Assembly: GCA_041648665.1 (NCBI GenBank)
Contig: JBAZOP010000003.1
Coordinates: 5,082-69,081, forward strand
Source of the DNA: a bacterium
GTDB lineage: Bacteria; UBA10199; 2-02-FULL-44-16; JAAZCA01
Length of the DNA stretch: 64,000 bases
Direction of reading: 5' to 3'
Shown here: positions 1-64,000 of the stretch, piece by piece
How the letters are laid out: every line of letters starts with the position of its first letter
Position numbering within the stretch: position 1 is the stretch's first letter
Translations under genes and position numbers: made by a program
The notes under the pieces: model-generated
The model's database searches: none
What the model saw: the letters and a program-made list of their open reading frames with translations, nothing else
Told to the model about the DNA's origin: nothing

Positions 1-162
1 CAGGGCGTGATCGAGCCCGGCGAGGAGATCGTCGTGGCCAAGCGCGGCCAGCCAGCCCAGGGACGGGTGAGCAGGATGCGAGGCCGGGTTGCGCAGCAGG
101 CAGAGGCGGAACCGACGAACAACGGTCGCGACGAAGAGCCGCCGCCGGATGATCTGCCGTGA
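1..162 (+). CDS. 3' end of an unknown gene (partial; runs off the window start)
   Basis: Frame 1 is open from base 1 to TGA at 160-162. Its stop overlaps the next start (GTGA), which is typical of this genome. Confidence 0.3.
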   Translation, partial: QGVIEPGEEIVVAKRGQPAQGRVSRMRGRVAQQAEAEPTNNGRDEEPPPDDLP

Positions 163-383
163 TCCTGTACGTGATCTACCGCCCGACCACCTCGGACCAC
201 TCTGGCAAGTGGGTTGTGCGAAAGCACTACATCCTGCCAGGGGTTCCGGTGGGCGTGCCCGACTCAACCGGAGCGGTGCTGGCCGACACCCTGGAGCAGG
301 CCCGTGCCCAAGTCCCCGCTGGGCTGGAGTGCATCGTGCGGCATCCCGACGACGATCCGGTGATCGAAGAGACTTGGCTGTGA
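159..383 (+). CDS. hypothetical protein (74 aa)
   Basis: ORF track 159..383 with balanced composition. GTG start overlaps the upstream stop. Confidence 0.4.
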   Translation: MILYVIYRPTTSDHSGKWVVRKHYILPGVPVGVPDSTGAVLADTLEQARAQVPAGLECIVRHPDDDPVIEETWL

Positions 384-396
384 TACCATCGATCGC

Positions 397-666
397 ATGA
401 GACTCGCCCTCGTCCTGCTCTGCACTTTCGTCTGCGGCTGCGGCAACTGCAATCCGGTCCACAACCCCGTCTCCTCCGAGTACCCCTGCGGCACCCGGGC
501 GCATGCGTGCTCGACAGCGCCGCTGAGCTGCTGCTGGAACGATCTCGTGTGCGGCGGAGAGGTCGGCAGCGGGTGCCCGGCTGGGATGTGCTGCTACGGT
601 GGGGACTCGTTCGCCGCGCGCCAGGACGGCGGCAACGCCGCACCGTCGAGGCAGTGGCAACCCTGA
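397..666 (+). CDS. small Cys-rich secreted protein or lipoprotein
   Basis: N-terminus MRLALVLLCTFVCGCGNC looks like a signal peptide plus lipobox. 14 Cys in 89 aa. Confidence 0.45.
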   Translation: MRLALVLLCTFVCGCGNCNPVHNPVSSEYPCGTRAHACSTAPLSCCWNDLVCGGEVGSGCPAGMCCYGGDSFAARQDGGNAAPSRQWQP

Positions 667-741
667 ATCGTTGTGGTACTCTTGAAGCAGTGGCACCGGC
701 TGACGCGGCCCCCCCCTCCGCGTCGTCGGTGCTGCTCTTTA

Positions 742-1266
742 TCAGAAGCCCATGCGGAAGGGCGAGTTCGGATCACTCTCGTGGCGGATCTCGTCCACAT
801 CGCCATCGCGATTCATCCCCTTGTAAAGCCGGTCTGGGAAGTTCACGACGAGCCCTGGAACCGCGCCCACGTTGCGGTACCCGTGCACGACCCCCGGGGG
901 AACGATCAGCATGCACGGGTTGGAATCGCCCATCCACAGCTTCATCGACTTGCCGTACGTGGGCGAGCCCTTCCGGTTGTCCCAGAGCATGATCAAGAAG
1001 TCTGACGGCCCTGTGAAGCAGAACATGTCCGTCTGCTCCTTATGCTCATGCGGCCCGCGGTCAACGCCGGGGCCGGTCATGGACAAGTAGCACATGGCAG
1101 GAACGGGGATGTTGTCGGACGCGAACTTCAGGTTCGCCCACTTCGCGCACCGCTTGATCTCGTCGTGCCTAAGAAGCTCGCACAGCCAGCCCCTATCGTC
1201 CGTGTGCTTGCTCAGGATCGCAAAGTATATACCCTCCAACCAGTTGCCTTCTTTTTTGAGTTCCAC
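742..1266 (-). CDS. rmlC: dTDP-4-dehydrorhamnose 3,5-epimerase
   Basis: Cupin motifs (WMGDSNPCMLIVPPGVVHGYRNVG, FTGPSDFLIMLWDNRKGSPTYG). GTG start at 1266 preceded by GGAGGT and immediately following the rmlA stop. Confidence 0.8.
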   Translation of the reverse strand: MELKKEGNWLEGIYFAILSKHTDDRGWLCELLRHDEIKRCAKWANLKFASDNIPVPAMCYLSMTGPGVDRGPHEHKEQTDMFCFTGPSDFLIMLWDNRKGSPTYGKSMKLWMGDSNPCMLIVPPGVVHGYRNVGAVPGLVVNFPDRLYKGMNRDGDVDEIRHESDPNSPFRMGF

Positions 1267-1268
1267 AA

Positions 1269-2348
1269 CTACCTCCTGCCGCACGTGATGACCGTGTCGT
1301 CCCCAACGGTGAGAGACAGCCCGCTGTGCGCCAGCGTGTCCTTGATGACTACGCGCCTTCCGACCAGAGCATCCTCCAGGCGGGGCACGCCGACAATCCG
1401 GCTGTCCTCCATGATGACCGAGTGCGACACGGTAGACTCGACGACGCACGCTCTGTCGCCAATCGACGTGAATGGGTCAATCCTTGAGTTGCAGATGCTC
1501 GCGCCCAAACCGATGATGACCGGGCCTCGGATCGTGGAGTTCTGGATAATGGCCCCGTTGCCAACGCGTACGCGGCCCCACAGCTTGCTCTTCTCATCTA
1601 TGTGCGCCCCTGCGCTACCAGACTCCAGGAGGCTGTCCAGAACCGTGTCGTTCGCGAGCAGGAGGTCGTCCTTCTTGCCGGTGTCGAGCCACCACGATGT
1701 GACCATCGAGTAGCCGACCTTGCCGCCCATCTCGATCAGCTCCTCGATCGCATCGGTGATCTCCAGCTCGCCTCGCTTCGACGGCTTGATTCGATCGATC
1801 GCCTCGAAGATGCGCGCGCGGAACAAGTAGATCCCCACGAGAGCGAGATTCGAGATGCGCTCCTTCGGCTTCTCGATCAGCTGGACGATCCCGCCATCCT
1901 TGTTGAGGACAGCAACGCCATACGATGCCGGGTTCGAGACCTCCTTGAGCATGACCGCCGCGTCCACGCCCTTCTGCCATACAAACTCCTGGACCGGAGC
2001 AACGATCGACGTGCCGATCAGGTTGTCTCCAAGGTACATGCAGAAGTCGCTGTCGCCCAGAAACGGCTTCGCCACCAGAACCGCGTGGGCAAGCCCAGCA
2101 GGCTGCTCCTGGCGGATGAATGTGAACTTCACGCCCCACTTAGTTCCGTCCCCGAGCGCTTGCTGAATCTCAAGCCCGGTCTCGGGCGAGATGATCACCC
2201 CGATGTCCCTGACGCTCGCGCGCGCGAGGCTCTCGATGACGTAGAACAGGATCGGCTTGTTCGCCACGGGCACGAGCTGCTTCGCTCCGCTGTACGTGAT
2301 CGGACGAAGTCGGGTTCCACAACCCCCCGCGAGGACGAGTCCCTTCAC
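1269..2348 (-). CDS. rmlA: glucose-1-phosphate thymidylyltransferase, long form with C-terminal left-handed beta-helix
   Basis: N-terminal GLVLAGGCGTRLRP nucleotidyltransferase motif and a C-terminal hexapeptide-repeat region. GTG start overlaps the rmlB stop (GTGA). Confidence 0.8.
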   Translation of the reverse strand: MKGLVLAGGCGTRLRPITYSGAKQLVPVANKPILFYVIESLARASVRDIGVIISPETGLEIQQALGDGTKWGVKFTFIRQEQPAGLAHAVLVAKPFLGDSDFCMYLGDNLIGTSIVAPVQEFVWQKGVDAAVMLKEVSNPASYGVAVLNKDGGIVQLIEKPKERISNLALVGIYLFRARIFEAIDRIKPSKRGELEITDAIEELIEMGGKVGYSMVTSWWLDTGKKDDLLLANDTVLDSLLESGSAGAHIDEKSKLWGRVRVGNGAIIQNSTIRGPVIIGLGASICNSRIDPFTSIGDRACVVESTVSHSVIMEDSRIVGVPRLEDALVGRRVVIKDTLAHSGLSLTVGDDTVITCGRR

Positions 2349-3409
2349 TTCGGCCCCACGCCGAGCCCCAAGCGCTCGCGGTTGTACTTTGCCTTGGCCT
2401 TCTCGCACCAGTCCAGGTGCTCCAGGTACCAGCGGACGGTGTGGCGTATGTCTTTCTCGAAGTCGCGCTTCGGCAACCACCCCGTATGCCTCCACAGCTT
2501 CGATGCTTCGATTGCGTAGCGAAAGTCGTGCCCCGGGCGATCCGTCACGAACCCGATCAGCCTGCGGTATCCGTTCTGGTTCTCTCGTAGCCAGCTGAGC
2601 GCGTCGCAGATCGAATGCACGACCTGTAGCGTGTTCCGCTCTTGGCTACTACCAATGTTGTAGACCTCCCCAGGCGTCCCATCGGTCGCCACACGTATGA
2701 GCGCTTCGCAGTGGTCGTCCACATGGATCCAGTCACGCACGTTCATGCCGTTGCCGTAGACCGGGATGGGCTTGCCCTCGATGGCGTTCAAGATCGTGAG
2801 CGGGATGAGCTTCTCGGGGAACTGGTAGGGGCCGTAGTTGTTCGAGCAGTGCGTGATGATCGTCGGCATCCCGTAGGTCTTGTTGTACGCGCGCACGAGG
2901 TGGTCCGACGCGGCCTTCGTCGCTGCGTAGGGTGAGTTGGGAGCATACGGGCTGTTCTCGGTGAACTTCGCGTCATCCATCCCAAGCGACCCGTAGACTT
3001 CATCGGTGGAGACGTGGATGAATCGGCACGAGCCTGAGCAGCCGCTGCCGCTGCTCCAGTAGTCCTTCACGGCGTTGAGCATCCTCGCTGTGCCCGCAAC
3101 GTTGGTTGACACGAACGGCATGACCCCGTCGATGGATCGGTCCACGTGGGTTTCAGCGGCGAGGTGGAACACGACCGTGGGCTTGAACCACGCAATCTCG
3201 TTGTAGAGATTGCCGGTCCTGATGTCCAGATCCGCAAACTCGAACCGAGGATCTTCAGCCACGTCGGCGAGGTTCTCCATGCTGCCCGCGTAGGTAAGCG
3301 CGTCAATGATGTACACGCTGACCTCGGGCTCCTTGAGCAGCATGCGCACAAGGTTCGATCCGATGAAGCCTGCGCCACCCGTTATGACGTACCTCTTTTC
3401 GCCGCTCAC
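2345..3409 (-). CDS. rmlB: dTDP-glucose 4,6-dehydratase
   Basis: Rossmann motif ITGGAGFIGSNL, catalytic YAATKAASD (YxxxK) and HVSTDEVYG. GTG start at 3409 overlaps the upstream stop. Confidence 0.85.
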   Translation of the reverse strand: MSGEKRYVITGGAGFIGSNLVRMLLKEPEVSVYIIDALTYAGSMENLADVAEDPRFEFADLDIRTGNLYNEIAWFKPTVVFHLAAETHVDRSIDGVMPFVSTNVAGTARMLNAVKDYWSSGSGCSGSCRFIHVSTDEVYGSLGMDDAKFTENSPYAPNSPYAATKAASDHLVRAYNKTYGMPTIITHCSNNYGPYQFPEKLIPLTILNAIEGKPIPVYGNGMNVRDWIHVDDHCEALIRVATDGTPGEVYNIGSSQERNTLQVVHSICDALSWLRENQNGYRRLIGFVTDRPGHDFRYAIEASKLWRHTGWLPKRDFEKDIRHTVRWYLEHLDWCEKAKAKYNRERLGLGVGPK

Positions 3410-3780
3410 TTTCCCGGCTCCCGCTCCCTGGCCTCCGCCGAGATGTTGAAGCGCTGCTCGTACTCGCGACACTTCTTCAGCAGCCGCGTGTTCTCGTTCT
3501 TGTACCAGCTGATCTTGTCCTGCATTGCCCAGTACCGTGAGGCGTACCAGCCCATCTTCTTGCTCAGCGGCGCGAGCACCTTGTACAGCACGTCCACGTC
3601 TCCCTTGGAGAGCTTGCCAAGGAGCACACCCGCAAGCAGAGCCTCCTTGGAGGCCTGCACATCGGCCCCATCCTGCTGGTCAGTGTAGCCAGCTGGCGGG
3701 GCCTCTGGGTACTCGTCCGGGAGACGCGCGGCCCGGTCAAGGTCGGCGGTCTCCACCACAGCTTTCTTCTTTTCAGTCAT
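3406..3780 (-). CDS. hypothetical protein (124 aa)
   Basis: ORF with ATG at 3780, three nucleotides after the SSB stop. Charged composition. Confidence 0.5.
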   Translation of the reverse strand: MTEKKKAVVETADLDRAARLPDEYPEAPPAGYTDQQDGADVQASKEALLAGVLLGKLSKGDVDVLYKVLAPLSKKMGWYASRYWAMQDKISWYKNENTRLLKKCREYEQRFNISAEAREREPGK

Positions 3781-4162
3781 CGCTTCCTCCGTCTCCCTCC
3801 GGAACATCGCCCCCGAGCTGATCTCGAATCGCCTGCGTAACGACCTCGAACGGCACCACCTGCTTGGGCCGGAAGTTGTACCGAGTGATTCGCTTGCCGT
3901 CGATCTCCTCGATCGAGGATCGGATCTCGCCCACAACGTGGACCCACATCCCCTTGCGCAGCCTGTCGGCCATCTTCACGGCGAAGTCCCCGAACCACGC
4001 GAACGTCACCCAGGTCGTGTCCTCCTCCCACTTGTCGTTCTTCAAGTAGGGGATGTTCGCGGCAGCAACGACCTGGAGCCGCTTCTGCCCGTTTAGAAGC
4101 GTCTTCATCGACGGATCTTTGGCGATCCGCCCGAGAAATGTGAACGTTGCGATTCCGCGCAT
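3773..4162 (-). CDS. ssb: single-stranded DNA-binding protein (OB fold)
   Basis: MRGIATFTFLGRIAKDP...WVTFAWFGDFAV...WVHVVGEI...RYNF is a classic SSB pattern, with an acidic C-tail DVPEGDGGSDD. ATG at 4160-4162. Confidence 0.7.
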   Translation of the reverse strand: MRGIATFTFLGRIAKDPSMKTLLNGQKRLQVVAAANIPYLKNDKWEEDTTWVTFAWFGDFAVKMADRLRKGMWVHVVGEIRSSIEEIDGKRITRYNFRPKQVVPFEVVTQAIRDQLGGDVPEGDGGSDD

Positions 4163-4233
4163 CGACGATCTCCTCGCTTTGGGAATATACGAGAGCGTAA
4201 AGCGTCGAAAGGGGCCTGTCAACAGGGAACGGA

Positions 4234-4980
4234 TCAGGCCGCGCGCTTGATGATCTGCGGTCCGAAGTGCTTTCCAGCGAGGTATCCGAGCCCGGCGAAG
4301 ACGAGCAGGGTGACGATCTTCCCCGTCGAGAAGCCGCCTGCGTAGTTCGGGGGCACGAGGCACTTGGGCCGGAACGGCAGAAGGTCGGGGTCCACGTGCC
4401 CCACGTACTGGATCTCGGACAGCTTGCGCTTCTTCGTGCTGATGTACTGGAGCCCGCCGTGATCCTTGTCGGTGTCTCCGCCATCCACGCTCTGAAGCCA
4501 GTCCTCCGCGGCGTTCATGTCCACGCAGGTGAACGTGTGCGTGAGCAGGCCCGAGCCGACGACGAGGTAGCAGCCGGGGAAGAAGGACCAGTCGGCCTTC
4601 CATGCGCCGAACTTCCGGGCGAAGTCGATGAAGCCCTTGTTGTTGCCGCCGCTGAACGCTGTGCCAGCTTCGTAGGGGAGCCACAGGTTCGGGTCTGCGA
4701 CCCCGCTTCGCCGCTGGTTGCCACGCACAACGAGGCCGCAGGTGGAGACGCCAACCGTTGCGTACGTCTCGTAGTTCTCGACGTGGAAGGGCCGGTCCAG
4801 GTCCCAGTAGGCACCAGGAGGTAGGGGGCCAAGGATGTCCTCGAACTCCGCACGCGCCGCAGGGTTGCCGCTCCACGCCGAGAGGCCGATCATGCTCTTG
4901 GCGTTCGCGATGATGACCTCGCGCCGCCCCGCCGGGGTGGAAGGAGTTGCGATCTCGCGGAGAGGAATTGCTGCACCCAT
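4234..4980 (-). CDS. hypothetical membrane-anchored protein (C-terminal TM)
   Basis: 248-aa ORF with C-terminal hydrophobic helix IVTLLVFAGLGYLAG. Tightly packed in the operon. Confidence 0.5.
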   Translation of the reverse strand: MGAAIPLREIATPSTPAGRREVIIANAKSMIGLSAWSGNPAARAEFEDILGPLPPGAYWDLDRPFHVENYETYATVGVSTCGLVVRGNQRRSGVADPNLWLPYEAGTAFSGGNNKGFIDFARKFGAWKADWSFFPGCYLVVGSGLLTHTFTCVDMNAAEDWLQSVDGGDTDKDHGGLQYISTKKRKLSEIQYVGHVDPDLLPFRPKCLVPPNYAGGFSTGKIVTLLVFAGLGYLAGKHFGPQIIKRAA

Positions 4981-4983
4981 GGG

Positions 4984-5688
4984 TTAGCCCGTGTACATGA
5001 TCGACGCGTCGTGCATGGCCTGCGCGAACGAATACGGTTTCGGATCGTCTTCGCTGAACATGCGCCTGTATGACCAGCTTCCATCCGGGGAGTAGATGAA
5101 GATGGTGTCGAAGAACCGCTCGAAATTGTCCGCGATCTCGAACACACCCTCGTCATCAACAGTGATGTGAAGTAGCTCCGTAACAAACCGCTGGTTTGCC
5201 GGATCGCTGAGCCACTTTTTCTTGGACATGTTGTCGTCCGCGCTCCACGACTTCGCCGCGTTGTCGAATACGGCTTCCACGAACCGACGAACTTCCTCTG
5301 GCAACGCGACGCCCTTTGCGGATCGCCTTACCGCCGCGGGACGGCTACGTTCCACATCGTACCCGAACTTCCCCCCGCGCGCTTTTCGTGTCGCTTTCTC
5401 GATCGCGTCCGCGTCGGCAGTGCTAGGCCCCCACGGAGGCCGCTCTTCACCAGCTTCGCGAGCAGCCGTAGAGAACGACACAATCGACCCGACAGCCATG
5501 GCGGCGATCTGGTCGTACGCCATTGGCTCTCGCGTATCCACGACAGTGCCGTACTCGTCCTCCCATGACTTTGGGGCCTGATCCTCGAAACCGATCTTGA
5601 TGCCACCTACCTCCACCGTACCGGAATATTTGGATCGACCAAGATATTCGACCCGGATCTTCGCGTCGCCAATGTACCGCGTTGCCAT
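4984..5688 (-). CDS. hypothetical protein
   Basis: ATG at 5688 (MATRYIGD...) directly after the stop of the esterase gene. The 319-aa track ORF has an Arg-rich, implausible N-extension. Confidence 0.5.
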   Translation of the reverse strand: MATRYIGDAKIRVEYLGRSKYSGTVEVGGIKIGFEDQAPKSWEDEYGTVVDTREPMAYDQIAAMAVGSIVSFSTAAREAGEERPPWGPSTADADAIEKATRKARGGKFGYDVERSRPAAVRRSAKGVALPEEVRRFVEAVFDNAAKSWSADDNMSKKKWLSDPANQRFVTELLHITVDDEGVFEIADNFERFFDTIFIYSPDGSWSYRRMFSEDDPKPYSFAQAMHDASIMYTG

Positions 5689-5689
5689 G

Positions 5690-6523
5690 CTACGCCGCCT
5701 TCCTCCACAACTGATGGAGCAGGAAACCAACGATCGCTCCGCCGACAACAGCCGCGACCTTCGCGCTGCCCCCACCCTTAGCGAACACCAGCTCACCGCG
5801 CGCCCACGGGGCCAGCAGCGTGCGCCACACGGCCTCCTGGCACTCGTTGGCTTGGTAGATGTGCGCCTGCTTGTCGTCGGGCGGGAAGTCCGGTGGGTAC
5901 ACGCCCAGGATGAACAGCGCACCGATCCCAATCGCTTCCGCAACGGGGATGCCCAGGTCGATGTCGATCGGTTTCGCGCCCACGCTGTCGCCCAACGACA
6001 GGGCCGTCTCGCGCGTCCCTGGGTAGGTGGGCGGCAGGATCTTGGAGTGCGTGACGATCATCATCTTCTCGCCGCGCGACGCGCTGGAGGCGAAATCGAG
6101 CCAGTGCTGCCCAACCTTCGTGACCCTCCAGGTCTCGCCCTTCGCTCGCTCTGCGTACGAGGGCTGCGCGCCCTTCCACCCGCCGTGCATGCCATCCACC
6201 ACGTACAACGCGCTCACCGCATCGGAGTCACCCGTGTTCTTGATGATCTGTCCGATGCCCCAGCCGCCTGCGGAAAAGCCCACAAGTCCGATGAGCCCGC
6301 TCGGGTCTGCGCCATGCTCTTCGATGAACGGACGCAGGAACTCGCCACCGTGCGCGTCCTGGTAGTTCTTGACCCAGGCCTGATGGTTGTCCGAGCCCGC
6401 AGCAGAGACGGGGATCGACAGCACGACCGGGCGCACAGATTCGTCAGGCCACAGCTCGCTCAGAAGCGGTCCGCAGATCGTCGGCGTGCAGGAGAAGTCG
6501 GTGATCAAGATGGGGCGGGGCAT
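5690..6523 (-). CDS. alpha/beta-hydrolase fold serine esterase with C-terminal TM anchor
   Basis: Nucleophile elbow GFSAGG (GxSxG) followed by DGMHGGW. AGGAAG RBS before ATG 6523. C-terminal hydrophobic helix. Confidence 0.6.
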   Translation of the reverse strand: MPRPILITDFSCTPTICGPLLSELWPDESVRPVVLSIPVSAAGSDNHQAWVKNYQDAHGGEFLRPFIEEHGADPSGLIGLVGFSAGGWGIGQIIKNTGDSDAVSALYVVDGMHGGWKGAQPSYAERAKGETWRVTKVGQHWLDFASSASRGEKMMIVTHSKILPPTYPGTRETALSLGDSVGAKPIDIDLGIPVAEAIGIGALFILGVYPPDFPPDDKQAHIYQANECQEAVWRTLLAPWARGELVFAKGGGSAKVAAVVGGAIVGFLLHQLWRKAA

Positions 6524-6533
6524 GTGGGTCTTC

Positions 6534-6830
6534 CTACTTCCAGTCGAACGCCTTCACCCAGAAGTCCAGCCCGGGTCCGTTGCCGAACGTGTGCTGAAGC
6601 CTCCTCGTGACAGCTTCCTCACACGCGGAGAAATTCGGCCCTACGCAGTCGATGTTCACCATCGTCACCAGTTGGTCTTCGTGACCCTTCTGCTTGCTGA
6701 AGTCCATACCCTTCGCAAGTACGTCCTGCGGAGCCCAAGCGTCCACAAGTTGGTAGTAGCGCTTCGTCTCGGAGATGACGGAGCTTTCCACTCGAACAAC
6801 GCAGCGAATTTTGCCATCTGACATTTTCAC
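6534..6830 (-). CDS. hypothetical protein (98 aa)
   Basis: GTG start at 6830 with AAGGAG RBS 7 nt upstream. Confidence 0.45.
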   Translation of the reverse strand: MKMSDGKIRCVVRVESSVISETKRYYQLVDAWAPQDVLAKGMDFSKQKGHEDQLVTMVNIDCVGPNFSACEEAVTRRLQHTFGNGPGLDFWVKAFDWK

Positions 6831-6842
6831 GATCGTTCTCCT

Positions 6843-7781
6843 TCACCGCTGGTGCGTCTTGTCCGTCAGCGAGTCGTAGTGCTCACCTTTGTGGCCCTCG
6901 TGCAGCGTGCAATAGTGCCACCGGCTTCCCGCCTGCCACGCGAACTGGCAGCGGTTCGTGGGGTCCAGGAAGGAGTAGCCGTGGCGAGCGTTCGGGATCA
7001 GACGCTGCGTCGCATCGTCACACAGCGAGTCCATGTGCTGTCCACTGTGCCCCTTCTCCCTGGTGCACATAAACGTTCGCTTGCCGCTCTTCCACGTGTA
7101 CTCGCACCGATTTGGGGGCTTCCAGCCCTGCGCCTTGGGATCCGTCAAGCGACTGTAGGCGTTGGGTGCCGCCCGGCCTGACAGAAACGACTTCACTTCA
7201 TCCGGCGTGCCCTCGAAGATGCGGTGCCACGCGGGTTCGTCCGGTGCCGAAAGCTCGACGACCAGGATCGGAGCCCCACGCTTCTCGGACCAGTAGGCGC
7301 ACTTCTTCAGGATGCGGACCTTGGCACCGGGGAAGCCCGCGACGTTGACGCCGCGGGAGTCGGTCGCGAACTTCTCCGCTTCCTGCGCGACCGTGGCAGC
7401 CTTCAAGGCTTCGATGCGAGGCACAGCGGCTTGAACTACGCGAGCGCTGACGTGAGAGCGCTGGGGAGTCTCGTTGTGACAAGCGTTCTTCTTCGCCCAC
7501 GCGCTTGGTACTTCCTGTGCGAAAACCGTGTAGGACTTGCCAAGACGCTCAGACAGCCTGTCTCGCACAGCGGACTCGCAGGCTTTCTCGCTTGGGTCAG
7601 AGCACTCGACCACAACCTGTGTGATCTCTCTCTCGCCTTTCGTCGAACCCATCGGCGCGGTTGTCCGCAGATACGGATCTGCGCTCTTGATGTCTTCTCT
7701 CTTGAAACAATCAAGAATCATCTGCAAGTTGTGCTTATAACACCTGTTGAAAGGCTGCTCGATAACAACATAACAGATCAT
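6843..7781 (-). CDS. hypothetical protein with tandem Cys/His repeat modules
   Basis: Two tandem copies of R-C-x-(F/Y)-x-W-x-x-G-x-R-x-x-x-C-T-x-x-x-G-H-x-G-(E/Q)-H-x-D-S-L, a Zn-binding-like pattern. GGAG RBS before ATG 7781. Confidence 0.5.
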   Translation of the reverse strand: MICYVVIEQPFNRCYKHNLQMILDCFKREDIKSADPYLRTTAPMGSTKGEREITQVVVECSDPSEKACESAVRDRLSERLGKSYTVFAQEVPSAWAKKNACHNETPQRSHVSARVVQAAVPRIEALKAATVAQEAEKFATDSRGVNVAGFPGAKVRILKKCAYWSEKRGAPILVVELSAPDEPAWHRIFEGTPDEVKSFLSGRAAPNAYSRLTDPKAQGWKPPNRCEYTWKSGKRTFMCTREKGHSGQHMDSLCDDATQRLIPNARHGYSFLDPTNRCQFAWQAGSRWHYCTLHEGHKGEHYDSLTDKTHQR

Positions 7782-7789
7782 GACAACTC

Positions 7790-8587
7790 CTATATCGTCT
7801 CGACTTCAACCACCGGAGGGTTCCCCTCCCGATGCCCAACGATTCTCATTCTCCTGCCGAACAAAACCGTCTCCCTGTCATGCGCGGTAGGGGCGGCGAG
7901 GAGCCATTCCGAATGCTCTGTCGTCACAAACACATCCGTCGTCGGGCACGTCAGCTCTGCCACAACCGGGTTGCCGCGCACGACCGTCATCACGTGCTTG
8001 CCATACGCGTACTCTGTCGCCGCCTCAAACGATGGCGTCCACGACTCAAGAGGCCTCGTCTCGACAATCGTTCCGACCTTCGATGACAAGAGCTTGCCAC
8101 CGTGCGCGCTGTGAAGACCTCGGTACACGGTGATGGTCGGCTTCCCGATTTTAGCTACCGTCTCGTCCGAAACCGCCTTCATTGCCAAAGCGATCTTCCT
8201 CGGATCGTAGTCCTCTTTCGCACGCTCGCCCGTGAACATGTCTCGCGTCGCGATCTGCATCTTGCCGGTGTCGTAGTGGTAGATCACGGTCCTGCTAAGC
8301 GCTCCTCGCGGGTCCAGCGTGAACCGGAACGTGCCGTCTTCGTCGTCGTACGGAGCCCCCGGTGTATCTGCCCCGGTGGCAAGCCCGCTCGCTTTCGCAA
8401 TGCTCATCATCACGAGCGTCGGCTCGCAAACCGCAGACGCCCTCCACTGGCTGACCATGAACTCAAGGATCTGGCGCGTCACCGGGTCCGCAGACCAGTT
8501 GCGTCGCGCGCTTCGACTCCTTCGGCCAGCCATGCCCAGGATTCTACAACGACTCGCCAAATTCGACACGCGGCGCGACCCCGCCAT
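7790..8587 (-). CDS. hypothetical protein
   Basis: 265-aa ORF. The start may instead be the internal MAGRRS Met near 8533. Confidence 0.4.
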   Translation of the reverse strand: MAGSRRVSNLASRCRILGMAGRRSRSARRNWSADPVTRQILEFMVSQWRASAVCEPTLVMMSIAKASGLATGADTPGAPYDDEDGTFRFTLDPRGALSRTVIYHYDTGKMQIATRDMFTGERAKEDYDPRKIALAMKAVSDETVAKIGKPTITVYRGLHSAHGGKLLSSKVGTIVETRPLESWTPSFEAATEYAYGKHVMTVVRGNPVVAELTCPTTDVFVTTEHSEWLLAAPTAHDRETVLFGRRMRIVGHREGNPPVVEVETI

Positions 8588-8611
8588 CGGCCTGTCGCGA
8601 GATCGTATTGG

Positions 8612-9091
8612 TTACCGCTCGCTCTGCCACAGATCGCAGCAGAACATCTGCGGAGAATACGGCAACTTGGAAGCATCCTTCGGCTTGATACCCGTCGAAA
8701 GCCGCCAGTTCTGGTACCCGACGTTCGCGCACTGCGCTTGCCGGTTGAGCCACCCGCAGTTGGCGCACATGGCCCCGCCGCTTGGCACGCGGGAGCCCCA
8801 CTTGTGGTCGGGCGGAAACGCGAACACCCCGTTCTTGATCCTGCACACGCACTGGCCACCGTCCGCGTGTGTCTCCATCTCGACGAGGTACGTGTAGTAG
8901 TGCTCGTTCTCGCGAATGTGCGCCATTGCGATGGCAAAGTAGACGAAGGGATCCCCGCGCGCGATGTCGGCGTGTTCCTGCTCCACCCACATGCCGACGA
9001 CCATCTGCTCGACCTGATCGTCGTTCAGCGCAACGCCCAGGCGCGAAGCGATGTGCTTCACGTCCGCGTTGCTGAAACGCTTGCGAGCCAT
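8612..9091 (-). CDS. hypothetical Cys-rich protein
   Basis: 159-aa ORF with CxC...CANCGW...C pairs. Confidence 0.45.
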   Translation of the reverse strand: MARKRFSNADVKHIASRLGVALNDDQVEQMVVGMWVEQEHADIARGDPFVYFAIAMAHIRENEHYYTYLVEMETHADGGQCVCRIKNGVFAFPPDHKWGSRVPSGGAMCANCGWLNRQAQCANVGYQNWRLSTGIKPKDASKLPYSPQMFCCDLWQSER

Positions 9092-9095
9092 GACC

Positions 9096-9620
9096 TTACT
9101 TGGAGATGAGCGTCTTGATCGACGCCGCCGCGACGAGCACGCCGACGACGGCTGCGCCCATGGCGATCGGCTTGGCGTACTTGGTGATCGTCAGCACGAT
9201 GCCCATGTACTTCTTCTCGTAGGCTGCGGCCAGCGTGTTGATCCGCTTCTCGGCGATCGGCAGCGCGATGTTCAGAAGCTCAGGGATCTTCGGCTTGGCT
9301 GCATCCACAAGTCCCGGGATCTTCGGCTTCACCACCGTGTCGATCACTTCGGCCAGCTTCGGCTTCGCCGTATCGATCAGCTCGGGCAGGCGTGCCTTCG
9401 CAACGTCGATCGCCATGTTCGCCACGACGGGGACGACCTGATTGATCTTCTCCTCGACGGGGGGCCACACCGCGCCCAGGATCTGCTGGGTCAGCTGGCT
9501 CGCGAGCGCCGACACGTCCAGCGACCCGGTGACGCTGAACCCGAGCCCCTGAAGGTTCGGGGCGGCTGAAAGTCTGCGAACGGGAGGAGCCTTGGGGTAG
9601 ACCCGGTACATCTCGTACAT
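9096..9620 (-). CDS. hypothetical membrane protein with internal AKPK(I/L)PEL repeats
   Basis: C-terminal TM (IAMGAAVVGVLVAAASI). Repeated TAKPKLAEVID / AAKPKIPELLN units are visible as DNA repeats (gggatcttcggctt). Confidence 0.45.
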   Translation of the reverse strand: MYEMYRVYPKAPPVRRLSAAPNLQGLGFSVTGSLDVSALASQLTQQILGAVWPPVEEKINQVVPVVANMAIDVAKARLPELIDTAKPKLAEVIDTVVKPKIPGLVDAAKPKIPELLNIALPIAEKRINTLAAAYEKKYMGIVLTITKYAKPIAMGAAVVGVLVAAASIKTLISK

Positions 9621-9641
9621 AGGCCTGATTCTACCGCAGGA

Positions 9642-10115
9642 TCACCGGAAACTGAAAGCGATCGGGTCCGCGATGAGAAGCTCGCCGGGCTGGGCTGGCG
9701 CAAGCGAAGCTCCCGCTCTGAACTCCACGCCCTTCCCGCTCTTGCCGAACAGCGTCAGCAGGGACCGCACGTCGGCCCAGGCGCTGTTGAACTCCGCAAA
9801 GACGGTCTTCAGGTCGGGGGCCTTGCACATCTCGATACAGGCCACCAGGACCGAGTTCGCGGCCTTCAGACCCGCGCCAGCCTTCGCCAGGGCGTCGCGC
9901 AAAGGGCCCTTCACGTTTTCGGGCATGGGCACCGTGTCCACGATGCTCTGCACCTGCGCGAGCGCGAAGGCAGCATCCGCAACGATGCTCTCGGTCTTCA
10001 CCAGCACCGGCATCACGACGTTGCACTTGTTGCATCCCGACGTGGTGATCGCCGCGCCGATCAGCCCGGTCACCACCAGCAGCCCAAGCATGAACGAAAC
10101 GAAGAAATGTCGCAT
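9642..10115 (-). CDS. hypothetical secreted protein or lipoprotein
   Basis: N-terminal signal peptide MRHFFVSFMLGLLVVTGLIGAAITTSGC. Confidence 0.45.
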   Translation of the reverse strand: MRHFFVSFMLGLLVVTGLIGAAITTSGCNKCNVVMPVLVKTESIVADAAFALAQVQSIVDTVPMPENVKGPLRDALAKAGAGLKAANSVLVACIEMCKAPDLKTVFAEFNSAWADVRSLLTLFGKSGKGVEFRAGASLAPAQPGELLIADPIAFSFR

Positions 10116-10124
10116 CCTGTCCTC

Positions 10125-10361
10125 CTATTCGGGCATCGGCGGCAGCATGATCCGCGGCACGATGTCGTGCGTGTGAAAGTTCGCGAAGTGCTCGATGCGC
10201 CAGTAGGCCATGTCGGGGCCACGAATGCAGACCCAGTCGAATAGCTCGCCGCACTTGTCGCACTCGGCGTGGATCTGGATCTGCCCGCGCCGCATCCCGA
10301 CCAGCGCGTACTGCACATGCTGCACGCGAGGGTGACGAACCATCTGCACTGCGTTGCTCAT
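10125..10361 (-). CDS. hypothetical protein (78 aa)
   Basis: ORF packed tightly between neighbours. Contains a CDKCGE pair. Confidence 0.35.
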   Translation of the reverse strand: MSNAVQMVRHPRVQHVQYALVGMRRGQIQIHAECDKCGELFDWVCIRGPDMAYWRIEHFANFHTHDIVPRIMLPPMPE

Positions 10362-10364
10362 TCC

Positions 10365-10580
10365 TCAGCCTGCCCCAATATCTTTGCAGAAGCCCCACTT
10401 GAGCTGCTTGCACGCGAGGTACAGTACCACGGCGAAGCTGCCCATGCCTAGAGCTGCCTTCTTGGCCTGCGCCACATCCTCGTTGCTCATCTCCGGAGCG
10501 TCCTGGACGATCTTGATTGCGGCGATCGCGCCCAGCCCAACGATGAGGCCTCCTGCGAGCTGTTGGCGGGTCAGCGTCAT
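10365..10580 (-). CDS. small two-TM membrane protein (holin-like topology)
   Basis: 71 aa (MTLTRQQLAGGLIVGLGAIAAIKIV...GSFAVVLYLAC). ATG overlaps the upstream stop (ATGA). Confidence 0.4.
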   Translation of the reverse strand: MTLTRQQLAGGLIVGLGAIAAIKIVQDAPEMSNEDVAQAKKAALGMGSFAVVLYLACKQLKWGFCKDIGAG

Positions 10581-11158
10581 TTGCTCGCACTCGCCGCCGG
10601 GACCGGCTTCGACGTTGTCCTGGCGACCGCGACGTTGACCGCGTAGGTCGCCACCGATCCGACGATGAGCATGGCGAGGCCCACAACGGCTGTGAACCGC
10701 GCCTTGCTCCACTCGAACTTCTGCGTCTTGAGCACCATCTGGCTCGCGTGCGCCGCTCCCAGCTTGCTCTCCAGGTCTCGGATATAGAACACCTTGCTGT
10801 TCTCGGACATGTCCTCCAACTTCTTGGTGATGTCCGTCTTGCCCTGCTCGACCGCCCCGAGCCGCTGCTCGATCCCGCCGTGCTTGAGCGAACACACGCG
10901 GTCCTGATCGAGCTTCATCTCGGTGAAGCGCCGATCCACTTGCTGGGTGTGGCTGGTCAGTGTGGAGTTCAGCGCGATGACACCGTCCGCGGCATGCGTG
11001 GTTGCGGCCATGATCTTGCCGAACATCTCCGTGATCTCACCGCCGCTGTCTCGCACACCCTGGAGTCCTTCCTTGATCTCCTTCAGCTCACGACCATGCG
11101 CCGCGAGAATCACGCTATGCTTCGCGACCGTTGTCTCAAGAGGTTCCGGAGGGGCCAT
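10577..11158 (-). CDS. membrane protein with coiled-coil segment
   Basis: 193 aa with a C-terminal TM (AVVGLAMLIVGSVATYAV). Confidence 0.45.
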   Translation of the reverse strand: MAPPEPLETTVAKHSVILAAHGRELKEIKEGLQGVRDSGGEITEMFGKIMAATTHAADGVIALNSTLTSHTQQVDRRFTEMKLDQDRVCSLKHGGIEQRLGAVEQGKTDITKKLEDMSENSKVFYIRDLESKLGAAHASQMVLKTQKFEWSKARFTAVVGLAMLIVGSVATYAVNVAVARTTSKPVPAASASK

Positions 11159-11468
11159 CGTTGTTACCTGCGTCTTTCGCGGTTGGTTTGTCGTCTGACA
11201 GAGGCGCGGCGGGCGATGCCTTCTGTGCGCTCAGCAGCGCCTTCACAATCACATCCAGAAGCCACGGCAGCTTGAACGTCCCCTTGCTCATGGCGGGCGT
11301 GACGACCAGAAGGAGCGCCGCATGCAGTCCGTTCCAGACCCTCGCCATCGTGTGGTTCTTGGGCTGGGGTAGCTGAGCCCAGGCGACGTTGAAGATCGCC
11401 CACGCGATGACCGCGACCTCCAGCGGGTGAGCCGAGATCCATGCCCAGATTGCCAACAGGTACGTCAT
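11136..11468 (-). CDS. small membrane protein
   Basis: Two hydrophobic helices (LLAIWAWISAHPLEVAVIAWAIF; LHAALLLVVTPAM). Confidence 0.45.
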   Translation of the reverse strand: MTYLLAIWAWISAHPLEVAVIAWAIFNVAWAQLPQPKNHTMARVWNGLHAALLLVVTPAMSKGTFKLPWLLDVIVKALLSAQKASPAAPLSDDKPTAKDAGNNDGPSGTS

Positions 11469-11471
11469 GTT

Positions 11472-12788
11472 CTACTCCGTGTACTTGTCCCACAGCAGCT
11501 TGCCGATGAGCCCGACGAGCGCGAAGCCGCCGACGATCTTGGCCTTCGCGATCAGCTTGGCCCGCTCGATTTCGTCCAGGCTGAACAGGTTCGTGAACAC
11601 GCCCTCCATGACGCAGGCTTCGGCGTCATCCTGTCCGAATGCGGATAGGCCTATCGGCACCAAGCGTTTCGGGTTGCGCTTGATGATGGTCCCCGTGGGG
11701 CCTCGCCTGGGCGCGACTAGCGAAGCGGCAGCTTGCAGCCCGAGAACCTTTCCGGACAGCCCTTCGAGCGCGCCCTTGGTGCATTCAGTCTTCCAGCGTT
11801 CGGCGAGCACGGTGCGCACGACTTCGCGCTGAATCACCTCGGCCTGGAACTCGTGGGCCGGGCCGCTGCTGATGACAGCGCGGCTGCACCCTGGTTCGGG
11901 TGACTGATCCTTCACGGCGACCCCAAGCGTGATGAAGTTGCCGATGGCCTCGGCGCGCGTGACGCCGTAGGGCGCGCGAAACATCGCCTTGTGCGGGCAC
12001 CCCTGCCACGCCGGGTACGGCTCCGTCCAGTACGTGCCCTGCTCGTCGGTATTGTAGCCAACGGGCCAGCTCTCCCGCGCCCCTTCCTCGACGAACAGTG
12101 CGGCTGGGTACAGAGACCCTTCGGGCCGATAGTCGCCAACGTCCTGCTTGACCAGCGAGATCAGCTTCGTGGCGGCTTCCGTGGTGGATGCGTAGGCATC
12201 ACCCGGCACCACCTGCGAGTGCGACACGACCATGCACTGCTTGCCCTTGGCCGCTTCGGCGGCAAAGGCCCTGATGTTGTCGAAGTCAGCGTCGCGTACG
12301 AAGTCTTGCACCAGCGCGCCATCGATTCGCTCGTTGAACTGACGCGCGCGCGCCATGTCCACCAGCTTCGTGTCCCACGACGCGTGCATGCCGTCGCAGT
12401 AGTACACGAAGTCCACGAGCGCGCGATCCGCCGGGTTCGCAAGGATCTCGCTCACCGCGCCGCACCCGGCTGAAAAACCCATGATGCCCACGCGACCGAT
12501 GGTGTAGCCCTTCGGGATCCTCAGAACTCCCGACGACCCGAGCACCCGCTTCTTCAGCCAAGGAGCGACGAACAGCCCGCCGTTCTCATCCTTGAACGAC
12601 TTGACGGCAGCTTTGTAGTGTCCGCTGCCAACCATGCCGCTCGTAGCGGGAAGCGGCACTTCGGTGACGATCGGCGTGGGGGCGTTGCCCACGCTGTACA
12701 TCCACAGCGTCTCAAGCCAGTCGCCCATCAGCGGCTTCGCCGAGTAGGCCGTGATCAGCACGTCGATGTACTTCGCCATGCCGCCCAT
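11472..12788 (-). CDS. alpha/beta-hydrolase fold serine esterase (paralog of 5690-6523) with C-terminal TM anchor
   Basis: GFSAGCG nucleophile elbow followed by CDGMHASW, the same arrangement as the other esterase. C-terminal TM (IVGGFALVGLIGKLLW). The track ORF begins at a TTG at 12815; ATG at about 12788 is preferred. Confidence 0.55.
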   Translation of the reverse strand: MGGMAKYIDVLITAYSAKPLMGDWLETLWMYSVGNAPTPIVTEVPLPATSGMVGSGHYKAAVKSFKDENGGLFVAPWLKKRVLGSSGVLRIPKGYTIGRVGIMGFSAGCGAVSEILANPADRALVDFVYYCDGMHASWDTKLVDMARARQFNERIDGALVQDFVRDADFDNIRAFAAEAAKGKQCMVVSHSQVVPGDAYASTTEAATKLISLVKQDVGDYRPEGSLYPAALFVEEGARESWPVGYNTDEQGTYWTEPYPAWQGCPHKAMFRAPYGVTRAEAIGNFITLGVAVKDQSPEPGCSRAVISSGPAHEFQAEVIQREVVRTVLAERWKTECTKGALEGLSGKVLGLQAAASLVAPRRGPTGTIIKRNPKRLVPIGLSAFGQDDAEACVMEGVFTNLFSLDEIERAKLIAKAKIVGGFALVGLIGKLLWDKYTE

Positions 12789-12828
12789 TGTACGCGCAGA
12801 CTCCGAAACGCCCAAATGGGGCGAGGTG

Positions 12829-13269
12829 TTACACCTTCTCGGGATCAGGACGCTTCGGAGGGACTTCGACCACGAAGCCGTCCGGGCATTTCTCGGGATT
12901 CACCGGGTGTTTCGGCTCAACGTGCAGGCTGTGCCAGTGCTCCTGGATCTTGCCGTCCATGAATGGCGTACCGTCCCACTGCCCGGCGATCTGCTTTCGC
13001 AGTTCATCGATTTTCTCGCACAGGACGTTCTGCGTGTGCTCGAAGTCCCGGCCCATCGCGTTCCAGAGGCGGTACCAGTAATCGCGCTGGTCCGACAGGT
13101 CGCACATCGCCTTGTTCAAACGAAGCATACGGGCGCGAAGCTCGGTCAGCTCCTTCACCATCGCAGGCACGTCGTCGAGCCTGCCAGCGAGCGCAGAGTA
13201 GGCGAGACCGATGCGCTGTGCGAAGACCTTGACGTTCACCAGCTGTTCTCCTTTTTGGGCGCGCACCAT
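12829..13269 (-). CDS. hypothetical protein
   Basis: Preferred start is MVRAQKGE. The upstream part of the track ORF is Arg-rich. An alternative Zn-ribbon ORF (CGLEIYKC...CRKCG) overlaps in another frame. Confidence 0.3.
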   Translation of the reverse strand: MVRAQKGEQLVNVKVFAQRIGLAYSALAGRLDDVPAMVKELTELRARMLRLNKAMCDLSDQRDYWYRLWNAMGRDFEHTQNVLCEKIDELRKQIAGQWDGTPFMDGKIQEHWHSLHVEPKHPVNPEKCPDGFVVEVPPKRPDPEKV

Positions 13270-13446
13270 TTGAGGTGCGTCTCGGCAACGACAGATGCCG
13301 CTGCCATCCCGCCGTGCTTGCCGCAGCGGGCCACGATGATTCCGCATTTGCGGCAGAACACCCCATCGGGGGTTTCCTCTGTACAACGAGGCCCCCCGGT
13401 CGGCTCATCCTCCCCATGGGTGCACTTGTAGATTTCCAAGCCGCAC

Positions 13447-14265
13447 CTACGCCTTCGCCGGTTCTTCCGGAGACGCCTCCGCCACAAGCTCCTCGTCCTT
13501 CTCGAAAGGGTTCTTCCCCTCGAACATCCGCCTGAGCTGCTTGTGTCGGAGAAAGACAAGCTGCGAAAAATCCTTCGAGTCGTCTTCCAGCTCGATACGG
13601 AAGCACGGGCACGGGACATCCTTGCGCGCCCTTGCGGCCACCGTCTCTCCCCAGTGTTCGCTCAGCTGCGAAGGCTCGATGGTTTCGATCCACTCCATCT
13701 TGTAGAGCTTCGTTCCGATGACCACGCTCACCCACGCGCCTATCTGCTGCGGAAAATGGACATAACCGTGCAGCGGCACGATGCTCATGGGAGCTTGGTA
13801 CGGTATCCCATCGTCGTCCTTCGGTTCCACGATCATGAGAGCGCGCCTAACGGCACCCTCTTCGTCGAGCGGCCCATCGAGAAGCAGCCGAATTTCATGA
13901 TCGCAGAAGTTCACAAACACGACGGCTTTGACGGTATCGGGTAGCCACTGGAGAAGCGCGTGTCGCTCATCAACCGGGTTGTCCCTGTGCGACTCCTTCG
14001 CCGGTTCTTCAGCAGCCGCTCCGTACCTTCGCTCCTCTGTCTCACAAGGGCACGGGAACACCACGGCGTCGAACGCCTCGCTTGCCTGAAGCCATGCCGA
14101 CAGCCTGTGGCGGGTCCTTCTGTCGAGCTTGCCGATGGTGCGCATGATGTCGAACTCGTCCAGAATGATCGTGGCCCGACGCTCCTCCGCAGACCCTGGC
14201 ATGTCCTCTGTGGGGATCGAAATGGTTTCTTCGGCAGGCCCATCGAAAATACCGTTGCCCATCAC
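13447..14265 (-). CDS. hypothetical acidic protein with CPC pairs
   Basis: 272 aa. Its C-terminus EASPEEPAKA resembles the C-terminus of the upstream 803-aa protein (EAAPEEPAKE). Confidence 0.5.
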   Translation of the reverse strand: MMGNGIFDGPAEETISIPTEDMPGSAEERRATIILDEFDIMRTIGKLDRRTRHRLSAWLQASEAFDAVVFPCPCETEERRYGAAAEEPAKESHRDNPVDERHALLQWLPDTVKAVVFVNFCDHEIRLLLDGPLDEEGAVRRALMIVEPKDDDGIPYQAPMSIVPLHGYVHFPQQIGAWVSVVIGTKLYKMEWIETIEPSQLSEHWGETVAARARKDVPCPCFRIELEDDSKDFSQLVFLRHKQLRRMFEGKNPFEKDEELVAEASPEEPAKA

Positions 14266-16677
14266 CTACTCCTTAGCCGGCTCTTCCGGAGCCGCCTCCG
14301 CCTCGGGCTCCTTCTGCTGCTTGGCGATGAATTCCGCCTGCACCTTCATGAGCACGCGCCACACGTCGTCCAGGTAGCGCTTGCCCTTGCCGGTTGCCAG
14401 GACAGTCCCGCTGGTCGCCGGGTCACTGCGCAGGCTCGCGACAAACCTGTCCTTCTCGATGACCTGGGGAATCATCACGACGGTGCTCTCGCCGTTCTGC
14501 TCGATGAATGTCTTGACCAACACCTCGGGCGGCACCCTGTGAGAGCACGCCTCCTTGATCGTATTCACGAGCCCAGCAACCTGCTCGCGGTTGATCCCTG
14601 GGATCCAGTCGAACGAGGACCACGGCTCCTTCTTCGGCGCGACGTTCTGCTTGGCCGCGGGCTGCGACACGGGGGTGTCTGCCGCAACGGCCTGAGCCGC
14701 CGTCACAGGCCCCTGCGGAGCCTGTTCGATGACCACTGGCGGCGGGTACTGGGGCTGCTGCACGGGCTGCTGCGGGGCCTGCCGCATCGGCTGCTGCGTG
14801 ATGGACGGCTGCGTCATCGGGTTGAACGGGACCGGAGGCATGCCGGGACTGCGCGACGACATGCGGTTGTGCTCGTCTGCGCTCACCTGCGGCCCCGGCA
14901 GGTTGTCGAACGAAGACTGCACGGCTGGCCCCTCGCTGTCGGCGAACTGCACCCGGTGCACACGCCTGGGCGGAGGCAGCATCTGACGAGCCTGCTGCAC
15001 GGGAGGCACCTGCTGCACCTGCACCTGCTGCACAGGAGGACTACCCTTCTGGAGCAAGTCCTTGATCTGTGGGATCAGCGTGTCGGCCTGGGAGATGGCC
15101 ATGAGGATGGCCTTCTGATACCAAGGCGCGTTCGCCGCAGCCGCCGCCATCGCGGCCTCTTCTGGAGTCGGCCCGCCTTCCTTCTCGTCTGTCGCGATCC
15201 CGAGCGCAACGGCGGTCTCCCGAAGCTCCTGCACCTTGTTCAGAAGCGGCTTGTTCTGCTCCGCGAGGTGGGCGTTGACGAGCTGCGCCTTGCTCTGGAG
15301 ATCCGCCACCGTCGCGGCAAGCTGGTTCTGAAGCGCGCGCACCTCGAATCCGTGCGCCGCATCGAGCGTCGTCTTGGTGTTCGTCTCGACCGCCTCGCGC
15401 ATACGCGTTTCGCGATCGTGACTGCGCTGGATGTCGTCGAGCCGCTGTTGCCCGATGCGCTGCGCTTCTTCCATCGACCGCTTGTGCTCTTCGCGAAGGT
15501 AGCGCTCACGCCGATCGAAGTCGTCCTTCAGCTCGCGCTCCCGGCGTTCGATGATCGTATCCTTGTCGCGCATGCGATCTTCAAGTGAAGCAACACGGGT
15601 CTGCATCTCGGACCGAACGCGCTCGACCTCGCGCTCCTTCTCTCTCTTCTCGATCTCGATCAGCCGCTCGAACTCCCGCTGCCTCATCTCCATCTCGCGT
15701 GCGTGCTGCTCCTGCACCGCGCGCATGTCATCGGAGTTCGCCCCGCCGCGCACCGACGAGTTGATCAGCGCAACGGCCTTGACCATCTCGACCATGTCGT
15801 TGGGCTTCTGGCCGATCTCGGCGATCTGCCTGCGCATCTCCATCATCTCGGCTTGCTTGGCTTCGAGCTGACGTTCCAGAAGCGCAACTTGCTGCTGCGC
15901 CATCTCCTTGGTCGAGTCGATCGCGCGCTCCTGCTGACGACCCATCACGCTGAAGACCGTATCGGGCAAGCCCTGCTGAGCCTGCTGCGGCCTGTTTGCC
16001 ATGCGCTCTGCGAAGCTCAGAAATGGCGCGTAGTCTTGCGGCTGCTGTTGCTGCGGCATCTGCATGCGCATGCCCGCGCCTCCGTAGGGGCTGCCACCAC
16101 CCGGGAACGTGAACACCATAGGTCCCTCACTACTCTCGCTGTCTGCGATCGGAAGGCTCTGCATGTTGGGATCGACAGGTACGGAGAACTCCGCAACGGC
16201 AACATCCACCAGCGCGGGAGGCCCGCCCATGTTCGAGCTGTCACCTTGCTCCATCACGCCGTAGACCCGGTACTTGTACCCGCCGTAGAGCCGCAAGAAC
16301 TCCTGCGTGCCGATCATCATGTTGTGCATGCCGACGATACCGGAAACGCGCTGGCGCTGCCCCGTGCCGGGATCGAGATGCCACTCGGGCTCGATGCGCT
16401 GTACGCGCAGCTTGCCGACCTTCCGGAGATCCGGGTACGCGCTGTACATCGTCTCAAGAGATGGGAACTTCGGCACGTTCATGCCGCCGCGGCGACGGCT
16501 GATCTCGGCACGCCGCTCGACATCCTCCATCGGCGCGCGCGACTCGGGAAGCGATCCCATGTCGATCCCGCCCATCGGATCGTACGAAGTAGCAGCAGGA
16601 CCGCCTGATCGACGGCGCGCGGGGAACGGGAGTTCGGGCAGCGGCTGTTCTTCAGCCGTCGTGGGTTCGTCGGCCAT
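14266..16677 (-). CDS. large coiled-coil, Gln/Pro-rich protein (scaffold-like or tape-measure-like)
   Basis: 803 aa. Central heptad-rich region (EMRRQIAEIG...RERELKDDFDRRERYLREEH). C-terminal region has PQQPVQQPQYPPP repeats. ATG preceded by GGTGAGGT and two copies of the 30-bp upstream repeat. Confidence 0.6.
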   Translation of the reverse strand: MADEPTTAEEQPLPELPFPARRRSGGPAATSYDPMGGIDMGSLPESRAPMEDVERRAEISRRRGGMNVPKFPSLETMYSAYPDLRKVGKLRVQRIEPEWHLDPGTGQRQRVSGIVGMHNMMIGTQEFLRLYGGYKYRVYGVMEQGDSSNMGGPPALVDVAVAEFSVPVDPNMQSLPIADSESSEGPMVFTFPGGGSPYGGAGMRMQMPQQQQPQDYAPFLSFAERMANRPQQAQQGLPDTVFSVMGRQQERAIDSTKEMAQQQVALLERQLEAKQAEMMEMRRQIAEIGQKPNDMVEMVKAVALINSSVRGGANSDDMRAVQEQHAREMEMRQREFERLIEIEKREKEREVERVRSEMQTRVASLEDRMRDKDTIIERRERELKDDFDRRERYLREEHKRSMEEAQRIGQQRLDDIQRSHDRETRMREAVETNTKTTLDAAHGFEVRALQNQLAATVADLQSKAQLVNAHLAEQNKPLLNKVQELRETAVALGIATDEKEGGPTPEEAAMAAAAANAPWYQKAILMAISQADTLIPQIKDLLQKGSPPVQQVQVQQVPPVQQARQMLPPPRRVHRVQFADSEGPAVQSSFDNLPGPQVSADEHNRMSSRSPGMPPVPFNPMTQPSITQQPMRQAPQQPVQQPQYPPPVVIEQAPQGPVTAAQAVAADTPVSQPAAKQNVAPKKEPWSSFDWIPGINREQVAGLVNTIKEACSHRVPPEVLVKTFIEQNGESTVVMIPQVIEKDRFVASLRSDPATSGTVLATGKGKRYLDDVWRVLMKVQAEFIAKQQKEPEAEAAPEEPAKE

Positions 16678-16692
16678 GAGCTACCTCACCTG

Positions 16693-16795
16693 TCGCAGAC
16701 ATCGGCCTGTACGCCGTTGGTTTTGATAGCTCATCGAGCTTGGCGAATCCGTCATCGAAGCCGTGTTGCAGATATCGGCCTGCGCGCCATTGGTT
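16693..16795 (-). promoter_or_regulatory. two copies of the 30-bp conserved upstream element, 73 bp apart, 15 nt upstream of the ATG of the 803-aa gene
   Basis: 16693-16722 and 16766-16795 match the consensus TTGCRGAYATCGGCCYGYRCGCCRTTGGTT on the plus strand. Confidence 0.5.
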
Positions 16796-16829
16796 TCGAT
16801 CGCTACGGGATCGTCGGCCATGATCCACC

Positions 16830-17282
16830 TCAGTTTGGTTCAGGCTCGTCGGGCTCTTCTTCGATGACGAGATCCTTGACACCCTCGATGACAGATTCAC
16901 CAAGCTCGATGAGATCGGCGAGCTGCGCAGCGATCGGAAGCCCCTGCTTCTTGGACTCCGCATGCTGCGCCTTGAAAATCTCAACGGCCTTCTCGACGAA
17001 GGCGAGGATCTTGTCGGCGTCTTCCTGTTCGAGCTGGCTCGCGCCTTCGGCCTCTTCGAGATCCGCGATCGCGTCTTCGTGGCGCACAACGGCGGCGGCG
17101 CACACTCGCACGTCTTCGGCCAGCATCTTGAGGTTCGGCAGAAGATCATCCTGGATGAAGTCGTGCAGATCGCGAGACCCCTCGTCGGTCTTCACGTCGT
17201 TGTCGATCTTCTTCGCGAGCTTGTCGAGATTCTCCAGCACCATGTCGATCTTCAGCACATCGCCTTCGGTCTCGTCACTCAT
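16830..17282 (-). CDS. hypothetical highly acidic protein
   Basis: 150 aa rich in D/E (coiled-coil-like). Confidence 0.5.
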   Translation of the reverse strand: MSDETEGDVLKIDMVLENLDKLAKKIDNDVKTDEGSRDLHDFIQDDLLPNLKMLAEDVRVCAAAVVRHEDAIADLEEAEGASQLEQEDADKILAFVEKAVEIFKAQHAESKKQGLPIAAQLADLIELGESVIEGVKDLVIEEEPDEPEPN

Positions 17283-17922
17283 CGGTCACCTCTTGGAACT
17301 CATCCTTGTCGAGAACCTTCTTGCCCGCTTCCACATCTTCCTTCGTCTTGAACATGCGGTAGCCCTTGATCTTGCGCGGAGCCTCGCGATCGCCAGAGCC
17401 CGCGCCCTCGACGATGACGCGCGCCTTGCCGATCTCGATCTTCTCCGCGTCGATCGCGTCCAGCACGTTCGTCGCCGCGGGATCAGGCGGATCGCGGAAC
17501 TCGCAATCGAAGATGGCCGAGTCCTTCAGACACATCGCTGCGCCATTGATACCGCGAAGCGCTTCGACGGTGCAGAACCGCTCGATGAGCGCAAGGTCGG
17601 GAATGTCCGGGCTGATCACGCGCTGCCTCTTGTAGAAGCGGCACTTACCGAGCCGGGTCAACCGGCCCTTCTTTGGATCTGGCTCTTGTTCCAGACACGA
17701 GAACGTTTGCGGGCACAGCGGAGGAGGAAGTGCCTGAGAGAAGGTCCACGGCGGATCCTTCTCGATCGGCATACCGTCCGGTCCGTCTCGGTACTCGGGC
17801 TGCGCAGGCCGGAATTGCTCGAAGATGCTGCCGCCGGGAGTCGGGCTTCCGGTTTCAGTCTCCTCTTCGTCGGCTTGTTCTGCTAGTGTCTCGTCCTGTT
17901 CGATCGTGGGGTCATCAGCCAT
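17275..17922 (-). CDS. hypothetical protein with acidic N-terminus
   Basis: Begins MADDPTIEQDE, similar to MADEPTTAEEQ at the start of 14266-16677. Two copies of the 30-bp repeat lie upstream. Confidence 0.5.
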   Translation of the reverse strand: MADDPTIEQDETLAEQADEEETETGSPTPGGSIFEQFRPAQPEYRDGPDGMPIEKDPPWTFSQALPPPLCPQTFSCLEQEPDPKKGRLTRLGKCRFYKRQRVISPDIPDLALIERFCTVEALRGINGAAMCLKDSAIFDCEFRDPPDPAATNVLDAIDAEKIEIGKARVIVEGAGSGDREAPRKIKGYRMFKTKEDVEAGKKVLDKDEFQEVTDE

Positions 17923-17964
17923 GACGCACGTTGTCGCAGGAAACGCACAGCGTGTCAACGACGA

Positions 17965-18291
17965 TTAGGGGGTGCCTGTTTTCCCGGAGGTTGCGGATAT
18001 CGGCCCGCACGCCGTTGGTTGATCGCCATGATCCTCGTTGATACGTCGCACGATACCTGCGAGTTGCGGATATCGGCCCGCACGCCGTTGGTTCTTGAGG
18101 CGCAGTATCCTCTTCGGGCGATAGCCGCAGCACAGATCGCACACGAGGAACGAGGGTTCCTTCACGGTCGAGCCCTTCAGATAGGGACCAGCGTAGAGCG
18201 TGGGGACGACGCGCCCGCACCACATGCACGGGCGATCGGGCACAACGTCGAAAGGTTCCCACTGCACGGGGATTTTGGGCCAGTGGCTCAT
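17965..18291 (-). CDS. possible small Zn-ribbon protein (doubtful)
   Basis: MSHWPKIPV...CMWCG...CDLCCGY. The 3' part runs through the non-coding 30-bp repeats, so the extent is uncertain. Confidence 0.2.
   Translation of the reverse strand: MSHWPKIPVQWEPFDVVPDRPCMWCGRVVPTLYAGPYLKGSTVKEPSFLVCDLCCGYRPKRILRLKNQRRAGRYPQLAGIVRRINEDHGDQPTACGPISATSGKTGTP
17991..18093 (-). promoter_or_regulatory. two further copies of the 30-bp element, 73 bp apart, upstream of gene 17275-17922
   Basis: 17991-18020 and 18064-18093 are identical copies TTGCGGATATCGGCCCGCACGCCGTTGGTT. A TTGACA hexamer lies between the repeat and the start. Confidence 0.5.
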
Positions 18292-18471
18292 GATGGGCCA
18301 GATGGTATCGCAGGGTCGTATAGTTGGCAAGGGGATGTGATGACAAATAGAGGACGCGCGGCACCAAGTGAGGGGGGGAGGACTCGGTCTGCCGCGCGCC
18401 AGATTTCGGCCCAAGGTCGCGATGCGTCTTCGTGGGCCTGAACGGTAGGGTATGCGCAACGGCCCCGCCCG

Positions 18472-18678
18472 TCAACTGTCGTCCACTTCCCACGTCCGAA
18501 CAATGGTGCTGCCGCAGGGGCAGTCCCGGTACTCCATCGCTTCGCCCCAGTCGAATACCGTGTAGCCGACCAAGTGGAGCTTCTGCCACTGGGCTTCGGT
18601 GTAGAGCTTGCCGCACGGGCACCGCTTGGGCATCGGGTCCAGGAGCTTGCCGAGGCGGATTGCGGGTGTCGTTGCCAT
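18472..18678 (-). CDS. small zinc-ribbon protein
   Basis: 68 aa with CPCG...CPCG. ATG is 6 nt after the stop of the NlpC/P60 gene. Confidence 0.5.
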   Translation of the reverse strand: MATTPAIRLGKLLDPMPKRCPCGKLYTEAQWQKLHLVGYTVFDWGEAMEYRDCPCGSTIVRTWEVDDS

Positions 18679-18684
18679 CTTCGA

Positions 18685-19257
18685 TCAGCCAAAGCGTCCG
18701 AGCGAGAACCCGGCTGTCCCCGCACGACGCCCCTCCGCGATGTCGGCAAGCGAGCAGAACCCCAGAAATCTCGTATCTACGCGGTGATCCGGGACTCGTT
18801 TGACAACCGCTCCGCGCTCCTGCGCGACCTCCGGGCTTGTCACGTCCACGTCGCCGTTCTGCGCGCCAATGCACGCTGCTCGCCCTTCGGGCGGGTACCA
18901 CTTCTCGACCAGCATGATGTGGACGGCCTTCTGTGCGCTTCCGAAGAGGGCAACGTCCCCTGGGGTGGGCTCCACAACCTGCGGAAGAGCATGCCAGATC
19001 GCGTTCGAGTTCATCTCCATCTCGAACCCGGCAGCGCGCGCGCAGTCGATGATGAGCCCCGAGCAGTCCAGGCCCCACGAGCTTACGCCCGCGTGCCCTC
19101 CGCCCCACTGGTAGAGCGTCCCAGCCTTCACATGCTCATCGGCGCGAGCAAGCATTGCCTTGCGCCACGGGGCCAGATTGGAGGCTCCCACGCGGCTCGC
19201 GTACACGATCGCTACGATGGCTGCGATGCCGAGAGCCCACGGAAGCGCGGGGTTCAT
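18685..19257 (-). CDS. NlpC/P60 (CHAP-like) cell-wall peptidase with N-terminal signal-anchor
   Basis: GLDCSGLI catalytic Cys motif with downstream His (AVHIM). N-terminal TM (WALGIAAIVAIVYA). Endolysin candidate. Confidence 0.6.
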   Translation of the reverse strand: MNPALPWALGIAAIVAIVYASRVGASNLAPWRKAMLARADEHVKAGTLYQWGGGHAGVSSWGLDCSGLIIDCARAAGFEMEMNSNAIWHALPQVVEPTPGDVALFGSAQKAVHIMLVEKWYPPEGRAACIGAQNGDVDVTSPEVAQERGAVVKRVPDHRVDTRFLGFCSLADIAEGRRAGTAGFSLGRFG

Positions 19258-19544
19258 CCTTGTCTTCCGCCTAGATACAAGTTCATGTCGCCGTGCTCAC
19301 CGTGCAGCCGGTACGGCATCTTGCCCTCCGCGATGAGCTTCATCCTCCAGATCGCCAACCACAGCAGCACGCCGACGAAGCCGACGACGACTACGCCCAC
19401 AATGGCCTTGGTCGCCGTGGAGGTCTCCTTCGCGCAACGGGGCTGGCCGTTCAGGTAGTACAAGGACTGCCCGGGTGGGCAGCTGGCCTGGGCGACCGTA
19501 GGCGGGTCCGCGCTGAGAGAGTGGGGGCGGGTAACCTGGATCAT
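19254..19544 (-). CDS. small single-TM protein (holin-like)
   Basis: 96 aa with TM (IVGVVVVGFVGVLLWLAIW). Immediately upstream of the peptidase, with start/stop overlap. Confidence 0.4.
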   Translation of the reverse strand: MIQVTRPHSLSADPPTVAQASCPPGQSLYYLNGQPRCAKETSTATKAIVGVVVVGFVGVLLWLAIWRMKLIAEGKMPYRLHGEHGDMNLYLGGRQG

Positions 19545-19567
19545 GCTGCCATCCTACCTCAACCGTC

Positions 19568-20005
19568 TCAAGCCACCAACTTGAGCCGCGCCCTGAACAG
19601 CCGGTTCTTGGTGGTCGAGTCGTTGGCCGCATCGGTCCCAAGCACGGCATCGACGATGGCGCTCCGATCCACAACGGGCATGGCGTCAACCTGCTTCAAC
19701 ACGCTAAGCAGTCTCGCCCGCGCCTCGATGAGGCTGTCGATGGTGCAGCTGGTCTCGAACTCGGGGACCACAACGGCGGCATGTCGGCAGCGGTCCCGCT
19801 TCACTTCGAGGCACTTCATGATGACGATGTGGTGCAGCCACGTGCTGACCTTGCACCTGCCATCGAAGGGAGCCGTGAGCGCCTTGATGAACGCCCACTG
19901 CACAATGTCCTCCGCATCCTCGCGGCTGGCCATGATGCGCTGCGCGGCAGCGACGAGCCGCGCCCGGTGCGCCCTGCATTCCCGATCCAACGCCTGCCTG
20001 TCCAT
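19568..20005 (-). CDS. ECF-type sigma-70 family RNA polymerase sigma factor
   Basis: Region-2-like EDAEDIVQWAFIKAL...STWLHHIVIMKCLEVKRDR and region-4-like AVLGTD...NRLFRARLKL. Preferred start is MDRQAL. Confidence 0.55.
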   Translation of the reverse strand: MDRQALDRECRAHRARLVAAAQRIMASREDAEDIVQWAFIKALTAPFDGRCKVSTWLHHIVIMKCLEVKRDRCRHAAVVVPEFETSCTIDSLIEARARLLSVLKQVDAMPVVDRSAIVDAVLGTDAANDSTTKNRLFRARLKLVA

Positions 20006-20399
20006 CGGACAACCGATGGTAAGCACGCGCCGCGCCGCTTGCAAGAGTCGCCGCGCGCATGGATACATGATCGAGCGTTCCGACGTTCCTACGATCCATA
20101 TCCTCTCATACGAGGTCGCGTCAGCGTTGTGGTAAATGCAAGCTCAACCCAAGCGCCTTCCGATCTCGCAGGCGAGGATCATGCTTTAGCGTTCTGGGTG
20201 AAGCAGAGGCTTCGATCCAACCATCCCGCTGAAGCGGCGTCCTCCCCTTCCGATGCCATCCTCTCGGAACGAGGATACACATATCACCAACTGATCCAGA
20301 TCCCGATTCGAGGAAACACCTCGGTCTCATCCAAACGTTCGTACCCTACGGGCACTCACTGGGAACACGAAGCGTTATGGCGAATCGGGAAATACGCCA

Positions 20400-21560
20400 C
20401 GACGTAAGGTAGATCCCTATTAGGCCAGAAAATGGATGGGGTCCACAAGTGAAAAGTGAACGTAGCGTGCCACGATTTCAAAATAGGTAGCATAATGTGA
20501 GCGCTATACACACAAAGCGCGCGACGGATTGGTTGATAGCTGGAAGCGTTCTAGTCGGGCTCGATCGCGATGGGATCGACGGGGCCTCGGCGCAAGGCTT
20601 CGGTCAATAGAACGGGCGCGAATTTATCGATCGCCACGTCCATCCCAATACCGATGCAGGCGTATCCAGGGAGCCATACGTCCGACTGGTTGAACCCGAA
20701 CTTGATTTGCAACTGCTTGGACGTGAGCGACTTGCAGTGGCTGATGAAGTTCAGAACGTTCGTTCCTATCGACGGAGATATGACGAGTTCGACCATGTTT
20801 CTGGTCACCGCTCCGGAATTGATGAGAACGCTGTCTGGTCTTTGTTGTCGGACGATGCTTCTGATGAGTTCCTTGTGCTCCATCTCGAAGACTGTAGGAG
20901 GCTTTGCTCGCCAGCAAATCCACAACGGGTTGTAGTAGAACGACGCTCTTTCGGAGTTGACGAGGTTCGACATGTCCGATGGATCCGGGCATCGTCGATA
21001 GAAAATCGTCCAGTCGTACGGCTCCTCTGGCGTAAATCCACTTCGTTTCAAAAGAGCAATGATCTCTGGCCCGGGAGCAAACCACTCTCCTCTGATTCTG
21101 TAGTGCGCAAAAACACGATGGAATTTGTGCTCCGTTTCAACGCCACCGGCAATGACTCCGACGACATTCAACTCCCATGGACACCCGGTCTGTATCTCGT
21201 TCTGACGGCTTTTCGCCGTTCCTGTTGTCGTCCCGATTTTGATTGGTCCACCCCCGGGAATTTGCATGAAGTAAACGCTCATAATGGCATGGTAGCCACG
21301 CATTAGGAGCATCTCAAGCTATCTCTCTCTACTCTGAGTGACACGTAACGTAGTGCCACGCATCGCCACGCATTCAACCTGATGTGCGTGATGTCACGGA
21401 CAGAAAATCATCGGTAAACAGGCTCGAAATGATTGACTGAACGGGCGTGGCTGCGTATCGTAGACGGTCCAGGCACAACGAGCGGGAGATAGTTGCAATG
21501 GCTACTGCAAGGTCAACGTGTCTCGACAGAAAGCCGCAAAAACATCCATGGGACGAGGGA
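20400..21560 (-). mobile_element. low-GC island carrying the GIY-YIG gene, flanked by direct repeats AACGTAG(C)GTGCCACG (about 20461 and about 21346)
   Basis: Base composition drops sharply relative to the flanks. A near-identical 15-16-bp direct repeat lies on both sides of the gene. Confidence 0.4.
20551..21312 (-). CDS. GIY-YIG family nuclease (T5orf172-like homing endonuclease)
   Basis: N-terminal VYFMQ...GGPIKIGTTT...RQNEIQTG...EHKFHRVFAHYRIRGEWF matches the GIY-YIG / T5orf172 pattern. The gene sits in a distinctly AT-richer island. Confidence 0.6.
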   Translation of the reverse strand: MLLMRGYHAIMSVYFMQIPGGGPIKIGTTTGTAKSRQNEIQTGCPWELNVVGVIAGGVETEHKFHRVFAHYRIRGEWFAPGPEIIALLKRSGFTPEEPYDWTIFYRRCPDPSDMSNLVNSERASFYYNPLWICWRAKPPTVFEMEHKELIRSIVRQQRPDSVLINSGAVTRNMVELVISPSIGTNVLNFISHCKSLTSKQLQIKFGFNQSDVWLPGYACIGIGMDVAIDKFAPVLLTEALRRGPVDPIAIEPD

Positions 21561-21580
21561 GGTGAGGCTCCTGCCCGTGG

Positions 21581-22663
21581 GTGGCGTCGATGACCCCCGA
21601 TCGTCTTGAGCTAGCCGTCCAGGTCATACGTCGTCTCAACCCCCATCCAGGCCGCTTCGCCTGCTACGTCCACCAGCGCAACCAGTACGTTCAGGTTCGC
21701 CGCGCCCCCACCGATCAAGAGGTGGTCGAGCACATACGCGGGCGTCGCCTGCTCGGAGCCGTGAGCGCAGACGACCAGGGGATGACGACAGCCGTGGGGC
21801 TGGATCTGGACGCACACGTGTCCGGTCAGCGCCCGTTGGCTGCGGCCAAGCGCTTCGTGCAAGCGTGTCAGGTGTTCGACATCCCGGTGCTCGTGCACAC
21901 CAGCAAGAGCGCCAAGGGCTGCCACGTCCGCACGCTGTTCAACAAGGAGACGCCCAGCTGGATGGCGCGAGCGATGTACGTCGCCCTCGCCGTCTCGTCC
22001 GACCTGAACCAGGACAGCGCCTGCGACAAGGTATGGCCACCGTCACATGGCTATGGGGTGCTCGCTCTGCCGTACCAGGGGCGGTACGCGGTGCAGAACG
22101 GCGGCACCATCGCTCTGAACCCGAACACGTGGCTCCCGTACCCGCAGGACGTGCAGCTCGACGTTGTGACCGAAGCCCGGGAGATGGACACCGACGACAT
22201 CGAGGGGGTGCTGCGCACCTTCGGTATCAACACCGAACGGCAGGCGAAGCTGCTGGCAGGAGCGGCCTTGAGCGGCCCCACGGAGCCGTCGTGCCGCGAT
22301 GGGACAGATGGCGGCGTGCAGGAGATGATCAACCACTGCGCCGCCGTGAAGCGGCTGGAGGAGGAGGCTGGGACCGTCCCGTACGTTTTCTGGTTCGGGA
22401 TGATGACCAACTTCCGCCCCTTCGCAAACGGCAGGGAGCTGTTCGAGGCGTATTGTGAGCTTGACCCAAAGCGTCACGATCCAAGGGCGCTAGACCGGAT
22501 GTGGAAGGCGATCACGGGGAGGCCTAGGATCTGCCTTCACCTTGACCCTCAGTGGACATGTCCGCTTCAGGGCAGGTGTCCCGCGAATGCCCCAGCCGGG
22601 TTGCCGTTCGCGGTCAAGAGAGCGCAGAAGAAGCGGGAGCAGGGCGACAAGAGCGAGGGGTAA
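21581..22663 (+). CDS. archaeo-eukaryotic primase (AEP) superfamily primase-polymerase
   Basis: GLDLDAH (DxD metal site) and VLVHTSKSAKGCHV (sGxGxH-like motif III). C-terminal Cys cluster CPLQGRC. GGGAGGTGAGG RBS upstream. Confidence 0.55.
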   Translation: MASMTPDRLELAVQVIRRLNPHPGRFACYVHQRNQYVQVRRAPTDQEVVEHIRGRRLLGAVSADDQGMTTAVGLDLDAHVSGQRPLAAAKRFVQACQVFDIPVLVHTSKSAKGCHVRTLFNKETPSWMARAMYVALAVSSDLNQDSACDKVWPPSHGYGVLALPYQGRYAVQNGGTIALNPNTWLPYPQDVQLDVVTEAREMDTDDIEGVLRTFGINTERQAKLLAGAALSGPTEPSCRDGTDGGVQEMINHCAAVKRLEEEAGTVPYVFWFGMMTNFRPFANGRELFEAYCELDPKRHDPRALDRMWKAITGRPRICLHLDPQWTCPLQGRCPANAPAGLPFAVKRAQKKREQGDKSEG

Positions 22664-22690
22664 TCATTCTCGGGAAGGGAGCAGGCAGAA

Positions 22691-23293
22691 ATGGCCAAAG
22701 GGAGACGTGTCAGCGCACATAGCGACACAGGCGTAGGGCACAAATCGACACAGACGGCAGAAGGTGGCTCACAAGGTGCCGAAAGTGGTGCCAAACTGTT
22801 CGATGGTCAGGCACAGTTTGTCACTGATGACATTTCTGAGCCAACAAATGAGCCACCTGTGCCTATCCAGTCGGATTCTGGTGACAATGTTGGCCAATCT
22901 GAGCCAGAAGTGACAAATGGGCCAGAATCGACTGAGCCAGTGGCACGCAGGTACAAGGACTGGGTGTCGGGTCCTCTGATTTGCCCCAAATGCGGCCTGA
23001 ACGAGCGCGCCTTCGGTATGAGGTGGTGCCGGGCCTGTAGAGCTGCTTACATGCGCGCAAACAGGCCAAAATACTCGGAATTGTCCGAAGAAGAGCGCCG
23101 ACGTAGTTGCTGTAGGTCATATACACACACGTTGATCAAGAGGGGCCAGTTGCAGAGGGAACCGTGTATTCGCTGCGGGTCTCCGTACGCGCAAGCCCAC
23201 CATCCTGACTACTCGGATCCAAGGAACATCGTTTGGATGTGCCGGGAATGTCACCTGCTTCTGCACGGAGTTTTGTTTGGAGGCCACCTATGA
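22691..23293 (+). CDS. Zn-ribbon plus HNH endonuclease
   Basis: ICPKCG...WCRACR followed by CIRCGSPYAQAHHPDYSDPRNIVWMCRECHLLLH (C-H-H-N-C-H HNH pattern). The N-terminal 100 aa are low-complexity. Confidence 0.6.
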   Translation: MAKGRRVSAHSDTGVGHKSTQTAEGGSQGAESGAKLFDGQAQFVTDDISEPTNEPPVPIQSDSGDNVGQSEPEVTNGPESTEPVARRYKDWVSGPLICPKCGLNERAFGMRWCRACRAAYMRANRPKYSELSEEERRRSCCRSYTHTLIKRGQLQREPCIRCGSPYAQAHHPDYSDPRNIVWMCRECHLLLHGVLFGGHL

Positions 23294-24714
23294 GCGCAGA
23301 CGATGCTGAATTTCCGGAGCCGGTAGACGAATCGATCAAGGAAGCAGACGAGCCGTCTCGGCGCATGCCCGGCGACGACTCGGAGGAACCTGCTGCGTTT
23401 CCGAGCCCTCGCGAGAGCAAGCGCCCGCCGCCGATGCCAGCGTTCGTGCAGGGCGTGGATGACGAGGACCGCATGGACCCGCCCGCGACGTTCGTCCCCA
23501 ACTCGGAGAAGATCCGGCAGATGGTCGAGGACAAGGCGAGCCCGGTGCGCGCGGGGGCCGACTACCCCATCGAGCGCAACTTCCCCAAGTGGAGGTCGGC
23601 CACAGACCTGAAGCGAGAGGCCAGCAAGCCCATCAACTGGCAGGTTTCCAATCTCTGGACCGAGCGGGCGAAGATTCTGCTGGCAGCAGAACAAAAGTCT
23701 GGAAAGACGTGGATCGTCTGCCATGCTGGAATATGCGTAGCAGCTGGTCGTCCGCTGTTCGGACACGACCGCTTCCGCATCCTGAAGGGAGGGCCCGTGG
23801 GCATCGTTGCGGGCGAGGACGACCCGGGCGAGATCGGGCGGCGCATGGACCGGATGTGCCGCGCCATGGGGCTTCTGATGTCGGACTTGCCGATCCACTT
23901 CCTCGAAGGCCATGGGATGCGCCTGAACCGCCAGCGGGATCAGGAGATGATGAAGTCGGCGGTGCGGTCGCTCGGCCTGAAGCTCATCATCTACGACCCG
24001 TTGGCGAGGCTCATGGACGGTGACGAGAACAGCAAGGAAGTCGTCTCGGCGCTGCTCAACCCCGCCAGCCAGCTCGCTCTGGACGAGGACGTGTCCGTGA
24101 TGGTGGTGCACCACTTGGGCAAGCAGAACAACGAGAACCCCCGCACATCCATCGCGCGCGTGCGCGGCAGCTCCGACATCACGTCGTGGTTCAGCTGCGG
24201 TCTGTTCCTGTCGGGGCAGATGCGCGGCGGCAAGCTCGACGTGGAGGTTGTACAGCGCACGAGCGGCAACGTGCCCAACGAGTTCCCGGTCCATGTCCGC
24301 GAGGACCAGGACACGAGCGTGTACGGCCTGGGGACGATGCGGCTGGAGGCAGACCTGTCCGCGCACGAGCAGGACCAACATGGGCGCAATCAGGCGTTGA
24401 TCGAGGAAGCTGCGCGTGAGATCCTCCTCCTGGTGCGAGGCAAGGCCGCTCACGGCGTGACGCTGTCCGAGATCCAGGTCCACCTGGGCTACGGGCGCGC
24501 GCTGACAAACGCGGCGGTGAAGAAGCTGGTGCGCGAGGAAGGCGCGATCGGGTTCGAGGACGCGGACGACATCCCGGAGAAGAAGGTGCTCATGCCGCGG
24601 ATGCAGCGCAGGCCAGTTGCGGAGCGGCCCGCCCCGGATCCCAAGAAGGAACGGGACGACGATGATGACGACTTCGACCCGCCCGATGGGCAGGGCGAGT
24701 TGCCGATCAACTGA
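23290..24714 (+). CDS. RecA-fold AAA_25/RepA-like ATPase (helicase or loader)
   Basis: Walker A AEQKSGKTW and Walker B LIIYDPLARLMDGDEN, with acidic N- and C-termini. ATG overlaps the HNH stop (ATGA). Confidence 0.55.
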   Translation: MSADDAEFPEPVDESIKEADEPSRRMPGDDSEEPAAFPSPRESKRPPPMPAFVQGVDDEDRMDPPATFVPNSEKIRQMVEDKASPVRAGADYPIERNFPKWRSATDLKREASKPINWQVSNLWTERAKILLAAEQKSGKTWIVCHAGICVAAGRPLFGHDRFRILKGGPVGIVAGEDDPGEIGRRMDRMCRAMGLLMSDLPIHFLEGHGMRLNRQRDQEMMKSAVRSLGLKLIIYDPLARLMDGDENSKEVVSALLNPASQLALDEDVSVMVVHHLGKQNNENPRTSIARVRGSSDITSWFSCGLFLSGQMRGGKLDVEVVQRTSGNVPNEFPVHVREDQDTSVYGLGTMRLEADLSAHEQDQHGRNQALIEEAAREILLLVRGKAAHGVTLSEIQVHLGYGRALTNAAVKKLVREEGAIGFEDADDIPEKKVLMPRMQRRPVAERPAPDPKKERDDDDDDFDPPDGQGELPIN

Positions 24715-24726
24715 GGGAGGGAAGCA

Positions 24727-25005
24727 ATGACGAAGCTGACAGACATCGAGGAACGCGTGTTGCCGGTCTCACTGGCCCAGCTGAACGGCAGGGTCACGAT
24801 AGCGATCATTCTCGCTGAGCACGAGCCCAACCCGGAGAACCAGCGACTCGCGTGGGCATCGGTCTCAGCCATCGAGGAAGAGATCGCGCTTCACAAAGAC
24901 GCGAGCGAGCAGGAGCGCAACATCGGCAGGCGCGGCGCAATCGAGGCGGCGATCAAGGCCGAATTGTACGGTCGCGCGAAGCACCTGTCGGACACGATGG
25001 GGTGA
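24727..25005 (+). CDS. hypothetical protein
   Basis: 92-aa ORF. Confidence 0.4.
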   Translation: MTKLTDIEERVLPVSLAQLNGRVTIAIILAEHEPNPENQRLAWASVSAIEEEIALHKDASEQERNIGRRGAIEAAIKAELYGRAKHLSDTMG

Positions 25006-25008
25006 AAA

Positions 25009-25293
25009 ATGTCCTGGCACTCCCCATCGAAGAAAGGCGGAAGGAAGATGGCAGACAAGCCGAAGCTCGACACGCGAGAAGCTCGACAGCTCACAAGCCG
25101 GGAGTGCTGCAAGATTCTGGGCGGCACGATCGGTGTCCTGGCGCAGATGGCGAGCCTTGAAGACGTGCGTACAGCGGTCCGGTGGTGGGCGGAGACAGAA
25201 GAGGTCTGGACTGCGTACGCGCTCGGAGCGCCCGCGGTCGATGCAGCAACTCAGGACGCCATCGCGAAGGTCCGAGGTTCCGGAGACAGCTGA
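25009..25293 (+). CDS. hypothetical protein
   Basis: 94-aa ORF. Confidence 0.4.
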   Translation: MSWHSPSKKGGRKMADKPKLDTREARQLTSRECCKILGGTIGVLAQMASLEDVRTAVRWWAETEEVWTAYALGAPAVDAATQDAIAKVRGSGDS

Positions 25294-25433
25294 TGACCCT
25301 GGAGTTCGCCAAGTTCGAGTTCAAGCTCCAGGACTTCTGGGTCGGCGTGTTCTGGAAGCGACGCGGCGAGTGGCTGGACGTGTGGATCTGTTTTCTCCCC
25401 TGCCTACCGCTTCACCTCGTCCTTCGCGTATAA
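25293..25433 (+). CDS. small hydrophobic protein (46 aa)
   Basis: ATG overlaps the upstream stop. FWVGVFWKRRGEWLDVWICFLPCL. Confidence 0.3.
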   Translation: MTLEFAKFEFKLQDFWVGVFWKRRGEWLDVWICFLPCLPLHLVLRV

Positions 25434-25440
25434 TCTCCGC

Positions 25441-25767
25441 ATGTTCATCGTCCAGCGCGACCCCTACCCTACTCGCCCGCTCTTCCACCATGCTGCGACC
25501 AGGGAGCCCGTGTTCGCCCCGAACCCGTGGTATCACCCCGGGTTGCATGGGCTCGGGCTCATGATCGTCCAGGACGACGCAGGCCGCACCACGGGCATCA
25601 TCAGGAAGTTCGAGAGCCCATACCACGCGTACCGGCACTACAACCCGGGCTTCCATGGGCTGGGCGAGATGGACACGAGCACCAAGATGCTCATCGGGTG
25701 CGGGGTCGCGCTTTGTACCTTGATTTTCGGCCTCGCTGTCATGGAAGGCGCGTACGGCAAGCGGTAG
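25441..25767 (+). CDS. small membrane protein with duplicated NPxYHPGxHGLG motif
   Basis: NPWYHPGLHGLG and YNPGFHGLG copies, with a C-terminal TM (LIGCGVALCTLIFGLAV). Confidence 0.45.
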   Translation: MFIVQRDPYPTRPLFHHAATREPVFAPNPWYHPGLHGLGLMIVQDDAGRTTGIIRKFESPYHAYRHYNPGFHGLGEMDTSTKMLIGCGVALCTLIFGLAVMEGAYGKR

Positions 25768-25805
25768 CCCGTTGACACCCGATTTCAAGATCGTATCATC
25801 TCGCA

Positions 25806-26120
25806 ATGAACTCAATCGACCGTGGCGTGCCCTGGAAAGTTGGAGAAGGACAGGCCGTCTATTACGGCTGCATGCCAGCCTATCCGCTGGAGCCCGGTAT
25901 CGGCCCGTGGCCTTCTGATGGCGATCCCGGCCCGGTCCCGCTTCCGATCAAACCGCTGAGCCCTGATGAGTTTGCCAAGATGATGGCTGCGCTCACGCCC
26001 ATCCTTGACGAGTTCGCCATCATGCGCGCGCTCGACAAGCTCGACGACGCAGCCAAGCGACGAGTGCAAGCGTGGCTCAACGCCCGTTGCGACATGACCC
26101 CGAGTGCGGTGCCACGATAG
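25806..26120 (+). CDS. hypothetical protein
   Basis: 104-aa ORF. Confidence 0.4.
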   Translation: MNSIDRGVPWKVGEGQAVYYGCMPAYPLEPGIGPWPSDGDPGPVPLPIKPLSPDEFAKMMAALTPILDEFAIMRALDKLDDAAKRRVQAWLNARCDMTPSAVPR

Positions 26121-26161
26121 GCCTTGCAACGTATCGCCGTTTCGCAGTACCCTTCCCAACC

Positions 26162-26839
26162 ATGGCCGACGAAGAACCCGCTACTTCCGTGCGAAGTGTA
26201 CTCGATGCCCTGCTCACCCATCTCCGGTTGGCGCGTGACAACAGAATACGGACTCACAAAGCGAAGCTCATGGAGGAGTTCGGAACGGCGCGCAAGCTGC
26301 TGAAGGACGCGTACAGGGACTACGACCCGCAGGACGTTCCAATCGACATGAACCGGGTGATTCGCGATCTGGAGATCGACCGGGACTCCACGCTCGATGA
26401 GGACTGCGAGCAGATCGAGTCTGAGTACCGGGTCGCCATCGCGATCCTGGGCGAGGTCGCGGACAAGCATCCGGACATCTACCAGCGCGCGGTCGAGAAG
26501 GCGTCGGCGAGCCCGCGGTCCTGGAGACATCCCGCGCGCCCGGTGCAGGTGAGGCGCACCCCGGTCAACGGGATGCCCCTTTCGATTGTGATGCACCTGA
26601 CCGCCGTTGAGCAGGCGAAGATCATCCGGGGCCTCATGGAGAACCGCGAGGGGCTGTACCTCCCCAAGCTCTGCGCGCTCACGTCCGACAAGAAGAGCCC
26701 GTTCAAGAAGAAGGCCGTGCGGCAGTTCATGGGGTTTTTGCGAGGGTCCGGGCACGTCAAGGTCGTCGGCACCGGGCGAGCCGCGCGCTACGTGGGGGCC
26801 GCGTCCCTCAAGCAGTACAAGAAACTGTCGCAGCAGTAG
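26162..26839 (+). CDS. hypothetical protein (possible wHTH at C-terminus)
   Basis: Preferred start is MADEEPATS, avoiding overlap with the upstream gene. Confidence 0.4.
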   Translation: MADEEPATSVRSVLDALLTHLRLARDNRIRTHKAKLMEEFGTARKLLKDAYRDYDPQDVPIDMNRVIRDLEIDRDSTLDEDCEQIESEYRVAIAILGEVADKHPDIYQRAVEKASASPRSWRHPARPVQVRRTPVNGMPLSIVMHLTAVEQAKIIRGLMENREGLYLPKLCALTSDKKSPFKKKAVRQFMGFLRGSGHVKVVGTGRAARYVGAASLKQYKKLSQQ

Positions 26840-26842
26840 ACC

Positions 26843-28021
26843 ATGGCCATCAGCCTGCGGCTCTACCAGAGGGAGGCGGTGCTCGGCACGCGTGTCCAGT
26901 GGCGCGCGGGTAGCATCCACACCCTCATCGCCTTGCCAGTTGCAACTGGGAAAACATGGATATTCTGCTTTATGATCCACGCGATTCGCGCGAACGGGCT
27001 GCGCTGCCTCGTTCTGGTGAATCGTGACGAACTCGTCGAGCAGACGGTTCAGAAGCTCGCGCGCATCGGGATCCGTCCTGGGATCGTCAAGGCAGACCGC
27101 AACGAGTGGTCACGCGACGTTGTGGTGGCTTCCGTGCAGACGCTCTGGAGCAAGCGCAGGCTCTACATCATCCCGCCGAACCGCTTCTCGCTCGTCGTTG
27201 TGGATGAGTGTCATTACGCGAACTCCCCCGGCTATCAGCGCGTCCTTCAATACTTCGGCGAGGCCTACCACCTGGGGTGCACGGCGACGCCCTTCCGCGG
27301 CGATCACAAATCCCTGGCCGACGCGGGCTGGCAGAGCGTCGCCTACGTCTACCCGTGGCACAAAGCGGTCGAGGACGGCTGGCTGGCCCCGCTGCGCGTC
27401 GAGCGGCTCCAGACGACAACGACCCTGGTTGGCGTGTCCTCGAAGTCCGACGCGATGACCGGACAGACGGACTTTACGGCGAGTCGCCTTTCCTCGCGCA
27501 TCAACACGCCGACTCGGAACGACGCTATCGTGCAGGCATGGATCGATAGGATTTCCCCGCGCCGCACGCTTGGGTTCTGCGCAACGGTCGAGCACACCGT
27601 GTCGCTCGCGAACGCCTTTCGTCGCAGGGGTATCGAAGCGCACGCGATCTACGGCGAGATGGGGCCGCGCGAACGCCGCGTGCTCATCGATGGGCACAAG
27701 CGGGGCCGCTTCCTCGTGCTGATAAACTGCCAAGTTCTCACGCACGGCTACGACGACCCGGGTATTCAGGCGATCATCATGGCGAAGCCGACGCAGAGCA
27801 AGGTGCTCTACATCCAGTGCGTCGGGCGCGGTCTGCGACCCGACCGAGACCACGGCAAGCAGGACTGCGTTCTTCTCGACGTTGTGGACATCTCCGATGA
27901 GCACTCGATGGCGATCAACGCAGAGGTGGCGGGGCTGCTCGGGGAGTTCGGCCAAGATCGCGCGATTGCCGATGGCGCGGTTCCGGAGCTGAAGGGGCCG
28001 GAAAGTTGTGAGGAAACTTGA
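26843..28021 (+). CDS. SF2 DEAD/DEAH-box helicase (Res-subunit-like)
   Basis: LYQREAV (Q motif), LPVATGKT (motif I), VVDECHY (motif II), TATPFR (motif III) and QCVGRGLR (motif VI). Confidence 0.7.
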   Translation: MAISLRLYQREAVLGTRVQWRAGSIHTLIALPVATGKTWIFCFMIHAIRANGLRCLVLVNRDELVEQTVQKLARIGIRPGIVKADRNEWSRDVVVASVQTLWSKRRLYIIPPNRFSLVVVDECHYANSPGYQRVLQYFGEAYHLGCTATPFRGDHKSLADAGWQSVAYVYPWHKAVEDGWLAPLRVERLQTTTTLVGVSSKSDAMTGQTDFTASRLSSRINTPTRNDAIVQAWIDRISPRRTLGFCATVEHTVSLANAFRRRGIEAHAIYGEMGPRERRVLIDGHKRGRFLVLINCQVLTHGYDDPGIQAIIMAKPTQSKVLYIQCVGRGLRPDRDHGKQDCVLLDVVDISDEHSMAINAEVAGLLGEFGQDRAIADGAVPELKGPESCEET

Positions 28022-28041
28022 TCATCATGTAGGATACCGCC

Positions 28042-29913
28042 ATGGGTAACGGCATCTACTCACCTAGGTATTTTGCTCTTCCTGACATCATCGGGCTCGC
28101 GACCCACCTGGAGGACGATCCAGCGGTCAGCGGGGACCGCGGCGTTTTCGCCCTGGCGGTGCGAAACGACCTTGCCGCGACAATTCTCACAAGCGCGAAC
28201 GGCGACTACAGCGGGATTGCCGTAGACGACCGGGGGCGGCTTTTCACGCTCAGTGGTCCGTCCCCGGCGGGGACGTGGCAGACGCTGCGTGTCTTCGCCG
28301 CGACCATCGCTGACGTTGCGACGCCTGCGGTGATTCAGGTGCTTGGCCCTGGCGCTGTCAACTTGGCCGGTCTCGTCTACCCCGTGAACGCTCTCATCGG
28401 CTTGACCGTCACGATCAACGGGCAGACGTGCACGTTCATCGCGGCTGACGTTGTCAGCCAAGCGGCAATCCTCAACGCGCTCAACGTCGGCATGCCCGAC
28501 ATAACGTGGACGGACCCTGGGAACTTCCTGCTCGCCACGAAGGACACGCCCGGCAACATCGTTCTCAGCGGCACTGCGCTGGTGATCCTCGGGCTCAATC
28601 TGCTGCCAGCTACGACGGGTCCGTGGGTGGCGTTCCCGGTCAGCTCTCCGATGATCGAGATCGGATACCCTCCTGGCTTCAGCGTGGCGAACGCTCCGCA
28701 GGAAGTCATCCTTCGGGTGTGGCGGCTGAGCGGGGCCACGGGGGGTGTTGCGGACATCTGCGGAGAGATGCGGATGAACGCGACGGACATCAACTCGCAG
28801 GAGTCGCGCCGGTTCAGCTTCGACGGGACACACGCCTACGCGACTGTGGAGTTCGTGGGGGGCACAGCTCCGACGATCACTGGCACGCTCGACATCCGTC
28901 CGGTGTTCGATGGCGACCAAGCAATCGAGGCCCCGACGTTCCACGCGGTTGGCCCGAGCATTCTCGCCCACGACTTCTGGGACAACGCCCCGACGCAGGC
29001 CGTCTACAACTACTCGACCCTCAAGGGTGACGGCACGGCGGTTCGGCTGGCGAACACCACGATCACGTTCACCATCACGCCCGGCCTGACGGCTCCGATT
29101 TCGTCGCAGCTTTGCCGGGTGCGCGTGTTCATTGATGCGACCACCAAGCCGCTTGTGTGGGAGCAGGGGCGCAACGCGATCCTGAGCATCGCGGCGGGAG
29201 TCATCACGGTCAACGCGCTCGACGGCACTGTCATCACTGTGCCCGTTGCAGCAACGCTCGTGGAGGTGATGTGGAGCGGGCCGGAGAAGGGCGTAGCGTT
29301 GGAAGACAGCGCGCACGTATCCGGCGAGTACATCACCAAGGGCGGGCGTGTGCGGCGGGACGTGCCCGTGAACAGCGCGGGATCGGATGGCGAATGGTGC
29401 GCGCCGGGCACTGACGCAGACGGATACGACTACACGCGCGACAAGGCGTATGACGCGGCTGGCAACGACAACCGCGTTGCGGAGATCGCGCCTTTGTGGT
29501 CGAAAAATGTACTGACTCCCATCAACGTGATTGCGGCGGCGCAGAACATCGCTGTGGCGTGGGCAGACCTCGGCCCTGAGATCGGTTGCCAGGGGTACAA
29601 GACGTTCTGTCTCCAGGTGGACGTGGACATCAACACCTGCGTCAACGTGAGGTTCCGTGCACTTGCCCTCACGTCGGCTGGTGGCGCGAAGGAGTTTGCG
29701 CTGCCGTGCAAGGTCGTGGATTCGACAGCAGCAGCGTGGCTCGTGAAGGTGCAGCCGCACGTCTACGAGCTTGACCTGGACGTAGACCAGAAGCAACTCC
29801 TGGACTGGGTGACGGACAACGCGATATCGACCATTCAGTTTCAGGTTAGTTGTGAGTCCATGCCCGGGGCTGCGGGCCAAGTCCTCACGGCTGAACTCAC
29901 CTACGGGTACTAG
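28042..29913 (+). CDS. large beta-rich virion structural protein candidate
   Basis: 623 aa, Gly/Thr/Val/Ala-rich with low charge, typical of capsid or vertex proteins. Located at the head of a structural-looking module. Confidence 0.35.
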   Translation: MGNGIYSPRYFALPDIIGLATHLEDDPAVSGDRGVFALAVRNDLAATILTSANGDYSGIAVDDRGRLFTLSGPSPAGTWQTLRVFAATIADVATPAVIQVLGPGAVNLAGLVYPVNALIGLTVTINGQTCTFIAADVVSQAAILNALNVGMPDITWTDPGNFLLATKDTPGNIVLSGTALVILGLNLLPATTGPWVAFPVSSPMIEIGYPPGFSVANAPQEVILRVWRLSGATGGVADICGEMRMNATDINSQESRRFSFDGTHAYATVEFVGGTAPTITGTLDIRPVFDGDQAIEAPTFHAVGPSILAHDFWDNAPTQAVYNYSTLKGDGTAVRLANTTITFTITPGLTAPISSQLCRVRVFIDATTKPLVWEQGRNAILSIAAGVITVNALDGTVITVPVAATLVEVMWSGPEKGVALEDSAHVSGEYITKGGRVRRDVPVNSAGSDGEWCAPGTDADGYDYTRDKAYDAAGNDNRVAEIAPLWSKNVLTPINVIAAAQNIAVAWADLGPEIGCQGYKTFCLQVDVDINTCVNVRFRALALTSAGGAKEFALPCKVVDSTAAAWLVKVQPHVYELDLDVDQKQLLDWVTDNAISTIQFQVSCESMPGAAGQVLTAELTYGY

Positions 29914-29922
29914 GAGATCGTC

Positions 29923-30444
29923 ATGGCTATCGGTGCGACGGGCTTCCGCTCTGGCATCAACGACACGATCATTCTTTCCGCCAACCTCAAGACGCTGGTG
30001 GGGGCGCTCGGCACCATCTACGTGCCTGTGTTCCGCATCACCGGGGTGCTGCGCATCCTGCGGTTGTGGGGCATCGTGAGCACACAGATCGGCGCGAATC
30101 ACACAGCCGCCAGCTTCCGCTTGAACGACGCGGGAGGTGCCCCCAAGCAGATTTCGTTGTTGGCTGGGCCGGACCTCAGCGGGAAGGTCGCCGGGACGTG
30201 CATCAATCGCAAGGGGCTTGTCACCCTGGCACTGGCCGTATGCGACGCTGCGGCGTGCGGCTTCACCGACCCGGTATACGAAGGCAGCACGGCTGACACC
30301 GAGTTCATCGTGCAGCAGAAGTTCGGCGTGAACACGGACATCGAGTACGTCTACACCACGACGGACAACCCGACGACCGGGGCCATCCAGTTCTACTGCG
30401 AGTACCAGCCCAGGAACGTAGACGGCTCTATTGCGGTTATCTGA
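29923..30444 (+). CDS. small beta-rich structural protein candidate
   Basis: 173 aa with jelly-roll-like composition. Confidence 0.3.
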   Translation: MAIGATGFRSGINDTIILSANLKTLVGALGTIYVPVFRITGVLRILRLWGIVSTQIGANHTAASFRLNDAGGAPKQISLLAGPDLSGKVAGTCINRKGLVTLALAVCDAAACGFTDPVYEGSTADTEFIVQQKFGVNTDIEYVYTTTDNPTTGAIQFYCEYQPRNVDGSIAVI

Positions 30445-30452
30445 GGTGAATC

Positions 30453-30797
30453 ATGGCGAAGACGATTGCAGAGTTGGCCCCGACGCTGGTTGCAGGCGGG
30501 CTGAGCGAGACCGAGATCAAGGACGCTGCGCACGCAGAGCCGGTGGTGAAGCCGCCTGCGCAGGATGCGCCCATTCAGCCGAAGCGATACCGGGAGGCGA
30601 TGGCGCTGCTGCTTGCGGAGCCGGGCATCAGCGATGCGGACGTGGTGAAGCGCGTTGCATCAATGCGGCTCGACGTGGTGGCGAAGCTGCGCGGCGAGGT
30701 GGCGGCGGTGAAGGCAGACAAGACAGCCGTCGTCACGCCGGTCGAGGAAGCGAAGCCGCTGGAGCCGGTTGAGGGCGACCCCAAGGTGATCGGATGA
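30453..30797 (+). CDS. hypothetical Ala/Glu/Lys-rich protein
   Basis: 114-aa ORF. Confidence 0.4.
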   Translation: MAKTIAELAPTLVAGGLSETEIKDAAHAEPVVKPPAQDAPIQPKRYREAMALLLAEPGISDADVVKRVASMRLDVVAKLRGEVAAVKADKTAVVTPVEEAKPLEPVEGDPKVIG

Positions 30798-31462
30798 GCA
30801 TCCAGCCCGTACACGTCGCTGGGGATGGACTGGTCTGGTCCTGCGAGTTCTACAACTCGCTGTGCGTCTCGGACCAGGGAGGCGTGGTCATAGCTGGTGC
30901 GCCGGTCATCAACAAGGGCGTGACGGCGAGCGGGGACAACACGGACCTGATCCGGTTCAGCGGCAACGCTACGAACCTGCTCATCGGCGCGACGCGGGCG
31001 ACGTGGCGCGTGAAGTTCCGCACGGGGGCGAACGTCTTCAATGACAACATGCCGCTGACTCGCTACACAGCAGCGGGCAATGGTTCGTTCTGGTTTGGTT
31101 CGTATGGGGCAGGCGTTTTGGATGGTCGTCTCGCCAATCCCGCAGGAGCAGATCGTATTCATCGTTACACGGGCATCTTGGCGAACTCGGAGTACGATTT
31201 CACCTTCACGTACAGTGGACCTGGGGCACGCTTTCTTGCGTACCTCAACGGTGCTCCGGTCGCGTTTCCTTCTGCTTCTGGAGCCTTCCCCGCGTCATTG
31301 AACATCTACAACGGCCCGCTGGAAGTGTTCGGGCTGGCCGGGGTGAAGTACGCGCGCACTGGCTTCAAGCTCTACGCTGCCTACGTGTTCGATTTCGAGA
31401 TGGACGCTGCCGCAGTTGCGGACTGGTACGCGAAGACCACGAACCGGGAGATCACGCCGTGA
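30794..31462 (+). CDS. concanavalin/LamG-like structural protein candidate
   Basis: 222 aa, beta-rich. Translationally coupled to its neighbours. Confidence 0.3.
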   Translation: MSIQPVHVAGDGLVWSCEFYNSLCVSDQGGVVIAGAPVINKGVTASGDNTDLIRFSGNATNLLIGATRATWRVKFRTGANVFNDNMPLTRYTAAGNGSFWFGSYGAGVLDGRLANPAGADRIHRYTGILANSEYDFTFTYSGPGARFLAYLNGAPVAFPSASGAFPASLNIYNGPLEVFGLAGVKYARTGFKLYAAYVFDFEMDAAAVADWYAKTTNREITP

Positions 31463-32124
31463 GCCGCCCCCTCATCTGGTTGCCGCTGCAAGTAGCGTAC
31501 GTCGATGCGGGGCTCATGGTCACGCCCAACCTGGGCTCGGCCAGTAGCACGGTTCTCGTTGGTGACGGAACGACGGCTGCGAGGATGCCCGCGTTGGTCA
31601 GCCCCAGCGTCAACCTGCGCCACGGGATGACATGCCCGACGAATTTGCGTTATCTGCGCGGGACTATTCCAGCGCTCGGAAGTGACGGCACGCTGGTTTG
31701 CCAATGGATATTTCCAGACACGCAGGCCGCAGCATCAGCTTCCATCATGCAGATAGGTACGGGAGTTATCGGTGCCGGGGAGGTGCTTCTCTACGTTGTG
31801 TATGGCACCAAAACCCTCTATGGCTTTTGGGGCGGGGTGGCTGGCCCAGTGACAGCAGCGGTCTTCATGGCTGGACTGCACACTCTAATGCTTTCGTCGG
31901 CTGCCGGTCTCGCTTCTCTGTACTGGGACGGTCGGTTGGTTGCTGGTCCAGGCGCTATTGCCGCTCCTGTTACGGCTACGGACTGGTGCGCCATGGGAGA
32001 CCCCGTGGTCGCATACGATACGACGGCTGGCATCATGGCGCACGCTTCCGTCTGGCCCTTCGGCTTCACGGGCCAGCAGGCGAGCATCATGCACCAACGG
32101 TTGACGAAAGACCTCTCATGCTAG
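31459..32124 (+). CDS. hypothetical beta-rich protein
   Basis: 221-aa ORF. Confidence 0.35.
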   Translation: MSRPLIWLPLQVAYVDAGLMVTPNLGSASSTVLVGDGTTAARMPALVSPSVNLRHGMTCPTNLRYLRGTIPALGSDGTLVCQWIFPDTQAAASASIMQIGTGVIGAGEVLLYVVYGTKTLYGFWGGVAGPVTAAVFMAGLHTLMLSSAAGLASLYWDGRLVAGPGAIAAPVTATDWCAMGDPVVAYDTTAGIMAHASVWPFGFTGQQASIMHQRLTKDLSC

Positions 32125-32264
32125 ATCGCCCCAAGCTGGTCTCTGACCTCCCCGACCCGCCCGTGCTCACGGAAGCGGACATCGAGCGCTTGTACGCGCA
32201 GGAGCGCGCGTGGACTGAGTGGCTGCGGGAGAAGAAGGAAGCGATGGAGGCGATCCGTGGCTGA
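32118..32264 (+). CDS. small protein (48 aa)
   Basis: ATG is in frame and couples to the next gene. Confidence 0.25.
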   Translation: MLDRPKLVSDLPDPPVLTEADIERLYAQERAWTEWLREKKEAMEAIRG

Positions 32265-34845
32265 CACGATGGTCAACGAGTTGCGCGCGGCCTCCCGGCT
32301 GCAACTGGAGCTTCGCTACCAGCGTGGGAGTCTGCTCGACCTGAGCCCGTCTCCGCTTGCTGCGCCTGCCCTGGCTGATACGCCCATGTGGATCGAAAGC
32401 GAGAAGGGCCGGGGCATTGCAACGCCGATTGCGCGCGGGAGCCTGAACTACGGAGCCGCTGCGAAGCTCGACTTCGGGGCCACCGGAGCGTTCTTCTGCG
32501 CCTTCGTTGCGCCGCCTTCCGGTGTGGACCACGCGCTGTTCCGCAAGATGAACTACGGTGCTGGGACGAACGGCTACTGCTTCTTCGTTGGTGCAGGTGG
32601 TGGGTTGGTGTTTCAAGTGGGGGATGCGATAGGCAATGTTCTTGCGGTCAACAGATCGCTCACGCCCGAGATGGCTAGGATGCGCGCGAACACATGGTGC
32701 GTGCGCTGGACTGGCGGGCAGGTGTGGGCTGATTTCAACGGGGGGAACGTCGTATCTGCGGCTGCCATGGTGAAGACACCGACGCCAGCGGGTCAGAACT
32801 TCATCGTGGGGCGTGATGCGGTGGTTGATTTCGCGAACCCGTCGCCGCTGCTGGAGCTTGTGGCGAGCAACACGTTCCTAACGGCAGCGGAGTCGGCGCG
32901 GCTCTATTCTGACTGGCTACGCGAGACGTATCCGAAGGATCTGGCGAGGCGTGGCTTCGTCTACAAGTACCCCTCCAAGAACGCGACCGAGTACGCGGCG
33001 GCGGGGATCGCGCTGGACACCGACTTCGGATCCGAGATGAACGGCACCACGCGCCGGATCCGTGACCTGACGAACAACTACCCGGGGACGATCACGGGCG
33101 TCGTCATCCCGGGGCAGAACGGGGAGGGGCAGAAGACATCTTCTACTAATGATGGTGTAGACTGGGGTGCGTTTACTCCACTAAACAGCGCGGCGTATTT
33201 CAGCCTGGAACACTGGCTCGAATTTCCCGCTGGAAACATTGCCGTGGGCTACATTGATTGGAGAATCAGTGGCGCTGACGGTTGTGCCATAGGTAACATC
33301 ATTGCTGCTGCCAACCCGCAGAAACTTGCATTTCGCGTCATCAACGGAACTGGTGATGCGGCGACGACGACAGCACAGTTGCGCGGAGGAACGCGACAGC
33401 ATTTGCTGTGCGTGTTCAACGGCCCTGGAGCGACGAATCCGGAAAAGGGTCAGGTCTACATTGACGGCGAGTCGGTGCCACTAACCTTCGCCTCGAACTT
33501 CCCGGCCACAACGGCTAATCTGGCAGCGCGCCAGTTGTACACCGGGCAGGGCCTTGGAGTGGCAGGACTTCCAGCAACGCATCACGGCCTACGTTTTTAT
33601 TCAGGCGTTGCCCTGACCCCCACCCAAGCTCGCGCCGCCTACGTGAACAACTTCGCCAAGAAGCTGCTCCTTCGCGAGACTCTTGAGGACGTGCCCGTGT
33701 CCCTGGTGGCGTCCGTGGGAGCGGGCGGCAAGATCGGGCCGTGGGATGTTATCTATGGCACCTGGAAGTGTAGCGAGACCTCGGACGGCAAGAGGTGGCT
33801 GGAGTGCGTGACGGCTGGAGATGCTGTCGTGCCTATCCCGGACTGCTCGTTCGGTACGCACACCTTCTACGTGCAGAAGCACCAGTTGCCCTCTGACACA
33901 CGCATTGTCCTGGGGACATCGCGCTCGCCTGTAGGCACTGCGCTCGCCGGGTCGAATGGGTACTGCACGATCCTCGACGACAACCGGCGCGTGAGAATGA
34001 GCCGCTACACTGCGGGCATCATCGACGCAAACCTGTGGGTGACCGCCAACAATTTCTACGCTGTGGACACGACGTACCAGTTCACCGTTGCGCGTCGCGT
34101 GTCCGATGGTCGCTTCCAGCAATGGATCAAGGGCGGCGCGTACACGGTTGACACAACCACGGGTGGCCCAGCGGCTGACGCGACGTACACGGGGCTGGCG
34201 TGGCTGCACTTCCAAGGTGGAGCAGGCGACAAGCTCTGCCTGTACGACCCTCGCGATCCCACCGTTGCGTTCAGCGTGTACCAGGGCTGCTTGAACCCCA
34301 CGATGGGCGAATTGCCCTCGTCCGTTTTGCTGAACATGCTGCGCTACAGCGAGCAGTTCGACAACGCGCTGTGGACGAAGGCGAACCTGACCGTCACACC
34401 GAACGTGGCTGCGAGCCCGTTCGGTACGCCAAGCGTCGTTGACCTTCTCACCGCAACGGCAGGCGCATCGACAGCCGTCATCGGGCAGTCCGTCACCGCC
34501 AACCCCGCTGCGCAGTACACGCAGTCGGTCTACACGAAGGCATCCGTGGGGACGGCCTTCACGCTGCACCTCGCAGACACCGTGACCGGCGAATGCTCAG
34601 CGGTCTTCAACCCGGCAACGGGCGCGCTGACCACGCTGACCGCAGGAGTCTACGGCAACGTGTCGGCGGGCTCAGAGGCTCTCCCCGGCGGCTGGTGGCG
34701 CTACTGGATCAGCGGCTCGCAACCGGCAGCACAGACCACCCTGCGCTCGTACACGTCGCTGCCGAACAACGCGGACGCGATCTACTACTACGCAGAGCAG
34801 CTTGTGCAGGGACCGTGCGCGGGCGCTTACAGGGAGACGCAGTAG
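32257..34845 (+). CDS. large fibre/receptor-binding-like protein
   Basis: 862 aa, Gly/Thr/Ala/Asn-rich with lectin-like composition and a C-terminal WWRYW motif. Confidence 0.4.
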   Translation: MADTMVNELRAASRLQLELRYQRGSLLDLSPSPLAAPALADTPMWIESEKGRGIATPIARGSLNYGAAAKLDFGATGAFFCAFVAPPSGVDHALFRKMNYGAGTNGYCFFVGAGGGLVFQVGDAIGNVLAVNRSLTPEMARMRANTWCVRWTGGQVWADFNGGNVVSAAAMVKTPTPAGQNFIVGRDAVVDFANPSPLLELVASNTFLTAAESARLYSDWLRETYPKDLARRGFVYKYPSKNATEYAAAGIALDTDFGSEMNGTTRRIRDLTNNYPGTITGVVIPGQNGEGQKTSSTNDGVDWGAFTPLNSAAYFSLEHWLEFPAGNIAVGYIDWRISGADGCAIGNIIAAANPQKLAFRVINGTGDAATTTAQLRGGTRQHLLCVFNGPGATNPEKGQVYIDGESVPLTFASNFPATTANLAARQLYTGQGLGVAGLPATHHGLRFYSGVALTPTQARAAYVNNFAKKLLLRETLEDVPVSLVASVGAGGKIGPWDVIYGTWKCSETSDGKRWLECVTAGDAVVPIPDCSFGTHTFYVQKHQLPSDTRIVLGTSRSPVGTALAGSNGYCTILDDNRRVRMSRYTAGIIDANLWVTANNFYAVDTTYQFTVARRVSDGRFQQWIKGGAYTVDTTTGGPAADATYTGLAWLHFQGGAGDKLCLYDPRDPTVAFSVYQGCLNPTMGELPSSVLLNMLRYSEQFDNALWTKANLTVTPNVAASPFGTPSVVDLLTATAGASTAVIGQSVTANPAAQYTQSVYTKASVGTAFTLHLADTVTGECSAVFNPATGALTTLTAGVYGNVSAGSEALPGGWWRYWISGSQPAAQTTLRSYTSLPNNADAIYYYAEQLVQGPCAGAYRETQ

Positions 34846-34893
34846 GGCGACGGCGCGCGTGACGAAATTCGTAACACGGGGTACTATTCGGCC

Positions 34894-35520
34894 ATGGATG
34901 AGTTCACTTACGAAGGCGCTGGGCAGAGGCAATGGTCGGATTCCGAGCTTTTCCCGAGGGCTCCTCTTCAGATCCCGGGCATGGATGCCGGTCCTCCGCA
35001 GCAGACCTTCCAGCAGCCCATGCAGCCGCAGATGCAGCAGCAGCCCATGGCTCAGCCTGGGCAGGGCAGTCCGCGCCAGCAGGAGCCGCTGTTCGTGGCT
35101 CCGGGGACCAACCCACAGAACGACCCGTTCGCGCCCCCATCCGCTCGCAGCTACGCGCACCCCAGGCTTGCCCCCACGTGGCAGCACGCCTCTGTGGGGG
35201 CCGTTGCGGGCACGGACACAGTAGATGCTGTGCACCGCCTGCTGGTCATCGGTCTGGGGGTGGGACTAGGCTACGCCGCCACGGGCAGCTGGAAGGGCGC
35301 TGCTTCGGGCGGGCTTCTGGGCATCGGCGTGAACCAGATCGGGCAGTTTGCGCTGACGAAGTCGCTCCCGAGGCTTCTGGCCGGGCTCGGCGGGCTCGGC
35401 GGGGGCGGCTACTGGATGTGGAAGCTCAAGGGAGGCCGTCTGCCTGCTGCGATCGCCAACCACACGCCGAAGTGGCTCAAGCCGTGCACAGAAAACTGCG
35501 GTGACGGCCCCGAGGAATGA
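34894..35520 (+). CDS. membrane protein with Gln/Pro-rich N-terminus
   Basis: QQPMQPQMQQQPMAQP low-complexity segment followed by two Gly-rich TM helices. Confidence 0.45.
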   Translation: MDEFTYEGAGQRQWSDSELFPRAPLQIPGMDAGPPQQTFQQPMQPQMQQQPMAQPGQGSPRQQEPLFVAPGTNPQNDPFAPPSARSYAHPRLAPTWQHASVGAVAGTDTVDAVHRLLVIGLGVGLGYAATGSWKGAASGGLLGIGVNQIGQFALTKSLPRLLAGLGGLGGGGYWMWKLKGGRLPAAIANHTPKWLKPCTENCGDGPEE

Positions 35521-35551
35521 TCGTACAATACGCGCCTCCGGAGGTGATCAC

Positions 35552-36598
35552 GTGACAGCAAGGAAGAGTACGGCAGAACTCGGTACCGAGCGGCTACTTC
35601 GTCCCGGTTGGAACTTCGAGATCGACTACGACGGCATCGGCGGGAACGTCCCAGTCGTTTTCACATGGCCCACGCCCGCGGTCCCGCTTGCTGTCAACAC
35701 GCCGGATCTGTCGGTCCTCGACGATGAAGCGAGAAGCGATCCTCCCCCGGACGGGATTTCTCCCGTACTGACGAAGTTCGTGCCGGTCGCATGCGGTTCG
35801 ACGATGCTTTTCTTCATCCCGATCGTACCTGCCGAGAACCCGGCCCCGGCAGACAAGTGGATGTACGTTTGGAAGATCCTCTTCCGGTGGCGCAGCGCCG
35901 CGGACTGGGTGCGCAACAGGCGGAAACGCAAGGCCTACCAGATTGGCAAGACGACGCTTGCCTGCCCCGATACGCGTGTCGATACCGTCTACGGGCGCAT
36001 CAGCCAAGTCACGGGCGTCCAGCTCCTGGTTGCGGGCAACCGTTACCTCATGCCCGTGACGAGCGAAGCTATCATCTACGGCAAGCCCGAGCAGAACATG
36101 ATCCCCGCGGTGCCACCTGCGTACCCACCGCAGCTGGACACGATCCTGCCCGACAGCGCATCGGTCCCGGCGAGCGCGAGCATGGTCGGGGCCTCTCCCT
36201 TGTACCCGGGCTATTCGCTGATGGCGGCTGGCGACATGCACACGATGGATCATCAGCAGGGCGTGCTCGATCCGAACTTCCCTGGCATCACGCCCGCTCC
36301 AGCAAATCCCAACGGCTTCAGGCCGACGCAGGCCACGCACCTGACCAAGTGGATCAAGAGCGCTGGCAACGAGTTCGTGGTCGAGGTCTTCAAGTTCAAC
36401 TACGTGGACCCGGCTCAGCCGCAGACGTTCACGCCCCGCAACTGGGACTTCAACATCGCCGCTGGCATCCCGCAGCCGGGCTCCGAAGACTACCCGTTCA
36501 GCGTCATGTTCGGCATCGGTGGGCAATCGTCCGTGCCCGCGCATACGATCACCCCGTACACAGGCGTGAGGGTTGTATCGGGCCTCGCGCCGTTGTAG
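35552..36598 (+). CDS. structural protein candidate
   Basis: GTG start 8 nt after GGAGGTGA. 348 aa, beta-rich. Confidence 0.35.
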   Translation: MTARKSTAELGTERLLRPGWNFEIDYDGIGGNVPVVFTWPTPAVPLAVNTPDLSVLDDEARSDPPPDGISPVLTKFVPVACGSTMLFFIPIVPAENPAPADKWMYVWKILFRWRSAADWVRNRRKRKAYQIGKTTLACPDTRVDTVYGRISQVTGVQLLVAGNRYLMPVTSEAIIYGKPEQNMIPAVPPAYPPQLDTILPDSASVPASASMVGASPLYPGYSLMAAGDMHTMDHQQGVLDPNFPGITPAPANPNGFRPTQATHLTKWIKSAGNEFVVEVFKFNYVDPAQPQTFTPRNWDFNIAAGIPQPGSEDYPFSVMFGIGGQSSVPAHTITPYTGVRVVSGLAPL

Positions 36599-36623
36599 TA
36601 GTTGGACGATAGGAGAACCGAAC

Positions 36624-37082
36624 ATGGCGAAAGAACTCAACCCATCCCAGTACGGCATTTTTGCCGGTTCCGAAGCGCTCGGCGATATGGACGACCCCGC
36701 TCCTTCGAGCGATGGGACCGGCTACAAGAAGCGCCGCTACTGCGAGTATTGCTCTGCGGTCAATCAGGTCGAGATGACATGGGCGGAGCTGTACTGCTTG
36801 AGCTACGGCCTGCTGCCGCAGCAGGTTGGCCAGAGGATCCACAGGCCCGACATCTTCCCGACCATCTGGCAGTACAACCAGAAGCACCAGTGCTTTCACC
36901 CGCGCGCGTTCTGCCAGTGCGGCGACCCTCGCGCGATGCTGCTGTTCGACATGACCCCGACCGAAGCCGAACGGCTCGTGAGCACGGCGGCGCGCAACGG
37001 CGTCATGTCGCAGGAGCAGAAGGCCATCATCGGCGGCATCCAGCCGGTCGTCACAGAGCTTTCGGCCAACCGGCGGGGGTAG
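36624..37082 (+). CDS. Cys-rich protein
   Basis: AGGAGA RBS upstream. CEYCS...C...C...CQC. Confidence 0.4.
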   Translation: MAKELNPSQYGIFAGSEALGDMDDPAPSSDGTGYKKRRYCEYCSAVNQVEMTWAELYCLSYGLLPQQVGQRIHRPDIFPTIWQYNQKHQCFHPRAFCQCGDPRAMLLFDMTPTEAERLVSTAARNGVMSQEQKAIIGGIQPVVTELSANRRG

Positions 37083-37085
37083 TTC

Positions 37086-37595
37086 GTGGTCGAGCGAGCA
37101 ATCTCCGACGAAGAAGCGTGGGAGGTGCTGGAGCCTCACTGGCGGCTCGTCACCGAACGGTTCGAGAGGAAGGGCTTCGACGTGGACGGCTTCGGTCGGT
37201 TGGTGATCGATAGCTCGGCGCACGACTCGTGCAGGCACTTCGCCAAGACGTACACGGACGCGAGCGAGGTCATGCTCGCCCCCGAGATGGTGCACCTGCC
37301 CGTGCCGTCGATCCAGGCCATCATGGCTCACGAGCTGGGCCACGTTGTGGATGTGTCCAGGCCTGGGTACTGCTGGTACCGCAAAGGGGCGCTGGTCATC
37401 CTGCCCGAGCTTCCATCGAAAGGACTCCGCAAGCTCCTGCGTCAGTGGCAAGAGCGATCGGACGATGAGGTGGAGCGTGTGGCCGATGCGATTGCAGAGG
37501 TCGCAATGGGGCAAAAGATCGGCTATGTTGGCTCAAGCTCCTGCCTCGTCGAATGTCTCGGCAAGGGCAAGGCGCGACCAAAGGGGCTTCGATGA
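37086..37595 (+). CDS. HExxH zinc metallopeptidase-like protein
   Basis: IMAHELGHVVD. Confidence 0.45.
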   Translation: MVERAISDEEAWEVLEPHWRLVTERFERKGFDVDGFGRLVIDSSAHDSCRHFAKTYTDASEVMLAPEMVHLPVPSIQAIMAHELGHVVDVSRPGYCWYRKGALVILPELPSKGLRKLLRQWQERSDDEVERVADAIAEVAMGQKIGYVGSSSCLVECLGKGKARPKGLR

Positions 37596-37963
37596 ACAAT
37601 AGCAGCGTCGATACGAAAGAGGCGGAGAGCGCGCCCGTTTTTCCGGCGAGCGTTATCGGTGCGATGGCCGATGCGGTGAAGGATGATGAGTCCGAGCCGA
37701 TGTCGGACGAGGAGTTCTGGGCGAAGCTGACGGAGATGGCCACCCGGCTCGTCAAGCTCTGTGAAATCGAGCGCGACGTGATCAACGCGCACGAGCAGCG
37801 TGTCCTGGCTGCGCGAAGGTTTGCCGCAGCGATGAAGCGCGGGGACAAGCAGGACGCGACCGCGCAGCTGATTCGGTGGAGTCAGCTTGCCCCTCGCGTC
37901 GAGCATCACACCAGCCGTCTGACCACCGCGGCAGCGGAAGCACTTGCCGAGATCGAGGGTTGA
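37592..37963 (+). CDS. hypothetical protein
   Basis: Start is MNNSSV, overlapping the previous stop. Confidence 0.35.
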   Translation: MNNSSVDTKEAESAPVFPASVIGAMADAVKDDESEPMSDEEFWAKLTEMATRLVKLCEIERDVINAHEQRVLAARRFAAAMKRGDKQDATAQLIRWSQLAPRVEHHTSRLTTAAAEALAEIEG

Positions 37964-37965
37964 GG

Positions 37966-38418
37966 ATGGACGCCGATCGCATCACGGGGAATCTGTGGGT
38001 GGGCAGCGCGCCTCCGCCGAGTACGGGGCTTCGCCAGAAGTTCGACGTGCTCGTGCTGTGCGCGGAGGAGTACCAGCCGAAGTCGTACAACTTCCCGGGC
38101 GTGACCGTTGTGCATGCGGGGTTCGACGACACGCAGGAGCTGAGCCGCAAGGACAAGCAGGTTGTGCAGTCCGCGGCGTACCTCGTTCGGCAAGCGCTCG
38201 ACCGGAACATGCGTGTACTTGTCACCTGTCACGCCGGGCTCAACCGTTCAGCGCTTGTCGCGGGGCTCGCGCTGCGGCTCCCCGGGCGCGGGCGGTCCAC
38301 GCCTTCCTGTATGAATGGGGACGAGGTCGTGCACTTGCTGAAGTCGCGACGCGACCCCAACGCGCTGATGAACCCCCTCTTCCAGAAGATCGTTCGGCGG
38401 GCTCAGGTGTGTCGATAG
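37966..38418 (+). CDS. dual-specificity / Cys-based protein phosphatase
   Basis: VLVTCHAGLNRSA is a CX5R P-loop signature, in a protein of DUSP size (150 aa). Confidence 0.6.
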   Translation: MDADRITGNLWVGSAPPPSTGLRQKFDVLVLCAEEYQPKSYNFPGVTVVHAGFDDTQELSRKDKQVVQSAAYLVRQALDRNMRVLVTCHAGLNRSALVAGLALRLPGRGRSTPSCMNGDEVVHLLKSRRDPNALMNPLFQKIVRRAQVCR

Positions 38419-38567
38419 ATTGTTCGATACCCGGCCTTGACGCCGCGCGATCGATGCGTACTATGCGGGTAGCAGCTTGCTCCTGCTTGAGTGGCCCGAT
38501 CGCCCGCAACGGCGATCGGGCTTCTCGCTATTTGGGGTTCTGAGCGCCATCGCGTAGAATCAGGGGC

Positions 38568-39107
38568 ATGCCGCTCCTCCTGACGAACGACGGGACCGCC
38601 TCCCTGGGCACTTTCAAGGGCACCCCGCAAACCGTTGCGCTGATGCGGGACTACGCGCTCGGCCCTGATGGCGAGCAGAACTTCTTCGTGCGGCAGTGCA
38701 CAGAAGCGATCATCCGGGACGTTTCGCCCAAGGACTACCTCTCCGAGATCCTGGCGCTGTACGGCTGGGCGAAGTCGCCCTTCCTGCGGTACACGAACGA
38801 CGCGCTGCATGTCGAGCAGGTGAAGTCTCCCTTCCGGGTCCTCACCGAGGTCCAGAAGACCGGCAAGGCCCTGGTGGACTGCGACTGCGTGACCGTGCTG
38901 CTCGCGACCATGGGGCTCGTGCTGGGCAGGGAAGTCGAGTTCGTCGTGGCGGGGTTCATGACCCCCGGCGTTTACACCCACGTGTTCCCTAGAATCCGTG
39001 AGCCGCGAAGCAAGGAATGGATCATCCTGGACACAGTTGCGGGCACCCGGGACGCTGAGATGGCCAGAAAGATCGTCACTTTCAAGACGTACCCCGTGGA
39101 TTCCTGA
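38568..39107 (+). CDS. putative transglutaminase-like / Cys peptidase-fold protein
   Basis: VDCDCVTVLLATMG is a candidate catalytic Cys segment. Confidence 0.25.
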   Translation: MPLLLTNDGTASLGTFKGTPQTVALMRDYALGPDGEQNFFVRQCTEAIIRDVSPKDYLSEILALYGWAKSPFLRYTNDALHVEQVKSPFRVLTEVQKTGKALVDCDCVTVLLATMGLVLGREVEFVVAGFMTPGVYTHVFPRIREPRSKEWIILDTVAGTRDAEMARKIVTFKTYPVDS

Positions 39108-39155
39108 GCGTGTCGAAACTTTGAGGATCTGGGGTTGCAGTATAGAATCTGCGCC

Positions 39156-39500
39156 ATGACCACAGTGTTTATCCCGGCGAAGAAGGCTCCGAGGACGCGG
39201 CTTTCCGGTTTCGGCGGCGTTTCGAGCCAGTCAATCTTCATGGCGACAAATAGGCCGAAGCCGATTCCTCGCGGGATGGGCGCGGCTGACGGCGCGGCGC
39301 TGGTGTCCGCAGCTCTGCGTCGTCCGCTTCAGGGTCTCGGCGCGCAGATGATCGCGGCCAAGTTCAACCCGATCCAGGCGCAGTTCACGCCCGTGAGCAC
39401 GTCTACAGACGGCGGCTCCACGACGGCGTGGCTGATCGGCGGGGTGGTCATCATCGCAGCGGTTGGTGGGCTCGTCTACCTGAGCACGAGGAAGAGGTAG
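39156..39500 (+). CDS. small tail-anchored membrane protein (TM followed by STRKR)
   Basis: C-terminal TM (WLIGGVVIIAAVGGLVYL) followed by a basic end. Confidence 0.4.
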   Translation: MTTVFIPAKKAPRTRLSGFGGVSSQSIFMATNRPKPIPRGMGAADGAALVSAALRRPLQGLGAQMIAAKFNPIQAQFTPVSTSTDGGSTTAWLIGGVVIIAAVGGLVYLSTRKR

Positions 39501-39504
39501 CGTC

Positions 39505-40377
39505 ATGAAGGTAGCCCGCTTCGGCCCTACTCCGATTTGCGGCGAGCCGCCCGCTGTGCCGAGTCCGTACGACGTGCAGCCCGGCGGCATGAACATGCAG
39601 GCGATGAGGCAAAGTACCATGCAATACGGAAGGCAGCTTCGTGGGCTCGGGGGCGGAGGCCACCATGGGGGCGGCGGTCATCACGGTGGGGGTGGCCACG
39701 GTGGCGGCGGAGGTCACCACTGGGGTGGCGGCGGGATGTACTGGGGTGGCTACCCGTACTACGACGGTCCGCGCACGGGCTTCTTCGAGACCGTGGTTGC
39801 CGACTGCGGTCCGAACTGCATCTGGGACGGCTACTCATGCCTGTGCCCGGACATGCCTCCGAAGCCGATCAAGCCCGAGGCCCCTGCCGCGGTGAAGGGT
39901 CTGCTCGGCCTGGGCGCGGTGCCACGATCGAAGTACCACCACGACTCGTGGTCGGGCGACGATCCCGCGGTGCTCGAAGCCGATGAGCAGGACGACGCGG
40001 TCGGCAACGGCATCTTCGACGGCGCGGGCGCGGCCCCTGTGCAGCACGCTGGCAACGGCGTGTTCGAGGCGAGCTACGCGGAGCCGGGCTACCTCTACAG
40101 GGAGCGCTTCGGGCAGCCCAGCGAGATCCTGGACGCGACAACGGGCAACCCCATCGTCTACCACCCCAACGCGGGACAGTCCTCGCACGAAGACATCCTG
40201 CGCACGTATCGCAGGTGGGACCTGGAGACGCCGCGGCACTACGGTCCCGCGCGCACGCCGCTCCAGGGGCTCGGGCAAGGGGCTTCCGAGACGACAGCTC
40301 TTCTGCCGTACGCCGTGGGAGGGATCCTTCTCGGCGTCGCGGCAGGCATCCTCTACACGGTCGTGAAAGGCAAGTGA
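39505..40377 (+). CDS. Gly/His-repeat protein with C-terminal TM
   Basis: Low-complexity GGGGHHGGGGHHGGGGHGGGGGHHWGGGG. C-terminal TM (LLPYAVGGILLGVAAGILYTVV). Confidence 0.45.
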   Translation: MKVARFGPTPICGEPPAVPSPYDVQPGGMNMQAMRQSTMQYGRQLRGLGGGGHHGGGGHHGGGGHGGGGGHHWGGGGMYWGGYPYYDGPRTGFFETVVADCGPNCIWDGYSCLCPDMPPKPIKPEAPAAVKGLLGLGAVPRSKYHHDSWSGDDPAVLEADEQDDAVGNGIFDGAGAAPVQHAGNGVFEASYAEPGYLYRERFGQPSEILDATTGNPIVYHPNAGQSSHEDILRTYRRWDLETPRHYGPARTPLQGLGQGASETTALLPYAVGGILLGVAAGILYTVVKGK

Positions 40378-40378
40378 C

Positions 40379-40753
40379 ATGGACGGCCTTGGCTCATACT
40401 TCAAGTCCTCGCCTCTCGACGGCGTTGCGATGGGTGCCTACTACGCTTCGCCGGTCCCGGCGATCGTCGCGCCCACCCCGATCCTCACCAAGTCGATCCA
40501 GCCCATCTCGTCTCTCGCAGGGACGAGCGGTCTGAGTTCGTTCGGGACAGGATCAATCCTGACCGTGGTGATTGCTGCGGCAGCCGGGTACTTCGTCGGC
40601 AAGCAGCTGGGCTACCCGGTCGCAGGCGCAGTCGCAACGGGGCTGCTCGGCTTGCCCGGCATGCTCGGCGTTGCGGTGTACTCCTCCTACAAGAGGAAGG
40701 GGCTCGCGGTTGCCAACCGCCGTCGCAGCCGTCGTCGTAGGAGCCGCCGATGA
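40379..40753 (+). CDS. Arg-tail membrane protein family member
   Basis: TM helix followed by YKRKGLAVANRRRSRRRRSRR. Confidence 0.5.
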   Translation: MDGLGSYFKSSPLDGVAMGAYYASPVPAIVAPTPILTKSIQPISSLAGTSGLSSFGTGSILTVVIAAAAGYFVGKQLGYPVAGAVATGLLGLPGMLGVAVYSSYKRKGLAVANRRRSRRRRSRR

Positions 40754-41367
40754 GCAAGAATCTCGCATGCTCGAACTGGTGCCAGTTGAACAGCAAGGGC
40801 AGCAGCGACGCGTACCTGCTGTGCCTCAACAAGTGCCCGCAGGAAGGCGTGAAGTGGTCGCCGCCGTCCTCGCTCACGTTCACGGGCAAGACGACTTCCG
40901 GGGTCAGCGTGCCCAGCCCGGTGGCCACGGCCTCCAAGACGATCTCGTCTTCGTCGATCACCCGGCTGCTTCCGACGAAGCCCGCGCCCAGCTTGGTCAT
41001 CGCGGGCAAGGCCTCTTCGGCGACCGCTGAGCAGAGCGCGCCGCTTCCCGACAGCATCTCCCCGTCGCTGGACCCGGGCCCAGGTCCGGGGATGGAGGCT
41101 GAGCTTCCGCCGTCCTGGCTTTCGCAAAACAAGCTGCTGGTCGCGGGGATCGCAGCCGCTGCCATCTTCGCGGGCGTGATGGTCGTGAGAAGCCGGAAGC
41201 GCGCTGTGGCGAATGGGGTAGCGTGGATCGACCGCCTGATTGCCCAGCTGGATGAGCCCAGCAAGCCGATAACGAAAGCCGAGATGAGGGCTCTCAAAGC
41301 CAAGCTCAGGAAGCGATTCAAGCCCGAGACGGGAAAGAGGAAGCGTCAGAAGAGGAGCGGTAGATGA
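40750..41367 (+). CDS. Cys-rich membrane protein with basic C-terminus
   Basis: TM (LLVAGIAAAAIFAGVMVV) followed by SRKRAVANG and a KRKRQKRSGR end. Confidence 0.45.
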   Translation: MSKNLACSNWCQLNSKGSSDAYLLCLNKCPQEGVKWSPPSSLTFTGKTTSGVSVPSPVATASKTISSSSITRLLPTKPAPSLVIAGKASSATAEQSAPLPDSISPSLDPGPGPGMEAELPPSWLSQNKLLVAGIAAAAIFAGVMVVRSRKRAVANGVAWIDRLIAQLDEPSKPITKAEMRALKAKLRKRFKPETGKRKRQKRSGR

Positions 41368-41720
41368 ACGCACTTGGAGCAGCCTTTGGCATATACGACC
41401 CTGCAAAAGTCGTTCGCGCGGCGAAGAACTTCATGGCCGTCACGGGCGGCGACGTGTCCACGCATGTCGTTGCAGCGCGGGCAGGGCTTCGCGGTCTCGG
41501 TGCGGATCCTGCCCCGGCCCCGGCTCCTGCAACGAGCACGGCAGGGGCGGGCACGGTGCTCGCCGTTGTGGGCGGGATCGTGCTGGTGGTGGTCGCGCTA
41601 CGCGGGGCAGCGGGCTGGTACATCGGCAAGCAGTTCAAGCGCCCGTATCTGGGGATCGCCGCGGGTGCGATCGGCGGCGCTCCTGGTCTCGGAATCCTTT
41701 CTCTCTTCCCCGGTAGGTGA
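41364..41720 (+). CDS. small membrane protein
   Basis: 118 aa with two hydrophobic segments. Confidence 0.4.
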   Translation: MNALGAAFGIYDPAKVVRAAKNFMAVTGGDVSTHVVAARAGLRGLGADPAPAPAPATSTAGAGTVLAVVGGIVLVVVALRGAAGWYIGKQFKRPYLGIAAGAIGGAPGLGILSLFPGR

Positions 41721-41723
41721 TTC

Positions 41724-42452
41724 ATGCCGCGCTACCTCCCCATCCGTTCGCCCTTCTACGCGCAGTTCGAGCGCTGGCCGTACACGCGCGGGCCGAACTA
41801 CACGCGGGCGATGTTCCGCGAGCAGGGGCCGGGCGGGTACTTCACGGCGCAGCCGATGAACCGGATGCCACCGCTTCTGGGGCTCGGGTACGTGGGGACG
41901 GGGGAGACTCCTGAGAACTGCACGAAGATTTGCACCGATGGGTGTGGGTCGCTCGACAAGGACTGCTTCAACGGCTGCTACAGCCAGTGTATGGGCATTT
42001 CGGTCCCTGTGACCCCCGACAACAAGAGGGAAGGCGAGACCATCGACTGCAACGCCGCGTGTGCTGGGAAGACCGGAGAGGCGCTCTCCAGGTGCGTGTT
42101 CGATTGCGGCACCGGACGCGCTGTACCGAAGTCTGCGCAGGCCGGTTTCTTCGCGGACTTCTGGTCGAGCCCGGTCAAGATGGTCGGCACGCTCGCCGTT
42201 GTGGGCGGGCTGCTGTGGTGGGTGACGAGCAGGAAGCGAGCGACGGCGAACCCTACGAAGCTCCGCGCTGGGGACACGGTTTATTTTCTGAGCGGGGAAA
42301 GAGAAGGGAAGCTCGCTCGCGTATCGAAGCGGTGGAAGGACAAAAACGGGCACGTTTGGGTGATCTTGAGGGAGCGCGAACCGGGCGCTTGGCAATGGCG
42401 CGCGCGCGAAAGGGATGTTCTCCGGTACGCGGTGAGCGTAGCAACTTTCTGA
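41724..42452 (+). CDS. Cys-rich membrane protein, family-related (SRKRATANP after TM)
   Basis: Multiple CxxxC pairs, a TM (LAVVGGLLWWV), then SRKRATANP and an extra C-terminal domain. Confidence 0.45.
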   Translation: MPRYLPIRSPFYAQFERWPYTRGPNYTRAMFREQGPGGYFTAQPMNRMPPLLGLGYVGTGETPENCTKICTDGCGSLDKDCFNGCYSQCMGISVPVTPDNKREGETIDCNAACAGKTGEALSRCVFDCGTGRAVPKSAQAGFFADFWSSPVKMVGTLAVVGGLLWWVTSRKRATANPTKLRAGDTVYFLSGEREGKLARVSKRWKDKNGHVWVILREREPGAWQWRARERDVLRYAVSVATF

Positions 42453-42462
42453 GGAAATCACG

Positions 42463-43116
42463 ATGAACAAGCACGGCGGCATCTTCAACGCTCTGTCTTC
42501 TCTCGGCTGCGCAGTCGGCTTGGGCGCAGACGCTCCGATCAAGAAGTCGTGTACGTTCGCGACGGGTCTGTACTCCGAGGGCGCGAAGGCGATCCAGCAG
42601 GTGCTCATCAGTCGCGGGGCCACCAAGCTCAAGGCTGACGGGCTGTGGGGACCGTGTTCCGAGAGCGCGTTCGAGAAGGTGACAGGCGGCAAGCTGACCC
42701 AGGCATCGATCCTGGCGCAGTTCAACATCAGCTGTAGCCCGTACATCAAGAACGTGATCGGCACGTCGTGCAGCAACGGCACCGACGCCTATACGCCGCC
42801 TGCCGTGAGCCCGGACGACATCTCGCCCAACATCCCGCCTACCGAGAAGGCTCCTCCTGTCGGCACCGTCGTGTGCCCCCCTGGCACCGATCCGATCATG
42901 CAAGGCACCCAGGTCATGTGCCAAGCGCCGGTCGTGGCGAACCAGCCTCCTCCCCCCGTTGTGGCCCCCGTGCGCGCGAACCTGATTCCCGGCGTGCCCA
43001 ACATGTACCTGGGCATCGGAGTCGGCGTGCTGGTGCTCGGCGGGCTTGCGTACTTCATGCTCAAGCCGAAGACGGCGGCGGCGAATAGGCGGCGGCACCG
43101 AAGGCATCACAGGTAG
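42463..43116 (+). CDS. Arg-tail family: PG-binding-like Cys-rich protein, TM, then AAANRRRHRRHHR
   Basis: N-terminal MNKHGGIFNALSSLG, DGLWGPCSESAFEKV (PG_binding_1-like), TM helix and poly-Arg/His tail. Confidence 0.55.
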   Translation: MNKHGGIFNALSSLGCAVGLGADAPIKKSCTFATGLYSEGAKAIQQVLISRGATKLKADGLWGPCSESAFEKVTGGKLTQASILAQFNISCSPYIKNVIGTSCSNGTDAYTPPAVSPDDISPNIPPTEKAPPVGTVVCPPGTDPIMQGTQVMCQAPVVANQPPPPVVAPVRANLIPGVPNMYLGIGVGVLVLGGLAYFMLKPKTAAANRRRHRRHHR

Positions 43117-43173
43117 CCGATGGATGGCGTCTTCAACACCAACTCGAATCGGTCGTAGACAAAGGACACGGAC

Positions 43174-43938
43174 ATGTCGATTTTTGGAAGCCGAAAGAAG
43201 CAGCTGCGCGGATGCGGATGCCAGGGCGTCGGCCTGGGCGCAGTCGAAGTGCCGTGGTGGTGCTGGAGTACCGAGGGCTTCAAGGCATGTTCCGACGAGT
43301 CCCTCTCTTGGGCGCAGAACGCGTGCAAGGCCGACTGGGAGAACGGTGAGAAGGTCACCAACTCGGTCAACAACGAGCCGTACGCGAACTACGCCGACTG
43401 TGTGGCGCGCACTCAGCAGTACAGGTTCGAGAATGGCTGCATGCCCAAGTGCCCCTCGCAGCAGCCTGGGACGGCGACCACGGCAACGACAACCGGCGGC
43501 TCCGTCGTGTGCCCTCCTGGCCAGTGGCCCGACGCGTCATTCAACAGCTGCGTGAAAAGCTCTGGGGCGTGCTCCGACGCGAACGTGATCAAGAGCGTGC
43601 AGGCGCAGATCGGCACCACGGTGGACGGCAAGTGGGGTCCGAACAGCGCAGCAGCTCTCAAGGCATCCGGCAAGACGTACCAGCAGCTTGCCCCCGGGTG
43701 CTCAGGAGCGGTGCCCGGCGGCGGCACGGGTGGAGGGAGCGGCACGTACAAGCCCCCTGCGACAACCAAGACGCCGATCGGTACGCAACCGGGAGTCGCG
43801 CAGGCCAGCGGTTTTCTCGGCATCCCGCTCATCGCGTGGGCCGGGGTCGCAGCAGTCGCGGGCGTACTGCTGTACGCGAAGTCGAGGAAGAAGCAGGCGG
43901 TCGCAAACAGGCGTCGTCGGCGTCACCATCGCAGGTAG
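43174..43938 (+). CDS. Arg-tail family member (AVANRRRRRHHRR)
   Basis: VDGKWGPNSAAALK PG-binding-like segment, TM and tail. Confidence 0.55.
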   Translation: MSIFGSRKKQLRGCGCQGVGLGAVEVPWWCWSTEGFKACSDESLSWAQNACKADWENGEKVTNSVNNEPYANYADCVARTQQYRFENGCMPKCPSQQPGTATTATTTGGSVVCPPGQWPDASFNSCVKSSGACSDANVIKSVQAQIGTTVDGKWGPNSAAALKASGKTYQQLAPGCSGAVPGGGTGGGSGTYKPPATTKTPIGTQPGVAQASGFLGIPLIAWAGVAAVAGVLLYAKSRKKQAVANRRRRRHHRR

Positions 43939-43947
43939 GAGACCACA

Positions 43948-44694
43948 ATGAGTCGCATGGGAATCTTCACGGCGCTCAACGGCGCAGGCTTCGGCGGCTT
44001 CCTGGGGCTCGGCCTGACGCCAGCAGAGCAGTACGCGGCAACGTGCAAGCAGAACTGCGAGAACATCCCCGGCACGCAGACCGTTGCGGAGTGCCAAGCC
44101 GACTGCGACAAGTTCACCGCCGCTGCGGTGACATGCGCTCCAGCGTGCGCACAGTTTCGCCAGGACTCGAACGAGTGGGTCTACTGCATCCAGAAGTGCC
44201 ACGGGCTGACCCCTTCGCAGGCGTACGACGAAGCGCAGAAGTCGCTGTGTTCCAAGCAGGGCATGACGTACTCGTGGCTTGAGAACAAGTGCGTCGATAC
44301 GAACGCGTATAAGAGCTGTCCCGCTGGGACCGTCTACGCGATCTACCCTGACGGCAATCGGTGCATCGGCATCAACACCGATCTGACGAAGACGACGTGC
44401 CCTGCTGGCACCTCTCTGAAGATCGTGCCGTCCACGACTGGGGGGCCATCGGGGCAGGCATGTGTGTCCCCTGTGACGCCGACCCCTGCGAAGAAGACGC
44501 CTGTTCCGGTGAAGCCCAATCCTGTCATCGTAGGAGACGGTGGCGGCGGGGGCGGGACCTTGCTTGCTGGCATGGGCACCGGCTGGATGCTCGTGGGCGT
44601 CGGCGCGCTTGCGCTCATCGGAATCGTCGTGCTCGCGAAGAAAAAGAAGAAGCCGCTGGGCGCTGCGCCCAACAGGCGGCGAAGAAGGAGATAG
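43948..44694 (+). CDS. Arg-tail family member (AAPNRRRRRR)
   Basis: MSRMGIFTALNGAG N-terminus, Cys-rich domain, Gly run, TM, KKKKK and tail. Confidence 0.55.
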   Translation: MSRMGIFTALNGAGFGGFLGLGLTPAEQYAATCKQNCENIPGTQTVAECQADCDKFTAAAVTCAPACAQFRQDSNEWVYCIQKCHGLTPSQAYDEAQKSLCSKQGMTYSWLENKCVDTNAYKSCPAGTVYAIYPDGNRCIGINTDLTKTTCPAGTSLKIVPSTTGGPSGQACVSPVTPTPAKKTPVPVKPNPVIVGDGGGGGGTLLAGMGTGWMLVGVGALALIGIVVLAKKKKKPLGAAPNRRRRRR

Positions 44695-44696
44695 TC

Positions 44697-45350
44697 ATGC
44701 GTGAGGGCGGCATTTTTGATCTTCCGTCAGCGCTCGGCATCGAAGTCGCGATGAGCGACGCCGTCACCGAGATGGACAGCTGCAACCTCTCCGGGACGTT
44801 CTCTGAATCGGCCCAGTGGCTCCAGAACCTCCTGAAGGAGAAGGGCGCACTGTCCCTCGTCGTGGACGGCAAGTGGGGGCCGTGCTCCGAGAGCGCGTTC
44901 TACGGACTGTTCGGCGTTCGCACGAGCCAAGCCTCCGTTGCGGAGAAGACCGGCCTGTCGTGTGCGAAGTTCGTGAACTACTACGGTACCGTTGGCGGAA
45001 ACTGCAACGGCAGCGACATCATCTACGAGCAGCAGGGTACGCCGCCTCCCGCTCCGACCGGGACGAAGAAGGTCGCCGTCATCAAGAAGGCTGAGCCCAA
45101 GCCGGTCAGCCTTTCCGTGGTGAAGTCCCCGTTCAAAATGGCGACGGCAACGCCCCCCACACAGGTCGTGCAAGCCGACACAGCTGGCACTTCCAAGACG
45201 TGGATCTACGTGATCGGAGGGCTCGCGCTGCTCGGCATCGTCGGCTTTTTCTTCCTCAAGAAGAAGTCCCCTGCTCCGGTCGCGCCGCCCCCCGCCATCC
45301 CCAACAGGCGTCATCGCCGCCGGTCTCACCGCATTCGGCTTCTCAAGTAA
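44697..45350 (+). CDS. Arg-tail family member (AIPNRRHRRRSHR)
   Basis: MREGGIFDLPSALG N-terminus, VVDGKWGPCSESAF, TM and tail. Confidence 0.55.
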   Translation: MREGGIFDLPSALGIEVAMSDAVTEMDSCNLSGTFSESAQWLQNLLKEKGALSLVVDGKWGPCSESAFYGLFGVRTSQASVAEKTGLSCAKFVNYYGTVGGNCNGSDIIYEQQGTPPPAPTGTKKVAVIKKAEPKPVSLSVVKSPFKMATATPPTQVVQADTAGTSKTWIYVIGGLALLGIVGFFFLKKKSPAPVAPPPAIPNRRHRRRSHRIRLLK

Positions 45351-45514
45351 CCCGCGCCAGACGACCGTCTCTTGTTGGAACGGGCCACTGTCCTGCGTCT
45401 TCGGGGCGATTGAGTCCGGGCTTCGACATGGGCCGCGGAATCTAGCCGTTGCGGGCTCAGTGTCAAGGCCTCGTGCGCTGGACGAAACCCGTCATCCCGT
45501 GGATAATCAGGCCC

Positions 45515-46384
45515 ATGGCTAATCGTGGTGGCATCTTCAAGGGTACGGCTCTCGGGCTTCTTGGCGCTGGCAGCATCGAATGCACGGGCACGACGCTGTT
45601 CAACGCGGTCAAGGCTGCACTTGTGGCCAAGGGCTACACCGGGCTCGCTCTCAAGAACAGCTGGGACGGCTGCTTCCAGGCGGCGATCGTCAAGGAGCTT
45701 GGTCATCCGATGCTCACGGTCGGCGACGTGCGTACGCTCACCGGCAGCGGCTGCACGAAGGGCTACTTCGATGCGGGCCTGAACGACATGAACCCGCTCG
45801 TCGCGGGCGCTGGGCCGACCGACGTGGCCTCGTGCTCGGACGGAAGCGACGTGAAGGGCAAGCTGCCGACGACGATCGATCCGTCTGGACCGCTGAGCAC
45901 GGACTGCTTGGGTGGCTGCGCGAAGCTGCCGTTTCTGTCTGCGGACTGGCAGGGGTGCGTCACCAAGTGCGGCGGCAGCATCCTTCAGCCCCCGGCTCCT
46001 ACGCCCGGCACTCCCGCGTGCGCTCCCGGGATGTTCTACGACACGAACGCGGCCAGCTGCATGCTCATGATCGATCCGCTCAACTGCGGATCGAAGTGCA
46101 ACCAGTTCCCGGCGTTCAGCTCCGAGTGGGTACAGTGCATGGTCAACTGCGGCGCGAAGGCAGTCGGTCCGCAGGGCACCCCCGTTGTGGTGCCCGGCAC
46201 GAACCCTCCCGTGAAGACCGGCATGTCGATGGCAGACGTGTTCGGCAAGAACTGGCTGGTCATCGCCGCAGCGCTTGCGATCGGTGTCGGCGCAGTCGTC
46301 TACTTCAACAACAAGAAGCGGAAGGAACGACTGGGGGCAGTCGCAGCGCCGAACCGAAGGCGTCGCCGTCGTCATCACCGCTAG
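45515..46384 (+). CDS. Arg-tail family member (AAPNRRRRRRHHR)
   Basis: MANRGGIFKGTALG N-terminus, Cys-rich domain, TM and tail. Confidence 0.55.
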   Translation: MANRGGIFKGTALGLLGAGSIECTGTTLFNAVKAALVAKGYTGLALKNSWDGCFQAAIVKELGHPMLTVGDVRTLTGSGCTKGYFDAGLNDMNPLVAGAGPTDVASCSDGSDVKGKLPTTIDPSGPLSTDCLGGCAKLPFLSADWQGCVTKCGGSILQPPAPTPGTPACAPGMFYDTNAASCMLMIDPLNCGSKCNQFPAFSSEWVQCMVNCGAKAVGPQGTPVVVPGTNPPVKTGMSMADVFGKNWLVIAAALAIGVGAVVYFNNKKRKERLGAVAAPNRRRRRRHHR

Positions 46385-46393
46385 GAGATCACC

Positions 46394-47395
46394 ATGCCGC
46401 TGTCCGATGTCGAATCGTTGGCGAAGCAGGTGCAGCCGCTCTACCCGGAGATGGCGACGCCGGAAGATCGGCTCATGGCGGCGTACAAGGCCGCGCGCGC
46501 AGCGTTGATCGAGACGTTGCCCAAAGGCACGACCGTTGATCCGTTGGCAGCAACGATCGCGCAGCAGACCGTGGAGCAGCAGTTCGATGCGCGCGTCCCG
46601 GCTCTTCAGTCGTCCTTCCAGAACAACACCGATCTCTCGGCTGACGATGCGGCGAAGCTGACCGCTGAGCAGAGCAGGCAGCACTACCTGTACAAGTACC
46701 TCATCGCGTGCGACGGGCTCGGCCTGTACGCGAGCGGGTACGCAAAGCAGCTCGATGCCAACGGGGAGTTCCCGGGCGACTACAACAAGAGCGTCGAGGA
46801 CAGAATCCGCATCTTTTCCGAGATCACGCATGCGCACGGGACAGGGGCACTCGTCGGTCTGGTGAACAACGAAGCCGTCGTGCAGCAGGCTGCCCAGCGA
46901 GCCGCGATGTCGGGGCTCGGCGGAGTCGGGCAGGGGCAGGTGACCACGTTCATCGGATCCAAGGGCATGACGATCACCCTGCCGTCTTCGAGCGGCGCAG
47001 CCGGGCTGGGCGCACCCTTGCCATGGCAGGCCTGGGTTTTGATCGGTGTCGGCACCATCGTCGCAGGCGTCGTCATCTACCTGCTGGGAAGCAAGCGGAT
47101 CGAGACGACAGCTGAGACGACCAGAATCATCTGCCTCAAGCTCATCGAGAGCGGGGACAAGGCAGCCGCCAAGAGCTGCATCGACCTCCAGAAGGAAGCG
47201 ACAAACATCGGCGGCGTTGGCGACATCATTGGCAAGGAGACCATGCAGACGCTCACGAAGTACGCGTTCGTCGGTGGTCTGCTCATCCTCACCGTGATGT
47301 TCCTGCCGACGATCGTGGGCTCCGTCACCCAGGCGCAGACGACGTACCAGATGCACAAGGCTGTGCGCGCGGCAGCGAACCGTCGAAGGCGATGA
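46394..47395 (+). CDS. Arg-tail family member, divergent (AAANRRRR)
   Basis: 333 aa with two TM helices and a C-terminal KAVRAAANRRRR. Confidence 0.5.
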   Translation: MPLSDVESLAKQVQPLYPEMATPEDRLMAAYKAARAALIETLPKGTTVDPLAATIAQQTVEQQFDARVPALQSSFQNNTDLSADDAAKLTAEQSRQHYLYKYLIACDGLGLYASGYAKQLDANGEFPGDYNKSVEDRIRIFSEITHAHGTGALVGLVNNEAVVQQAAQRAAMSGLGGVGQGQVTTFIGSKGMTITLPSSSGAAGLGAPLPWQAWVLIGVGTIVAGVVIYLLGSKRIETTAETTRIICLKLIESGDKAAAKSCIDLQKEATNIGGVGDIIGKETMQTLTKYAFVGGLLILTVMFLPTIVGSVTQAQTTYQMHKAVRAAANRRRR

Positions 47396-47796
47396 TGCGG
47401 TACTCGGTCCACAACGTGATGCGCGGCGGGTTCGACTACTACGACGGGCCGGATGTCACTCCGATCAACGATGACCAGCCCACGCCCTCGTTCGACTCCT
47501 CCATCCGCACCCCGCTCGGGATCCCCGCGAGCCTCGCAGGCAGGCCTCTGCCTCCCAACGCCTCCATCCGCGGGCACGGCGCGACGGCGCAAGGCGCGGT
47601 GTCTTCGGGCAAGCGCGGATCGTGGTCCACCACCGCAGCCAGGAATGGCGGCATGCCGTCTGGCATCGGCGCTGCGCTCGGGCTCGACGACTCCACGAGC
47701 AGGATGCTCCAGGCCGTTGTGGGCATCGTGGGGTTCGCCGGAATCTTCTATCTCATCACCCGTTTCGGCGACAGGGAGCGTAAACGTGTCCGCTAG
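47392..47796 (+). CDS. small membrane protein with basic C-terminus
   Basis: TM (VVGIVGFAGIFYLI) followed by GDRERKRVR. Confidence 0.4.
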   Translation: MMRYSVHNVMRGGFDYYDGPDVTPINDDQPTPSFDSSIRTPLGIPASLAGRPLPPNASIRGHGATAQGAVSSGKRGSWSTTAARNGGMPSGIGAALGLDDSTSRMLQAVVGIVGFAGIFYLITRFGDRERKRVR

Positions 47797-48355
47797 CCGC
47801 AACTTCTCGACCGAGCCGTCGCGTCGCACCGTTGTTCTCGACCTACCCGAGATATACGAACGTGCAAAGCAGATGCGCAAGGTCTTCCAGGGTGAGAAGC
47901 CAAAGAAGCGCGTAGAGATGCCATTTACGTGGCCCAGCTACTTCGTGTACGTGGGCCGCGCGCTCTCCGAGCTGTACTTCTCCGACAAGAAGCTCAACGG
48001 CGGGAAGTGGGAGATTTACAAGCACGTTGCGGAGGCTGGGCAGGATCTCTACGTCAATCCGAAGATCACGACGCTCATCAAGGATGACGGGCGCAAGATG
48101 CAGTACCGCGGCGACCGCTTCTGTCTGGAGGGCGCGATGCCGAAGGACATCGCCGTGCTCGCAGAGAACAGGGGCGTGCAGGTTGTGACGAAGAGCGGCG
48201 AATACTACGAGATTCGCATGCCGCACTCCACAACGGCGGCAGCGGTGCACCCCGAGACGGGCGAGACGTTCCTGCTTGTCTACTCGAAGGAAGGTGTGCA
48301 TTTCATCATCACGGGCGACGAGCTGACGATTGGGAAGGACGGCATTGCCGGATGA
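47786..48355 (+). CDS. hypothetical protein
   Basis: GTG start 8 nt after GGGAG, overlapping the upstream gene by 11 nt. Confidence 0.4.
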   Translation: MSASRNFSTEPSRRTVVLDLPEIYERAKQMRKVFQGEKPKKRVEMPFTWPSYFVYVGRALSELYFSDKKLNGGKWEIYKHVAEAGQDLYVNPKITTLIKDDGRKMQYRGDRFCLEGAMPKDIAVLAENRGVQVVTKSGEYYEIRMPHSTTAAAVHPETGETFLLVYSKEGVHFIITGDELTIGKDGIAG

Positions 48356-48714
48356 GAGCCAACGACGCGCAGGTGCTTCAGGTGTGGACCGCCGCGTGGT
48401 CCTGGAAGGATGCTGCGGAGCCCTGCGAGTACGTGTTCGCCAGGACGGAGTCGGAGTGCCTGGGTCTTCTCGGGCGCAGACTTCACAAGGCCAAGAATGT
48501 GCTCGTGAGGCTCAAGATCGTGCGCAACGGGAAGCTGGCGTCCACATACTTGAAGGACGCGAAGCCCAGGGTTGTGGACATCTTCGACCCCGAGCTTCGG
48601 GATTTCGCCAAGGACTTGCTGCCCGACTTCAACAGGGCGGGTGCGGCGGTCCGAAGTTCGGACGAATACGCCGATCTCGTCGAGTGCGCCGACCTCAGTC
48701 TCGGCGACCTCTGA
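48352..48714 (+). CDS. hypothetical protein
   Basis: ATGA-coupled to the upstream gene. 120 aa. Confidence 0.45.
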   Translation: MRANDAQVLQVWTAAWSWKDAAEPCEYVFARTESECLGLLGRRLHKAKNVLVRLKIVRNGKLASTYLKDAKPRVVDIFDPELRDFAKDLLPDFNRAGAAVRSSDEYADLVECADLSLGDL

Positions 48715-48832
48715 GCGCGCCCTCGGGAACTTGACACCGTTGCGGATCTTGCCGTAGACTGCCTCTCACGTAGCAAGAGCCTCGTTGGCCCAGGGTGACG
48801 AGTTCAGCTCCCGCGAACTGAGCGGAGTTGTA

Positions 48833-48862
48833 TTCCAACGGCGTGCAGGCCGATATCTGCAA
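48833..48862 (+). promoter_or_regulatory. fifth copy of the 30-bp element (reverse-complement orientation, so on the coding strand), 10 nt upstream of the ATG of the polybasic gene
   Basis: TTCCAACGGCGTGCAGGCCGATATCTGCAA is the reverse complement of the repeat consensus. Confidence 0.5.
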
Positions 48863-48872
48863 TCATCACCCG

Positions 48873-51305
48873 ATGGCACGAGGAAGGATTTTCCGGATCA
48901 CGAAGGCCCAGGCAAAGGCCTACGAAATCCTGGATCCGCCCTCGACGCGCTCGGCCCGCCCGAACCCAGGCGTCACGGCCATCATGGGGATCACCAACGG
49001 TCGCGGAGCTGCGAAGCGCGGGGCTCGCAAGGGCAAGGCTCGCAAGTCGGTCCGCATGCTCGGCGGCATCAGCTGCCCCAAGACGGCTCCGAAGAAGCAC
49101 CGCATGGCAGGGGCGACGAAGCGCTCAGACTACGCGCTGCCGCAGTGCTTCCACTACCCGGTGCGCACGCGCGGCAAGGCTTCCGTCTTGAAGATCCGGC
49201 GAGCCCTGACCCGCTACGGCACGCACAAGAGCAGGTACTCGCCCGCCGTCCGCAGGCAGATCGAGCGCGGGATCGCGAAGGCTGCGAAAGAAGCCGGGAT
49301 GACGAGTCCCGTGGCGATGAAGTACCGCAAGAAGTTCGCACTGGCGAATGCAAAAGGAGAAAGCCCCATGTTCGTCGTCCCCAATGCCGCGCGCAAGCGC
49401 GCAAGGCGCAAGTCCAAGTCGCGCAAGCTGTCCCCGGCTCATGCCTTCTTCTTGTACCCGACCACCAAGGGCAAGATCGGCGCGTCGGCGTCCCCGAACC
49501 GCAAGCGCAAGGCGCGCAAGGCCCGGAAGGGTGCTCGCAAGCTGAAGTTTGGCTCGCCCGCATGGCAGAAGAAGTTCAACCCGCTGTACGGCGGCAAGGG
49601 CAAGACGCGCAAGGGCAAGAAGTCGACTGCCAAGCGTCGGACCGCGCGTCGGATGGTTACGTCGGGCGTTCGTCGCGTGACCGTTCGTCGTGGCAAGGGC
49701 AAGCGCCGCAGCGGTCTGAGCGTCGCTCTGCGCAACATGTCGATCCTTCCTGCGGTGCCGAACAAGCGTCGCCGCTCGACCAAGAAGTACAGCGCCGCGT
49801 GGCATCGCAAGATGACGCATGCGGTCGCGAACCGCTATCGTCGGCGCGCTCGGCGCAACGCAGAGGGCGAGGGGATCTTCTTCCCGGGCGAGGGCGGAGG
49901 TTCGTTCATGGACGAGCCCTCCACCATCATGTCCGAGGCGCAGGAGAAGAAGCTCGCTGCTGCCGCCACTGCCGAAGGCATCGCTCAAGACATGTTCAAG
50001 ACTCAGGCGGATTTCGACGCGTGGTTCGCGAACATGTACAAGAGCAAGACGTTCCGCAAGTTCTACATGTCATTCAGACGAAGGCGCACTGCGCTCTCCA
50101 AGCGAGGTAGGAAGATGGCAACCAGGAAGAAGGGCAAGAAGGCTGCGGGCCGCAAGCCTCGCAAGGGCAAGAAGGCTCGCAAGGCACGCAAGGGAACCCG
50201 CAAGCTGAAGTTCGGCTCGCCCGCATGGCGCAAGAAGTACGCGCGCAAGATCGCGGCGGGTCGGCGCAAGGCGAAGCGGCACGGCACGCGCAAGGCTGCG
50301 AAGCGTCGCAAGAGCGGCTCGCGCAGCAAGCGCCGGGTCACGCGTCGTCGAGGCACCGCACGTCGTCGGAGCGCAGCGCGCCGCCGCACGGGTGGTCGTA
50401 GGCTCAAGTTCGGCTCGAAGGCGTACAACAAGAAGTACGCGGCCAAGCGCAAGCGCAACCTTCGGTCGGCGAAGCGTCACGGCAAGCGCAGGGCTCGCCG
50501 GAACTTCAGCTTCCGTGCCATCCCGAACCAGCTGCTCATGCGCGTCAAGGCCATGGCGATCCCTGGGCTCATCGCGCTCGGTGGCTACGCCATCCATCGC
50601 GTTGTGACCAAGGTTCTGTCCAAGGCCATCGGCGGCACGGTCACGAGCTACGCCGAACCCCTGAGCGGGCTCGTCGCGATCGCGGCTGGCACCTGGGCGG
50701 TTGGCAAGTTCCTGCCGCAGCACTCTCATGCTGCGATCATGGGCATGGCCGTCAGCTTCGGCGCGTTGCTCCTCAAGAGCTTCCTGCCCGACGTTGCGAC
50801 CTACCTGGGCATGGGCTCGGTCGGATCGCAGAACCAGCGCGTGCGCTGGGGCATGCAGGGACCGGAGTTCATGCAGGCGGCTGCTGGCCCGGAGTTCATG
50901 CAGGCGGCTGCTGGCCCGGGGTTCCTCCAGGCGGCTGCTGACTACTACCAGCCCGCGAGCGGGATCGGCGAGTACGTCAGCGATGGTTCGCTCTCTCCCG
51001 TGAGCGACTTCGGCGAGTACGTCGCGAGCAATCTCGACGTGAGCGGCTGGGGTGACTACGAGGTGAGCACCCAGTACCAGACCGGCGCGGACGGCTACGG
51101 AGCCATCAACGACGGGATCCAGCCGGGCGGCAATCTCGATCAGCAGTTCAACATCATGGAAGCGGCGGCGGGGCTCGGTCTGAACAGCCCCGGCAGCTCG
51201 TCCACCTACGTCCCGCACGAGGGCATGCGCAACGTGGCCTCTGCGGAATCGAGCGACAGCTCGGGCGTGTTCGATGTCGGCGGAGGCAACGGCGTCCTGG
51301 GCTGA
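48873..51305 (+). CDS. 810-aa polybasic (protamine/histone-like) repeat protein with TM segments and an acidic C-terminal domain
   Basis: The first ~550 aa are extremely Lys/Arg-rich, with three ARKARKGxRKLKFGSPAW(Q/R)KK(F/Y)-type repeats. These are followed by hydrophobic helices and then GPEFMQAAAGPEFMQAAAGPGFLQAAA repeats in an acidic tail. The 30-bp element lies 10 nt upstream. Confidence 0.6.
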   Translation: MARGRIFRITKAQAKAYEILDPPSTRSARPNPGVTAIMGITNGRGAAKRGARKGKARKSVRMLGGISCPKTAPKKHRMAGATKRSDYALPQCFHYPVRTRGKASVLKIRRALTRYGTHKSRYSPAVRRQIERGIAKAAKEAGMTSPVAMKYRKKFALANAKGESPMFVVPNAARKRARRKSKSRKLSPAHAFFLYPTTKGKIGASASPNRKRKARKARKGARKLKFGSPAWQKKFNPLYGGKGKTRKGKKSTAKRRTARRMVTSGVRRVTVRRGKGKRRSGLSVALRNMSILPAVPNKRRRSTKKYSAAWHRKMTHAVANRYRRRARRNAEGEGIFFPGEGGGSFMDEPSTIMSEAQEKKLAAAATAEGIAQDMFKTQADFDAWFANMYKSKTFRKFYMSFRRRRTALSKRGRKMATRKKGKKAAGRKPRKGKKARKARKGTRKLKFGSPAWRKKYARKIAAGRRKAKRHGTRKAAKRRKSGSRSKRRVTRRRGTARRRSAARRRTGGRRLKFGSKAYNKKYAAKRKRNLRSAKRHGKRRARRNFSFRAIPNQLLMRVKAMAIPGLIALGGYAIHRVVTKVLSKAIGGTVTSYAEPLSGLVAIAAGTWAVGKFLPQHSHAAIMGMAVSFGALLLKSFLPDVATYLGMGSVGSQNQRVRWGMQGPEFMQAAAGPEFMQAAAGPGFLQAAADYYQPASGIGEYVSDGSLSPVSDFGEYVASNLDVSGWGDYEVSTQYQTGADGYGAINDGIQPGGNLDQQFNIMEAAAGLGLNSPGSSSTYVPHEGMRNVASAESSDSSGVFDVGGGNGVLG

Positions 51306-51434
51306 GCCAGGGCGAAGTGATCGGATCCGGATAGTGGCAGGAGCAAGCTAGGAAACGTCAGTCTGGAGAGCCAGCGGCATAGAGGAACCAGCCTCTCAAA
51401 TCATGGTACCGCTGGCAGAAAGAGAAACGCAGTC

Positions 51435-52199
51435 ATGGCAAAGATTCTCAACATCCGCGAACGTGTTCATCAACCCTTTCGTGACGCGCTGTGTCGGACA
51501 GCCGGTCTGTTTCAGGGTGCCCTGAATCAGACGACCGACTTGTTCATCACGCAGGGGCGTGACGAGGGCTTCACGAACCTCAAGACGAGCGCCGTGCTTC
51601 CGAACGACTCGTCCATGATCATCCTCGCGGCGAGGGTGCTTCAGTGGTTCCGCGCTCCGGTGCGCCGCAACTTCAATCCGGATGGCACCGTTCTGACGAA
51701 CGGCGACTACGGTCCCATCGGCCTCGCGGCGTGGGTGTGGCCGAACGGTGCGGGCGCAGTCGCGCTCGGCAACGCCCCGGCGAACTACGAGGACGTGTAC
51801 CGCATGCACTGGCAGTGCGCCGAGGGTCTGTTCTGGACGATCGGCGCTGGCGAGAAGGACTCGCTGCGCAGCATGCCGACGATGTACTTCCCCATGGGCG
51901 GCGGTCTGCACGGGGACATCGGCGGGGCGACGGACCTCATCCACTTCAACAACGGCTCACCGAGCCACACGTCGATCCTTCGGATCGCGCGCGCTATCAC
52001 CATCACCCCGCGCCAGCTGATCAAGGCGCAGGTGACCGCCGTGTCGTACCCGGCTGGTGGAAACCAGACGATCTTCGGCACTTCGACGGCGCAGGGGCGC
52101 GACATGCTGAACCCGATCAGCAACCTGAACTGCGTCGATGCGATGGGCAAGGTCGTTGCCCTCGTGATCGACGGGTTGCTGAGCCGCGACGTTCAGTAA
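51435..52199 (+). CDS. candidate coat protein (paralog A)
   Basis: 254 aa starting MAKILNIRERVHQPFRDALCRTAGL. About 70 % identical to the next gene by eye. Confidence 0.35.
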   Translation: MAKILNIRERVHQPFRDALCRTAGLFQGALNQTTDLFITQGRDEGFTNLKTSAVLPNDSSMIILAARVLQWFRAPVRRNFNPDGTVLTNGDYGPIGLAAWVWPNGAGAVALGNAPANYEDVYRMHWQCAEGLFWTIGAGEKDSLRSMPTMYFPMGGGLHGDIGGATDLIHFNNGSPSHTSILRIARAITITPRQLIKAQVTAVSYPAGGNQTIFGTSTAQGRDMLNPISNLNCVDAMGKVVALVIDGLLSRDVQ

Positions 52200-52277
52200 C
52201 CAGAACAGGGCAGCCGCCCCGGAGACCCGATCTCGCGCTCCGGGGCGTCGGTCCATCACTGGAAAGGAAGGCTCCTC

Positions 52278-53096
52278 GTGGCCAAGATTCTGAACATTCG
52301 AGAGAGGGTTCACCAGCCCTTTCGCGACGCGCTGTGCCGCACGGCGGGCCTCTCGCGAGGCAACCTGAACCAGACAACCGACCTGTTCATCGCGCAGGGC
52401 CGGGACGAAGGTTTCACGAACCTCAAGACGAGCGCCGTACTTCCGAACGACGCGTCCATGATCATCCTCGCGGCCCGCGTCATGCAGTGGTTCCGCAGGC
52501 CGGTCCCTCGCGATATGGCCGATGCCACCAACGTCACCCTGAACGGTGACTACGGGATGATCGACGGAACGGTCCCGTTCGCGTGGCCGAATGCGGTCGG
52601 TGGCGTAGCAGAGGGAAACGCTCCTGGGCTACACAACGATGTGTACCGGTTGCACTGGCAGTGCGCCGAAGGTCTGTTCTGGACGATCGGCGCTGGCGAG
52701 AAGGACTCGCTGCGCAGCATGCCGACGATGTACTTCCCGGCAGGTGGCGGGCTTCACGGCAAGATCGGCGCAAGAACAGGCATCATCTGGTGGTTCGACA
52801 GGCAGGGGCAGTACGTCCACTTCCATGCCCCGCTGATCCACTACAACAACGGCTGTCCGACGCACACCGCGATTTTGCGGCTCGCGCGCGCCATCACCAT
52901 CACCCCGCGCCAGCTGATCAAGGCGCAGGTGACGGCGGTCCGCTATCCCGATGGCGGCAACGCCACGCTTTTCGGGACAACGACCGCCAATGGCCGGGAC
53001 ATGCTCAACCCGATCGACAACCTCAACGCCGTCGATGCGTGCGGCAAGGTCGTGTCCCTGATCCTGGACGGCCTCCTGAGCCGTGACGTGCAGTAG
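52278..53096 (+). CDS. candidate coat protein (paralog B)
   Basis: GTG start after GGAAAGGAAGG. 272 aa, same N-terminus as paralog A. Confidence 0.35.
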   Translation: MAKILNIRERVHQPFRDALCRTAGLSRGNLNQTTDLFIAQGRDEGFTNLKTSAVLPNDASMIILAARVMQWFRRPVPRDMADATNVTLNGDYGMIDGTVPFAWPNAVGGVAEGNAPGLHNDVYRLHWQCAEGLFWTIGAGEKDSLRSMPTMYFPAGGGLHGKIGARTGIIWWFDRQGQYVHFHAPLIHYNNGCPTHTAILRLARAITITPRQLIKAQVTAVRYPDGGNATLFGTTTANGRDMLNPIDNLNAVDACGKVVSLILDGLLSRDVQ

Positions 53097-53198
53097 CCGG
53101 ATGCGGGCAGACGCGCCCGTAAACGGTCCTCAAGTCTGATTGGTCTCGCGCCGGGCGGCAGCGTCGGCCACCCGGCGCTCCGCAAGGAGCGAACCAAA

Positions 53199-54185
53199 GT
53201 GATCAACGAAGCGGCACTTCAGCAATTTCTCAACCAGATCCAATCCGCCGCCAACGGGGCAGCGAAGATGGCCCGAGACGGCCTCGCCGCTGCGCAGGAC
53301 GCGCGGGCCACGGCTGCGCAGCTCCGTGGTGAGCACGCGGAAGCACAGAAGAAGATGCAGGAGTGGGACTCCAAGGTTGGGGGTCTCAAGATCCGGTCTT
53401 CGGTCGGCGCGGGCATGGGGCGACCCGACCTCCTGATGATCGAGGACATCCCCGGTCGCCGGATCCCGTTCGACGTGATCGTTCCGCTCGGCATCCCCGC
53501 GAACCTGACAACGTCGGTGCCGGGGACCTATCAGGTCTCGATGGACGGGCCGTTCGTGGCGACGAGTCGGTTCGCCATCTTCGTGTCGAGCTACACGTTC
53601 CAGGTCACGGTCCAGTCTTCGACGACGCGGTTCGTGGGCCGGTCGTTCGGCAGGCAGAGGCCGATCAGCTCCGTGAACGACATCATGGACGCGATGAGCG
53701 GCTGGGCCAACACGAACTTCGACGCGGACACCTGGGCATGCCCGGCAACGCTTCCTCAAGAGGCGTCGATGGCGATCCCGGTCAACAAGTCCGGGTTCCG
53801 CACCATGGAAGGTGACTTCTACATCCAGGTGCGCGATCAGGCATACCCCCGACAGAACCAAGCCGTTCCGTCTGGCGTGTGGGCTCCTGGCTTCAAGCAG
53901 TCGATGGGCCTGTCGGTGCTCGACTACTGGGAGAAGGGCACGACGATCCAGATCGATGTCGAGCCCGCTCACGTCAACAACCCGCCCAACGGCAACATCG
54001 CATCGCTGTTCGGTACCTATCCGTACCTGGACTCGCAGTACGACGTGCACGAGGGCATCATGTACCCGCCGTATGCGTGCACTGGCGTGACGAGCGATTC
54101 GGTCACGCGTAACCCGATCGGGACACTGATCTGCGGCTACCACGGCTTCCGGATCCTGCATCCCGCAGGCGTTGCGGTGAGGTAA
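53199..54185 (+). CDS. beta-rich structural protein candidate
   Basis: AAGGAG RBS followed by a GTG start. 328 aa. Confidence 0.35.
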   Translation: MINEAALQQFLNQIQSAANGAAKMARDGLAAAQDARATAAQLRGEHAEAQKKMQEWDSKVGGLKIRSSVGAGMGRPDLLMIEDIPGRRIPFDVIVPLGIPANLTTSVPGTYQVSMDGPFVATSRFAIFVSSYTFQVTVQSSTTRFVGRSFGRQRPISSVNDIMDAMSGWANTNFDADTWACPATLPQEASMAIPVNKSGFRTMEGDFYIQVRDQAYPRQNQAVPSGVWAPGFKQSMGLSVLDYWEKGTTIQIDVEPAHVNNPPNGNIASLFGTYPYLDSQYDVHEGIMYPPYACTGVTSDSVTRNPIGTLICGYHGFRILHPAGVAVR

Positions 54186-54186
54186 C

Positions 54187-54960
54187 ATGGCCCAGTATCC
54201 CCCGGCCAACGTGTGCCCGGCCACCCCGGTCGGCCCGACTTCTGCGATGCCCGGCGGCGGGATCGCACCCGGAGACATCAAGCGAACGCTGGAGCTTGCG
54301 GGGCCGTTCTCTGCGTACACGCGGCACCCTGAGCTTGAAGACTTCGAGCAGATGTTCCGCGTCGAGCCAGACGACAGCTGGTTCTCGGTCGATAGGTCAC
54401 CGAACAGCCCGATCCAGTTCGAGATCGCGGCGGTGACGACGGGCGACAACCAGATGCTCTTCATCTACGACTACTCGGTGCAGGTGTTCGGCTTCTCCGG
54501 GATCAACGCTCACGACTTCGAGCCGTTGGAGGACGGGCGGCACTCGGGCGCGTTCGGCTACGTGCTCAGAATCAACGGACGGTCCCCCGGGGCCCTTCAC
54601 TACCGGCTCGACCCGGTCTCCCCGAACCTTCGCCCGATCGCTATCCAGCTTCAGGGTGCGTGGCCGAACCCTACGGCCATCCCCGGGCCCGACCCGTACG
54701 CGCGGGCCCTCGCGGACCAGTTCGCGTCCTCTGCTGGCTTCGGCGCATCCATCCATCCCCAGAGCCCGGGGAGGTTCGGCGCGCACAACGCGAAGTTCAC
54801 GCTGTTCGTACAGCCGAATCAGGCCCTGGACGTGACAGGCGTGATCTTCAACATGATCGAGAGCCCCATCGCATTCATCCAGGCGAGACTCAGCGGCTAC
54901 GTGTGCTCGGTCAACCTTGGCAACAAGATTCTGGCTGACATGCGATCCTGCCTGCGCTAG
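54187..54960 (+). CDS. hypothetical protein
   Basis: GTGAGGTAAC immediately precedes the ATG. 257 aa. Confidence 0.4.
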   Translation: MAQYPPANVCPATPVGPTSAMPGGGIAPGDIKRTLELAGPFSAYTRHPELEDFEQMFRVEPDDSWFSVDRSPNSPIQFEIAAVTTGDNQMLFIYDYSVQVFGFSGINAHDFEPLEDGRHSGAFGYVLRINGRSPGALHYRLDPVSPNLRPIAIQLQGAWPNPTAIPGPDPYARALADQFASSAGFGASIHPQSPGRFGAHNAKFTLFVQPNQALDVTGVIFNMIESPIAFIQARLSGYVCSVNLGNKILADMRSCLR

Positions 54961-55057
54961 TTTGGGATCTTCCGGCCCTGGTGTAGAATCGAGACTCCTG
55001 CGGAGGCAGCGCAAAAGCCCGAGCAGACCCTGGATCGATCTACATCGGGGCCACTTC

Positions 55058-56005
55058 ATGCAAACACCCGCATCGTCAGGATTCAATCTCACGCGCTGGT
55101 ACTTCTACGCAGACGCGGAGAGTACGAAGCAGGCCGCGTGGTCCGTGGACAGGGACGCGCTGTACGTCGTGCGCTTCTTCGTCAAGAACTGGAGCCGGGA
55201 GTCGCAGCTCTCAACGAGCGGGGGAGCAAGCGGCAGCAGCTGGAAGCTGTTCAAGAACCTGTGCGGCGTTCTCGCGCGAAGCATCGAGCGGTACACGGTG
55301 CGCGGCGTGACGATGCTGCATGTCGCGAAGATGACCGATCAGATCGGCGTGCTCGCCCCCCTCTGGAGCCTTGATCGTCTTGGATGGATGGACACGGACG
55401 AAGGCTCGTGGATCATCGATCTGGTGATCAGGGCAGATGACGACCAGACCATCTTCAAGCCAGAACTCGGGGTATGGACCGCCGAAGTTGCAAAAGCGCT
55501 TGCGGGAGCAGGGTACCAAAGCCCTTCTGTCCACGTCATGGGCATCGTTACGCTTCATTGCGGACCGAGCACTTCGGTATGCAGGCTCAACACCCCACAG
55601 GACTCCACTCCGGAAATCACAGCCGAGGTCGAGTCGTACTGGATGGGGATGCCAGACCTGATACGCGTCACGCTTCCGAAGGCGGAGCTGGATGCCGGGA
55701 AGACCGAGCCCCATACCGAGCTTCTCGACCCGTACGTGGACTGGTCAACGAAAAGGAGCTGCATCGGCTACGGCGGCGCGCAGTACGCTATCGGGCTTCA
55801 CGACCACATCGGCCTGTACGGCGAGCTGAAGCCCATCTTCGAGTGCTCTGGGACGAAAGAGACGATCCTGGACGACATCGCGAAGGCGGTGCCGAAGGCC
55901 GCTGCCACCGTGGCTGGCTTTTCGACGAGCCAGAAGATCGTGGTCGGGATTTTTGTCCTCGCGGGCTTCGTGATTGGAGTGAAATGGCGTAGAATGCGCG
56001 TATGA
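55058..56005 (+). CDS. protein with C-terminal TM and basic end
   Basis: Start MQTPASSGF. C-terminus KIVVGIFVLAGFVIGVKWRRMRV. Confidence 0.4.
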   Translation: MQTPASSGFNLTRWYFYADAESTKQAAWSVDRDALYVVRFFVKNWSRESQLSTSGGASGSSWKLFKNLCGVLARSIERYTVRGVTMLHVAKMTDQIGVLAPLWSLDRLGWMDTDEGSWIIDLVIRADDDQTIFKPELGVWTAEVAKALAGAGYQSPSVHVMGIVTLHCGPSTSVCRLNTPQDSTPEITAEVESYWMGMPDLIRVTLPKAELDAGKTEPHTELLDPYVDWSTKRSCIGYGGAQYAIGLHDHIGLYGELKPIFECSGTKETILDDIAKAVPKAAATVAGFSTSQKIVVGIFVLAGFVIGVKWRRMRV

Positions 56006-56427
56006 GTTGCCCATCCTGCATCATGGCCCTATCCGGGACGGACGGTTTCGACCCCTCCCCTACCAAGAACACCGCCCTGGGCGCAGTGGTTGGCGCTGCG
56101 GCAGGCTTCCTGCTGGCCGGAAGGCGATACCGCTGGGCTGGCCTCGCCGCCGGGGCAGTTGCGGGCTATCTGCTGGCCCCAACCGTCGTGCAGAGGGTCG
56201 CCAGCGCCTCCAGCCGCCCCGCTGCGGCCCCCGCTGCCCAGCCCCCGCCTCCTGAGCTGCTGCCGCCAGGAGGACGGCCTCCAGCCGCCAAGCTGACATC
56301 TCAGGCGATCCGCATCATGCCCGCCACAGCCTTGCAGCCTCCGCCCGAAATCACGCAGCAGACCGAGACGGACTCGTTTCTGGATGAGTGGATGCGGGGG
56401 CCTGACTCGGGGCCGCTTTCGTACTGA
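56002..56427 (+). CDS. Gly/Ala/Pro-rich membrane protein
   Basis: ATGA-coupled to the upstream gene. Two Gly-zipper TM helices. Confidence 0.4.
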   Translation: MSCPSCIMALSGTDGFDPSPTKNTALGAVVGAAAGFLLAGRRYRWAGLAAGAVAGYLLAPTVVQRVASASSRPAAAPAAQPPPPELLPPGGRPPAAKLTSQAIRIMPATALQPPPEITQQTETDSFLDEWMRGPDSGPLSY

Positions 56428-56441
56428 TCGGAGAATCGACC

Positions 56442-57419
56442 ATGGACCTGAAGTGCGTTGCAATCAACGTCGGTGCGGTAGCTCTCGGGGCGTATGCGGG
56501 GTACAGGTTCGTGCCCGGCCACAAGAAGGTTGGCGCTGCGGCGGGTGCTGCGGGAGGATTCGCGATTGCGTCCTTCTTGCTCGGCTGCAAGCTCTGGGAT
56601 GAAACCCCGGTCATGGTCGCACTGCCTGCGACGCCTGAAGGTGTCCCGACGACGCCTCCGATCCTTCAAGCGATCAGCCCGGACGGAGCGCCGATGCTCA
56701 CTCCCAAGCCGCTGATCGTTCCGGCGAAGACGTTCAAGCTGCCGTTGACGTTCAGCAAGACTGTCATGCCCACCCAGATTGCCCCGAGCGGGTCCGGGCT
56801 CTCCACACTCGTCGCGAGGTTGCAGGCCGGGATCGCAAGCGCGATGCCGGGGGCGAAAAAGGTCGCCGTCATCAAGCAGACGCAGCCCGTCAGCATCAAG
56901 CCCGCGGGAGTCATCACGCAAGAGCAGCTGTACAAGACTTGCTACGACGGGTGCATCGTCGAGCACAAGGGCCAGTGGAGCCCGAACATGTGGCTCTACT
57001 GCGAGAGGACATGCAAGGAGCAGACTGGCCTGCCTCAACCGGTCAGCCAAGTGCAAGGGGCGCAGATGAAAGACCCCGCGTGCATGAAGGCGTGCAGCGA
57101 CAATAACCCAGCCGACTTCATTGCCTCGGGCATGTGCAAAGACCGCTGTCCCGTGATCACCGTCTCGTCAGGGACGCTCTCCAATCTACTTGCGCGCGCC
57201 TCCGCGGTCCTGACGCCATCGAAGACTACGGCTTCCCCGGCGGCTGTGCCCGCGTACGCCCCGAAGCAGACTCCTTCGGCGGTATCCACCACAAGCTCTG
57301 TGGTGGCTCCGTCCTCGACGGGCGTGTTCCGTCTGGTTGCTGCCCCCACGACGAACACGTCGAAGACGAGCATCCCAGCTGGGACTTCGGCTGGGGTGCA
57401 GCCGGTGCCGGTGACCTGA
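56442..57419 (+). CDS. Cys-rich membrane protein
   Basis: N-terminal TM helices, then a Cys-rich region (CYDGC...C...C...C). Confidence 0.45.
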   Translation: MDLKCVAINVGAVALGAYAGYRFVPGHKKVGAAAGAAGGFAIASFLLGCKLWDETPVMVALPATPEGVPTTPPILQAISPDGAPMLTPKPLIVPAKTFKLPLTFSKTVMPTQIAPSGSGLSTLVARLQAGIASAMPGAKKVAVIKQTQPVSIKPAGVITQEQLYKTCYDGCIVEHKGQWSPNMWLYCERTCKEQTGLPQPVSQVQGAQMKDPACMKACSDNNPADFIASGMCKDRCPVITVSSGTLSNLLARASAVLTPSKTTASPAAVPAYAPKQTPSAVSTTSSVVAPSSTGVFRLVAAPTTNTSKTSIPAGTSAGVQPVPVT

Positions 57420-57619
57420 TGCTGGGCGCTCTTCTCATGAACGGGCGGGTACAGAAGTACGCCAAGTTCGCGTTCGGTCTGAGAGGCAGCGACGTGCGCG
57501 ACCTGGACAGCTACGGCATCCCCGTCTGGTCGGTCGTGCTCGCATCGTTCGTCATCGGCGGCTACGTGACCCTGCGGTTCGCACCGAACTTTCTGGTGGG
57601 ATGGGTGCGACCGAAGTGA
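57419..57619 (+). CDS. small membrane protein (66 aa)
   Basis: In-frame ATG overlapping the upstream stop. TM (VWSVVLASFVIGGYV). Confidence 0.3.
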   Translation: MLGALLMNGRVQKYAKFAFGLRGSDVRDLDSYGIPVWSVVLASFVIGGYVTLRFAPNFLVGWVRPK

Positions 57620-57630
57620 GAGGATAGGGG

Positions 57631-58323
57631 ATGCCCGGACTTCTGGAGTTCTTCCGATCGGCTATCAAGGGCGGCAACGGTGCCGGTGGCCCAGAGGACT
57701 TTCGTGCAGCTGCGAACCTCATCGACGGCGCAACGTTCGTGCAGCAGACCGTGAGTGCGCTGTCTGGCGAGCGCGCGCAGGCGCTGCTGTTCGAGGTGCT
57801 GCTTCCGTGGGCGGGGCAGGTTGCGGGCTTGGCCGTGAACAGATGGACCTCGATGCGATCGGGTCGGCGATCGCACTGCCGCCTTCAGGTGAAGGGTGAG
57901 CCGTGCCGCAGAGCGAGCGCCTCAACCTGCTTCGGTTGCGGCAAGCCCGTGTGTCTCGAACACGCGTTCGTCGGATCGGACTCGACGCTGGTGTGTTGGG
58001 AGTGCATGCGCGTCGGGGTGAACACCGCCGTCAAGGGGCGCAAGCATTCGGAGCATCAGCCGCCGCCCGAGAACTGGAACTGGGACAACTCCGCCGCTCC
58101 GTCTCCGGAGGAGCAGCAGAAGAAGGACATCGGCTGGGCATACGCAACCATCGGCGTGGCCGAAACAGCGACCGATGACGAGATCAAGTCCGCGTACCGC
58201 AAGGCGAGCGCGAAGTGGCACCCGGACCGCGCGAAGGACCCGCAGGAAGCCAAGAGCCACGCGGAGATGTTCAAGTCGATTCAGCTCGCGATGCAGACCA
58301 TCAGGCAGCAGCGCAACGTCTAG
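57631..58323 (+). CDS. J-domain (DnaJ-like) protein with N-terminal CxxC cluster
   Basis: C-terminal IKSAYRKASAKWHPDRAKDPQEAKSHAEMFKSIQLAMQTI contains the diagnostic HPD tripeptide. CFGCGKPVC and CWEC lie upstream. Confidence 0.6.
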   Translation: MPGLLEFFRSAIKGGNGAGGPEDFRAAANLIDGATFVQQTVSALSGERAQALLFEVLLPWAGQVAGLAVNRWTSMRSGRRSHCRLQVKGEPCRRASASTCFGCGKPVCLEHAFVGSDSTLVCWECMRVGVNTAVKGRKHSEHQPPPENWNWDNSAAPSPEEQQKKDIGWAYATIGVAETATDDEIKSAYRKASAKWHPDRAKDPQEAKSHAEMFKSIQLAMQTIRQQRNV

Positions 58324-58332
58324 GAGATCGCG

Positions 58333-58728
58333 ATGTTCTACAAACACCAAGCAATCCAGCCGACCCCAGGCCTCGCGTTCGAGGCCTTCGATCGCCGGTA
58401 TCGCAACCCGATGATGCCCCAGCAGGCATACAGGCCGCGCGCGGCGGGCCCGGAGTTCCTGGCCACAGACGGGACCGACCACGCGTACATGACCGCGTTC
58501 CGGAGCCGCAACCCGGTGAACCTTCGAGGCTTCGGGCTCGACGTGAACCAGCTGCTCGGGGATCAGGTGGGTCAGGTCATCGACGCGGCGATCGAGCGTA
58601 GCTGGCCCAAGATCCAGGTGAAGCTCAACGAGAGCCTCAAGCCCGTCATGTACATGCTCGGAGCCGCCGTCCTGCTTTCTGCCGCGGGCGCGACGCTGTC
58701 CTACCTCACGTACTCGAAAAGGGCTTGA
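58333..58728 (+). CDS. hypothetical membrane protein
   Basis: C-terminal TM (VMYMLGAAVLLSAAGATLSYL). Confidence 0.4.
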   Translation: MFYKHQAIQPTPGLAFEAFDRRYRNPMMPQQAYRPRAAGPEFLATDGTDHAYMTAFRSRNPVNLRGFGLDVNQLLGDQVGQVIDAAIERSWPKIQVKLNESLKPVMYMLGAAVLLSAAGATLSYLTYSKRA

Positions 58729-58761
58729 CGGTTGCCCTAGCGACGTGAGACCTTTCGGCTC

Positions 58762-59460
58762 ATGTCGCAGCCCCCGCCGAAGGTCGAAACGCCTACCCCT
58801 TCCGCCGATACCTTGAACGATAGCCCAGCCGAAACAATTCCCGCTCCTTCGCCTGCGGAAGCGCCGAAAGATGAGCTTGAGGCAATGGCCGAAGGGTGCG
58901 AGGCCAACCTCTCGATCATGGTGCGTGGGGGGACGAGCACCTACGCCCACGACATGGCCGAAAAGAAGCGCTGGGCGGAAGCCGAAGCGCGCCGCGACAT
59001 GCTGGAGCGCTATCAGCAGATCGCCAACACGCCCATCGAAAAGGGCGGCGGCGTCATGTACTCGAAGCAGTTCGCCGATCCGCTTTCGTCTCCGCGTGTG
59101 CTTCTTCGATACGTCAACTCGAAGAAGGAAACGCTTTGCGAGATGCTCTGCGAGCTGATCGAAAGCGACACGACGGGCGATCTCATCCTTCAGTTCGTGT
59201 GCCCGGAGTGCGTGAAGCGCGGCGTACACATGGATGCGGCGCAGTGCACGGTGCGAGACACGCACCGCAAGTGGTTCGTCGATACGAAGTGCACCGGGGA
59301 GATGCGCAAGGCAGAGACCGTGGACATGCGCGGGAACAAGATCCTGGAGCCGTATCTGCACGCCGGGGACATCGTGGACACGGAGATGCTCACCTGCGAC
59401 AGGTGCGCGACGGCGTACAAGATCCACAAGAACATGCTTTACCGCGTATGGGGCAAGTGA
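58762..59460 (+). CDS. hypothetical protein with CPEC...C...C pairs
   Basis: 232-aa ORF. Confidence 0.4.
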   Translation: MSQPPPKVETPTPSADTLNDSPAETIPAPSPAEAPKDELEAMAEGCEANLSIMVRGGTSTYAHDMAEKKRWAEAEARRDMLERYQQIANTPIEKGGGVMYSKQFADPLSSPRVLLRYVNSKKETLCEMLCELIESDTTGDLILQFVCPECVKRGVHMDAAQCTVRDTHRKWFVDTKCTGEMRKAETVDMRGNKILEPYLHAGDIVDTEMLTCDRCATAYKIHKNMLYRVWGK

Positions 59461-60806
59461 TGGGTCTCGAAGAGTTCATCATCGACGAGCAGTGCGAAGG
59501 CTCTATCGAGCAGCAGCTCGCAGAGCACGGCGACATGTGGAAGGAAGGGCGGGCCGCGAAGCACGAGCGAGGCATCGTCTACAAGGCCCCGTGGGAGACG
59601 CAGCACGACGGCGTGTGCATCGCGGCGCGTCGGCATGCGCGCGCGCTCCGGATGACGGGCGTGCCGGTGTTCCTGCAATCGGACAGCTTCACCCACTCGA
59701 ACCTGGGCGTTGTGTCGGAGGTCGAGTATTTCAGCCTCCCCGGGCTGGTGCGCGCGGAGGTGGATGGCATCACGCAGGTGGATCACGGACAGTCGCTTCT
59801 GCTCATCCGGCACTGCGTGCCGACGCGCGGGGCTCTTGAAGCTCTCGTCTATCCTCCCGTGATGCGGCTTCTGAACCATGAGCAGCTCACAGTGGTCCGC
59901 AAGGCGATGATCTTGTTCAGCGCGTTCGAGACCGACAAGCTCGACGAAGACGCCGTGCGGTACATGAACATGCTCGGGCGCGTCTGGGTAACGTGCGACA
60001 AGAACAAGCAGTGGCTCTCGGCAGCAGGCGTGGACGAGGCCCACATCGTTGTGGTGCCCCACCCCTTCTACGGCAAGGACCCGATGGCGCAGCCCAGGAC
60101 TGGCAAGCGCACGGGACTCTTCAGGTTTCTCAACGTCTCGAAGTGGGAGCCCCGCAAAGCGCAGCACGACCTTATCGGCGGATTCCTGCTGGCTTTCGGC
60201 CCAGCCGATGACGCAGAGCTGGTCCTGAAGTGCAACCCGTTCGCACGCGTCGAGGGCTACCCCGCGGACTGGCAGGCCTCCATCGAGCAGTGGGCCGCGA
60301 ACGAGAAGGTTTCCGCACGTTGGACCAAGGAGAAGATATACGAACGCGTAAAGGTGCTATGGAAAGCCCACATGACGCGTGCAGAGCTGGCGCAGCTCTA
60401 CCGTGAGTGCGACGTGTACGTGAGCACTGGGCGGGCCGAAGGCTTCGATTTGCCCGCATTCGACGCGAAGCTCTCGGGGATGAGAATGATCCATGCAGCG
60501 AGCGGCGGGCCTGAGATGTTTCACCAGCCGGGCGTGGATGTGCTGATCGATCCGACTGCGGAGACGCAGCCGTTCCACCCGATCTACAACGCCGCCCCGG
60601 ATGCGAGGTGGTGTGGGTTCGACGCGACGCACGTGAGCCACGCGCTGATGGCTGCGTACGCGTGCTTCCGCGATCCGATCCCTGCGTTCGACCGGAGCAG
60701 GTACACGATGAAGGCAGTCGGGGCCGTGATGCGCCAGTCGTGCAACGAGCTTCTGAAGGAGCACGGTACGGACATCTCGAACGTGAACGTGGACGCCTCG
60801 CCATGA
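59460..60806 (+). CDS. GT-B fold glycosyltransferase (GT4-like)
   Basis: C-terminal STGRAEGFDLPAFDAKLSGMRMI matches the E-x7-E-type donor-binding region. Confidence 0.5.
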   Translation: MGLEEFIIDEQCEGSIEQQLAEHGDMWKEGRAAKHERGIVYKAPWETQHDGVCIAARRHARALRMTGVPVFLQSDSFTHSNLGVVSEVEYFSLPGLVRAEVDGITQVDHGQSLLLIRHCVPTRGALEALVYPPVMRLLNHEQLTVVRKAMILFSAFETDKLDEDAVRYMNMLGRVWVTCDKNKQWLSAAGVDEAHIVVVPHPFYGKDPMAQPRTGKRTGLFRFLNVSKWEPRKAQHDLIGGFLLAFGPADDAELVLKCNPFARVEGYPADWQASIEQWAANEKVSARWTKEKIYERVKVLWKAHMTRAELAQLYRECDVYVSTGRAEGFDLPAFDAKLSGMRMIHAASGGPEMFHQPGVDVLIDPTAETQPFHPIYNAAPDARWCGFDATHVSHALMAAYACFRDPIPAFDRSRYTMKAVGAVMRQSCNELLKEHGTDISNVNVDASP

Positions 60807-61120
60807 AGCAAGTCTTCCCCCACAGGTTCTCAGCAGCGTTGGGGCTGAAGGTGCTCAGGCTTGCCGAAGCGCAGCTGCGAGAGCAGCATCCGGCTCTCGG
60901 GCTGACGACGATATGGGAAGAGCAGAAGAGCCGCGTGGGGTTCGGGTTCACCGCTTTGACGACACGGTTTGCTGGGGTGATCACGTCGAAGGATCGAGGT
61001 CTGCACCTGGAGATGGACGTGCCGACGATCTTCAAAGCGTGGATCCCTCTCGCCAAGCAGGTGATCGAACGCGAGGTCGGCAAGTGGATCGCGCGTGTCG
61101 AGAAGGGGGAACTCGGATGA
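60803..61120 (+). CDS. hypothetical protein
   Basis: ATGA-coupled to the upstream gene. 105 aa. Confidence 0.4.
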   Translation: MKQVFPHRFSAALGLKVLRLAEAQLREQHPALGLTTIWEEQKSRVGFGFTALTTRFAGVITSKDRGLHLEMDVPTIFKAWIPLAKQVIEREVGKWIARVEKGELG

Positions 61121-62277
61121 GCAAGGAGATTGGCCTCGCGTACCCCGGATGCTCCTATGCAGTTCGAGACCACGGAGTACAACCCATGAGTCTCTGCGTC
61201 TACGGTCCCAAGATCGGCTACTCCAGCCTGGAAGTCGTCACGCGCGGCATGATCGAGGCCGGGATCGAGCACGGCGTGTTCTCGGGGCACGTTCCGACCG
61301 GGCGGTCCTACGACGATCACGATCTGTATCGGGGCAGGGACGCGAGCTGTGCCGTGCTGTGCGGCGGGTACCCAGAGATGCCGATCCTCGAATACGGCGT
61401 CCACCGCTACCGATCGTTCATGCTCGCCGCGAACAGCACGTGGGTTCCGGATGCGTTCTGGGCTCACTCAAGATCGCAACTGACGGAGATCCTGACGCCT
61501 TCGGAGTGGAGCAAGCAGCAGATCGAGTCAGCTCGCCCCAGCAGCGTCGGCCTTCCCGTGCGCGTTGTGCCTCACGGCGTGCTCGCTGGCTTCAAGCCGG
61601 TGGAGCCAGGGGAGAGTCCGAAGGTCAACGTGTGCGGACCGCCGGGGAAGTTCGTTGTGACGCACTTCGCTGGCTCAAGCGACGAGCGCAAGGGAAGCCT
61701 GGAGCTGGTCAAGGCGTTCATGGCGTGGCCGAAGCGCGACGATGCGTTCCTGTTTCTCTGCATGAACAGCATGCAGGTGCACGTGTTCACGATGAAGGTG
61801 CTCGACTTGTTTGGCGAAGAGGCGCAGAAGCACATGGCGATTGTCCCGCAGCTCAACGCGGAGCCCGAGACAATGCGCTGGGTCTACGCCGCCTCCGATC
61901 TGGTCTGCCAGCCTTCACGGGCGGAGGGCTTCGGCCTCGTTCCTCTTGAGGCGCTCTGTTGCGGGACTCCGATCGCGGCCACAAAATCGACTGGCCATCT
62001 GCAATGGATGCTCGGCGCGAGGGGCGAGGTTGGGGCTGGTATTGTGCCGATCGAGGTAGAAGCGCCGCGCAAGATTGACTACGATCCGGGCGGCATGGCA
62101 CCGCATGTGAGCGTGGACGCGATCGCCGCTGCGCTGGACTTCGCATTCACGCACATCGAGGTGCTGCGCAGGGAAGCGATGGAGTTTGCGAGCGATCGTC
62201 GCTCGTGTTGGTCGTGGGCGAATCAGACACGCGCGTGGGTGTCACAACTGAAGGAAAGGTATGTGAGCGATGGTTGA
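61117..62277 (+). CDS. GT-B fold glycosyltransferase (GT4-like)
   Basis: QPSRAEGFGLVPLEALCCGTPIAA is the classic GT4 motif. Confidence 0.6.
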   Translation: MSKEIGLAYPGCSYAVRDHGVQPMSLCVYGPKIGYSSLEVVTRGMIEAGIEHGVFSGHVPTGRSYDDHDLYRGRDASCAVLCGGYPEMPILEYGVHRYRSFMLAANSTWVPDAFWAHSRSQLTEILTPSEWSKQQIESARPSSVGLPVRVVPHGVLAGFKPVEPGESPKVNVCGPPGKFVVTHFAGSSDERKGSLELVKAFMAWPKRDDAFLFLCMNSMQVHVFTMKVLDLFGEEAQKHMAIVPQLNAEPETMRWVYAASDLVCQPSRAEGFGLVPLEALCCGTPIAATKSTGHLQWMLGARGEVGAGIVPIEVEAPRKIDYDPGGMAPHVSVDAIAAALDFAFTHIEVLRREAMEFASDRRSCWSWANQTRAWVSQLKERYVSDG

Positions 62278-62611
62278 TCTCGAACCCTATGTGGGAGAAG
62301 TCGTGCTTCTCATGCTGGCCAAGCCCCTGCCGTACGTCCTCAAGCAGGGCCTCCAGTTCGCGCCGGTAATGGTCAGCAAACAGCTTCAACCGAATGAGCC
62401 CCCGGTGCAAATCCCGGCCCTGACGGAGATGTTGCAGGGCAAGGTCGAGAAGCGCGGCAACAACTACGTGATGTCGTACTCCAACCCCACCAAGGACGGG
62501 ACACGCATGTCCATTGCCATCGATCCCAACATGGTGGACGCCGTGTACTCGCACAGCGGGATCGCTGTCGTCAGTCCTCTGATGGAGATTCCGGGGTCTC
62601 CGGGACAGTAA
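62270..62611 (+). CDS. hypothetical protein
   Basis: 113-aa ORF overlapping the upstream stop. Confidence 0.4.
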   Translation: MVDLEPYVGEVVLLMLAKPLPYVLKQGLQFAPVMVSKQLQPNEPPVQIPALTEMLQGKVEKRGNNYVMSYSNPTKDGTRMSIAIDPNMVDAVYSHSGIAVVSPLMEIPGSPGQ

Positions 62612-63131
62612 GACGGATCCGGGCTACCGTTCCGTCGTCTCCATAGGAGATGACGGGCGAGATCCTCAAGTCCCTGTCCCCGAGCCGCGCGCACGCTCCG
62701 ACCTGACCATTCGCACAACGGAACGACCCTCCGGGCCTGCTCTCCCTGCGGCACGCCTGGAGGGCCCGCTCGCGCTCTTCGTAGGATGACTCGTTGCCGT
62801 AGAAGAAGGACGGGTCGCCGACGAAGAGCATGGCGAGCGTGCCCCAGACGTGGCCCACCTGTAGGAACTCCGACTCCGGGTGGACGGCGGGCGGGCTCGG
62901 GTCAGGTCCGAGCGACAGCTCGATGACCCTGTGCTTCTTGGGCTTGGTCGGATGCTTGACGACATGGAGCCCCACGAACAGCTTGTCGCCGCCGAAGGGC
63001 AGGTACAGGCAAAACTCGTCCATCGGGTGGTGGAGCTTGCGGGCTACGGGGACGATGAGCAGCCTGCCCGACTCGACAGCCAGCTCGCCTCCCGTTGTGG
63101 GCTCAGAAGTGCTGGGGTATGATGAGGCCAT
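62571..63131 (-). CDS. hypothetical protein
   Basis: Preferred start is MASSYPSTSE. Converges on the previous plus gene with a 41-nt overlap. Confidence 0.35.
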   Translation of the reverse strand: MASSYPSTSEPTTGGELAVESGRLLIVPVARKLHHPMDEFCLYLPFGGDKLFVGLHVVKHPTKPKKHRVIELSLGPDPSPPAVHPESEFLQVGHVWGTLAMLFVGDPSFFYGNESSYEERERALQACRRESRPGGSFRCANGQVGACARLGDRDLRISPVISYGDDGTVARIRLTVPETPESPSED

Positions 63132-63347
63132 GGCACGAACTCTCGTTGGGACAATCACACGGATGACGGCAAGCGTGTACGTGGCTGAGCGCGTGCCGCC
63201 CTACGGAACCGACTCGGTGATCAGGGGCTCGTTCCCGGAGGCCAAGCTGTGGCTCAAGGGGTGCGTGAACGACGATCTGACGGAGACTCGCAACGCGAAC
63301 GCGCTGCCTCCCGAGATCGTCTACCTGTACACCCCCGGATGACGACA

Positions 63348-63986
63348 TCAGGTGACCCACTGCTCCGCAAACACCAGCATCACAGGGTCAGGTAGCTCGT
63401 CGGTGAACGTCTCGGAGAAGTTGGGCTTGGCTCTGCGCCTCACGATCGGCTGCTTGAACTTGGCAGTCTCCTGCTTCGCCTCCTCTTTGCTCTGCCACGC
63501 CCGCGAGGTTTGCTCTTCGTAGCTGCGGCCCGCCGGTATGCCGCCGTGCGCTTCCTGCGATTCCTCGAACTCCGTCTCCACCTCGGCGTACCTTTCGGCC
63601 TTCTTGCCAACGGCCATTTGCAGGCGTCGAGCCACCTCAACGTCGCCGACTTTCTCCTCGGCAAGCTCGCCGCGGTCCTTGAGCATCTGCGTCACGGTCT
63701 GTCCCCAGGCCTCGGCGATGACATCTCGCATCCGCTCGGCGCTGTGCGCCGCCATGTCAGCAGGATGAAGCCGACGAAGTTCTTCTTCGATGGCGGCAGG
63801 GCAGGGCACGATGTACGCGAGCCATGCGTAGTAGTGCCTTCGGATCATGTCGTGATGCTCTTGAGCGTCGGGGCCACGCTTGCCCATGGCCTCCTTGTGA
63901 CGCTCCCACAGGTTGCGAGCGATGCGCCGAAGGACGCACTCGGAATCGGTGCCGTGTCTGCGCCAGAACTCCTCCTTCGTCCGCAT
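63348..63986 (-). CDS. hypothetical charged protein
   Basis: 212-aa ORF. Confidence 0.45.
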   Translation of the reverse strand: MRTKEEFWRRHGTDSECVLRRIARNLWERHKEAMGKRGPDAQEHHDMIRRHYYAWLAYIVPCPAAIEEELRRLHPADMAAHSAERMRDVIAEAWGQTVTQMLKDRGELAEEKVGDVEVARRLQMAVGKKAERYAEVETEFEESQEAHGGIPAGRSYEEQTSRAWQSKEEAKQETAKFKQPIVRRRAKPNFSETFTDELPDPVMLVFAEQWVT

Positions 63987-64000
63987 GTCGTGAACGATGG

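Follow-up and report, generated by a model that had tools for sequence, protein, structure and literature searches.

A phage-like 134-kb element carries a coupled rmlB-rmlA cassette with a divergent RmlC-like cupin as its third gene

A phage-like element of 134 kb carries a translationally coupled cassette encoding RmlB, a long form of RmlA, and an RmlC-like cupin that belongs to a family distinct from canonical RmlC. The explanation that we favor, with somewhat more belief than doubt, is that this cassette is of bacterial origin, that the cupin would act as an epimerase, and that the reductase is provided from elsewhere. The sequence analyzed here (the window) is a stretch of 64,000 nucleotides of the contig, and the search for the missing reductase was extended into its flanks.

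Results

Organization of the cassette

The three genes occupy positions 742-3409 (Table 1), exactly the span given in a first-pass annotation of the window, and gene calling carried out independently on the source contig gave identical boundaries for all three. They are co-directional on the minus strand and transcribed in the order rmlB, rmlA, cupin; the first-pass annotation had recognized real genes but had listed them in plus-strand order, whereas transcription runs through rmlB first. The translational coupling it described is borne out by starts and stops that overlap or nearly abut. The GTG of rmlB overlaps the stop of an upstream 133-residue ORF as GTGA, the GTG of rmlA overlaps the rmlB stop in the same fashion, and the GTG of the cupin lies 2 nt past the rmlA TAG, with an AGGAGG 5 nt before it. 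The 133-residue ORF has no Pfam match, and just upstream of it, in the same co-directional block, lies an SSB gene. No convincing promoter or terminator was found flanking the cassette. With a GC3 of 0.83 the cassette matches the remainder of the window (0.82 ± 0.04), which indicates that it has long been resident; a recent horizontal acquisition was rejected on the same grounds.

Table 1. Positions of the cassette genes, their upstream neighbors, and the glycosyltransferase region within the window.
Feature	Position	Strand	Length (aa)	Remarks
rmlB, dTDP-glucose 4,6-dehydratase	2345..3409	-	354	GTG start
rmlA long form, glucose-1-phosphate thymidylyltransferase	1269..2348	-	359	
RmlC-like cupin, classical metal-site motif, probable 4-keto-6-deoxyhexose epimerase	742..1266	-	174	
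ORF, no assigned function	3406..3807	-	133	translationally coupled to rmlB; called gene L001 8542-8943
SSB gene	3773..4162	-	129	PF00436; L001 8187-8576
GT1, divergent GT4-like glycosyltransferase	59448..60806	+	452	phrog_2170, E 1e-10
ORF between GT1 and GT2	60803..61120	+	105	called gene L004 8534-8851; no family match
GT2, GT4-family (GT-B type) glycosyltransferase	61186..62277	+	363	phrog_2170, E 1.2e-22

RmlB and RmlA

RmlB scores 436.4 bits against TIGR01181, above the equivalog cut-off of 365.1, and 264 bits against PF16363. Its motifs include GGAGFIG at residue 11, STDEVYG at 134, YAATK at 161, NNYGP at 190, and RDWIHVDD at 225; the Rossmann GxxGxxG, the catalytic Thr-Asp-Glu (STDE, residues 134-137), and the YxxxK (YAATK, residues 161-165) are all intact. 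RmlA reaches 424.9 bits against TIGR01208 (rmlA_long; cut-off 320.25) and aligns over 1-351 of 353 model positions, a full-length match that takes in the C-terminal beta-helix, while its scores against the short-form models stay below their cut-offs. The motifs GGCGTRLRP, KQLVPV, QEQPAGLA, LGDN, EKP, GELEITD, and WLDTG are present, with the GGxGTRLxP nucleotide-binding loop and the sugar-phosphate-binding motifs intact. The cassette had been assigned to the first three steps of dTDP-L-rhamnose synthesis, and these scores and motifs uphold that assignment for RmlA and RmlB but not for the third gene as a canonical RmlC. Inactivating substitutions at YxxxK or at the catalytic His, which had been raised as a possible objection, are not seen: YAATK is intact in RmlB, and H73 of the cupin falls on the catalytic His of RmlC in the alignment.

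The cupin belongs to a family distinct from canonical RmlC

Against TIGR01221, the model for canonical RmlC, the cupin scores 25.2 bits and thus fails the cut-off of 155.75; it passes the broad Pfam model PF00908 (38.7 bits, cut-off 27). Its AF2 model (pLDDT 90.9) has an RmlC-like cupin fold, with 1WLT, 3EJK, EvaD, and RmlCs as the top Foldseek matches at E values of about 1e-9 to 1e-10. The N-terminal DxRGxxxE nucleotide-binding motif is kept, and the His with which H73 aligns is that of the RGLH motif in E. coli RfbC and archaeal RmlCs (catalytic His63 in S. enterica numbering). The enolate-stabilizing catalytic Lys of RmlC (Lys73) aligns with D80, which is invariant across the cupin family, and profile alignments to RmlCs do not extend past about residue 135 of the 174, which leaves no alignable Tyr133/Asp170 region. 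By the TIGR01221 score and this invariant Asp, the gene named rmlC in the first-pass annotation does not encode a canonical RmlC.

The cupin carries a metal-type signature (HxH...D...H) that is invariant in the family and consists of H73-E-H75-x4-D80 and P-P-G-V-V-H128-G-Y-R-N132. H73, H75, D80, and H128 are conserved in 34/34, 34/34, 34/34, and 33/33 homologs, respectively, a set that was retrieved through RmlA and is hence unbiased for the cupin, and they are also invariant in 112 further homologs. The conservation of these residues suggests that the cupin probably binds a divalent metal via a His3-Asp site. Weak matches to PF14667 were set aside as evidence, and E. coli RfbX itself does not match that model. 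Members of the family occur in at least 571 species and on more than 30 viral contigs; the cupin belongs to a widespread, distinct, and apparently uncharacterized group that pipelines label "RmlC family."

Relatives and origin of the cassette

The cassettes most similar to it are those of bacteria, namely Myxococcota-type MAGs, at 55-65% identity, and each of the three genes has its top matches in the same bacterial loci, which share the B-A-cupin order. The closest homolog of the cupin lies in an rmlD-rmlB-rmlA-cupin-GT4 operon (locus L207) with rmlD directly upstream of rmlB, an adjacency found in one of the three closest relatives; in another relative (locus L057) rmlD and the cassette are 4 kb apart. 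Three-gene units without an adjacent rmlD are also common in bacteria, and the arrangement is therefore not a viral peculiarity. A metagenome scan with RmlA returned no near-identical cassette (best 63%), and DNA similarity to GenBank phages is limited to short 67-74% stretches of rmlA and rmlB. Judged by these relatives, the cassette probably descends from a bacterial operon of the rmlD-rmlB-rmlA-cupin type, of which the element would have kept only B-A-cupin. Except for the unusual third enzyme and the missing reductase, it is a fairly ordinary borrowed bacterial unit.

Genomic context of the cupin family

Of 80 species genomes, 23 encode a true RmlD close to the cupin, and canonical RmlC occurs in none of those 23 loci. 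The RmlD orthologs beside the cupin reach scores as high as 267 bits with E. coli RfbD and 297 bits with the RmlD HMM. Metagenome loci with the cupin beside a long-form RmlA also contain RmlD in 10 of 11 cases, and the loci with a canonical RmlC (n = 3) are all without this cupin. In 22 IMG/VR contigs a cupin::RmlD-like fusion is found downstream of a 4,6-dehydratase. Because the cupin takes the place of rmlC next to a true rmlD in bacterial operons that have no canonical rmlC, and because viruses fuse it to RmlD-like domains, it most likely serves as the epimerase of the cassette, presumably acting at C3/C5, or at least C3.

Among the 43 species genomes in which the cupin is flanked on either side by 5 kb or more of sequence, 34 have no rmlD within 6 kb of it, and the product might accordingly be a sugar other than rhamnose. 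The cupin might thus not be a 3,5-epimerase and might serve to make a different sugar, either as a 3-monoepimerase (6-deoxy-allose/gulose series) or as an FdtA/QdtA-like 3,4-ketoisomerase feeding an aminotransferase, a reading that we consider quite unlikely. The HxH motif of the family and the matches of several homologs to PF05523 (FdtA) would fit the ketoisomerase, but in profile comparisons the cupin matches RmlCs far better than FdtA/QdtA structures. Near the Polyangiaceae cassette (locus L005) there are a DegT aminotransferase and a PglD gene, but these sit with PglF- and PglC-like genes in a separate UDP-sugar pathway, and an amino-sugar route was rejected. The replacement of the RmlC Lys and a Tyr region that does not align are also compatible with another activity; no known features separate 3- from 3,5-epimerases, even among canonical RmlCs, and a literature search found no assayed enzyme of this family, which leaves scope for a 3-epimerase or other cupin activity. 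Strong RmlD orthologs beside the cupin in many operons without canonical RmlC, together with the viral fusions to RmlD-like reductases, argue for the epimerase step of a rhamnose-type pathway instead.

The missing reductase

No RmlD-like gene was found in the window and 13.7 kb of flanks (5.1 kb beyond position 1, to the contig end, and 8.6 kb beyond position 64000), together 77.7 kb of the 134-kb contig. Both searches, a tblastn with E. coli RfbD and six viral RmlD-like domains as queries and an HMM from 24 RmlD sequences applied to every six-frame segment of at least 40 aa, had RmlB itself as their sole match. No other SDR or NAD-binding family was detected among 84 ORFs (78 kb). The first-pass annotation had already reported that rmlD is not in the window and that, as encoded, the product would be a dTDP-4-keto-6-deoxy sugar unless rmlD lies elsewhere or the host supplies it; both statements hold over the extended region, with the host or the remaining 56 kb of the contig as the possible sources of a reductase. 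We assume that a host RmlD would carry out the final step to dTDP-L-rhamnose.

The pathway could also be complete on the element, with rmlD or another 4-reductase (Tll-type, giving 6-deoxy-L-talose) in the remaining 56 kb, at contig positions 1-56359, so that the missing rmlD would be an artefact of the window. The examined part amounts to 77.7 of 134 kb, rml genes are frequently scattered over the genome (bioRxiv 10.1101/854612), and the rmlD of L057 is not adjacent to its cassette. Here, however, all three genes present are packed in one coupled unit, and the position upstream of rmlB, which is the rmlD slot of L207, holds the unrelated 133-residue ORF and SSB. As the 84 ORFs also contain no further SDR/NAD-binding family, we regard a complete pathway on the element as unlikely and continue to favor a reductase provided by the host.

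Glycosyltransferases distant from the cassette

Two transferases, which the first-pass annotation had placed at 59460-62277, were located close to that span (Table 1). GT2 has Pfam matches above the cut-offs (PF20706 GT4-conflict, 48 bits; PF00534, 44.5 bits; PF13692, 38 bits) and an EX7E-type motif, EGFGLVPLE. GT1 matches Glycos_transf_1 and Glyco_trans_1_4 at about 20 bits, below their cut-offs, and in its motif EGFDLPAFD the second E of EX7E is replaced by D; a RAEGF(D/G)L motif region is common to both proteins. No close relatives of either were found in IMG/VR. In a distant relative (locus L205), a 466-aa counterpart of GT1 lies beside a GT2 homolog inside a conserved DnaJ...giant-integrase module, and no rml genes are present in this 21-kb locus. 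The link between cassette and transferases that had been proposed is thus unsupported: the two lie 56 kb apart, the pair of the relative belongs to that module, and nothing indicates the donor sugar.

The same observations bear on whether the 4-keto sugar itself is the intended product, used directly or after tailoring by the transferases of the element, with no RmlD reduction. This we consider very improbable. It would agree with the absence of a reductase in 77.7 kb, with the presence of two transferases to which no donor specificity is assigned, and with 11 IMG/VR contigs that carry the cupin without an SDR within 8 kb, in two of which the cupin comes directly after a GT2 transferase. We retrieved no precedent for it, the separation of cassette and transferases and the relative's module without rml genes tell against it, and the bacterial and viral context of the cupin family points consistently to a subsequent 4-reduction. 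Hardly more credible is a pathway deliberately stopped at an epimerized dTDP-4-keto-6-deoxyhexose by a metal-dependent cupin, with the GT4-like pair decorating virion or host-surface proteins in a virus-specific glycan chemistry without RmlD.

Nature of the carrier element

The carrier is phage-like and probably viral. Its phage-like genes encode RecT, a RecE-like exonuclease, YqaJ, SSB, primase-helicases, a polymerase exonuclease subunit, a MazG-like pyrophosphatase, an NlpC/P60 hydrolase, and a sigma factor, and its layout consists of long one-directional blocks of overlapping ORFans. Large LamG/CBM-type proteins, candidate receptor-binding proteins, are common to the element and to relatives of 41-180 kb. 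The GT2 family occurs on contigs of 20-185 kb, and genes for Acb2/Tad1-hairpin and VanY endolysin proteins are present on one of these. For a 623-aa protein the predicted structure is poor (pLDDT 49.7), with only a generic CBM/lectin-like C-terminal sandwich modeled confidently, and its matches to phage tail proteins are weak. The ORF at 63348-63986 is the tail of a 1301-aa gene.

The description "virus-encoded" in the first-pass annotation is consistent with this gene content, but a search with PHROGs and Pfam found no capsid, portal, terminase, or tail family among the 84 ORFs over 78 kb, and NCBI places the contig in a bacterial MAG. Alternatively, the contig could be a plasmid, an integrative element, or a mis-binned bacterial island, with the cassette as part of a bacterial accessory polysaccharide repertoire; we see this as possible, if on the unlikely side. 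The lack of virion families would fit such an origin, as would the NCBI protein labels ("MAG: ... [bacterium]"), a giant integrase-domain protein encoded on the element, and the lack of matches to its large proteins (803 and 447 aa) in GenBank phages, IMG/VR, or plasmids. Conjugation or plasmid-partition families were not found among the ORFs examined, however, and the phage-like genes, the one-directional ORFan blocks, the candidate receptor-binding proteins, and the company of the GT2 family on its contigs argue for the probably viral element that we prefer.

Discussion

In the route that we propose, RmlA would convert glucose-1-phosphate and dTTP into dTDP-glucose, and RmlB would convert this into dTDP-4-keto-6-deoxy-D-glucose. 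The cupin would then epimerize this intermediate at the positions given above, as a divergent RmlC relative in which the enolate-stabilizing Lys would have been swapped for an Asp completing the His3-Asp site, and it would probably use a bound divalent metal in the way the CapF cupin domain uses Zn2+. Since the cassette holds no 4-reductase, the step to dTDP-L-rhamnose would fall to a host RmlD or to a gene in the remainder of the contig. The element would thereby raise or control the supply of activated 6-deoxyhexose during carriage or infection, and this sugar may be incorporated into glycans of the cell surface or of element-encoded proteins.

As in the canonical RmlA-RmlB-RmlC-RmlD pathway (E. 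coli rfbBDAC; RmlC EC 5.1.3.13), RmlA and RmlB are bona fide members, and relatives of the cupin occupy the rmlC position in operons containing rmlD; unlike it, the cassette has a long-form RmlA with a C-terminal left-handed beta-helix and is missing rmlD. The cupin shares with canonical RmlC the fold, DxRGxxxE, the His aligned with His63, and the HG(F/Y) His, and differs from it by an Asp in place of the catalytic Lys, the lack of an alignable Tyr133/Asp170 region, and a full metal-cupin signature. RmlC-type epimerases are described as metal-independent (PMC3765361). A parallel in this respect is CapF (Cap5F) of Staphylococcus aureus, in which the cupin domain is a Zn2+-dependent epimerase feeding an SDR reductase, with His288/His290 at the site (PMC5393024). 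These residues form an HxH pair like H73/H75, the metal site of our cupin being predicted from the motif alone, and the present family would likewise epimerize a nucleotide-4-keto-6-deoxyhexose for an SDR reductase, as its SDR fusions in the 22 viral contigs suggest. The domain order differs, however, with SDR then cupin in CapF and cupin then SDR in the viral fusions; the substrate here is presumably a dTDP-sugar and not a UDP-acetamido-sugar; and the similarity of the cupin profile to the Cap5F structure 2ZKL is not significant (E 0.46).

Auxiliary rml/rfb genes are known from phages and prophages, e.g. the rfbABCD cluster of Shimia haliotis prophage 1 (PMC8224337). Like such genes, all three proteins of the cassette match PHROG families (phrog_8784, phrog_540, and phrog_3980); unlike that cluster, the cassette covers three steps only, includes a non-canonical epimerase, and lies on a carrier without recognizable relatives in GenBank phages or IMG/VR. 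Among giant viruses and chloroviruses, the UDP-L-rhamnose enzymes R141/L780 of Mimivirus and the GMD of PBCV-1 also combine a viral 4,6-dehydratase with subsequent epimerase/reductase chemistry, and this serves the glycosylation of virion proteins. Those pathways use UDP- or GDP-sugars and SDR-only bifunctional epimerase/reductases in eukaryotic hosts, whereas the element described here has bacterial-type ribosome-binding sites and dTDP-type enzymes.

For mobile elements the result is a modest one: a further case of a probably viral genome with sugar-nucleotide genes. A more general by-product is the recognition of a group within the "RmlC family" that lacks the key catalytic residue of RmlC and has an invariant metal signature, yet takes the RmlC slot of rmlD operons. 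If its members do prove to be metal-dependent 3,5-epimerases, they would show that a textbook step can be catalyzed by a second mechanism, would account for genomes seemingly without rmlC, and would be relevant to work on inhibitors that target RmlC.

Organization and origin of the cassette

The first-pass annotation had placed virus-encoded rml genes lacking rmlD at 742-3409 and linked them to glycosylation. All three genes are real, and that span coincides with their boundaries, which the independently made gene calls of the source contig reproduce. Since all are on the minus strand, they are transcribed in the order rmlB, long-form rmlA and cupin, the last having been annotated as rmlC. A 133-aa ORF upstream of rmlB ends in a stop that overlaps the rmlB GTG start (GTGA), the rmlB stop and rmlA GTG start overlap likewise (GTGA), and the cupin GTG lies 2 bases past the rmlA TAG, with AGGAGG 5 bases upstream of the GTG. 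The cassette forms the end of a co-directional block, at least 20 kb long and including an SSB gene. The window corresponds to positions 64,971-128,970, reverse-complemented, of a metagenomic contig (ENA ERZ27247363 k141_1124820, 134,065 bp), and fragments of it also turn up in a Logan assembly. The DNA examined comprised the window with 5.1 kb past position 1 (to the contig end) and 8.6 kb past position 64000.

Coordinates of features in the window and in related loci
Feature	Position	Strand	Length	Remarks
rmlB	3409..2345	-	354 aa
rmlA, long form	2348..1269	-	359 aa
Cupin	1266..742	-	174 aa
ORF with C-terminal anchor	4234-4980	-	248 aa
Serine-hydrolase-like protein	5690-6523	-
Serine-hydrolase-like protein	11472-12815	-
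Protein with CBM/lectin-like domain	28042-29913	+	623 aa
Protein resembling LamG-domain proteins	32257-34845	+	862 aa
Lys/Arg-rich protein	48828-51305	+	825 aa
Tandem repeat in the Lys/Arg-rich protein gene	50862-50940			27-bp unit
Membrane protein	56442-57419	+
Block syntenic with L205	57631-64000			L205 6903-19876
GT1	59448-60806			Pfam sub-threshold; phrog_2170, E 1e-10
GT2	61186-62277			PF00534, PF13692, PF20706 all over cut-offs; EX7E motif
Phage_integrase-domain protein, C-terminal part	63348-64000	-	1301 aa (whole)	continues in source-contig locus L004 11079-14984
Cupin-reductase fusions, two examples	L033 3995-6371; L024 6042-9290			IMG/VR
Stand-alone viral cupins	L012 7222-8420; L014 7273-8468			IMG/VR

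RmlB and RmlA are ordinary members of their families: on TIGR01181 RmlB reaches 436 bits against a cut-off of 365, and RmlA has 425 bits on TIGR01208, the long-form model (cut-off 320), and falls short on the short-form models. Inactivating substitutions, which would have undermined the annotation, were found in neither: RmlB retains the Rossmann motif, the Thr-Asp-Glu triad and YxxxK, and RmlA the GGxGTRLxP loop and sugar-binding motifs.

The best matches of all three proteins (RmlA 62-65%, RmlB 55-56% and cupin 55-58% identity) fall in the same few loci, from a Polyangiaceae MAG, a Myxococcales MAG and two 'Deltaproteobacteria' MAGs, and the three complete ones among these have the gene order of the window. 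These shared loci and their shared order argue for capture of the cassette as a single block. The capture is old, since GC3 of the cassette (0.83) matches that found elsewhere in the window (0.82 ± 0.04).

A cupin with a metal-cupin signature

The assignment of the third gene to rmlC holds for the fold and fails for the canonical enzyme. The only model that the protein passes is the broad PF00908 of Pfam (38.7 bits); on the RmlC equivalog, with a cut-off of 155.75, it reaches 25 bits. Its AlphaFold model, built from 53 homologs, is confident (pLDDT 90.9) and resembles RmlC-family cupins, the top TM-score being that of the uncharacterised 3EJK. Profile alignments with archaeal RmlCs and E. coli RfbC, which stop short of the Tyr133/Asp170 region, show that the N-terminal DxRGxxxE, the catalytic His (H73) and the His of HG(F/Y) (H128) are kept, whereas the catalytic Lys of RmlC is replaced by an invariant Asp (D80). 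The family consensus is the classical metal-cupin signature, with G-x5-H-x-H-x4-D as motif 1 and P-x-G-x2-H-x3-N as motif 2. H73, H75, D80 and H128 are fully conserved among 34 homologs found via RmlA, a sample therefore unbiased for the cupin, and in 112 more homologs, bacterial and viral.

RmlC-type epimerases are described as metal-independent (PMC3765361). The known precedent for metal-dependent epimerisation of a nucleotide-4-keto-6-deoxyhexose by a cupin is the C-terminal domain of S. aureus CapF, which contains Zn2+, has a His288/His290 pair and passes its product to a fused SDR reductase (PMC5393024). Direct similarity of our cupin to Cap5F is not significant (E 0.46), so the comparison concerns mechanism and not family membership.

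The cupin family has more than 4,000 database relatives of ~150-205 aa, mostly about 160 aa, with a member in at least 571 species genomes. These span phyla including Acidobacteriota, Myxococcota, Planctomycetota, Ignavibacteriota and Zixibacteria, and Methanoperedens archaea; our literature search found no paper characterising the family.

Gene context of the cupin and the missing reductase

Among 80 species genomes with the cupin, RmlD lies nearby in 23 (100-267 bits vs E. coli RfbD), and canonical RmlC is at none of the cupin loci. In an independent set of 20 loci retrieved with long-form RmlA and having at least 4 kb of flank, 11 contain the cupin, and 10 of these 11 also RmlD (for example in the order A-cupin-B-D); canonical RmlC occurs in three, all without the cupin. 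The homolog nearest to the cupin, at 58% identity, is encoded in an rmlD-rmlB-rmlA-cupin-GT4 operon (L207), and the RmlD of this operon scores 297 bits on the RmlD HMM built here and shares 37% identity with E. coli RfbD. Furthermore, 22 IMG/VR viral contigs encode a cupin::RmlD-like fusion of 416-474 aa (reductase PF04321, 43-71 bits), directly preceded in 21 of them by a 4,6-dehydratase-like SDR. No RmlA was found near these fusions, and the dehydratase with the fusion would constitute a compact viral 6-deoxyhexose module. The cupin is N-terminal and the reductase C-terminal, the reverse of the domain order in CapF. RmlC-RmlD fusions of this size, barely over profile thresholds, were also seen in a 21,964-genome survey (bioRxiv 10.1101/854612). 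The fusion contigs (L021-L042) are AT-rich and up to 332 kb long. In two further IMG/VR loci a GT2-family glycosyltransferase immediately precedes a stand-alone cupin, and neither a dehydratase nor a reductase lies within 8 kb.

Taken together, operon and fusion context make the cupin the probable pathway equivalent of RmlC, acting upstream of a 4-reductase and inverting C3 and C5 or C3 alone. We regard a different sugar product as distinctly unlikely: the Asp at the Lys position speaks for it, and RmlD as the companion of the cupin against it.

The absence of rmlD beside the cassette was borne out across 77.7 kb (the window and both flanks), where neither tblastn (queries: E. coli RfbD and six viral RmlD-like domains) nor the RmlD HMM, run on all six-frame segments of at least 40 aa, matched anything other than RmlB; Pfam found no other SDR or NAD-binding family among 84 ORFs. 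This absence is less special than it appears: of 43 species genomes in which both flanks extend for 5 kb or more, 34 have no rmlD within 6 kb of the cupin, and the Polyangiaceae MAG, the nearest genome relative, shares the rmlB-rmlA-cupin order and likewise lacks rmlD within 10 kb. A 4-reductase encoded at contig positions 1-56,359, outside the examined DNA, is an unlikely explanation. Direct use of the keto-sugar as end product would suit a cassette lacking rmlD; given the recurrent pairing of cupin and reductase, we consider it highly improbable.

The transferases probably belong to a separate module

Both transferases reported in the first pass exist, but their tie to the cassette is not supported. 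GT2 is, from its profile matches, a clear GT4-type enzyme, and GT1 appears to be a distant relative of such enzymes. A distance of 56 kb separates the pair from the cassette. In a distant relative (L205, 38% identity) the gene order is preserved: DnaJ and two ORFs come first, then GT1, GT2 and a small ORF, and last a giant integrase-domain protein and SNF2 helicase. The 21-kb locus that was read contains no called rml gene. This conserved synteny suggests that the DnaJ-to-SNF2 block is a core module of the element lineage, and the distance and the rml-free module make the pair look like a core feature of that lineage and not a partner of the cassette. The GT2 family is small (159 homologs, on contigs mostly of 1-185 kb); in L206 (185 kb) small ORFs surround the transferase, including an Acb2/Tad1-hairpin gene and a VanY-type hydrolase. 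The integrase-domain protein is unusually large, with a 1393-aa counterpart at the same position in L205. The membrane protein encoded just upstream of the module has long Ser/Thr/Pro/Ala-rich tracts and could conceivably be a target of glycosylation, which is pure speculation.

Nature of the element

The label "virus-encoded" is backed by phage-like gene content: RecT, RecE-like exonuclease, YqaJ, SSB, primase-helicases and a polymerase exonuclease subunit, together with a MazG-like enzyme, an NlpC/P60 hydrolase, a sigma-70 region-2 protein and a DnaJ protein. The flank beyond position 1 encodes RecT, an RNase_T-type exonuclease, YqaJ nuclease and an HTH protein, and that beyond position 64000 the 1301-aa Phage_integrase-domain protein, a MazG-like pyrophosphatase and SNF2 helicase. 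Large LamG/CBM-type proteins are common to the element and its relatives on 41-180 kb contigs, and no conjugation or partition genes were found in the DNA examined. Against a virus count the lack of capsid, portal, terminase or tail families among the 84 ORFs, the lack of relatives of the large proteins in GenBank phages, IMG/VR or plasmids, and the placement of the contig by NCBI in a MAG labelled 'bacterium'. We consider the element probably a virus; a non-viral carrier, a matter separate from the sugar made, is the minority but serious alternative.

Several other genes deserve description. Strand switches near 21 kb, with minus-strand genes below, plus-strand genes above, and primase and helicase genes just past it; no tRNA genes were found in the window (1-64000). 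The 623-aa protein, confidently modelled only in its CBM/lectin-like C-terminal sandwich, and the 862-aa protein are candidate receptor-binding proteins, and both also occur on a 104-kb JGI contig (L124), in a long one-directional block. The 825-aa protein, a candidate DNA-condensing or internal virion protein, is extremely Lys/Arg-rich; after its repeated 'RKLKFGSPAW(Q/R)KK' units come predicted membrane helices and a Gly/acidic tail derived partly from the tandem repeat. The two serine-hydrolase-like proteins share a GFSAG(G/C) motif and a hydrophobic C-terminal tail-anchor and appear paralogous; the 248-aa ORF has a similar anchor.

Proposed pathway

We lean slightly towards a four-step reading in which RmlA of the element would make dTDP-glucose, RmlB would dehydrate it, the metal-type cupin would epimerise the 4-keto intermediate, and host RmlD or a gene in the unread part of the contig would complete dTDP-L-rhamnose, so that the supply of activated 6-deoxyhexose is boosted or taken over for surface or virion glycans. 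As rml genes are already known on phages and prophages, for example in PHROG families and in a Shimia prophage with rfbABCD (PMC8224337), the cassette adds another case and is not a first; the value for follow-up lies in the cupin family itself.

Follow-up and report, generated by a model that had tools for sequence, protein, structure and literature searches.

Two paralogous, C-terminally anchored alpha/beta-hydrolases of an uncultivated phage-like element and their possible role at the host envelope

Two genes of an uncultivated, phage-like element of 134 kb (G+C 63%), here named est1 and est2, encode paralogous serine hydrolases with an alpha/beta-hydrolase fold and conserved Ser, Asp and His residues. 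As judged from sequence comparisons, the role best supported for them is one at the host envelope alongside peptidoglycan hydrolases, a view suggested by membrane anchors shared with such hydrolases in a related viral contig (L003), by secreted cellular homologues, two of which have a LysM fusion, and by weak matches to carbohydrate esterases. We tentatively propose, with a chance that we put a little short of even, that both are anchored esterases that face outwards and cleave esters of envelope polymers together with peptidoglycan hydrolases, most likely at host lysis. The window analysed is a stretch of 64,000 nucleotides of this element.

Paralogy, fold and anchors of the two hydrolases

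The two genes lie on the same strand of the window:

5690..6523, minus strand: est1, a tail-anchored alpha/beta-hydrolase of 277 aa (paralogy, AF2 model, Foldseek, conserved residues, hydropathy)
11472..12788, minus strand: est2, the est1 paralogue, of 435/438 aa; compared with est1 it has an insertion of ~90 residues and its linker is longer

The length of est2 is 438 aa by one gene call (L092) and 435 aa in NCBI; residue numbers given here refer to the 435-aa version. When compared by BLASTP, est1 and est2 showed 30% identity across ~200 residues (E = 2e-21). The GFSAG and DGMH motifs quoted in the first-pass annotation, which had described two paralogous GxSxG hydrolases, are present in both (GFSAGGWG...VVDGMHGGW in est1, GFSAGCGA...YCDGMHASW in est2), and that description was borne out. 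The proposed triad of est1 is Ser84 (codon 6272-6274), Asp110 (6194-6196) and His221 (5861-5863), and that of est2 Ser103 (12471-12473), Asp129 (12393-12395) and His309 (11853-11855). The catalytic Ser would sit in the GFSAG elbow following strand 5; the acid would be the DGxH Asp, which lies 26 residues past the Ser and follows strand 6, and the catalytic His would lie at the start of the last helix. A Ser elbow with the acid after strand 6 is the arrangement of thioesterase-type alpha/beta-hydrolases. Structure prediction, which the first-pass annotation had proposed as a check, gave a confident alpha/beta-hydrolase fold for est1 (AlphaFold2 model, pLDDT 92.5, pTM 0.86). The significant Foldseek matches of this model were alpha/beta-hydrolases only, all of them remote (E ~1e-4, TM ~0.4), and included lipases, one phospholipase and thioesterases.

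Neither est1 nor est2 has a signal peptide, as judged by sequence and hydropathy. Both end in a hydrophobic helix, TM helices being called here by a hydropathy scan and not by a trained predictor (KD17, the Kyte-Doolittle mean over 17 residues). In est1 residues 253-269 have a KD17 of 1.94, a helix spans 255-276 in the model, and the predicted TM helix comprises roughly the last 25 residues (5693-5770); in est2 KD17 is 1.91 at residues 409-425 (11475-11564). The helix is retained in most orthologues of both types, the est1 orthologue of contigs L001/L002 being without it, and the tails that follow it are basic among the family sequences (RK, KHRR, RRLRR, RRRRQ). The C-terminal TM helix previously noted on both hydrolases was thus upheld by hydropathy, by the model helix of est1 and by most orthologues. 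The conserved cysteines of est1 are Cys12-x4-Cys17, while the invariant residues of est2 include Cys333, Cys389 and an x-G-[LF]-G motif (Gly382) that precedes the C-terminal hydrophobic helix.

Relatives and a possible action on the envelope

The family to which est1 and est2 belong has 1,632 cluster representatives at E <= 1e-3, and no model for it was found in Pfam, NCBIfam or PHROG. Among 50 diverse members Ser84 and Asp110 do not vary, and at least 90% conserve His113, Ser160 and His221; these residues are also invariant within the est1-type and est2-type subtypes, in both of which Cys pairs are conserved. These conserved, spaced single cysteines suggest disulfides. The cellular relatives have N-terminal signal peptides, i.e. 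they are secreted. Two members are fused to LysM, and some others to 3-keto-disaccharide hydrolase, CBM9, NAGPA, GDPD, sulfatase or heparinase domains. When solved structures were searched with a profile, a carboxylesterase was matched at E = 1.9e-5, a lipase at 2.5e-4, and a carbohydrate esterase and an acetyl xylan esterase at ~0.03.

An analogy with LysB and mycolic-acid hosts had been drawn in the first-pass annotation. The esterases would then break the linkage that joins an outer lipid layer to the wall (mycolyl-arabinogalactan, or that of another lipid-modified envelope) in a host with a complex envelope. This agrees with the general alpha/beta-hydrolase fold with Ser-Asp-His, with the G+C content and with the viral fold search, in which actinophage esterases and one LysB model were matched weakly (E = 1.5e-3 to 7e-3). 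That model came no higher than rank 23 in this search (E = 7e-3, TM 0.26), and a LysB identity was not supported. No cutinase, PE-PPE or LysB match was found in Pfam or PHROGs, and tblastn gave no match in 50,697 phage genomes, thousands of actinophages included. The nearest cellular relatives, whose domain partners are carbohydrate-active, come from Gemmatimonadota and not from Mycobacteriales; further, the probable lipoprotein encoded near est1 and est2 and the SLT and M15 enzymes of the relative described below fit an ordinary two-membrane host better. A LysB-like action appears extremely improbable.

The viral contig L003 is one of the relatives (L003-L006) present in IMG/VR. It carries consecutive genes for an SLT protein (Pfam E = 1.4e-22), a GNAT protein, an esterase and an M15/VanY protein (E = 2e-9). 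SLT, esterase and M15 share one homologous C-terminal module, TM-AD..WRL.DRL, which occurs nowhere else in the 20 kb of this contig that were analysed. Since relatives carry the esterase beside enzymes that cut the cell wall, est1 and est2 most likely help to breach the host envelope. In other relatives the esterase domain is joined in one protein to a Cys/His domain whose CHAP match is below threshold (L004), or occurs as a TM-less homologue, flanked by tail-fibre-like repeat proteins (L005) or in the company of three Laminin_G_3 proteins (L088); the latter contig has an SLT gene in the same gene run and a DUF5661 gene 5-6 kb upstream of the esterase homologue.

We infer the topology, substrate, timing and any release step of est1 and est2 as follows. 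The C-terminal anchor would stand in place of a signal peptide on the esterases of this element and would keep the enzyme at the membrane until needed, with the catalytic domain on the outer side of the cytoplasmic membrane. The target would be an ester-bearing polymer of the cell wall or envelope: as a first guess O-acyl (e.g. O-acetyl) groups on peptidoglycan or another wall glycan, and as a second a lipid ester. Peptidoglycan O-acetyl groups block lytic transglycosylases. Ape1 removes such groups (PMC6365954), and this de-O-acetylation fits the position of the esterase beside a lytic transglycosylase in L003. The partners of the esterases would be the NlpC/P60 enzyme in the window and SLT plus M15 in the relative. 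The timing would most likely be that of host lysis, by analogy with the C-terminal-TM endolysins M4Lys and Enc34 ORF39, in which lysis depends on the TM domain (PMC7143992, PMC8943055).

No way across the membrane is known for a domain of 250-430 residues that lacks a signal peptide. The catalytic domains may therefore face the cytoplasm instead, and bacterial tail-anchored proteins normally do so. The esterases would in that case act on inner-leaflet lipids or lipid-linked precursors (phospholipids, undecaprenyl-linked), remodelling or weakening the membrane or stopping wall synthesis; the lipases, phospholipase and thioesterases among the Foldseek matches and the co-orientation of the block with early-looking genes are consistent with this. 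We consider it improbable, given that the cellular homologues are secreted and joined to carbohydrate-active or LysM domains, that the SLT and M15 proteins of L003, with the same anchor as the esterase, must reach peptidoglycan, that the spaced cysteines suggest disulfides, and that basic residues follow the TM helix.

Gene block, NlpC/P60 gene and nature of the element

Ten small, largely membrane-type proteins are encoded between est2 and est1, in conserved synteny, and two further genes lie downstream of est1:

11136..11468, minus strand: membrane protein, 110 aa, with N-terminal hydrophobic segments and a polar C-terminus, directly downstream of est2
10577..11158, minus strand: 193-aa protein in which a long, helical N-terminal part precedes a C-terminal TM helix (KD17 2.16; hydropathy)
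10365..10580, minus strand: 71-aa protein with two TM helices (hydropathy), holin-like in form only; orthologue 74% identical
10125..10361, minus strand: soluble Cys/His-rich protein, 78 aa (sequence); orthologue 62% identical
9642..10115, minus strand: probable lipoprotein, 157 aa, N-terminal signal to ...TTSGC, then C-x2-C and C-x3-C pairs (hydropathy)
9096..9620, minus strand: tail-anchored protein, 174 aa, KD17 2.39; AKPK.PEL repeats, N-terminal motif APNLQGLG (hydropathy)
8612..9091, minus strand: DUF5661 protein, 159 aa, with a Cys-rich C-terminal half (Pfam PF18905, E = 1.2e-8)
6534..8587, minus strand: three soluble proteins without TM helices, upstream of est1 (sequence, gene calls), namely the next three
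7790-8587, minus strand: 265-aa protein, no TM helix
6843-7781, minus strand: 312-aa protein with two Cys...Cys-His-His repeats, no TM helix
6534-6824, minus strand: 96-aa protein, no TM helix
4984-5688, minus strand: 234-aa protein downstream of est1 (gene call)
4234-4980, minus strand: tail-anchored protein, 248 aa, with conserved Cys and His, downstream of est1 (hydropathy); an SSB gene follows directly

The 110-aa protein is holin-like in form only, and its L001 orthologue is 53% identical. The 193-aa protein appears coiled-coil-like by eye; its orthologue is 58% identical, and a 197-aa protein occupies the same position in L094. The L001 orthologue of the 157-aa protein has a classic lipoprotein signal, MKKLWLILCLLGSLCFSQVGC, and the orthologue of the 174-aa protein has RPLQGLG. 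Parts of the 312-aa protein and of the 96-aa protein next to est1 match a single fused 458-aa gene in L001. No Pfam family was found for the 110-aa, 193-aa, 71-aa and 78-aa proteins, no holin or spanin family in Pfam was matched by the small membrane proteins, and the two genes downstream of est1 had no family or solved-structure match. The lipoprotein-like, Cys-rich and holin-like small proteins reported earlier between the esterases are there, and syntenic, the likeness to holins being one of form. The whole block is kept at 46-73% identity in two independent metagenome contigs, and its est2 part at ~35% identity in a third lineage; its conservation across separate contigs indicates that the arrangement is not due to chance.

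The NlpC/P60 gene lies 6 kb upstream of est2:

18685..19257, minus strand: NlpC/P60 peptidase, 190 aa, with an N-terminal hydrophobic helix (Pfam PF00877, E = 9e-8)
19254..19544, minus strand: single-pass membrane protein, 96 aa, KD17 2.81, between the sigma-factor gene and the NlpC/P60 gene; no Pfam family

The PF00877 match reached 32.5 bits against a cut-off of 23 (CHAP, E = 0.005), and the protein also matched PHROG 329, minor tail protein (E = 3.7e-7). Its predicted catalytic Cys65 lies in DCSG (motif start codon 19066-19068), with His113 at 18919-18921. No counterpart of the gene turned up in the parts of L001/L002 that are syntenic. The N-terminal TM helix of the protein, previously read as that of a SAR-like endolysin, was confirmed (KD17 2.12), but no basic residue precedes this helix, which makes SAR-like behaviour less certain. 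The neighbouring single-TM protein could be a holin; since its gene directly follows a sigma-70-family gene (19568-20068; Sigma70_r2, E = 4.4e-10), it could equally be an anti-sigma factor.

Of the lysis and envelope-remodelling system proposed in the first-pass annotation, the envelope part is favoured by the shared anchors of L003 and the secreted homologues, while the lysis part is weakened by the lack of a compact cassette and of a holin family. Neither esterase lies within a compact holin-endolysin cassette: 5 kb separate the two within a same-strand run of ~16 kb that continues into SSB and dTDP-sugar (sugar-nucleotide) genes, and this looks more like early or middle genes, which argues against lysis.

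Tail anchoring is a window-wide habit of the element. About 14-23 of the 73 predicted proteins have a C-terminal TM helix (hydropathy), and seven consecutive genes encode TM-Lys/Arg-ANRRRR tails, a kind of tail also present in the relative L090. An anchor so common in the window may be the sign of a membrane structure that the element builds and not of a lysis device. The esterases and other tail-anchored proteins could accordingly be parts of a virion membrane or adsorption apparatus that de-esterify the host wall at entry, much as the membrane-bound transglycosylase P7 of phage PRD1 and tail-spike deacetylases act on the wall during entry. The TM-less homologues near tail-fibre-like (L005) and Laminin_G_3 (L088) proteins suggest virion enzymes, and the minor tail protein match of the NlpC/P60 protein points the same way, as does the conservation of the est2 block beside a coiled-coil protein of 803-814 aa. 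The xGLG motif, enriched about five-fold in the window proteins, could mark maturation cleavage sites. We nevertheless hold a role at entry to be somewhat unlikely. No double-jelly-roll capsid, packaging ATPase or any capsid gene was found in the 84 kb examined, the block lies beside replication/recombination genes and not beside recognisable structural genes, and three different wall hydrolases in a row, as in L003, look more like a lysis set. Phages that contain a membrane, moreover, have to our knowledge much smaller genomes than the 134 kb of this element.

The element is a putative virus; no gene for a capsid, a portal or a terminase was found in those 84 kb. It encodes an AEP primase, an AAA_25 helicase, SSB, RecT and a 1301-aa protein with a Phage_integrase domain, and RadC is encoded in L001/L002; with its many surface-type, Cys-rich membrane proteins, it might be a large plasmid or integrative element whose anchored hydrolases open the wall locally for a transfer or secretion apparatus. 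Conjugation systems use VirB1-type transglycosylases and CHAP/NlpC-P60 enzymes in this way for apparatus assembly. Such an origin appears very improbable: the large ORFs scanned gave no VirB4, VirD4 or relaxase match, no match was found in 72,556 plasmids, relatives are in IMG/VR, and the related contigs contain tail-fibre-like genes and the phage-associated GP88 and DUF5661/5662 families.

Comparison with known systems

A likeness to our preferred reading, anchored esterases acting on the envelope from outside, is found in the C-terminal-TM endolysins M4Lys of Salmonella phage BSPM4, ORF39 of Hafnia phage Enc34 and LysAP of Acidovorax phage AP1. Like est1 and est2, these lack a signal peptide and consist of a catalytic domain at the N-terminus that a flexible linker joins to a C-terminal TM helix with a basic end. 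Their TM domain is needed for lysis and the route of the catalytic domain to the wall is unknown (PMC7143992, PMC8943055; see also PMC8879335). The membrane anchoring earlier called atypical is so for esterases, but not in a wider sense, given these endolysins and the frequency of tail anchors in the window. The known endolysins are peptidoglycan hydrolases of one phage clade, each in a compact holin/spanin cassette, whereas est1 and est2 have an esterase domain, occur as two copies and have no evident cassette; their anchor is a single helix, which in L003 belongs to one module common to SLT, M15 and esterase.

The NlpC/P60 enzyme resembles SAR endolysins in its Gly/Ala-containing N-terminal hydrophobic helix and its single-TM neighbour. 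It differs in having no basic residues ahead of the helix and in its neighbour, which may be an anti-sigma factor given the sigma-factor gene before it; the SAR endolysins known to us are muramidases, not NlpC/P60 peptidases. Ape1, an SGNH/GDSL hydrolase and not an alpha/beta-hydrolase, is proposed as a functional analogue only, the esterase of L003 lying two genes after SLT with GNAT between them. P7 of PRD1 is a lytic transglycosylase of the virion membrane, a wall hydrolase tethered by a C-terminal segment, and resembles est1 and est2 as a virus-used wall hydrolase held to a membrane in that manner. The genome of this internal-membrane phage is 15 kb in size and its capsid is of the double-jelly-roll type; in the 84 kb of this element nothing comparable was recognised.

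Mycobacteriophage LysB, a soluble cutinase-like enzyme, is likewise an alpha/beta-hydrolase of the Ser-Asp-His type encoded by a phage, and could act beside peptidoglycan hydrolases, complementing them, when the envelope is breached. Its gene is placed in the lysis cassette together with lysin A (PMC13056207). In contrast, est1 and est2 are membrane-anchored, have no sequence-family relation to LysB, only a generic resemblance of fold, and have relatives that point to carbohydrate substrates. The best profile matches among solved structures, carbohydrate/PHB-depolymerase-type esterases (9x6a, 6k34, 6tkx, 6xyc, 8daj), share the fold and the GxSxG elbow, the N-terminal half of secreted cellular members being aligned; the matches are weak (E 1.9e-5 to 0.15) and end before the Ser-Asp-His region, and in the est1/est2 family the acid appears to follow strand 6 and not strand 7. 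Lysis enzymes with a C-terminal TM domain are as such already known; est1 and est2 are members of a large, unannotated family of alpha/beta-hydrolases.

Fold, predicted catalytic residues and family of the two esterases

The two candidate esterases, est1 (5690-6523, minus strand, 277 aa) and est2 (11472-12788, minus strand, 435/438 aa), aligned with one another at E=2e-21 in BLASTP and both contain the GFSAG and DGMH motifs, which bears out the claim of the first-pass annotation that they are paralogous GxSxG hydrolases. An AlphaFold2 model of est1, obtained with a 16-sequence alignment as input, reached a pLDDT of 92.5 and consisted of alternating strands and helices. When this model was compared by Foldseek with the PDB and with viral models, every match at E<=1e-3 was an alpha/beta-hydrolase; the matches included FphH, PETases, cutinases, PPT1, lipases and thioesterases, all of them remote (E about 1e-4, TM about 0.4). 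Both proteins are members of the alpha/beta-hydrolase superfamily. The nucleophile elbow GFSAG occupies residues 82-86 of est1, right after strand 78-83, and residues 101-105 of est2. Among 50 family members, Ser84 and Asp110 were invariant, while His113, Ser160 and His221 were at least 90% conserved. Structure prediction, suggested at first pass as the way to locate a triad, placed Ser84 (after strand 78-83), Asp110 (closing strand 103-109) and His221 (beginning the last helix) in Ser-acid-His order; the est2 counterparts of Asp110 and His221 are D129 and H309. In this predicted triad the candidate acid lies after strand 6, 26 residues beyond the serine, a spacing known from thioesterase-type alpha/beta-hydrolases.

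An exhaustive profile search yielded 1,632 cluster representatives (1,106 at E<=1e-10), and none of 50 sampled members had a Pfam match over the esterase domain; the family is therefore real, sizeable and unannotated. Neither est1 nor est2 matched an entry in Pfam, PHROGs or NCBIfam, and tblastn found no relative of either in 50,697 phage genomes, nor of est1 in 72,556 plasmids. An alpha/beta-hydrolase family absent from curated libraries is thus now defined, comprising at least 1,600 clusters at 50% identity with a predicted, thioesterase-like Ser-Asp(DGxH)-His order. It spans a secreted cellular branch, whose members have N-terminal signal peptides, and a branch on mobile elements, whose members lack a signal peptide and have a C-terminal anchor. 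Additional scans of viral and metagenome sequences for tail-anchored members brought in just one close relative and one fragment.

Cellular members were found mostly in Gemmatimonadota, in a genome scan whose search pattern favoured that phylum; the same biased scan returned no prophage that would name a host. Some cellular members are fused to LysM, 3-keto-disaccharide hydrolase, CBM9, NAGPA, GDPD, sulfatase or heparinase domains. No conserved neighbour was common to the surroundings of 35 Gemmatimonadota homologs, which therefore gave no clue to the substrate. A profile search against solved structures produced weak matches to a carboxylesterase, a lipase, a carbohydrate esterase, an acetyl xylan esterase and a PHB-depolymerase-family esterase. 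Taken together, the secreted cellular branch, the fusion domains and these matches make an ester of a glycan or of the wall a more probable substrate than a mycolate.

C-terminal anchors and accompanying wall hydrolases

Both esterases end in a hydrophobic helix, with mean Kyte-Doolittle hydropathies over 17 residues (KD17) of 1.94 (est1) and 1.91 (est2); the helix is also present in the est1 model. It is kept in most orthologs of either type, in agreement with the C-terminal transmembrane (TM) helix originally proposed for both. Basic residues lie behind the helix, and spaced cysteines are conserved in both subtypes. Tat-dependent tail anchoring was considered but rejected, since neither protein has an N-terminal twin-arginine signal. 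The est1 ortholog of the syntenic metagenome contigs L001 and L002 (L001 16377-17153, 258 aa, 72% identical) stops before any TM helix; the est1 anchor thus appears to be either dispensable or lost in that lineage. L001 specifies, at 13219-14010, an additional 263-aa tail-anchored protein with no counterpart in the window.

The IMG/VR contig L003 contains four consecutive genes encoding an SLT lytic transglycosylase (E=1.4e-22), a GNAT protein, an esterase of the family and an M15/VanY peptidase (E=2e-9). The transglycosylase, the esterase and the peptidase share a homologous C-terminal module (...AIAYVLADRQWRLTDRLVGSISEAI; ...GALLLADMRWRLVDRILGRA; ...GAVAYMFADIQWRLTDRLVDSIKEAIG), with no further occurrence in the 20 kb of L003 examined. 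Since this anchor is common to two peptidoglycan hydrolases and an esterase, it provides strong sequence evidence that the three would be delivered to one place and act on one structure. Divergently oriented beside this row (8079-8951, minus strand) is a gene for a second, unrelated esterase of the SGNH/DUF459 type with an N-terminal TM helix, such that L003 has two esterase types beside wall hydrolases. In L004, another IMG/VR contig, one gene joins the esterase domain to a Cys/His domain and comes after a gene for a membrane-anchored trypsin-like protease; the Cys/His domain gave a sub-threshold CHAP match (E=0.006) with no solved-structure support, and is tentatively regarded as CHAP. In the related contig L088, an SLT gene lies in the same gene run as the esterase homolog.

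By analogy with endolysins that have a C-terminal TM domain, we propose that the tail helix would keep est1 and est2 in the cytoplasmic membrane and that their catalytic domain would end up on the wall side, a topology that the basic residues after the helix, the conserved spaced cysteines and the secreted cellular relatives would favour. There, they might strip esters that get in the way of peptidoglycan hydrolases or that link the layers of the envelope, O-acetyl-peptidoglycan being an attractive candidate substrate. We take this explanation, anchored envelope esterases helping wall hydrolases, as the likeliest one, though at somewhat less than even odds. An alternative is that the esterases and the other tail-anchored proteins serve a virion membrane or entry. 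The homologs in L088 and in the IMG/VR contig L005, which have no anchor and lie among tail-fibre-like or Laminin_G_3 genes, speak for it, as would the window-wide tail anchoring described below, yet we consider it unlikely.

The element and the gene neighbourhood

The window is part of a 134,065-bp metagenome contig and has a G+C content of 61-66%, with a single 2-kb bin falling to 56%. Between about 21.3 kb and 0.7 kb every gene is on the minus strand; most of the others lie on the plus strand. The following were recognised:

Minus-strand block: sigma-70-family factor (19568-20068), NlpC/P60 peptidase, DUF5661 protein, SSB, and RmlB/RmlA/RmlC-like sugar-nucleotide genes
Plus strand: AEP primase, AAA_25 helicase, ResIII helicase, two GT4 glycosyltransferases
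Beyond the left edge: RecT, YqaJ exonuclease, contig end
Beyond the right edge, about 1 kb out: 1301-aa protein with a Phage_integrase (tyrosine recombinase) domain (11079-14984 of L093, a stretch reaching past that edge)

MazG-like and SNF2 helicase genes lie behind that for the 1301-aa protein. No capsid, portal, terminase or type IV secretion genes were recognised in the 84 kb examined, the plus-strand search consisting of Pfam or PHROG scans of about 35 ORFs, and the window contains no tRNA genes. Because four IMG/VR contigs carry esterase relatives and related contigs carry tail-fibre-like genes, the element is considered putatively phage-like. Two tandem paralogs on the plus strand (51435-52199 and 52278-53096; 254 and 272 aa) are almost the same in their N-terminal halves; neither matched Pfam or PHROG, and both are possible structural proteins. 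The RmlA-, RmlB- and RmlC-like dTDP-sugar genes (742-3472, minus strand) and the two GT4 genes (58896-62277, plus strand), one of which matches the 'GT4 in conflict systems' family, may serve to put sugars on DNA or on surface structures.

The first-pass annotation had read the esterases, the small proteins between them and the NlpC/P60 gene as a lysis and envelope-remodelling system. The anchor that the L003 esterase shares with SLT and M15 enzymes favours that reading; against it, there is no compact cassette, the block is co-oriented with SSB and sugar genes, and no holin-family match was obtained, for which reasons our confidence is only moderate. It is also tempered because the NlpC/P60 gene was not found in the syntenic stretches of L001 and L002, where the est1 ortholog is anchor-less, and because tail-anchored proteins abound in the window. 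The genes between est1 and est2 do encode mostly small membrane proteins, one of them a probable lipoprotein, but their likeness to holins extends only to size and number of TM helices: those at 9642-11468 had no Pfam match, to holin or spanin families or otherwise. The usual spanin arrangement couples an i-spanin, whose TM helix is N-terminal, to a small lipoprotein of the outer membrane. The probable lipoprotein, of 157 aa, and a helix-rich 193-aa protein were considered as a spanin pair, a family assignment rejected because the TM helix of the latter is at the C-terminus, not the N-terminus.

The separate peptidase with an N-terminal TM helix held up: the product of 18685-19257 matched PF00877 at 32.5 bits (cut-off 23, E=9e-8), has predicted catalytic residues Cys65 (in DCSG) and His113 (in HIML), and begins with a helix of KD17 2.12 that has no basic region ahead of it. 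It had been compared with SAR endolysins, which work with a pinholin and whose N-terminal signal-anchor is only weakly hydrophobic and exits the membrane when this is depolarised. The 96-aa neighbour of this gene has one TM helix and no holin-family match in Pfam. Apart from its unusual N-terminal helix, the gene is a normal member of the NlpC/P60 family. At 19254-20068 (minus strand), a Sigma-70 region 2 gene (19568-20068, E=4.4e-10) is followed by that for the 96-aa single-pass membrane protein and then by NlpC/P60, the last two overlapping by 4 bases. Sigma/anti-sigma pairs are typically arranged in this way, and the 96-aa protein may accordingly be an anti-sigma factor and perhaps not a holin.

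The block from a 227-aa gene to SSB is syntenic in two other contigs at 46-73% identity, and the est2 half is syntenic in a further lineage at only about 35%. Three minus-strand genes (234 aa, 4984-5688; 312 aa and another of 96 aa, within 6534-7781) each match parts of a single 458-aa gene of L001 (14998-16374). The latter lies upstream of the est1 ortholog; in the window the 234-aa gene is downstream of est1 and the other two upstream. Since three genes match parts of one, the sequences indicate probable gene fission or fusion, with rearrangement, around est1. Two Cys...Cys-His-His repeats in the 312-aa protein match PHROGs 13875 and 23147. The 248-aa tail-anchored neighbour (4234-4980) had 3 homologs only, no solved-structure match and an AlphaFold2 pLDDT of 32.7; its candidacy as a CHAP-like hydrolase was dropped after negative hhalign comparisons with NlpC/P60 and with the C-terminal domain of the L004 fusion protein, to which it had no BLASTP match either. 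For the DUF5661 protein there was no match in the phage collection, and no mention was found in the literature. A 272-aa protein (13447-14265, minus strand) and an 803-aa protein (14266-16677, minus strand) have near-identical acidic tails (...SPEEPAKA and ...APEEPAKE), and the 150-aa protein upstream also ends in one (EEEPDEPEPN); such tails might bind a partner. Coiled-coil and Gln/Pro-rich, the 803-aa protein keeps its place beside est2 in all related contigs. Promoter and terminator scans of the window gave results at or below shuffle expectation, and operon limits are therefore not defined.

Tail anchoring across the window and comparison with known systems

A C-terminal TM helix was detected in 14 (KD17>=1.9) to 23 (KD17>=1.4) of the 73 predicted proteins of the window, a very high and unusual density. 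In addition, the motif [LMIFV]-x-G-[LF]-G occurs 21 times in the 73 proteins, compared with 4.2 +/- 2.0 (maximum 11) in per-protein shuffles. Its common forms are PLQGLG, LRGLG and LHGLG, often shortly ahead of the C-terminal TM helix, and in est2-type proteins an x-G-[LF]-G invariably separates the catalytic part from the anchor. Locations include:

39135-47796 (plus), dense region of tail-anchored proteins
25441-25767 (plus), tail-anchored, with the motif
54917-56005 (plus), tail-anchored
58333-58728 (plus), tail-anchored, with the motif
9096-9620 (minus), with the motif
39135-40377 (plus), with the motif
41724-42452 (plus), with the motif
est2, with the motif near residue 382

Seven consecutive genes at 40379-47395 (plus strand) encode proteins with a TM helix followed by a basic cluster, six of which end in A-x-(A/P)-N-R-R-R-R (e.g. 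...YAKSRKKQAVANRRRRRHHRR). A tail of this kind was also seen close to position 4613 of L090, a close relative. The seven proteins expose Cys-rich domains containing C-x3-C pairs, and in two of them 'DG.WGP.S' motifs recall peptidoglycan-binding domains. None of these tail-anchored proteins had a Pfam or PHROG match. The x-G-[LF]-G motif may be a cleavage or sorting signal; we take it to resemble the adenovirus-protease consensus (M/I/L)XGX-G. A 169-aa protein (37086-37595, plus strand) has a HELGH (HExxH) zinc-peptidase motif and matches Pfam eCIS_core at E=1.2e-4, and is a candidate for cutting at the motif.

Anchoring and motif together could mean that the element builds a membrane structure, or that anchored proteins are clipped and released. 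Extended to the whole element, the esterases would be one part of a system putting dozens of signal-less proteins on the membrane via C-terminal anchors. Wall hydrolases would be among its cargo, as would Cys-rich proteins whose motifs recall peptidoglycan binding; some of the anchors are three-part (TM helix, Lys/Arg cluster, ANRRRR), and the conserved x-G-[LF]-G between exposed domain and anchor would be a site of proteolytic maturation or release, perhaps cut by the HExxH peptidase. We regard this extension as distinctly improbable; if true, it would imply either that a bacterial virus as large as 134 kb has a membrane of its own, or that lysins are exported and timed by a new 'anchor then clip' route. 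The density of tail-anchored proteins justifies recovering the whole 134-kb genome.

The analogy with LysB and mycolic-acid hosts drawn at first pass was not upheld. No cutinase, PE-PPE or LysB match was obtained in Pfam or PHROG, nor any tblastn match in the phage collection, and a single LysB model ranked only 23rd in the viral Foldseek search of est1 (E=7e-3, TM 0.26). LysB accompanies lysin A and a holin in a compact cassette and acts on mycolic-acid hosts, whereas no compact cassette surrounds est1 and est2, whose closest cellular relatives are Gemmatimonadota (in the pattern-biased scan). On sequence grounds, the two are not members of the LysB/cutinase family.

A closer parallel is offered by the endolysins of Enc34 and M4Lys. 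M4Lys lyses E. coli without a holin or Sec, and requires its TM domain (PMC7143992); C-terminal TM endolysins were described by the Enc34 authors as seemingly confined to one phage clade, their route to the wall being unknown (PMC8943055). Like these, est1 and est2 combine a catalytic domain lacking a signal peptide with a C-terminal TM helix; unlike these, which are lysozyme-like, peptidoglycan-degrading enzymes (PHA02564), their domain is an alpha/beta-hydrolase. They thus fall outside the Enc34-type family but may, by analogy, work similarly. They would be a variation on membrane-anchored envelope hydrolases of the phage type, one in which the esterase family is new and the anchor modular; in L003 the anchor is a portable module shared by a transglycosylase, a peptidase and an esterase. 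Should their substrate be an O-acyl group of peptidoglycan, these enzymes would be a phage answer to a common modification conferring resistance to lysozyme and transglycosylases, and a possible additive for enzyme-based antibacterials. C-terminal anchoring of wall-active enzymes, previously reported for one enterobacterial phage clade with no known mechanism, recurs here in an unrelated, uncultivated high-G+C lineage, which provides a second, independent system for testing how anchored enzymes reach the wall.

Follow-up and report, generated by a model that had tools for sequence, protein, structure and literature searches.

A T5orf172-type GIY-YIG nuclease gene with a probable TnpA-like C-terminal domain beside the primase gene of a phage-like genome

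Is the nuclease gene that lies in the GC-poorest part of the window (the whole 64-kb stretch of DNA that was analyzed) a mobile, homing-endonuclease-type gene, and are the short repeats on either side of it scars of its insertion? From the evidence presented below, the locus probably carries a freestanding selfish gene of the homing endonuclease type, whose C-terminal domain is derived from TnpA and whose flanking motifs are protein-binding sites, not scars. The original prediction, made from the DNA sequence, was also that of a homing endonuclease gene; its nuclease type and its mobility are retained here, whereas the role it gave to the repeats, as bounds of a low-GC island or remnants of the target site, is given up.

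The low-GC tract between the sigma factor and primase genes

Between 20.07 and 21.58 kb the window reaches its GC minimum, with a value of 0.53 (0.51-0.55) compared with 0.62-0.67 on either side, which agrees with the drop predicted for ∼20.1-21.6 kb. The bin 20001-21000 is the lowest of the 1-kb bins of the window (GC 0.542, mean 0.630), and the GC-skew minimum is located in the same region. The neighbors were also found as predicted, with a gene for an ECF-type sigma factor on the left and a gene for an AEP primase, followed by a helicase gene, on the right. The nuclease gene named as the only gene of the tract is its sole convincing ORF, and the Pfam model MUG113 matches its product above the cut-off. 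In contrast, the tract is not an island bounded by the repeats, as GC stays at 0.556 outside the left copy and at 0.559 outside the right one. Its edges are the sigma factor gene and the primase gene, beyond both repeats. In relatives that lack the nuclease gene, the equivalent gap is 0.8-1.6 kb long and gene-poor, and the five such gaps for which GC was measured all had lowered values. The control region itself, and not the inserted gene, accounts for some of the low GC.

The nuclease gene is located on the minus strand (20551..21282) and encodes 243 amino acids when the start codon annotated by NCBI, at 21282, is used; the ORF extends from 20551 to 21312, with further upstream starts at 21303 and 21312. 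The product is 100% identical to the library protein P0001, named 'GIY-YIG nuclease family protein' by NCBI. The gene has a GC of 0.531 and a GC3 of 0.652, compared with 0.795 ± 0.057 for 69 ORFs (z = -2.5). It is compositionally foreign, in line with the GC3 comparison (0.652 versus ∼0.80) that the original prediction had proposed.

On the left, the sigma factor gene (19568..20068, minus strand; NCBI start 20005, 145 aa) has a GC of 0.645 and a GC3 of 0.83. Its product, identical to P0037, is matched by Pfam Sigma70_r2 (E 4.4e-10) and by NCBIfam models of ECF-type sigma factors, every one of the latter below its curated cut-off. No close homolog of this sigma factor was found; where 69% or more of the query was covered, identity did not exceed 32%, and one match reached 41% over 34%. 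The nuclease stop codon and the sigma factor gene are separated by a gene-free low-GC tract of 545 bp (20006..20550; GC 0.53-0.56) that contains short ORFs only, with a GC3 of 0.50-0.56. A noncoding RNA in this gap was considered and rejected, as Rfam and tRNA searches were empty and the folding z-scores were -1.1 and -1.45.

On the right, a divergent control region (21283..21589, GC 0.54) lies between the nuclease and primase genes and holds a cluster of motifs together with two sigma70-like hexamer pairs, one leftward (21317-21289) and one rightward (21433-21461). The AEP-type primase gene (21581/21590..22663, plus strand), whose product is identical to P0010 and matches Pfam AEP-TOTE (E 6e-12), is the conserved anchor of the locus, with homologs in 26 protein clusters at 42-86% identity; the next gene encodes an AAA_25 helicase. 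Across the primase gene from the nuclease gene lies a second atypical nuclease gene, of the HNH type and with a GC3 of 0.55, which none of the relatives carries, L008 included. Clustering of nuclease genes around replication genes is typical (PMC10448857). PADLOC and NCBIfam searches yielded nothing informative.

Domains of the nuclease protein

Residues 1-85 (21028..21282, minus strand) match the MUG113 model of the GIY-YIG clan (Pfam PF13455) with an E-value of 9.8e-12 and 45.7 bits, compared with a cut-off of 22.3, and phmmer returned 15,853 relatives of this domain. The GIY-YIG motif consists of a tyrosine in strand 1 ('GIY'), a 'YIG' box, a central arginine and a C-terminal glutamate (PMC1564403). 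In a 9-sequence alignment the corresponding residues, Y4 (in VYF), K15 (in K15-I-G), R26 and E66 (in GEWF), are all invariant, and the full set unchanged across homologs is Y4, K15, R26, E51, H55 and E66-W-F. The second tyrosine of the canonical motif is absent, because a lysine (K15) replaces it, as in every aligned relative. The AF2 model of the N-terminal domain has a pLDDT of 92 and shows the order beta-beta-alpha-beta-alpha-(beta)-alpha, in agreement with the three-stranded sheet and three helices of the superfamily. When this model was searched against BFVD, 53 matches with E <= 1e-3 were obtained, with TM scores of 0.74-0.82 to viral MUG113/T5orf172/GIY-YIG proteins. Among solved structures I-TevI (1mk0) was a weak match (rank 19, E 5.2, TM 0.39), and Foldseek searches of the PDB with either AF2 model gave no significant match. 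Sequence and predicted structure together support the assignment of the ORF as a GIY-YIG/T5orf172-type nuclease gene. Glu-dependent activity has been published for one T5orf172 protein (PMC10448857).

The C-terminal domain (approximately aa 115-222; 20617..20940, minus strand) probably has a catalytically inactive fold of the IS200/IS605 TnpA (Y1-HUH) type. The domain is conserved between the window protein and its single full-length homolog, from the locus L014 (E 1e-21). Three independent signals, each weak to moderate, agree on Y1 transposases in the same alignment register. Pfam PF01797 matched the two homologs with E-values of 0.014 and 0.0013 (16.0 and 19.3 bits, under the cut-off of 23). 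A sequence search of the PDB gave matches to ISDra2 TnpA alone (E 0.009-0.02), over nearly the full length of TnpA. Finally, hhalign of the two-sequence profile of the domain against 11 TnpA sequences gave a probability of 88.8% (E 2.5e-6), compared with 0.2-0.4% for the negative controls; each sequence alone reached 15-32%. In the AF2 model of the full protein the domain was not modelled (pLDDT 30-40). The position of the HUH motif is occupied by M-V-E in the window protein and by R-A-E in the L014 homolog, the position of the catalytic tyrosine is a phenylalanine in both, and the PDB chain that matches best, 2XO6, carries the Y132F mutation. The domain is most probably a derivative of IS200/IS605 TnpA in which both the HUH histidines and the catalytic tyrosine were lost, and without them it would therefore act solely as a DNA-recognition module.

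Distribution among relatives and the repeated motifs

In a protein library whose 1.84 billion cluster representatives together cover about 15 billion proteins, one full-length homolog of the nuclease protein was identified (P0044, 36-38% identity, E 3e-42). It is encoded in L014, a locus of a distant relative, at the same site and divergent from the AEP primase gene. The layout of L014 mirrors that of the window, with a spacer of 288 bp to the primase gene and a downstream gap of 511 bp, the counterpart of the 545-bp tract. As in the window, the homolog has a lower GC3 (0.635) than its neighboring genes (0.72-0.84). The two carriers belong to two different major primase clades, and the gene is absent from eight relatives (L001/2, L003, L006, L007, L010, L027, L029 and L030). 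One of these, L010, is the sister of L014, with a primase that is 95% identical and a nucleotide identity of 77-84%. The pair differs by an indel of ∼0.85 kb (∼0.83-0.89 kb) that fits tightly around the ORF. These observations support the view that the nuclease gene acts like a cassette, mobile or dispensable, whose site beside the replication genes is fixed.

An ancient vertical inheritance with repeated loss is a possible history as well, because the two nuclease copies (36-38% identical) are less alike than their primases (46%). By eye L010 seemed to retain a plausible remnant of the ORF, as expected if the gene had been lost and not gained, but the similarity was not significant (p = 0.15 and 0.47). 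Local alignment of the flanks of the window with those of L014 scored no better, or little better, than random sequence (p = 0.02-0.4 under a gap-friendly scheme) and was set aside. The sequence of the only close relative, L008 (primase 85% identical at the amino acid level), reaches no further than 120 bp upstream of the primase gene; in the collections searched, no genome closely related to this one had an upstream flank that was informative. Searches of 50,697 phage records by megablast and tblastn gave a single match, to the N-terminal domain in Rhizobium phage RHph_I1_23, and nothing was found when IMG/VR was scanned with the primase, with the nuclease and with an alignment of helicases.

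The repeats on either side of the gene follow the pattern AACGTAG[CG]TGCCACG, which occurs at 20459-20474 (AACGTAGCGTGCCACG) and at 21347-21360 (AACGTAGTGCCACG) and nowhere else in the window. Both predicted copies are thus present, but they differ by a 2-nt CG indel and not by a single C. The similarity between the two flanks is borderline, with 7.1% of 2000 dinucleotide shuffles giving a local alignment that scores as high. On the minus strand the left copy reads CGTGGCACGCTACGTT (20459..20474), with a GTGCCAC core at 20467-20473, and is located 77 bp past the stop codon. The right copy, GTGACACGTAACGTAGTGCCAC (21338..21360), is located 65 bp upstream of the start codon at 21282 and contains two palindromic GTGNCAC cores 15 bp apart. 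From this right copy, the minus-strand 15-mer GTGGCACTACGTTAC (21345-21359) is found again with 15 of 15 identical positions at 1905-1919 of L010, in the equivalent intergenic gap. This is the sole other exact copy in the 194 kb formed by the window and the loci, where ∼4e-4 would be expected by chance, and the DNA around it is unalignable between the window and L010.

The same control region contains three exact copies of GCCACGCAT (21295..21373, plus strand), starting at 21295, 21355 and 21365, which corresponds to spacings of 60 and 10 bp; the last two are in tandem with a 10-bp period. They are located 220-290 bp upstream of the primase gene, one of them adjoins the -10-like hexamer of the nuclease gene, and no further exact copy exists in the 64 kb. 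In 1.8% of the shuffles of this region any 9-mer occurred three or more times. A larger origin-type iteron array around the repeats, which the original prediction named as evidence against itself, may be present in part, in that the right copy lies within the three GCCACGCAT copies and two GTGNCAC cores; there are three short units only, no clear AT-rich element was seen by the cluster, and relatives are without them.

Two other functions of the repeats were considered. A sigma-54 promoter (consensus GG-N10-GC) containing TGGCAC was rejected, as it does not fit in its spacing and its -12 box, and the variant in L014 is without the GG. As an intrinsic terminator the left copy is a weak candidate, forming a stem of only 5 bp with a G-T pair, which is not kept in the right copy. 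The orientation of the motif relative to the nuclease gene in the window is opposite to that in L014, and no consistent hairpins of the kind used as TnpA substrates were found at the five motif sites. The repeats represent a real, conserved cis-motif built on a palindromic GTGNCAC core, and they are not insertion scars. Together, the GTGNCAC and TACGTT motif and the GCCACGCAT cluster are most likely putative binding or operator sites, either of the nuclease protein or of a phage regulator.

Readings of the locus and known systems

T5orf172 proteins are a GIY-YIG subfamily of phage homing endonucleases, in which a nuclease at one terminus is combined with swappable DNA-binding modules, encoded near essential genes (PMC10448857). 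The window protein is probably of this type. Its gene occupies a large low-GC control region between leftward late, lysis and sigma factor genes and a rightward primase-helicase operon; its N-terminal 85 residues are the nuclease domain, and its C-terminal ∼110 residues would provide the DNA recognition. The protein would cut a competitor genome that lacks the cassette near the primase gene, and recombinational repair would then copy the cassette in, which amounts to intronless homing.

The protein may instead be a domesticated resident of a control or origin region that does not home and would either regulate the divergent promoters or nick an origin for the adjacent primase-helicase, with the GTGNCAC and GCCACGCAT sites as its operators or iterons. 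HUH-fold proteins are classic origin binders, and such a role would suit the identical position and orientation by the primase gene in two deeply diverged genomes, the position of the motif cluster between divergent promoter-like sites, with one GCCACGCAT copy next to the nuclease -10-like hexamer, and the location of the GC-skew minimum. We consider it rather unlikely, as eight relatives with the primase-helicase module manage without the gene, among them the sister with the 95% identical primase, as GC3 is low in both carriers, as every invariant residue of the nuclease family is kept, and as the three short repeats come without a clear AT-rich unwinding element. Precedents for regulation do exist in T5orf172-family proteins domesticated as repressors (CapR) (PMC10448857) and in I-TevI, which represses its own promoter (PMC2988022).

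That the gene is a decaying or inert passenger, a horizontally acquired 'moron' with no present activity, and that the repeats are due to chance or to unrelated regulation, is improbable. Two lineages whose proteins are 36-38% identical have kept the ORF intact and both of its domains conserved, the family-invariant residues are retained, and chance is far from explaining the 15/15 match of the motif in L010. These points are set against the borderline statistics of the repeats, the small number of full-length homologs, and an uncertain start codon with no clear ribosome-binding site visible in the sequence.

The version of the original prediction is very improbable; it takes the gene for a recent insertion and the 14/16-nt direct repeats for a target site, left over or duplicated, at the two ends of the low-GC island. 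Freestanding endonuclease genes move by double-strand-break repair, which makes no target duplication, and their products cleave at a distance of hundreds to thousands of bp from the gene itself (PMC2988022). The repeats do lie on both sides of the ORF, 77 and 65 bp away from it, with a span of 902 bp that is near the size of the L014/L010 indel, and their pattern is unique in the window. Low GC, however, carries on outside them, the flank-versus-flank similarity has a p of about 0.07, the single copy in L010 is 220 bp or more away from the junction, and in L014 both copies are found on one side of the ORF, 3' of it; no repeat common to the two flanks of the L014 ORF is significant (p = 0.14). 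A target-site duplication would leave one copy at the junction of the empty site and a copy on each side of the filled one, which is contradicted by L010 and L014, and the repeats are not such duplications.

Although the C-terminal domain of the protein resembles TnpA and the repeats are direct and subterminal, as the ends of IS200/IS605 elements are, it is hardly conceivable that the locus is an IS200/IS605-like cassette moving by single-strand 'peel and paste' with the repeat copies as ends recognized by the TnpA-like domain, a reading that is largely refuted by the replacement of the HUH motif and of the catalytic tyrosine in both homologs and further contradicted by the lack of consistent hairpins at the motif copies, by the single copy per genome, by the finding of two proteins of such architecture among the 1.84 billion representatives, and by the unlike arrangement of the motifs in the window and in L014.

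A more specific proposal is put forward tentatively. The protein may be a hybrid new to description, in which a T5orf172 nuclease is targeted by a dead TnpA domain to the GTGNCAC-TACGTT element, possibly recognized as single-stranded or extruded DNA while the region next to the primase gene is replicated. If true, homing systems derived from transposons would have a counterpart made of protein only, and homing endonucleases a new way of acquiring specificity.

Freestanding nuclease genes mark the limits of genetic exchange between phages, and their targeting modules decide which genomes are attacked. If the C-terminal domain is truly an inactivated Y1 transposase, it would be a new module beside zinc fingers, helix-turn-helix, AP2 and RepA_N, and a rare case in which another selfish element reuses a transposase fold for DNA recognition and nothing else. 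The locus supplies a defined candidate protein and a candidate DNA site. The low-GC tract by the primase gene is also a hot spot of cargo turnover in this uncultured phage group, where the nuclease gene, the HNH gene, RadC, sigma factors and inverted-repeat elements were seen as cargo.

Compared with ISDra2 TnpA (PDB 2XM3, 2XO6), the C-terminal domain is collinear over ∼85-105 of 140 residues, and the alignment includes the HUH-bearing strand and the W-x-[PS]-x-Y/C segment. Unlike TnpA, it is fused to a nuclease and carries M-V-E (R-A-E in L014) in place of HUH and phenylalanine in place of the catalytic tyrosine. Unlike IS200/IS605 elements, the locus has no TnpB partner, hairpin ends or multiple copies, and the protein is not a transposase. 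With I-TevI and the Seg endonucleases of T4 it shares the order of an N-terminal GIY-YIG catalytic domain, a linker and a C-terminal DNA-binding domain, and the T4 seg genes are likewise freestanding, intergenic and located beside conserved genes (PMC2988022). I-TevI binds an operator at its own promoter (PMC2988022), to which the motif cluster at 21290-21400 may be analogous. The window protein differs from these enzymes in that the tyrosine of 'YIG' is a lysine, as in all T5orf172 proteins, in its weak structural similarity to I-TevI (TM 0.39), and in its unrelated DNA-binding module.

In nuclease family and fold (TM about 0.8 to viral members) there is a likeness to the T5orf172 homing endonuclease genes of ICP1, T5-like and other phages (PMC10448857). 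These also encode a nuclease at one terminus and a separate DNA-recognition region, lie in intergenic positions beside essential replication genes, are variably present and have HNH-type genes nearby (PMC10448857). In 87% of the described members the recognition module is a CapR, DUF723 or DUF4397 zinc finger (PMC10448857, Barth, Dunham & Seed 2023), whereas the window protein is without CxxC motifs and has the probable inactivated TnpA-like domain instead. Odn, the origin-directed nuclease of ICP1 (eLife 2021, PMC8263062; described in PMC10448857), is similar in combining a T5orf172 nuclease with a DNA-binding domain captured from the DNA-processing protein of another mobile element. The captured module of Odn is a RepA_N replication-initiator domain aimed at a satellite origin, while that of the window protein would be transposase-like.

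Gene order and base composition of the locus

The window appears to belong to an uncultured phage-like genome, with leftward genes as far as ~20 kb and rightward genes from ~21.6 kb on. The tract between the two blocks (20.07-21.58 kb) has a GC content of 0.53, compared with 0.63-0.65 in its flanks, and holds the lowest-GC 1-kb stretch of the entire window. The sole convincing ORF in it, assigned with Pfam, is the nuclease ORF of 243 aa at 20551-21282(-). Its left neighbour is an ECF-type sigma factor gene at 19568-20068(-) (NCBI start 20005), whose Pfam match is confined to region 2; searched against a collection of 5.8 billion proteins, it had no homolog with more than 32% identity across the greater part of the protein. 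To the right follow an AEP-type primase gene at 21590-22663(+), an HNH ORF at 22691-23293(+) and an AAA_25 helicase gene.

The mean GC3 of 69 non-overlapping window ORFs, chosen with a crude GC3-GC2 filter and possibly including spurious ones, was 0.795 ± 0.057. The nuclease ORF, which has the lowest total GC among the ORFs examined, had a GC3 of 0.652 (z = -2.5), and the HNH ORF a GC of 0.55 and a GC3 of 0.552 (z = -4.2). Since GC3 is well below the ORF mean in both, both genes look foreign. Low GC is seen in the non-coding DNA of the tract as well, which is usual for control regions of GC-rich genomes. The original prediction described an island bounded by direct repeats; however, the repeats do not mark its limits, since GC outside them was still 0.556 on the left and 0.559 on the right, and the compositional edges of the tract coincide with the sigma factor and primase genes.

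Short perfect stem-loops were observed in series at 20150-20390, within the gap of 545 bp, for example GAAGC-AGAG-GCTTC at 20201, ATCCTC...GAGGAT at 20255 and CGAGG-AAACA-CCTCG at 20311, enclosed by a 10-bp perfect pairing of TCCCGATTCG (20301) with CGAATCGGGA (20381). As a whole, this run folded no more stably than shuffles. A 9-mer cluster scan also identified short in-frame tandem-repeat clusters of CTGCTGC type and GCAAGGGCA type inside large ORFs (14753-15025, 49594-49695 and 50874-50932).

Occurrence of the nuclease gene in related genomes

Searches of IMG/VR and of 50,697 deposited phage genomes found no close relatives. Primase homologs with 42-86% identity were recovered by a protein search of a large metagenome collection, and the contigs encoding them were used as relatives. 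In all of them the primase gene is preceded by a gene-poor gap (0.8-1.6 kb), with GC below the genome average in all five gaps measured, and in eight relatives no homolog of the nuclease gene was present in this gap. When 1.84 billion representative proteins were searched exhaustively with HMMER, 15,853 relatives of the N-terminal domain were obtained but a sole full-length homolog, P0044 (254 aa, 38% identical, E 3e-42). It is encoded on contig L014, whose primase is 46-48% identical to that of the window, and its gene is placed there as in the window: divergent from the AEP primase gene with a spacer of 288 bp, and followed by a gene-free tract of 511 bp. Its GC3 is 0.635 compared with 0.72-0.84 for its neighbours.

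L010, which is sister to L014 (77-84% nucleotide identity; primase 95% identical), is without the gene, which may reflect either loss from L010 or gain by L014. The alignment of the two breaks off ~40 bp upstream of the start codon and ~25-85 bp downstream of the stop codon, enclosing 0.83-0.89 kb in L014 and 65-100 unrelated bp in L010, where a suspected remnant of the ORF was not significant. In the primase tree the window and L014, the two carriers in all, are placed in different major clades. The gene occupies a single site, is present sporadically, is polymorphic between sister genomes and has a foreign composition, a combination that would be expected of a selfish cassette with site specificity. 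The distribution may also reflect long residence and repeated losses, as the two nuclease copies (36-38% identical) are more diverged than their primases (46%).

The gene lies in a plasticity zone (17958-21590) that extends from a conserved gene (homolog of window 17275-17958) to the primase gene, and the cargo of this zone differs among L003, L006, L007, L010, L014, L027, L029 and L030. The window carries NlpC/P60, a 96-aa ORF and the orphan ECF sigma factor, RadC is found in L014 and L003, and the other relatives carry small ORFs without assigned function; in L030 a sigma-70 gene is located downstream of the helicase gene instead. A conserved zone protein of 171-172 aa (L010 673-1191(-), L014 13108-13623(+)) gave no Pfam match and has a D...E-V-K pattern (GDFDLRVNGMIVEVKSR) reminiscent of PD-(D/E)xK nucleases. 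Long near-perfect inverted repeats were seen in primase-upstream gaps of relatives, with 80-nt arms of 96% identity and a 386-nt imperfect palindrome in L002 (~224-610) and 88-nt arms of 95% identity, ~380 bp apart, in L006 (6292-6380 and 6756-6842). These could be MITE-like, invertible-segment-like or origin-like; they had no Rfam match, and nothing comparable was found in the window.

In every relative the helicase gene directly follows the primase gene, and the HNH gene is therefore specific to the window genome. It is absent even from L008, whose primase and helicase are 85% and 82% identical to those of the window, and as a lineage-specific insertion of a nuclease gene it is a clearer case than the gene at 20551-21282. 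The HNH ORF encodes 200 aa, matches phrog_2340 (4e-10) and contains the motif HHPDY...CRECH; in L008 its space is filled by an acidic/Ser-rich extension of 190 aa at the N-terminus of the helicase. L014 has two adjacent AAA_25 genes after the primase gene (6202-6927 and 6975-8318), which could be a split or duplicated helicase, where other relatives have one. The nuclease gene is situated in a variable control region of low GC next to the primase gene, with a second atypical nuclease gene, the HNH gene, on the far side of the primase.

Direct repeats and a shared motif

Both repeat copies flanking the gene are present, AACGTAGCGTGCCACG at 20459-20474 and AACGTAGTGCCACG at 21347-21360; they differ by a 2-nt indel, and their pattern is found nowhere else in the window. 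When the two non-coding flanks were locally aligned against dinucleotide shuffles, their similarity was borderline, with 7.1% of shuffles scoring as high. The right copy sits within a denser group of related elements: GCCACGCAT occurs exactly three times (21295, 21355 and 21365) with no other copy in 64 kb, and any 9-mer in three copies was obtained in just 1.8% of shuffles. Positions 21338-21359 hold two palindromic GTGNCAC cores with a 15-bp spacing. GTGNCAC is rarer than expected across the window (15 found, 23 expected), and three of the 15 sites are at 20467, 21338 and 21353.

On the minus strand, the right copy contains the 15-mer GTGGCACTACGTTAC, which has an exact match at L010 1905-1919, in the gap upstream of the L010 primase gene (chance expectation ~4e-4 in the 194 kb searched). 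An orthologous copy in L014 and a second one abutting the stop codon of the L014 nuclease gene each have 12/15 matches, neither significant by itself, and nothing comparable was found in the gaps of other relatives. The motif is thus a conserved cis-element that is confined to genomes with the nuclease gene or sister to a carrier. Its palindromic core would fit a dimeric DNA-binding protein; no conserved hairpin formed at any copy, and the full motif is oriented oppositely relative to the nuclease gene in the window and L014.

The repeats had been proposed as target-site remnants. This is contradicted by the relatives, since in L010 the single copy is separated from the junction by 220 bp or more, and both L014 copies are on the same side of the ORF. 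Freestanding endonucleases cut hundreds of bp away from their own gene, and I-TevI binds an operator at its own promoter (PMC2988022); a distant cut site or a self-operator would each be a reasonable guess for the motif.

Domain architecture of the nuclease

The first ~85 residues match MUG113 (Pfam PF13455, E 9.8e-12), of the T5orf172-like branch of the GIY-YIG clan, and keep all residues invariant among relatives (Y4, G11-G17 including K15, R26, E51, H55 and E66-W-F). The model of this domain (pLDDT 92; beta-beta-alpha-beta-alpha-(beta)-alpha) resembled predicted viral MUG113, T5orf172 and GIY-YIG proteins (TM 0.74-0.82) and only weakly solved GIY-YIG structures (I-TevI TM 0.39). Gene identity, foreign composition and mobile character were predicted correctly, in contrast to the meaning of the repeats and the island boundaries.

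Sequence comparisons of the C-terminal half point to a Y1 transposase-like domain. Pfam Y1_Tnp (IS200-like transposase) was matched below threshold by both homologs (E 0.014 and 0.0013), and a two-sequence profile searched against 177,635 PDB sequences matched ISDra2 TnpA only (E 0.009-0.02), over nearly the full TnpA length. With hhalign, this profile aligned to 11 annotated TnpA proteins with 88.8% probability (E 2.5e-6); the single sequences gave 15% and 32% in an unchanged register, and unrelated C-termini of other family members 0.2-0.4%. In these alignments the HUH motif is replaced (M-V-E in the window protein, R-A-E in that of L014), as is the catalytic Tyr, by a conserved Phe in both, and for this reason the domain is quite probably a TnpA-like fold that is catalytically dead and serves in DNA recognition. 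The fold is not proven, because AF2 gave no usable model from two sequences.

No description of a fusion between a GIY-YIG nuclease and a TnpA-like domain was found in the searchable literature, and the moderate interest of the locus comes mainly from this fusion and from the testable protein-motif pair. T5orf172 proteins have been described as a GIY-YIG subfamily of phage homing endonucleases, with Glu-dependent activity in one tested case, in which a nuclease at one terminus is joined to exchangeable DNA-binding modules, usually CapR, DUF723 or DUF4397 zinc fingers (PMC10448857). In contrast to these, the C-terminal half of the window protein is without such zinc fingers, and the best-supported reading of 20551-21282 is a freestanding gene of homing-endonuclease type, belonging to the T5orf172 class, whose unusual targeting domain probably derives from a transposase.
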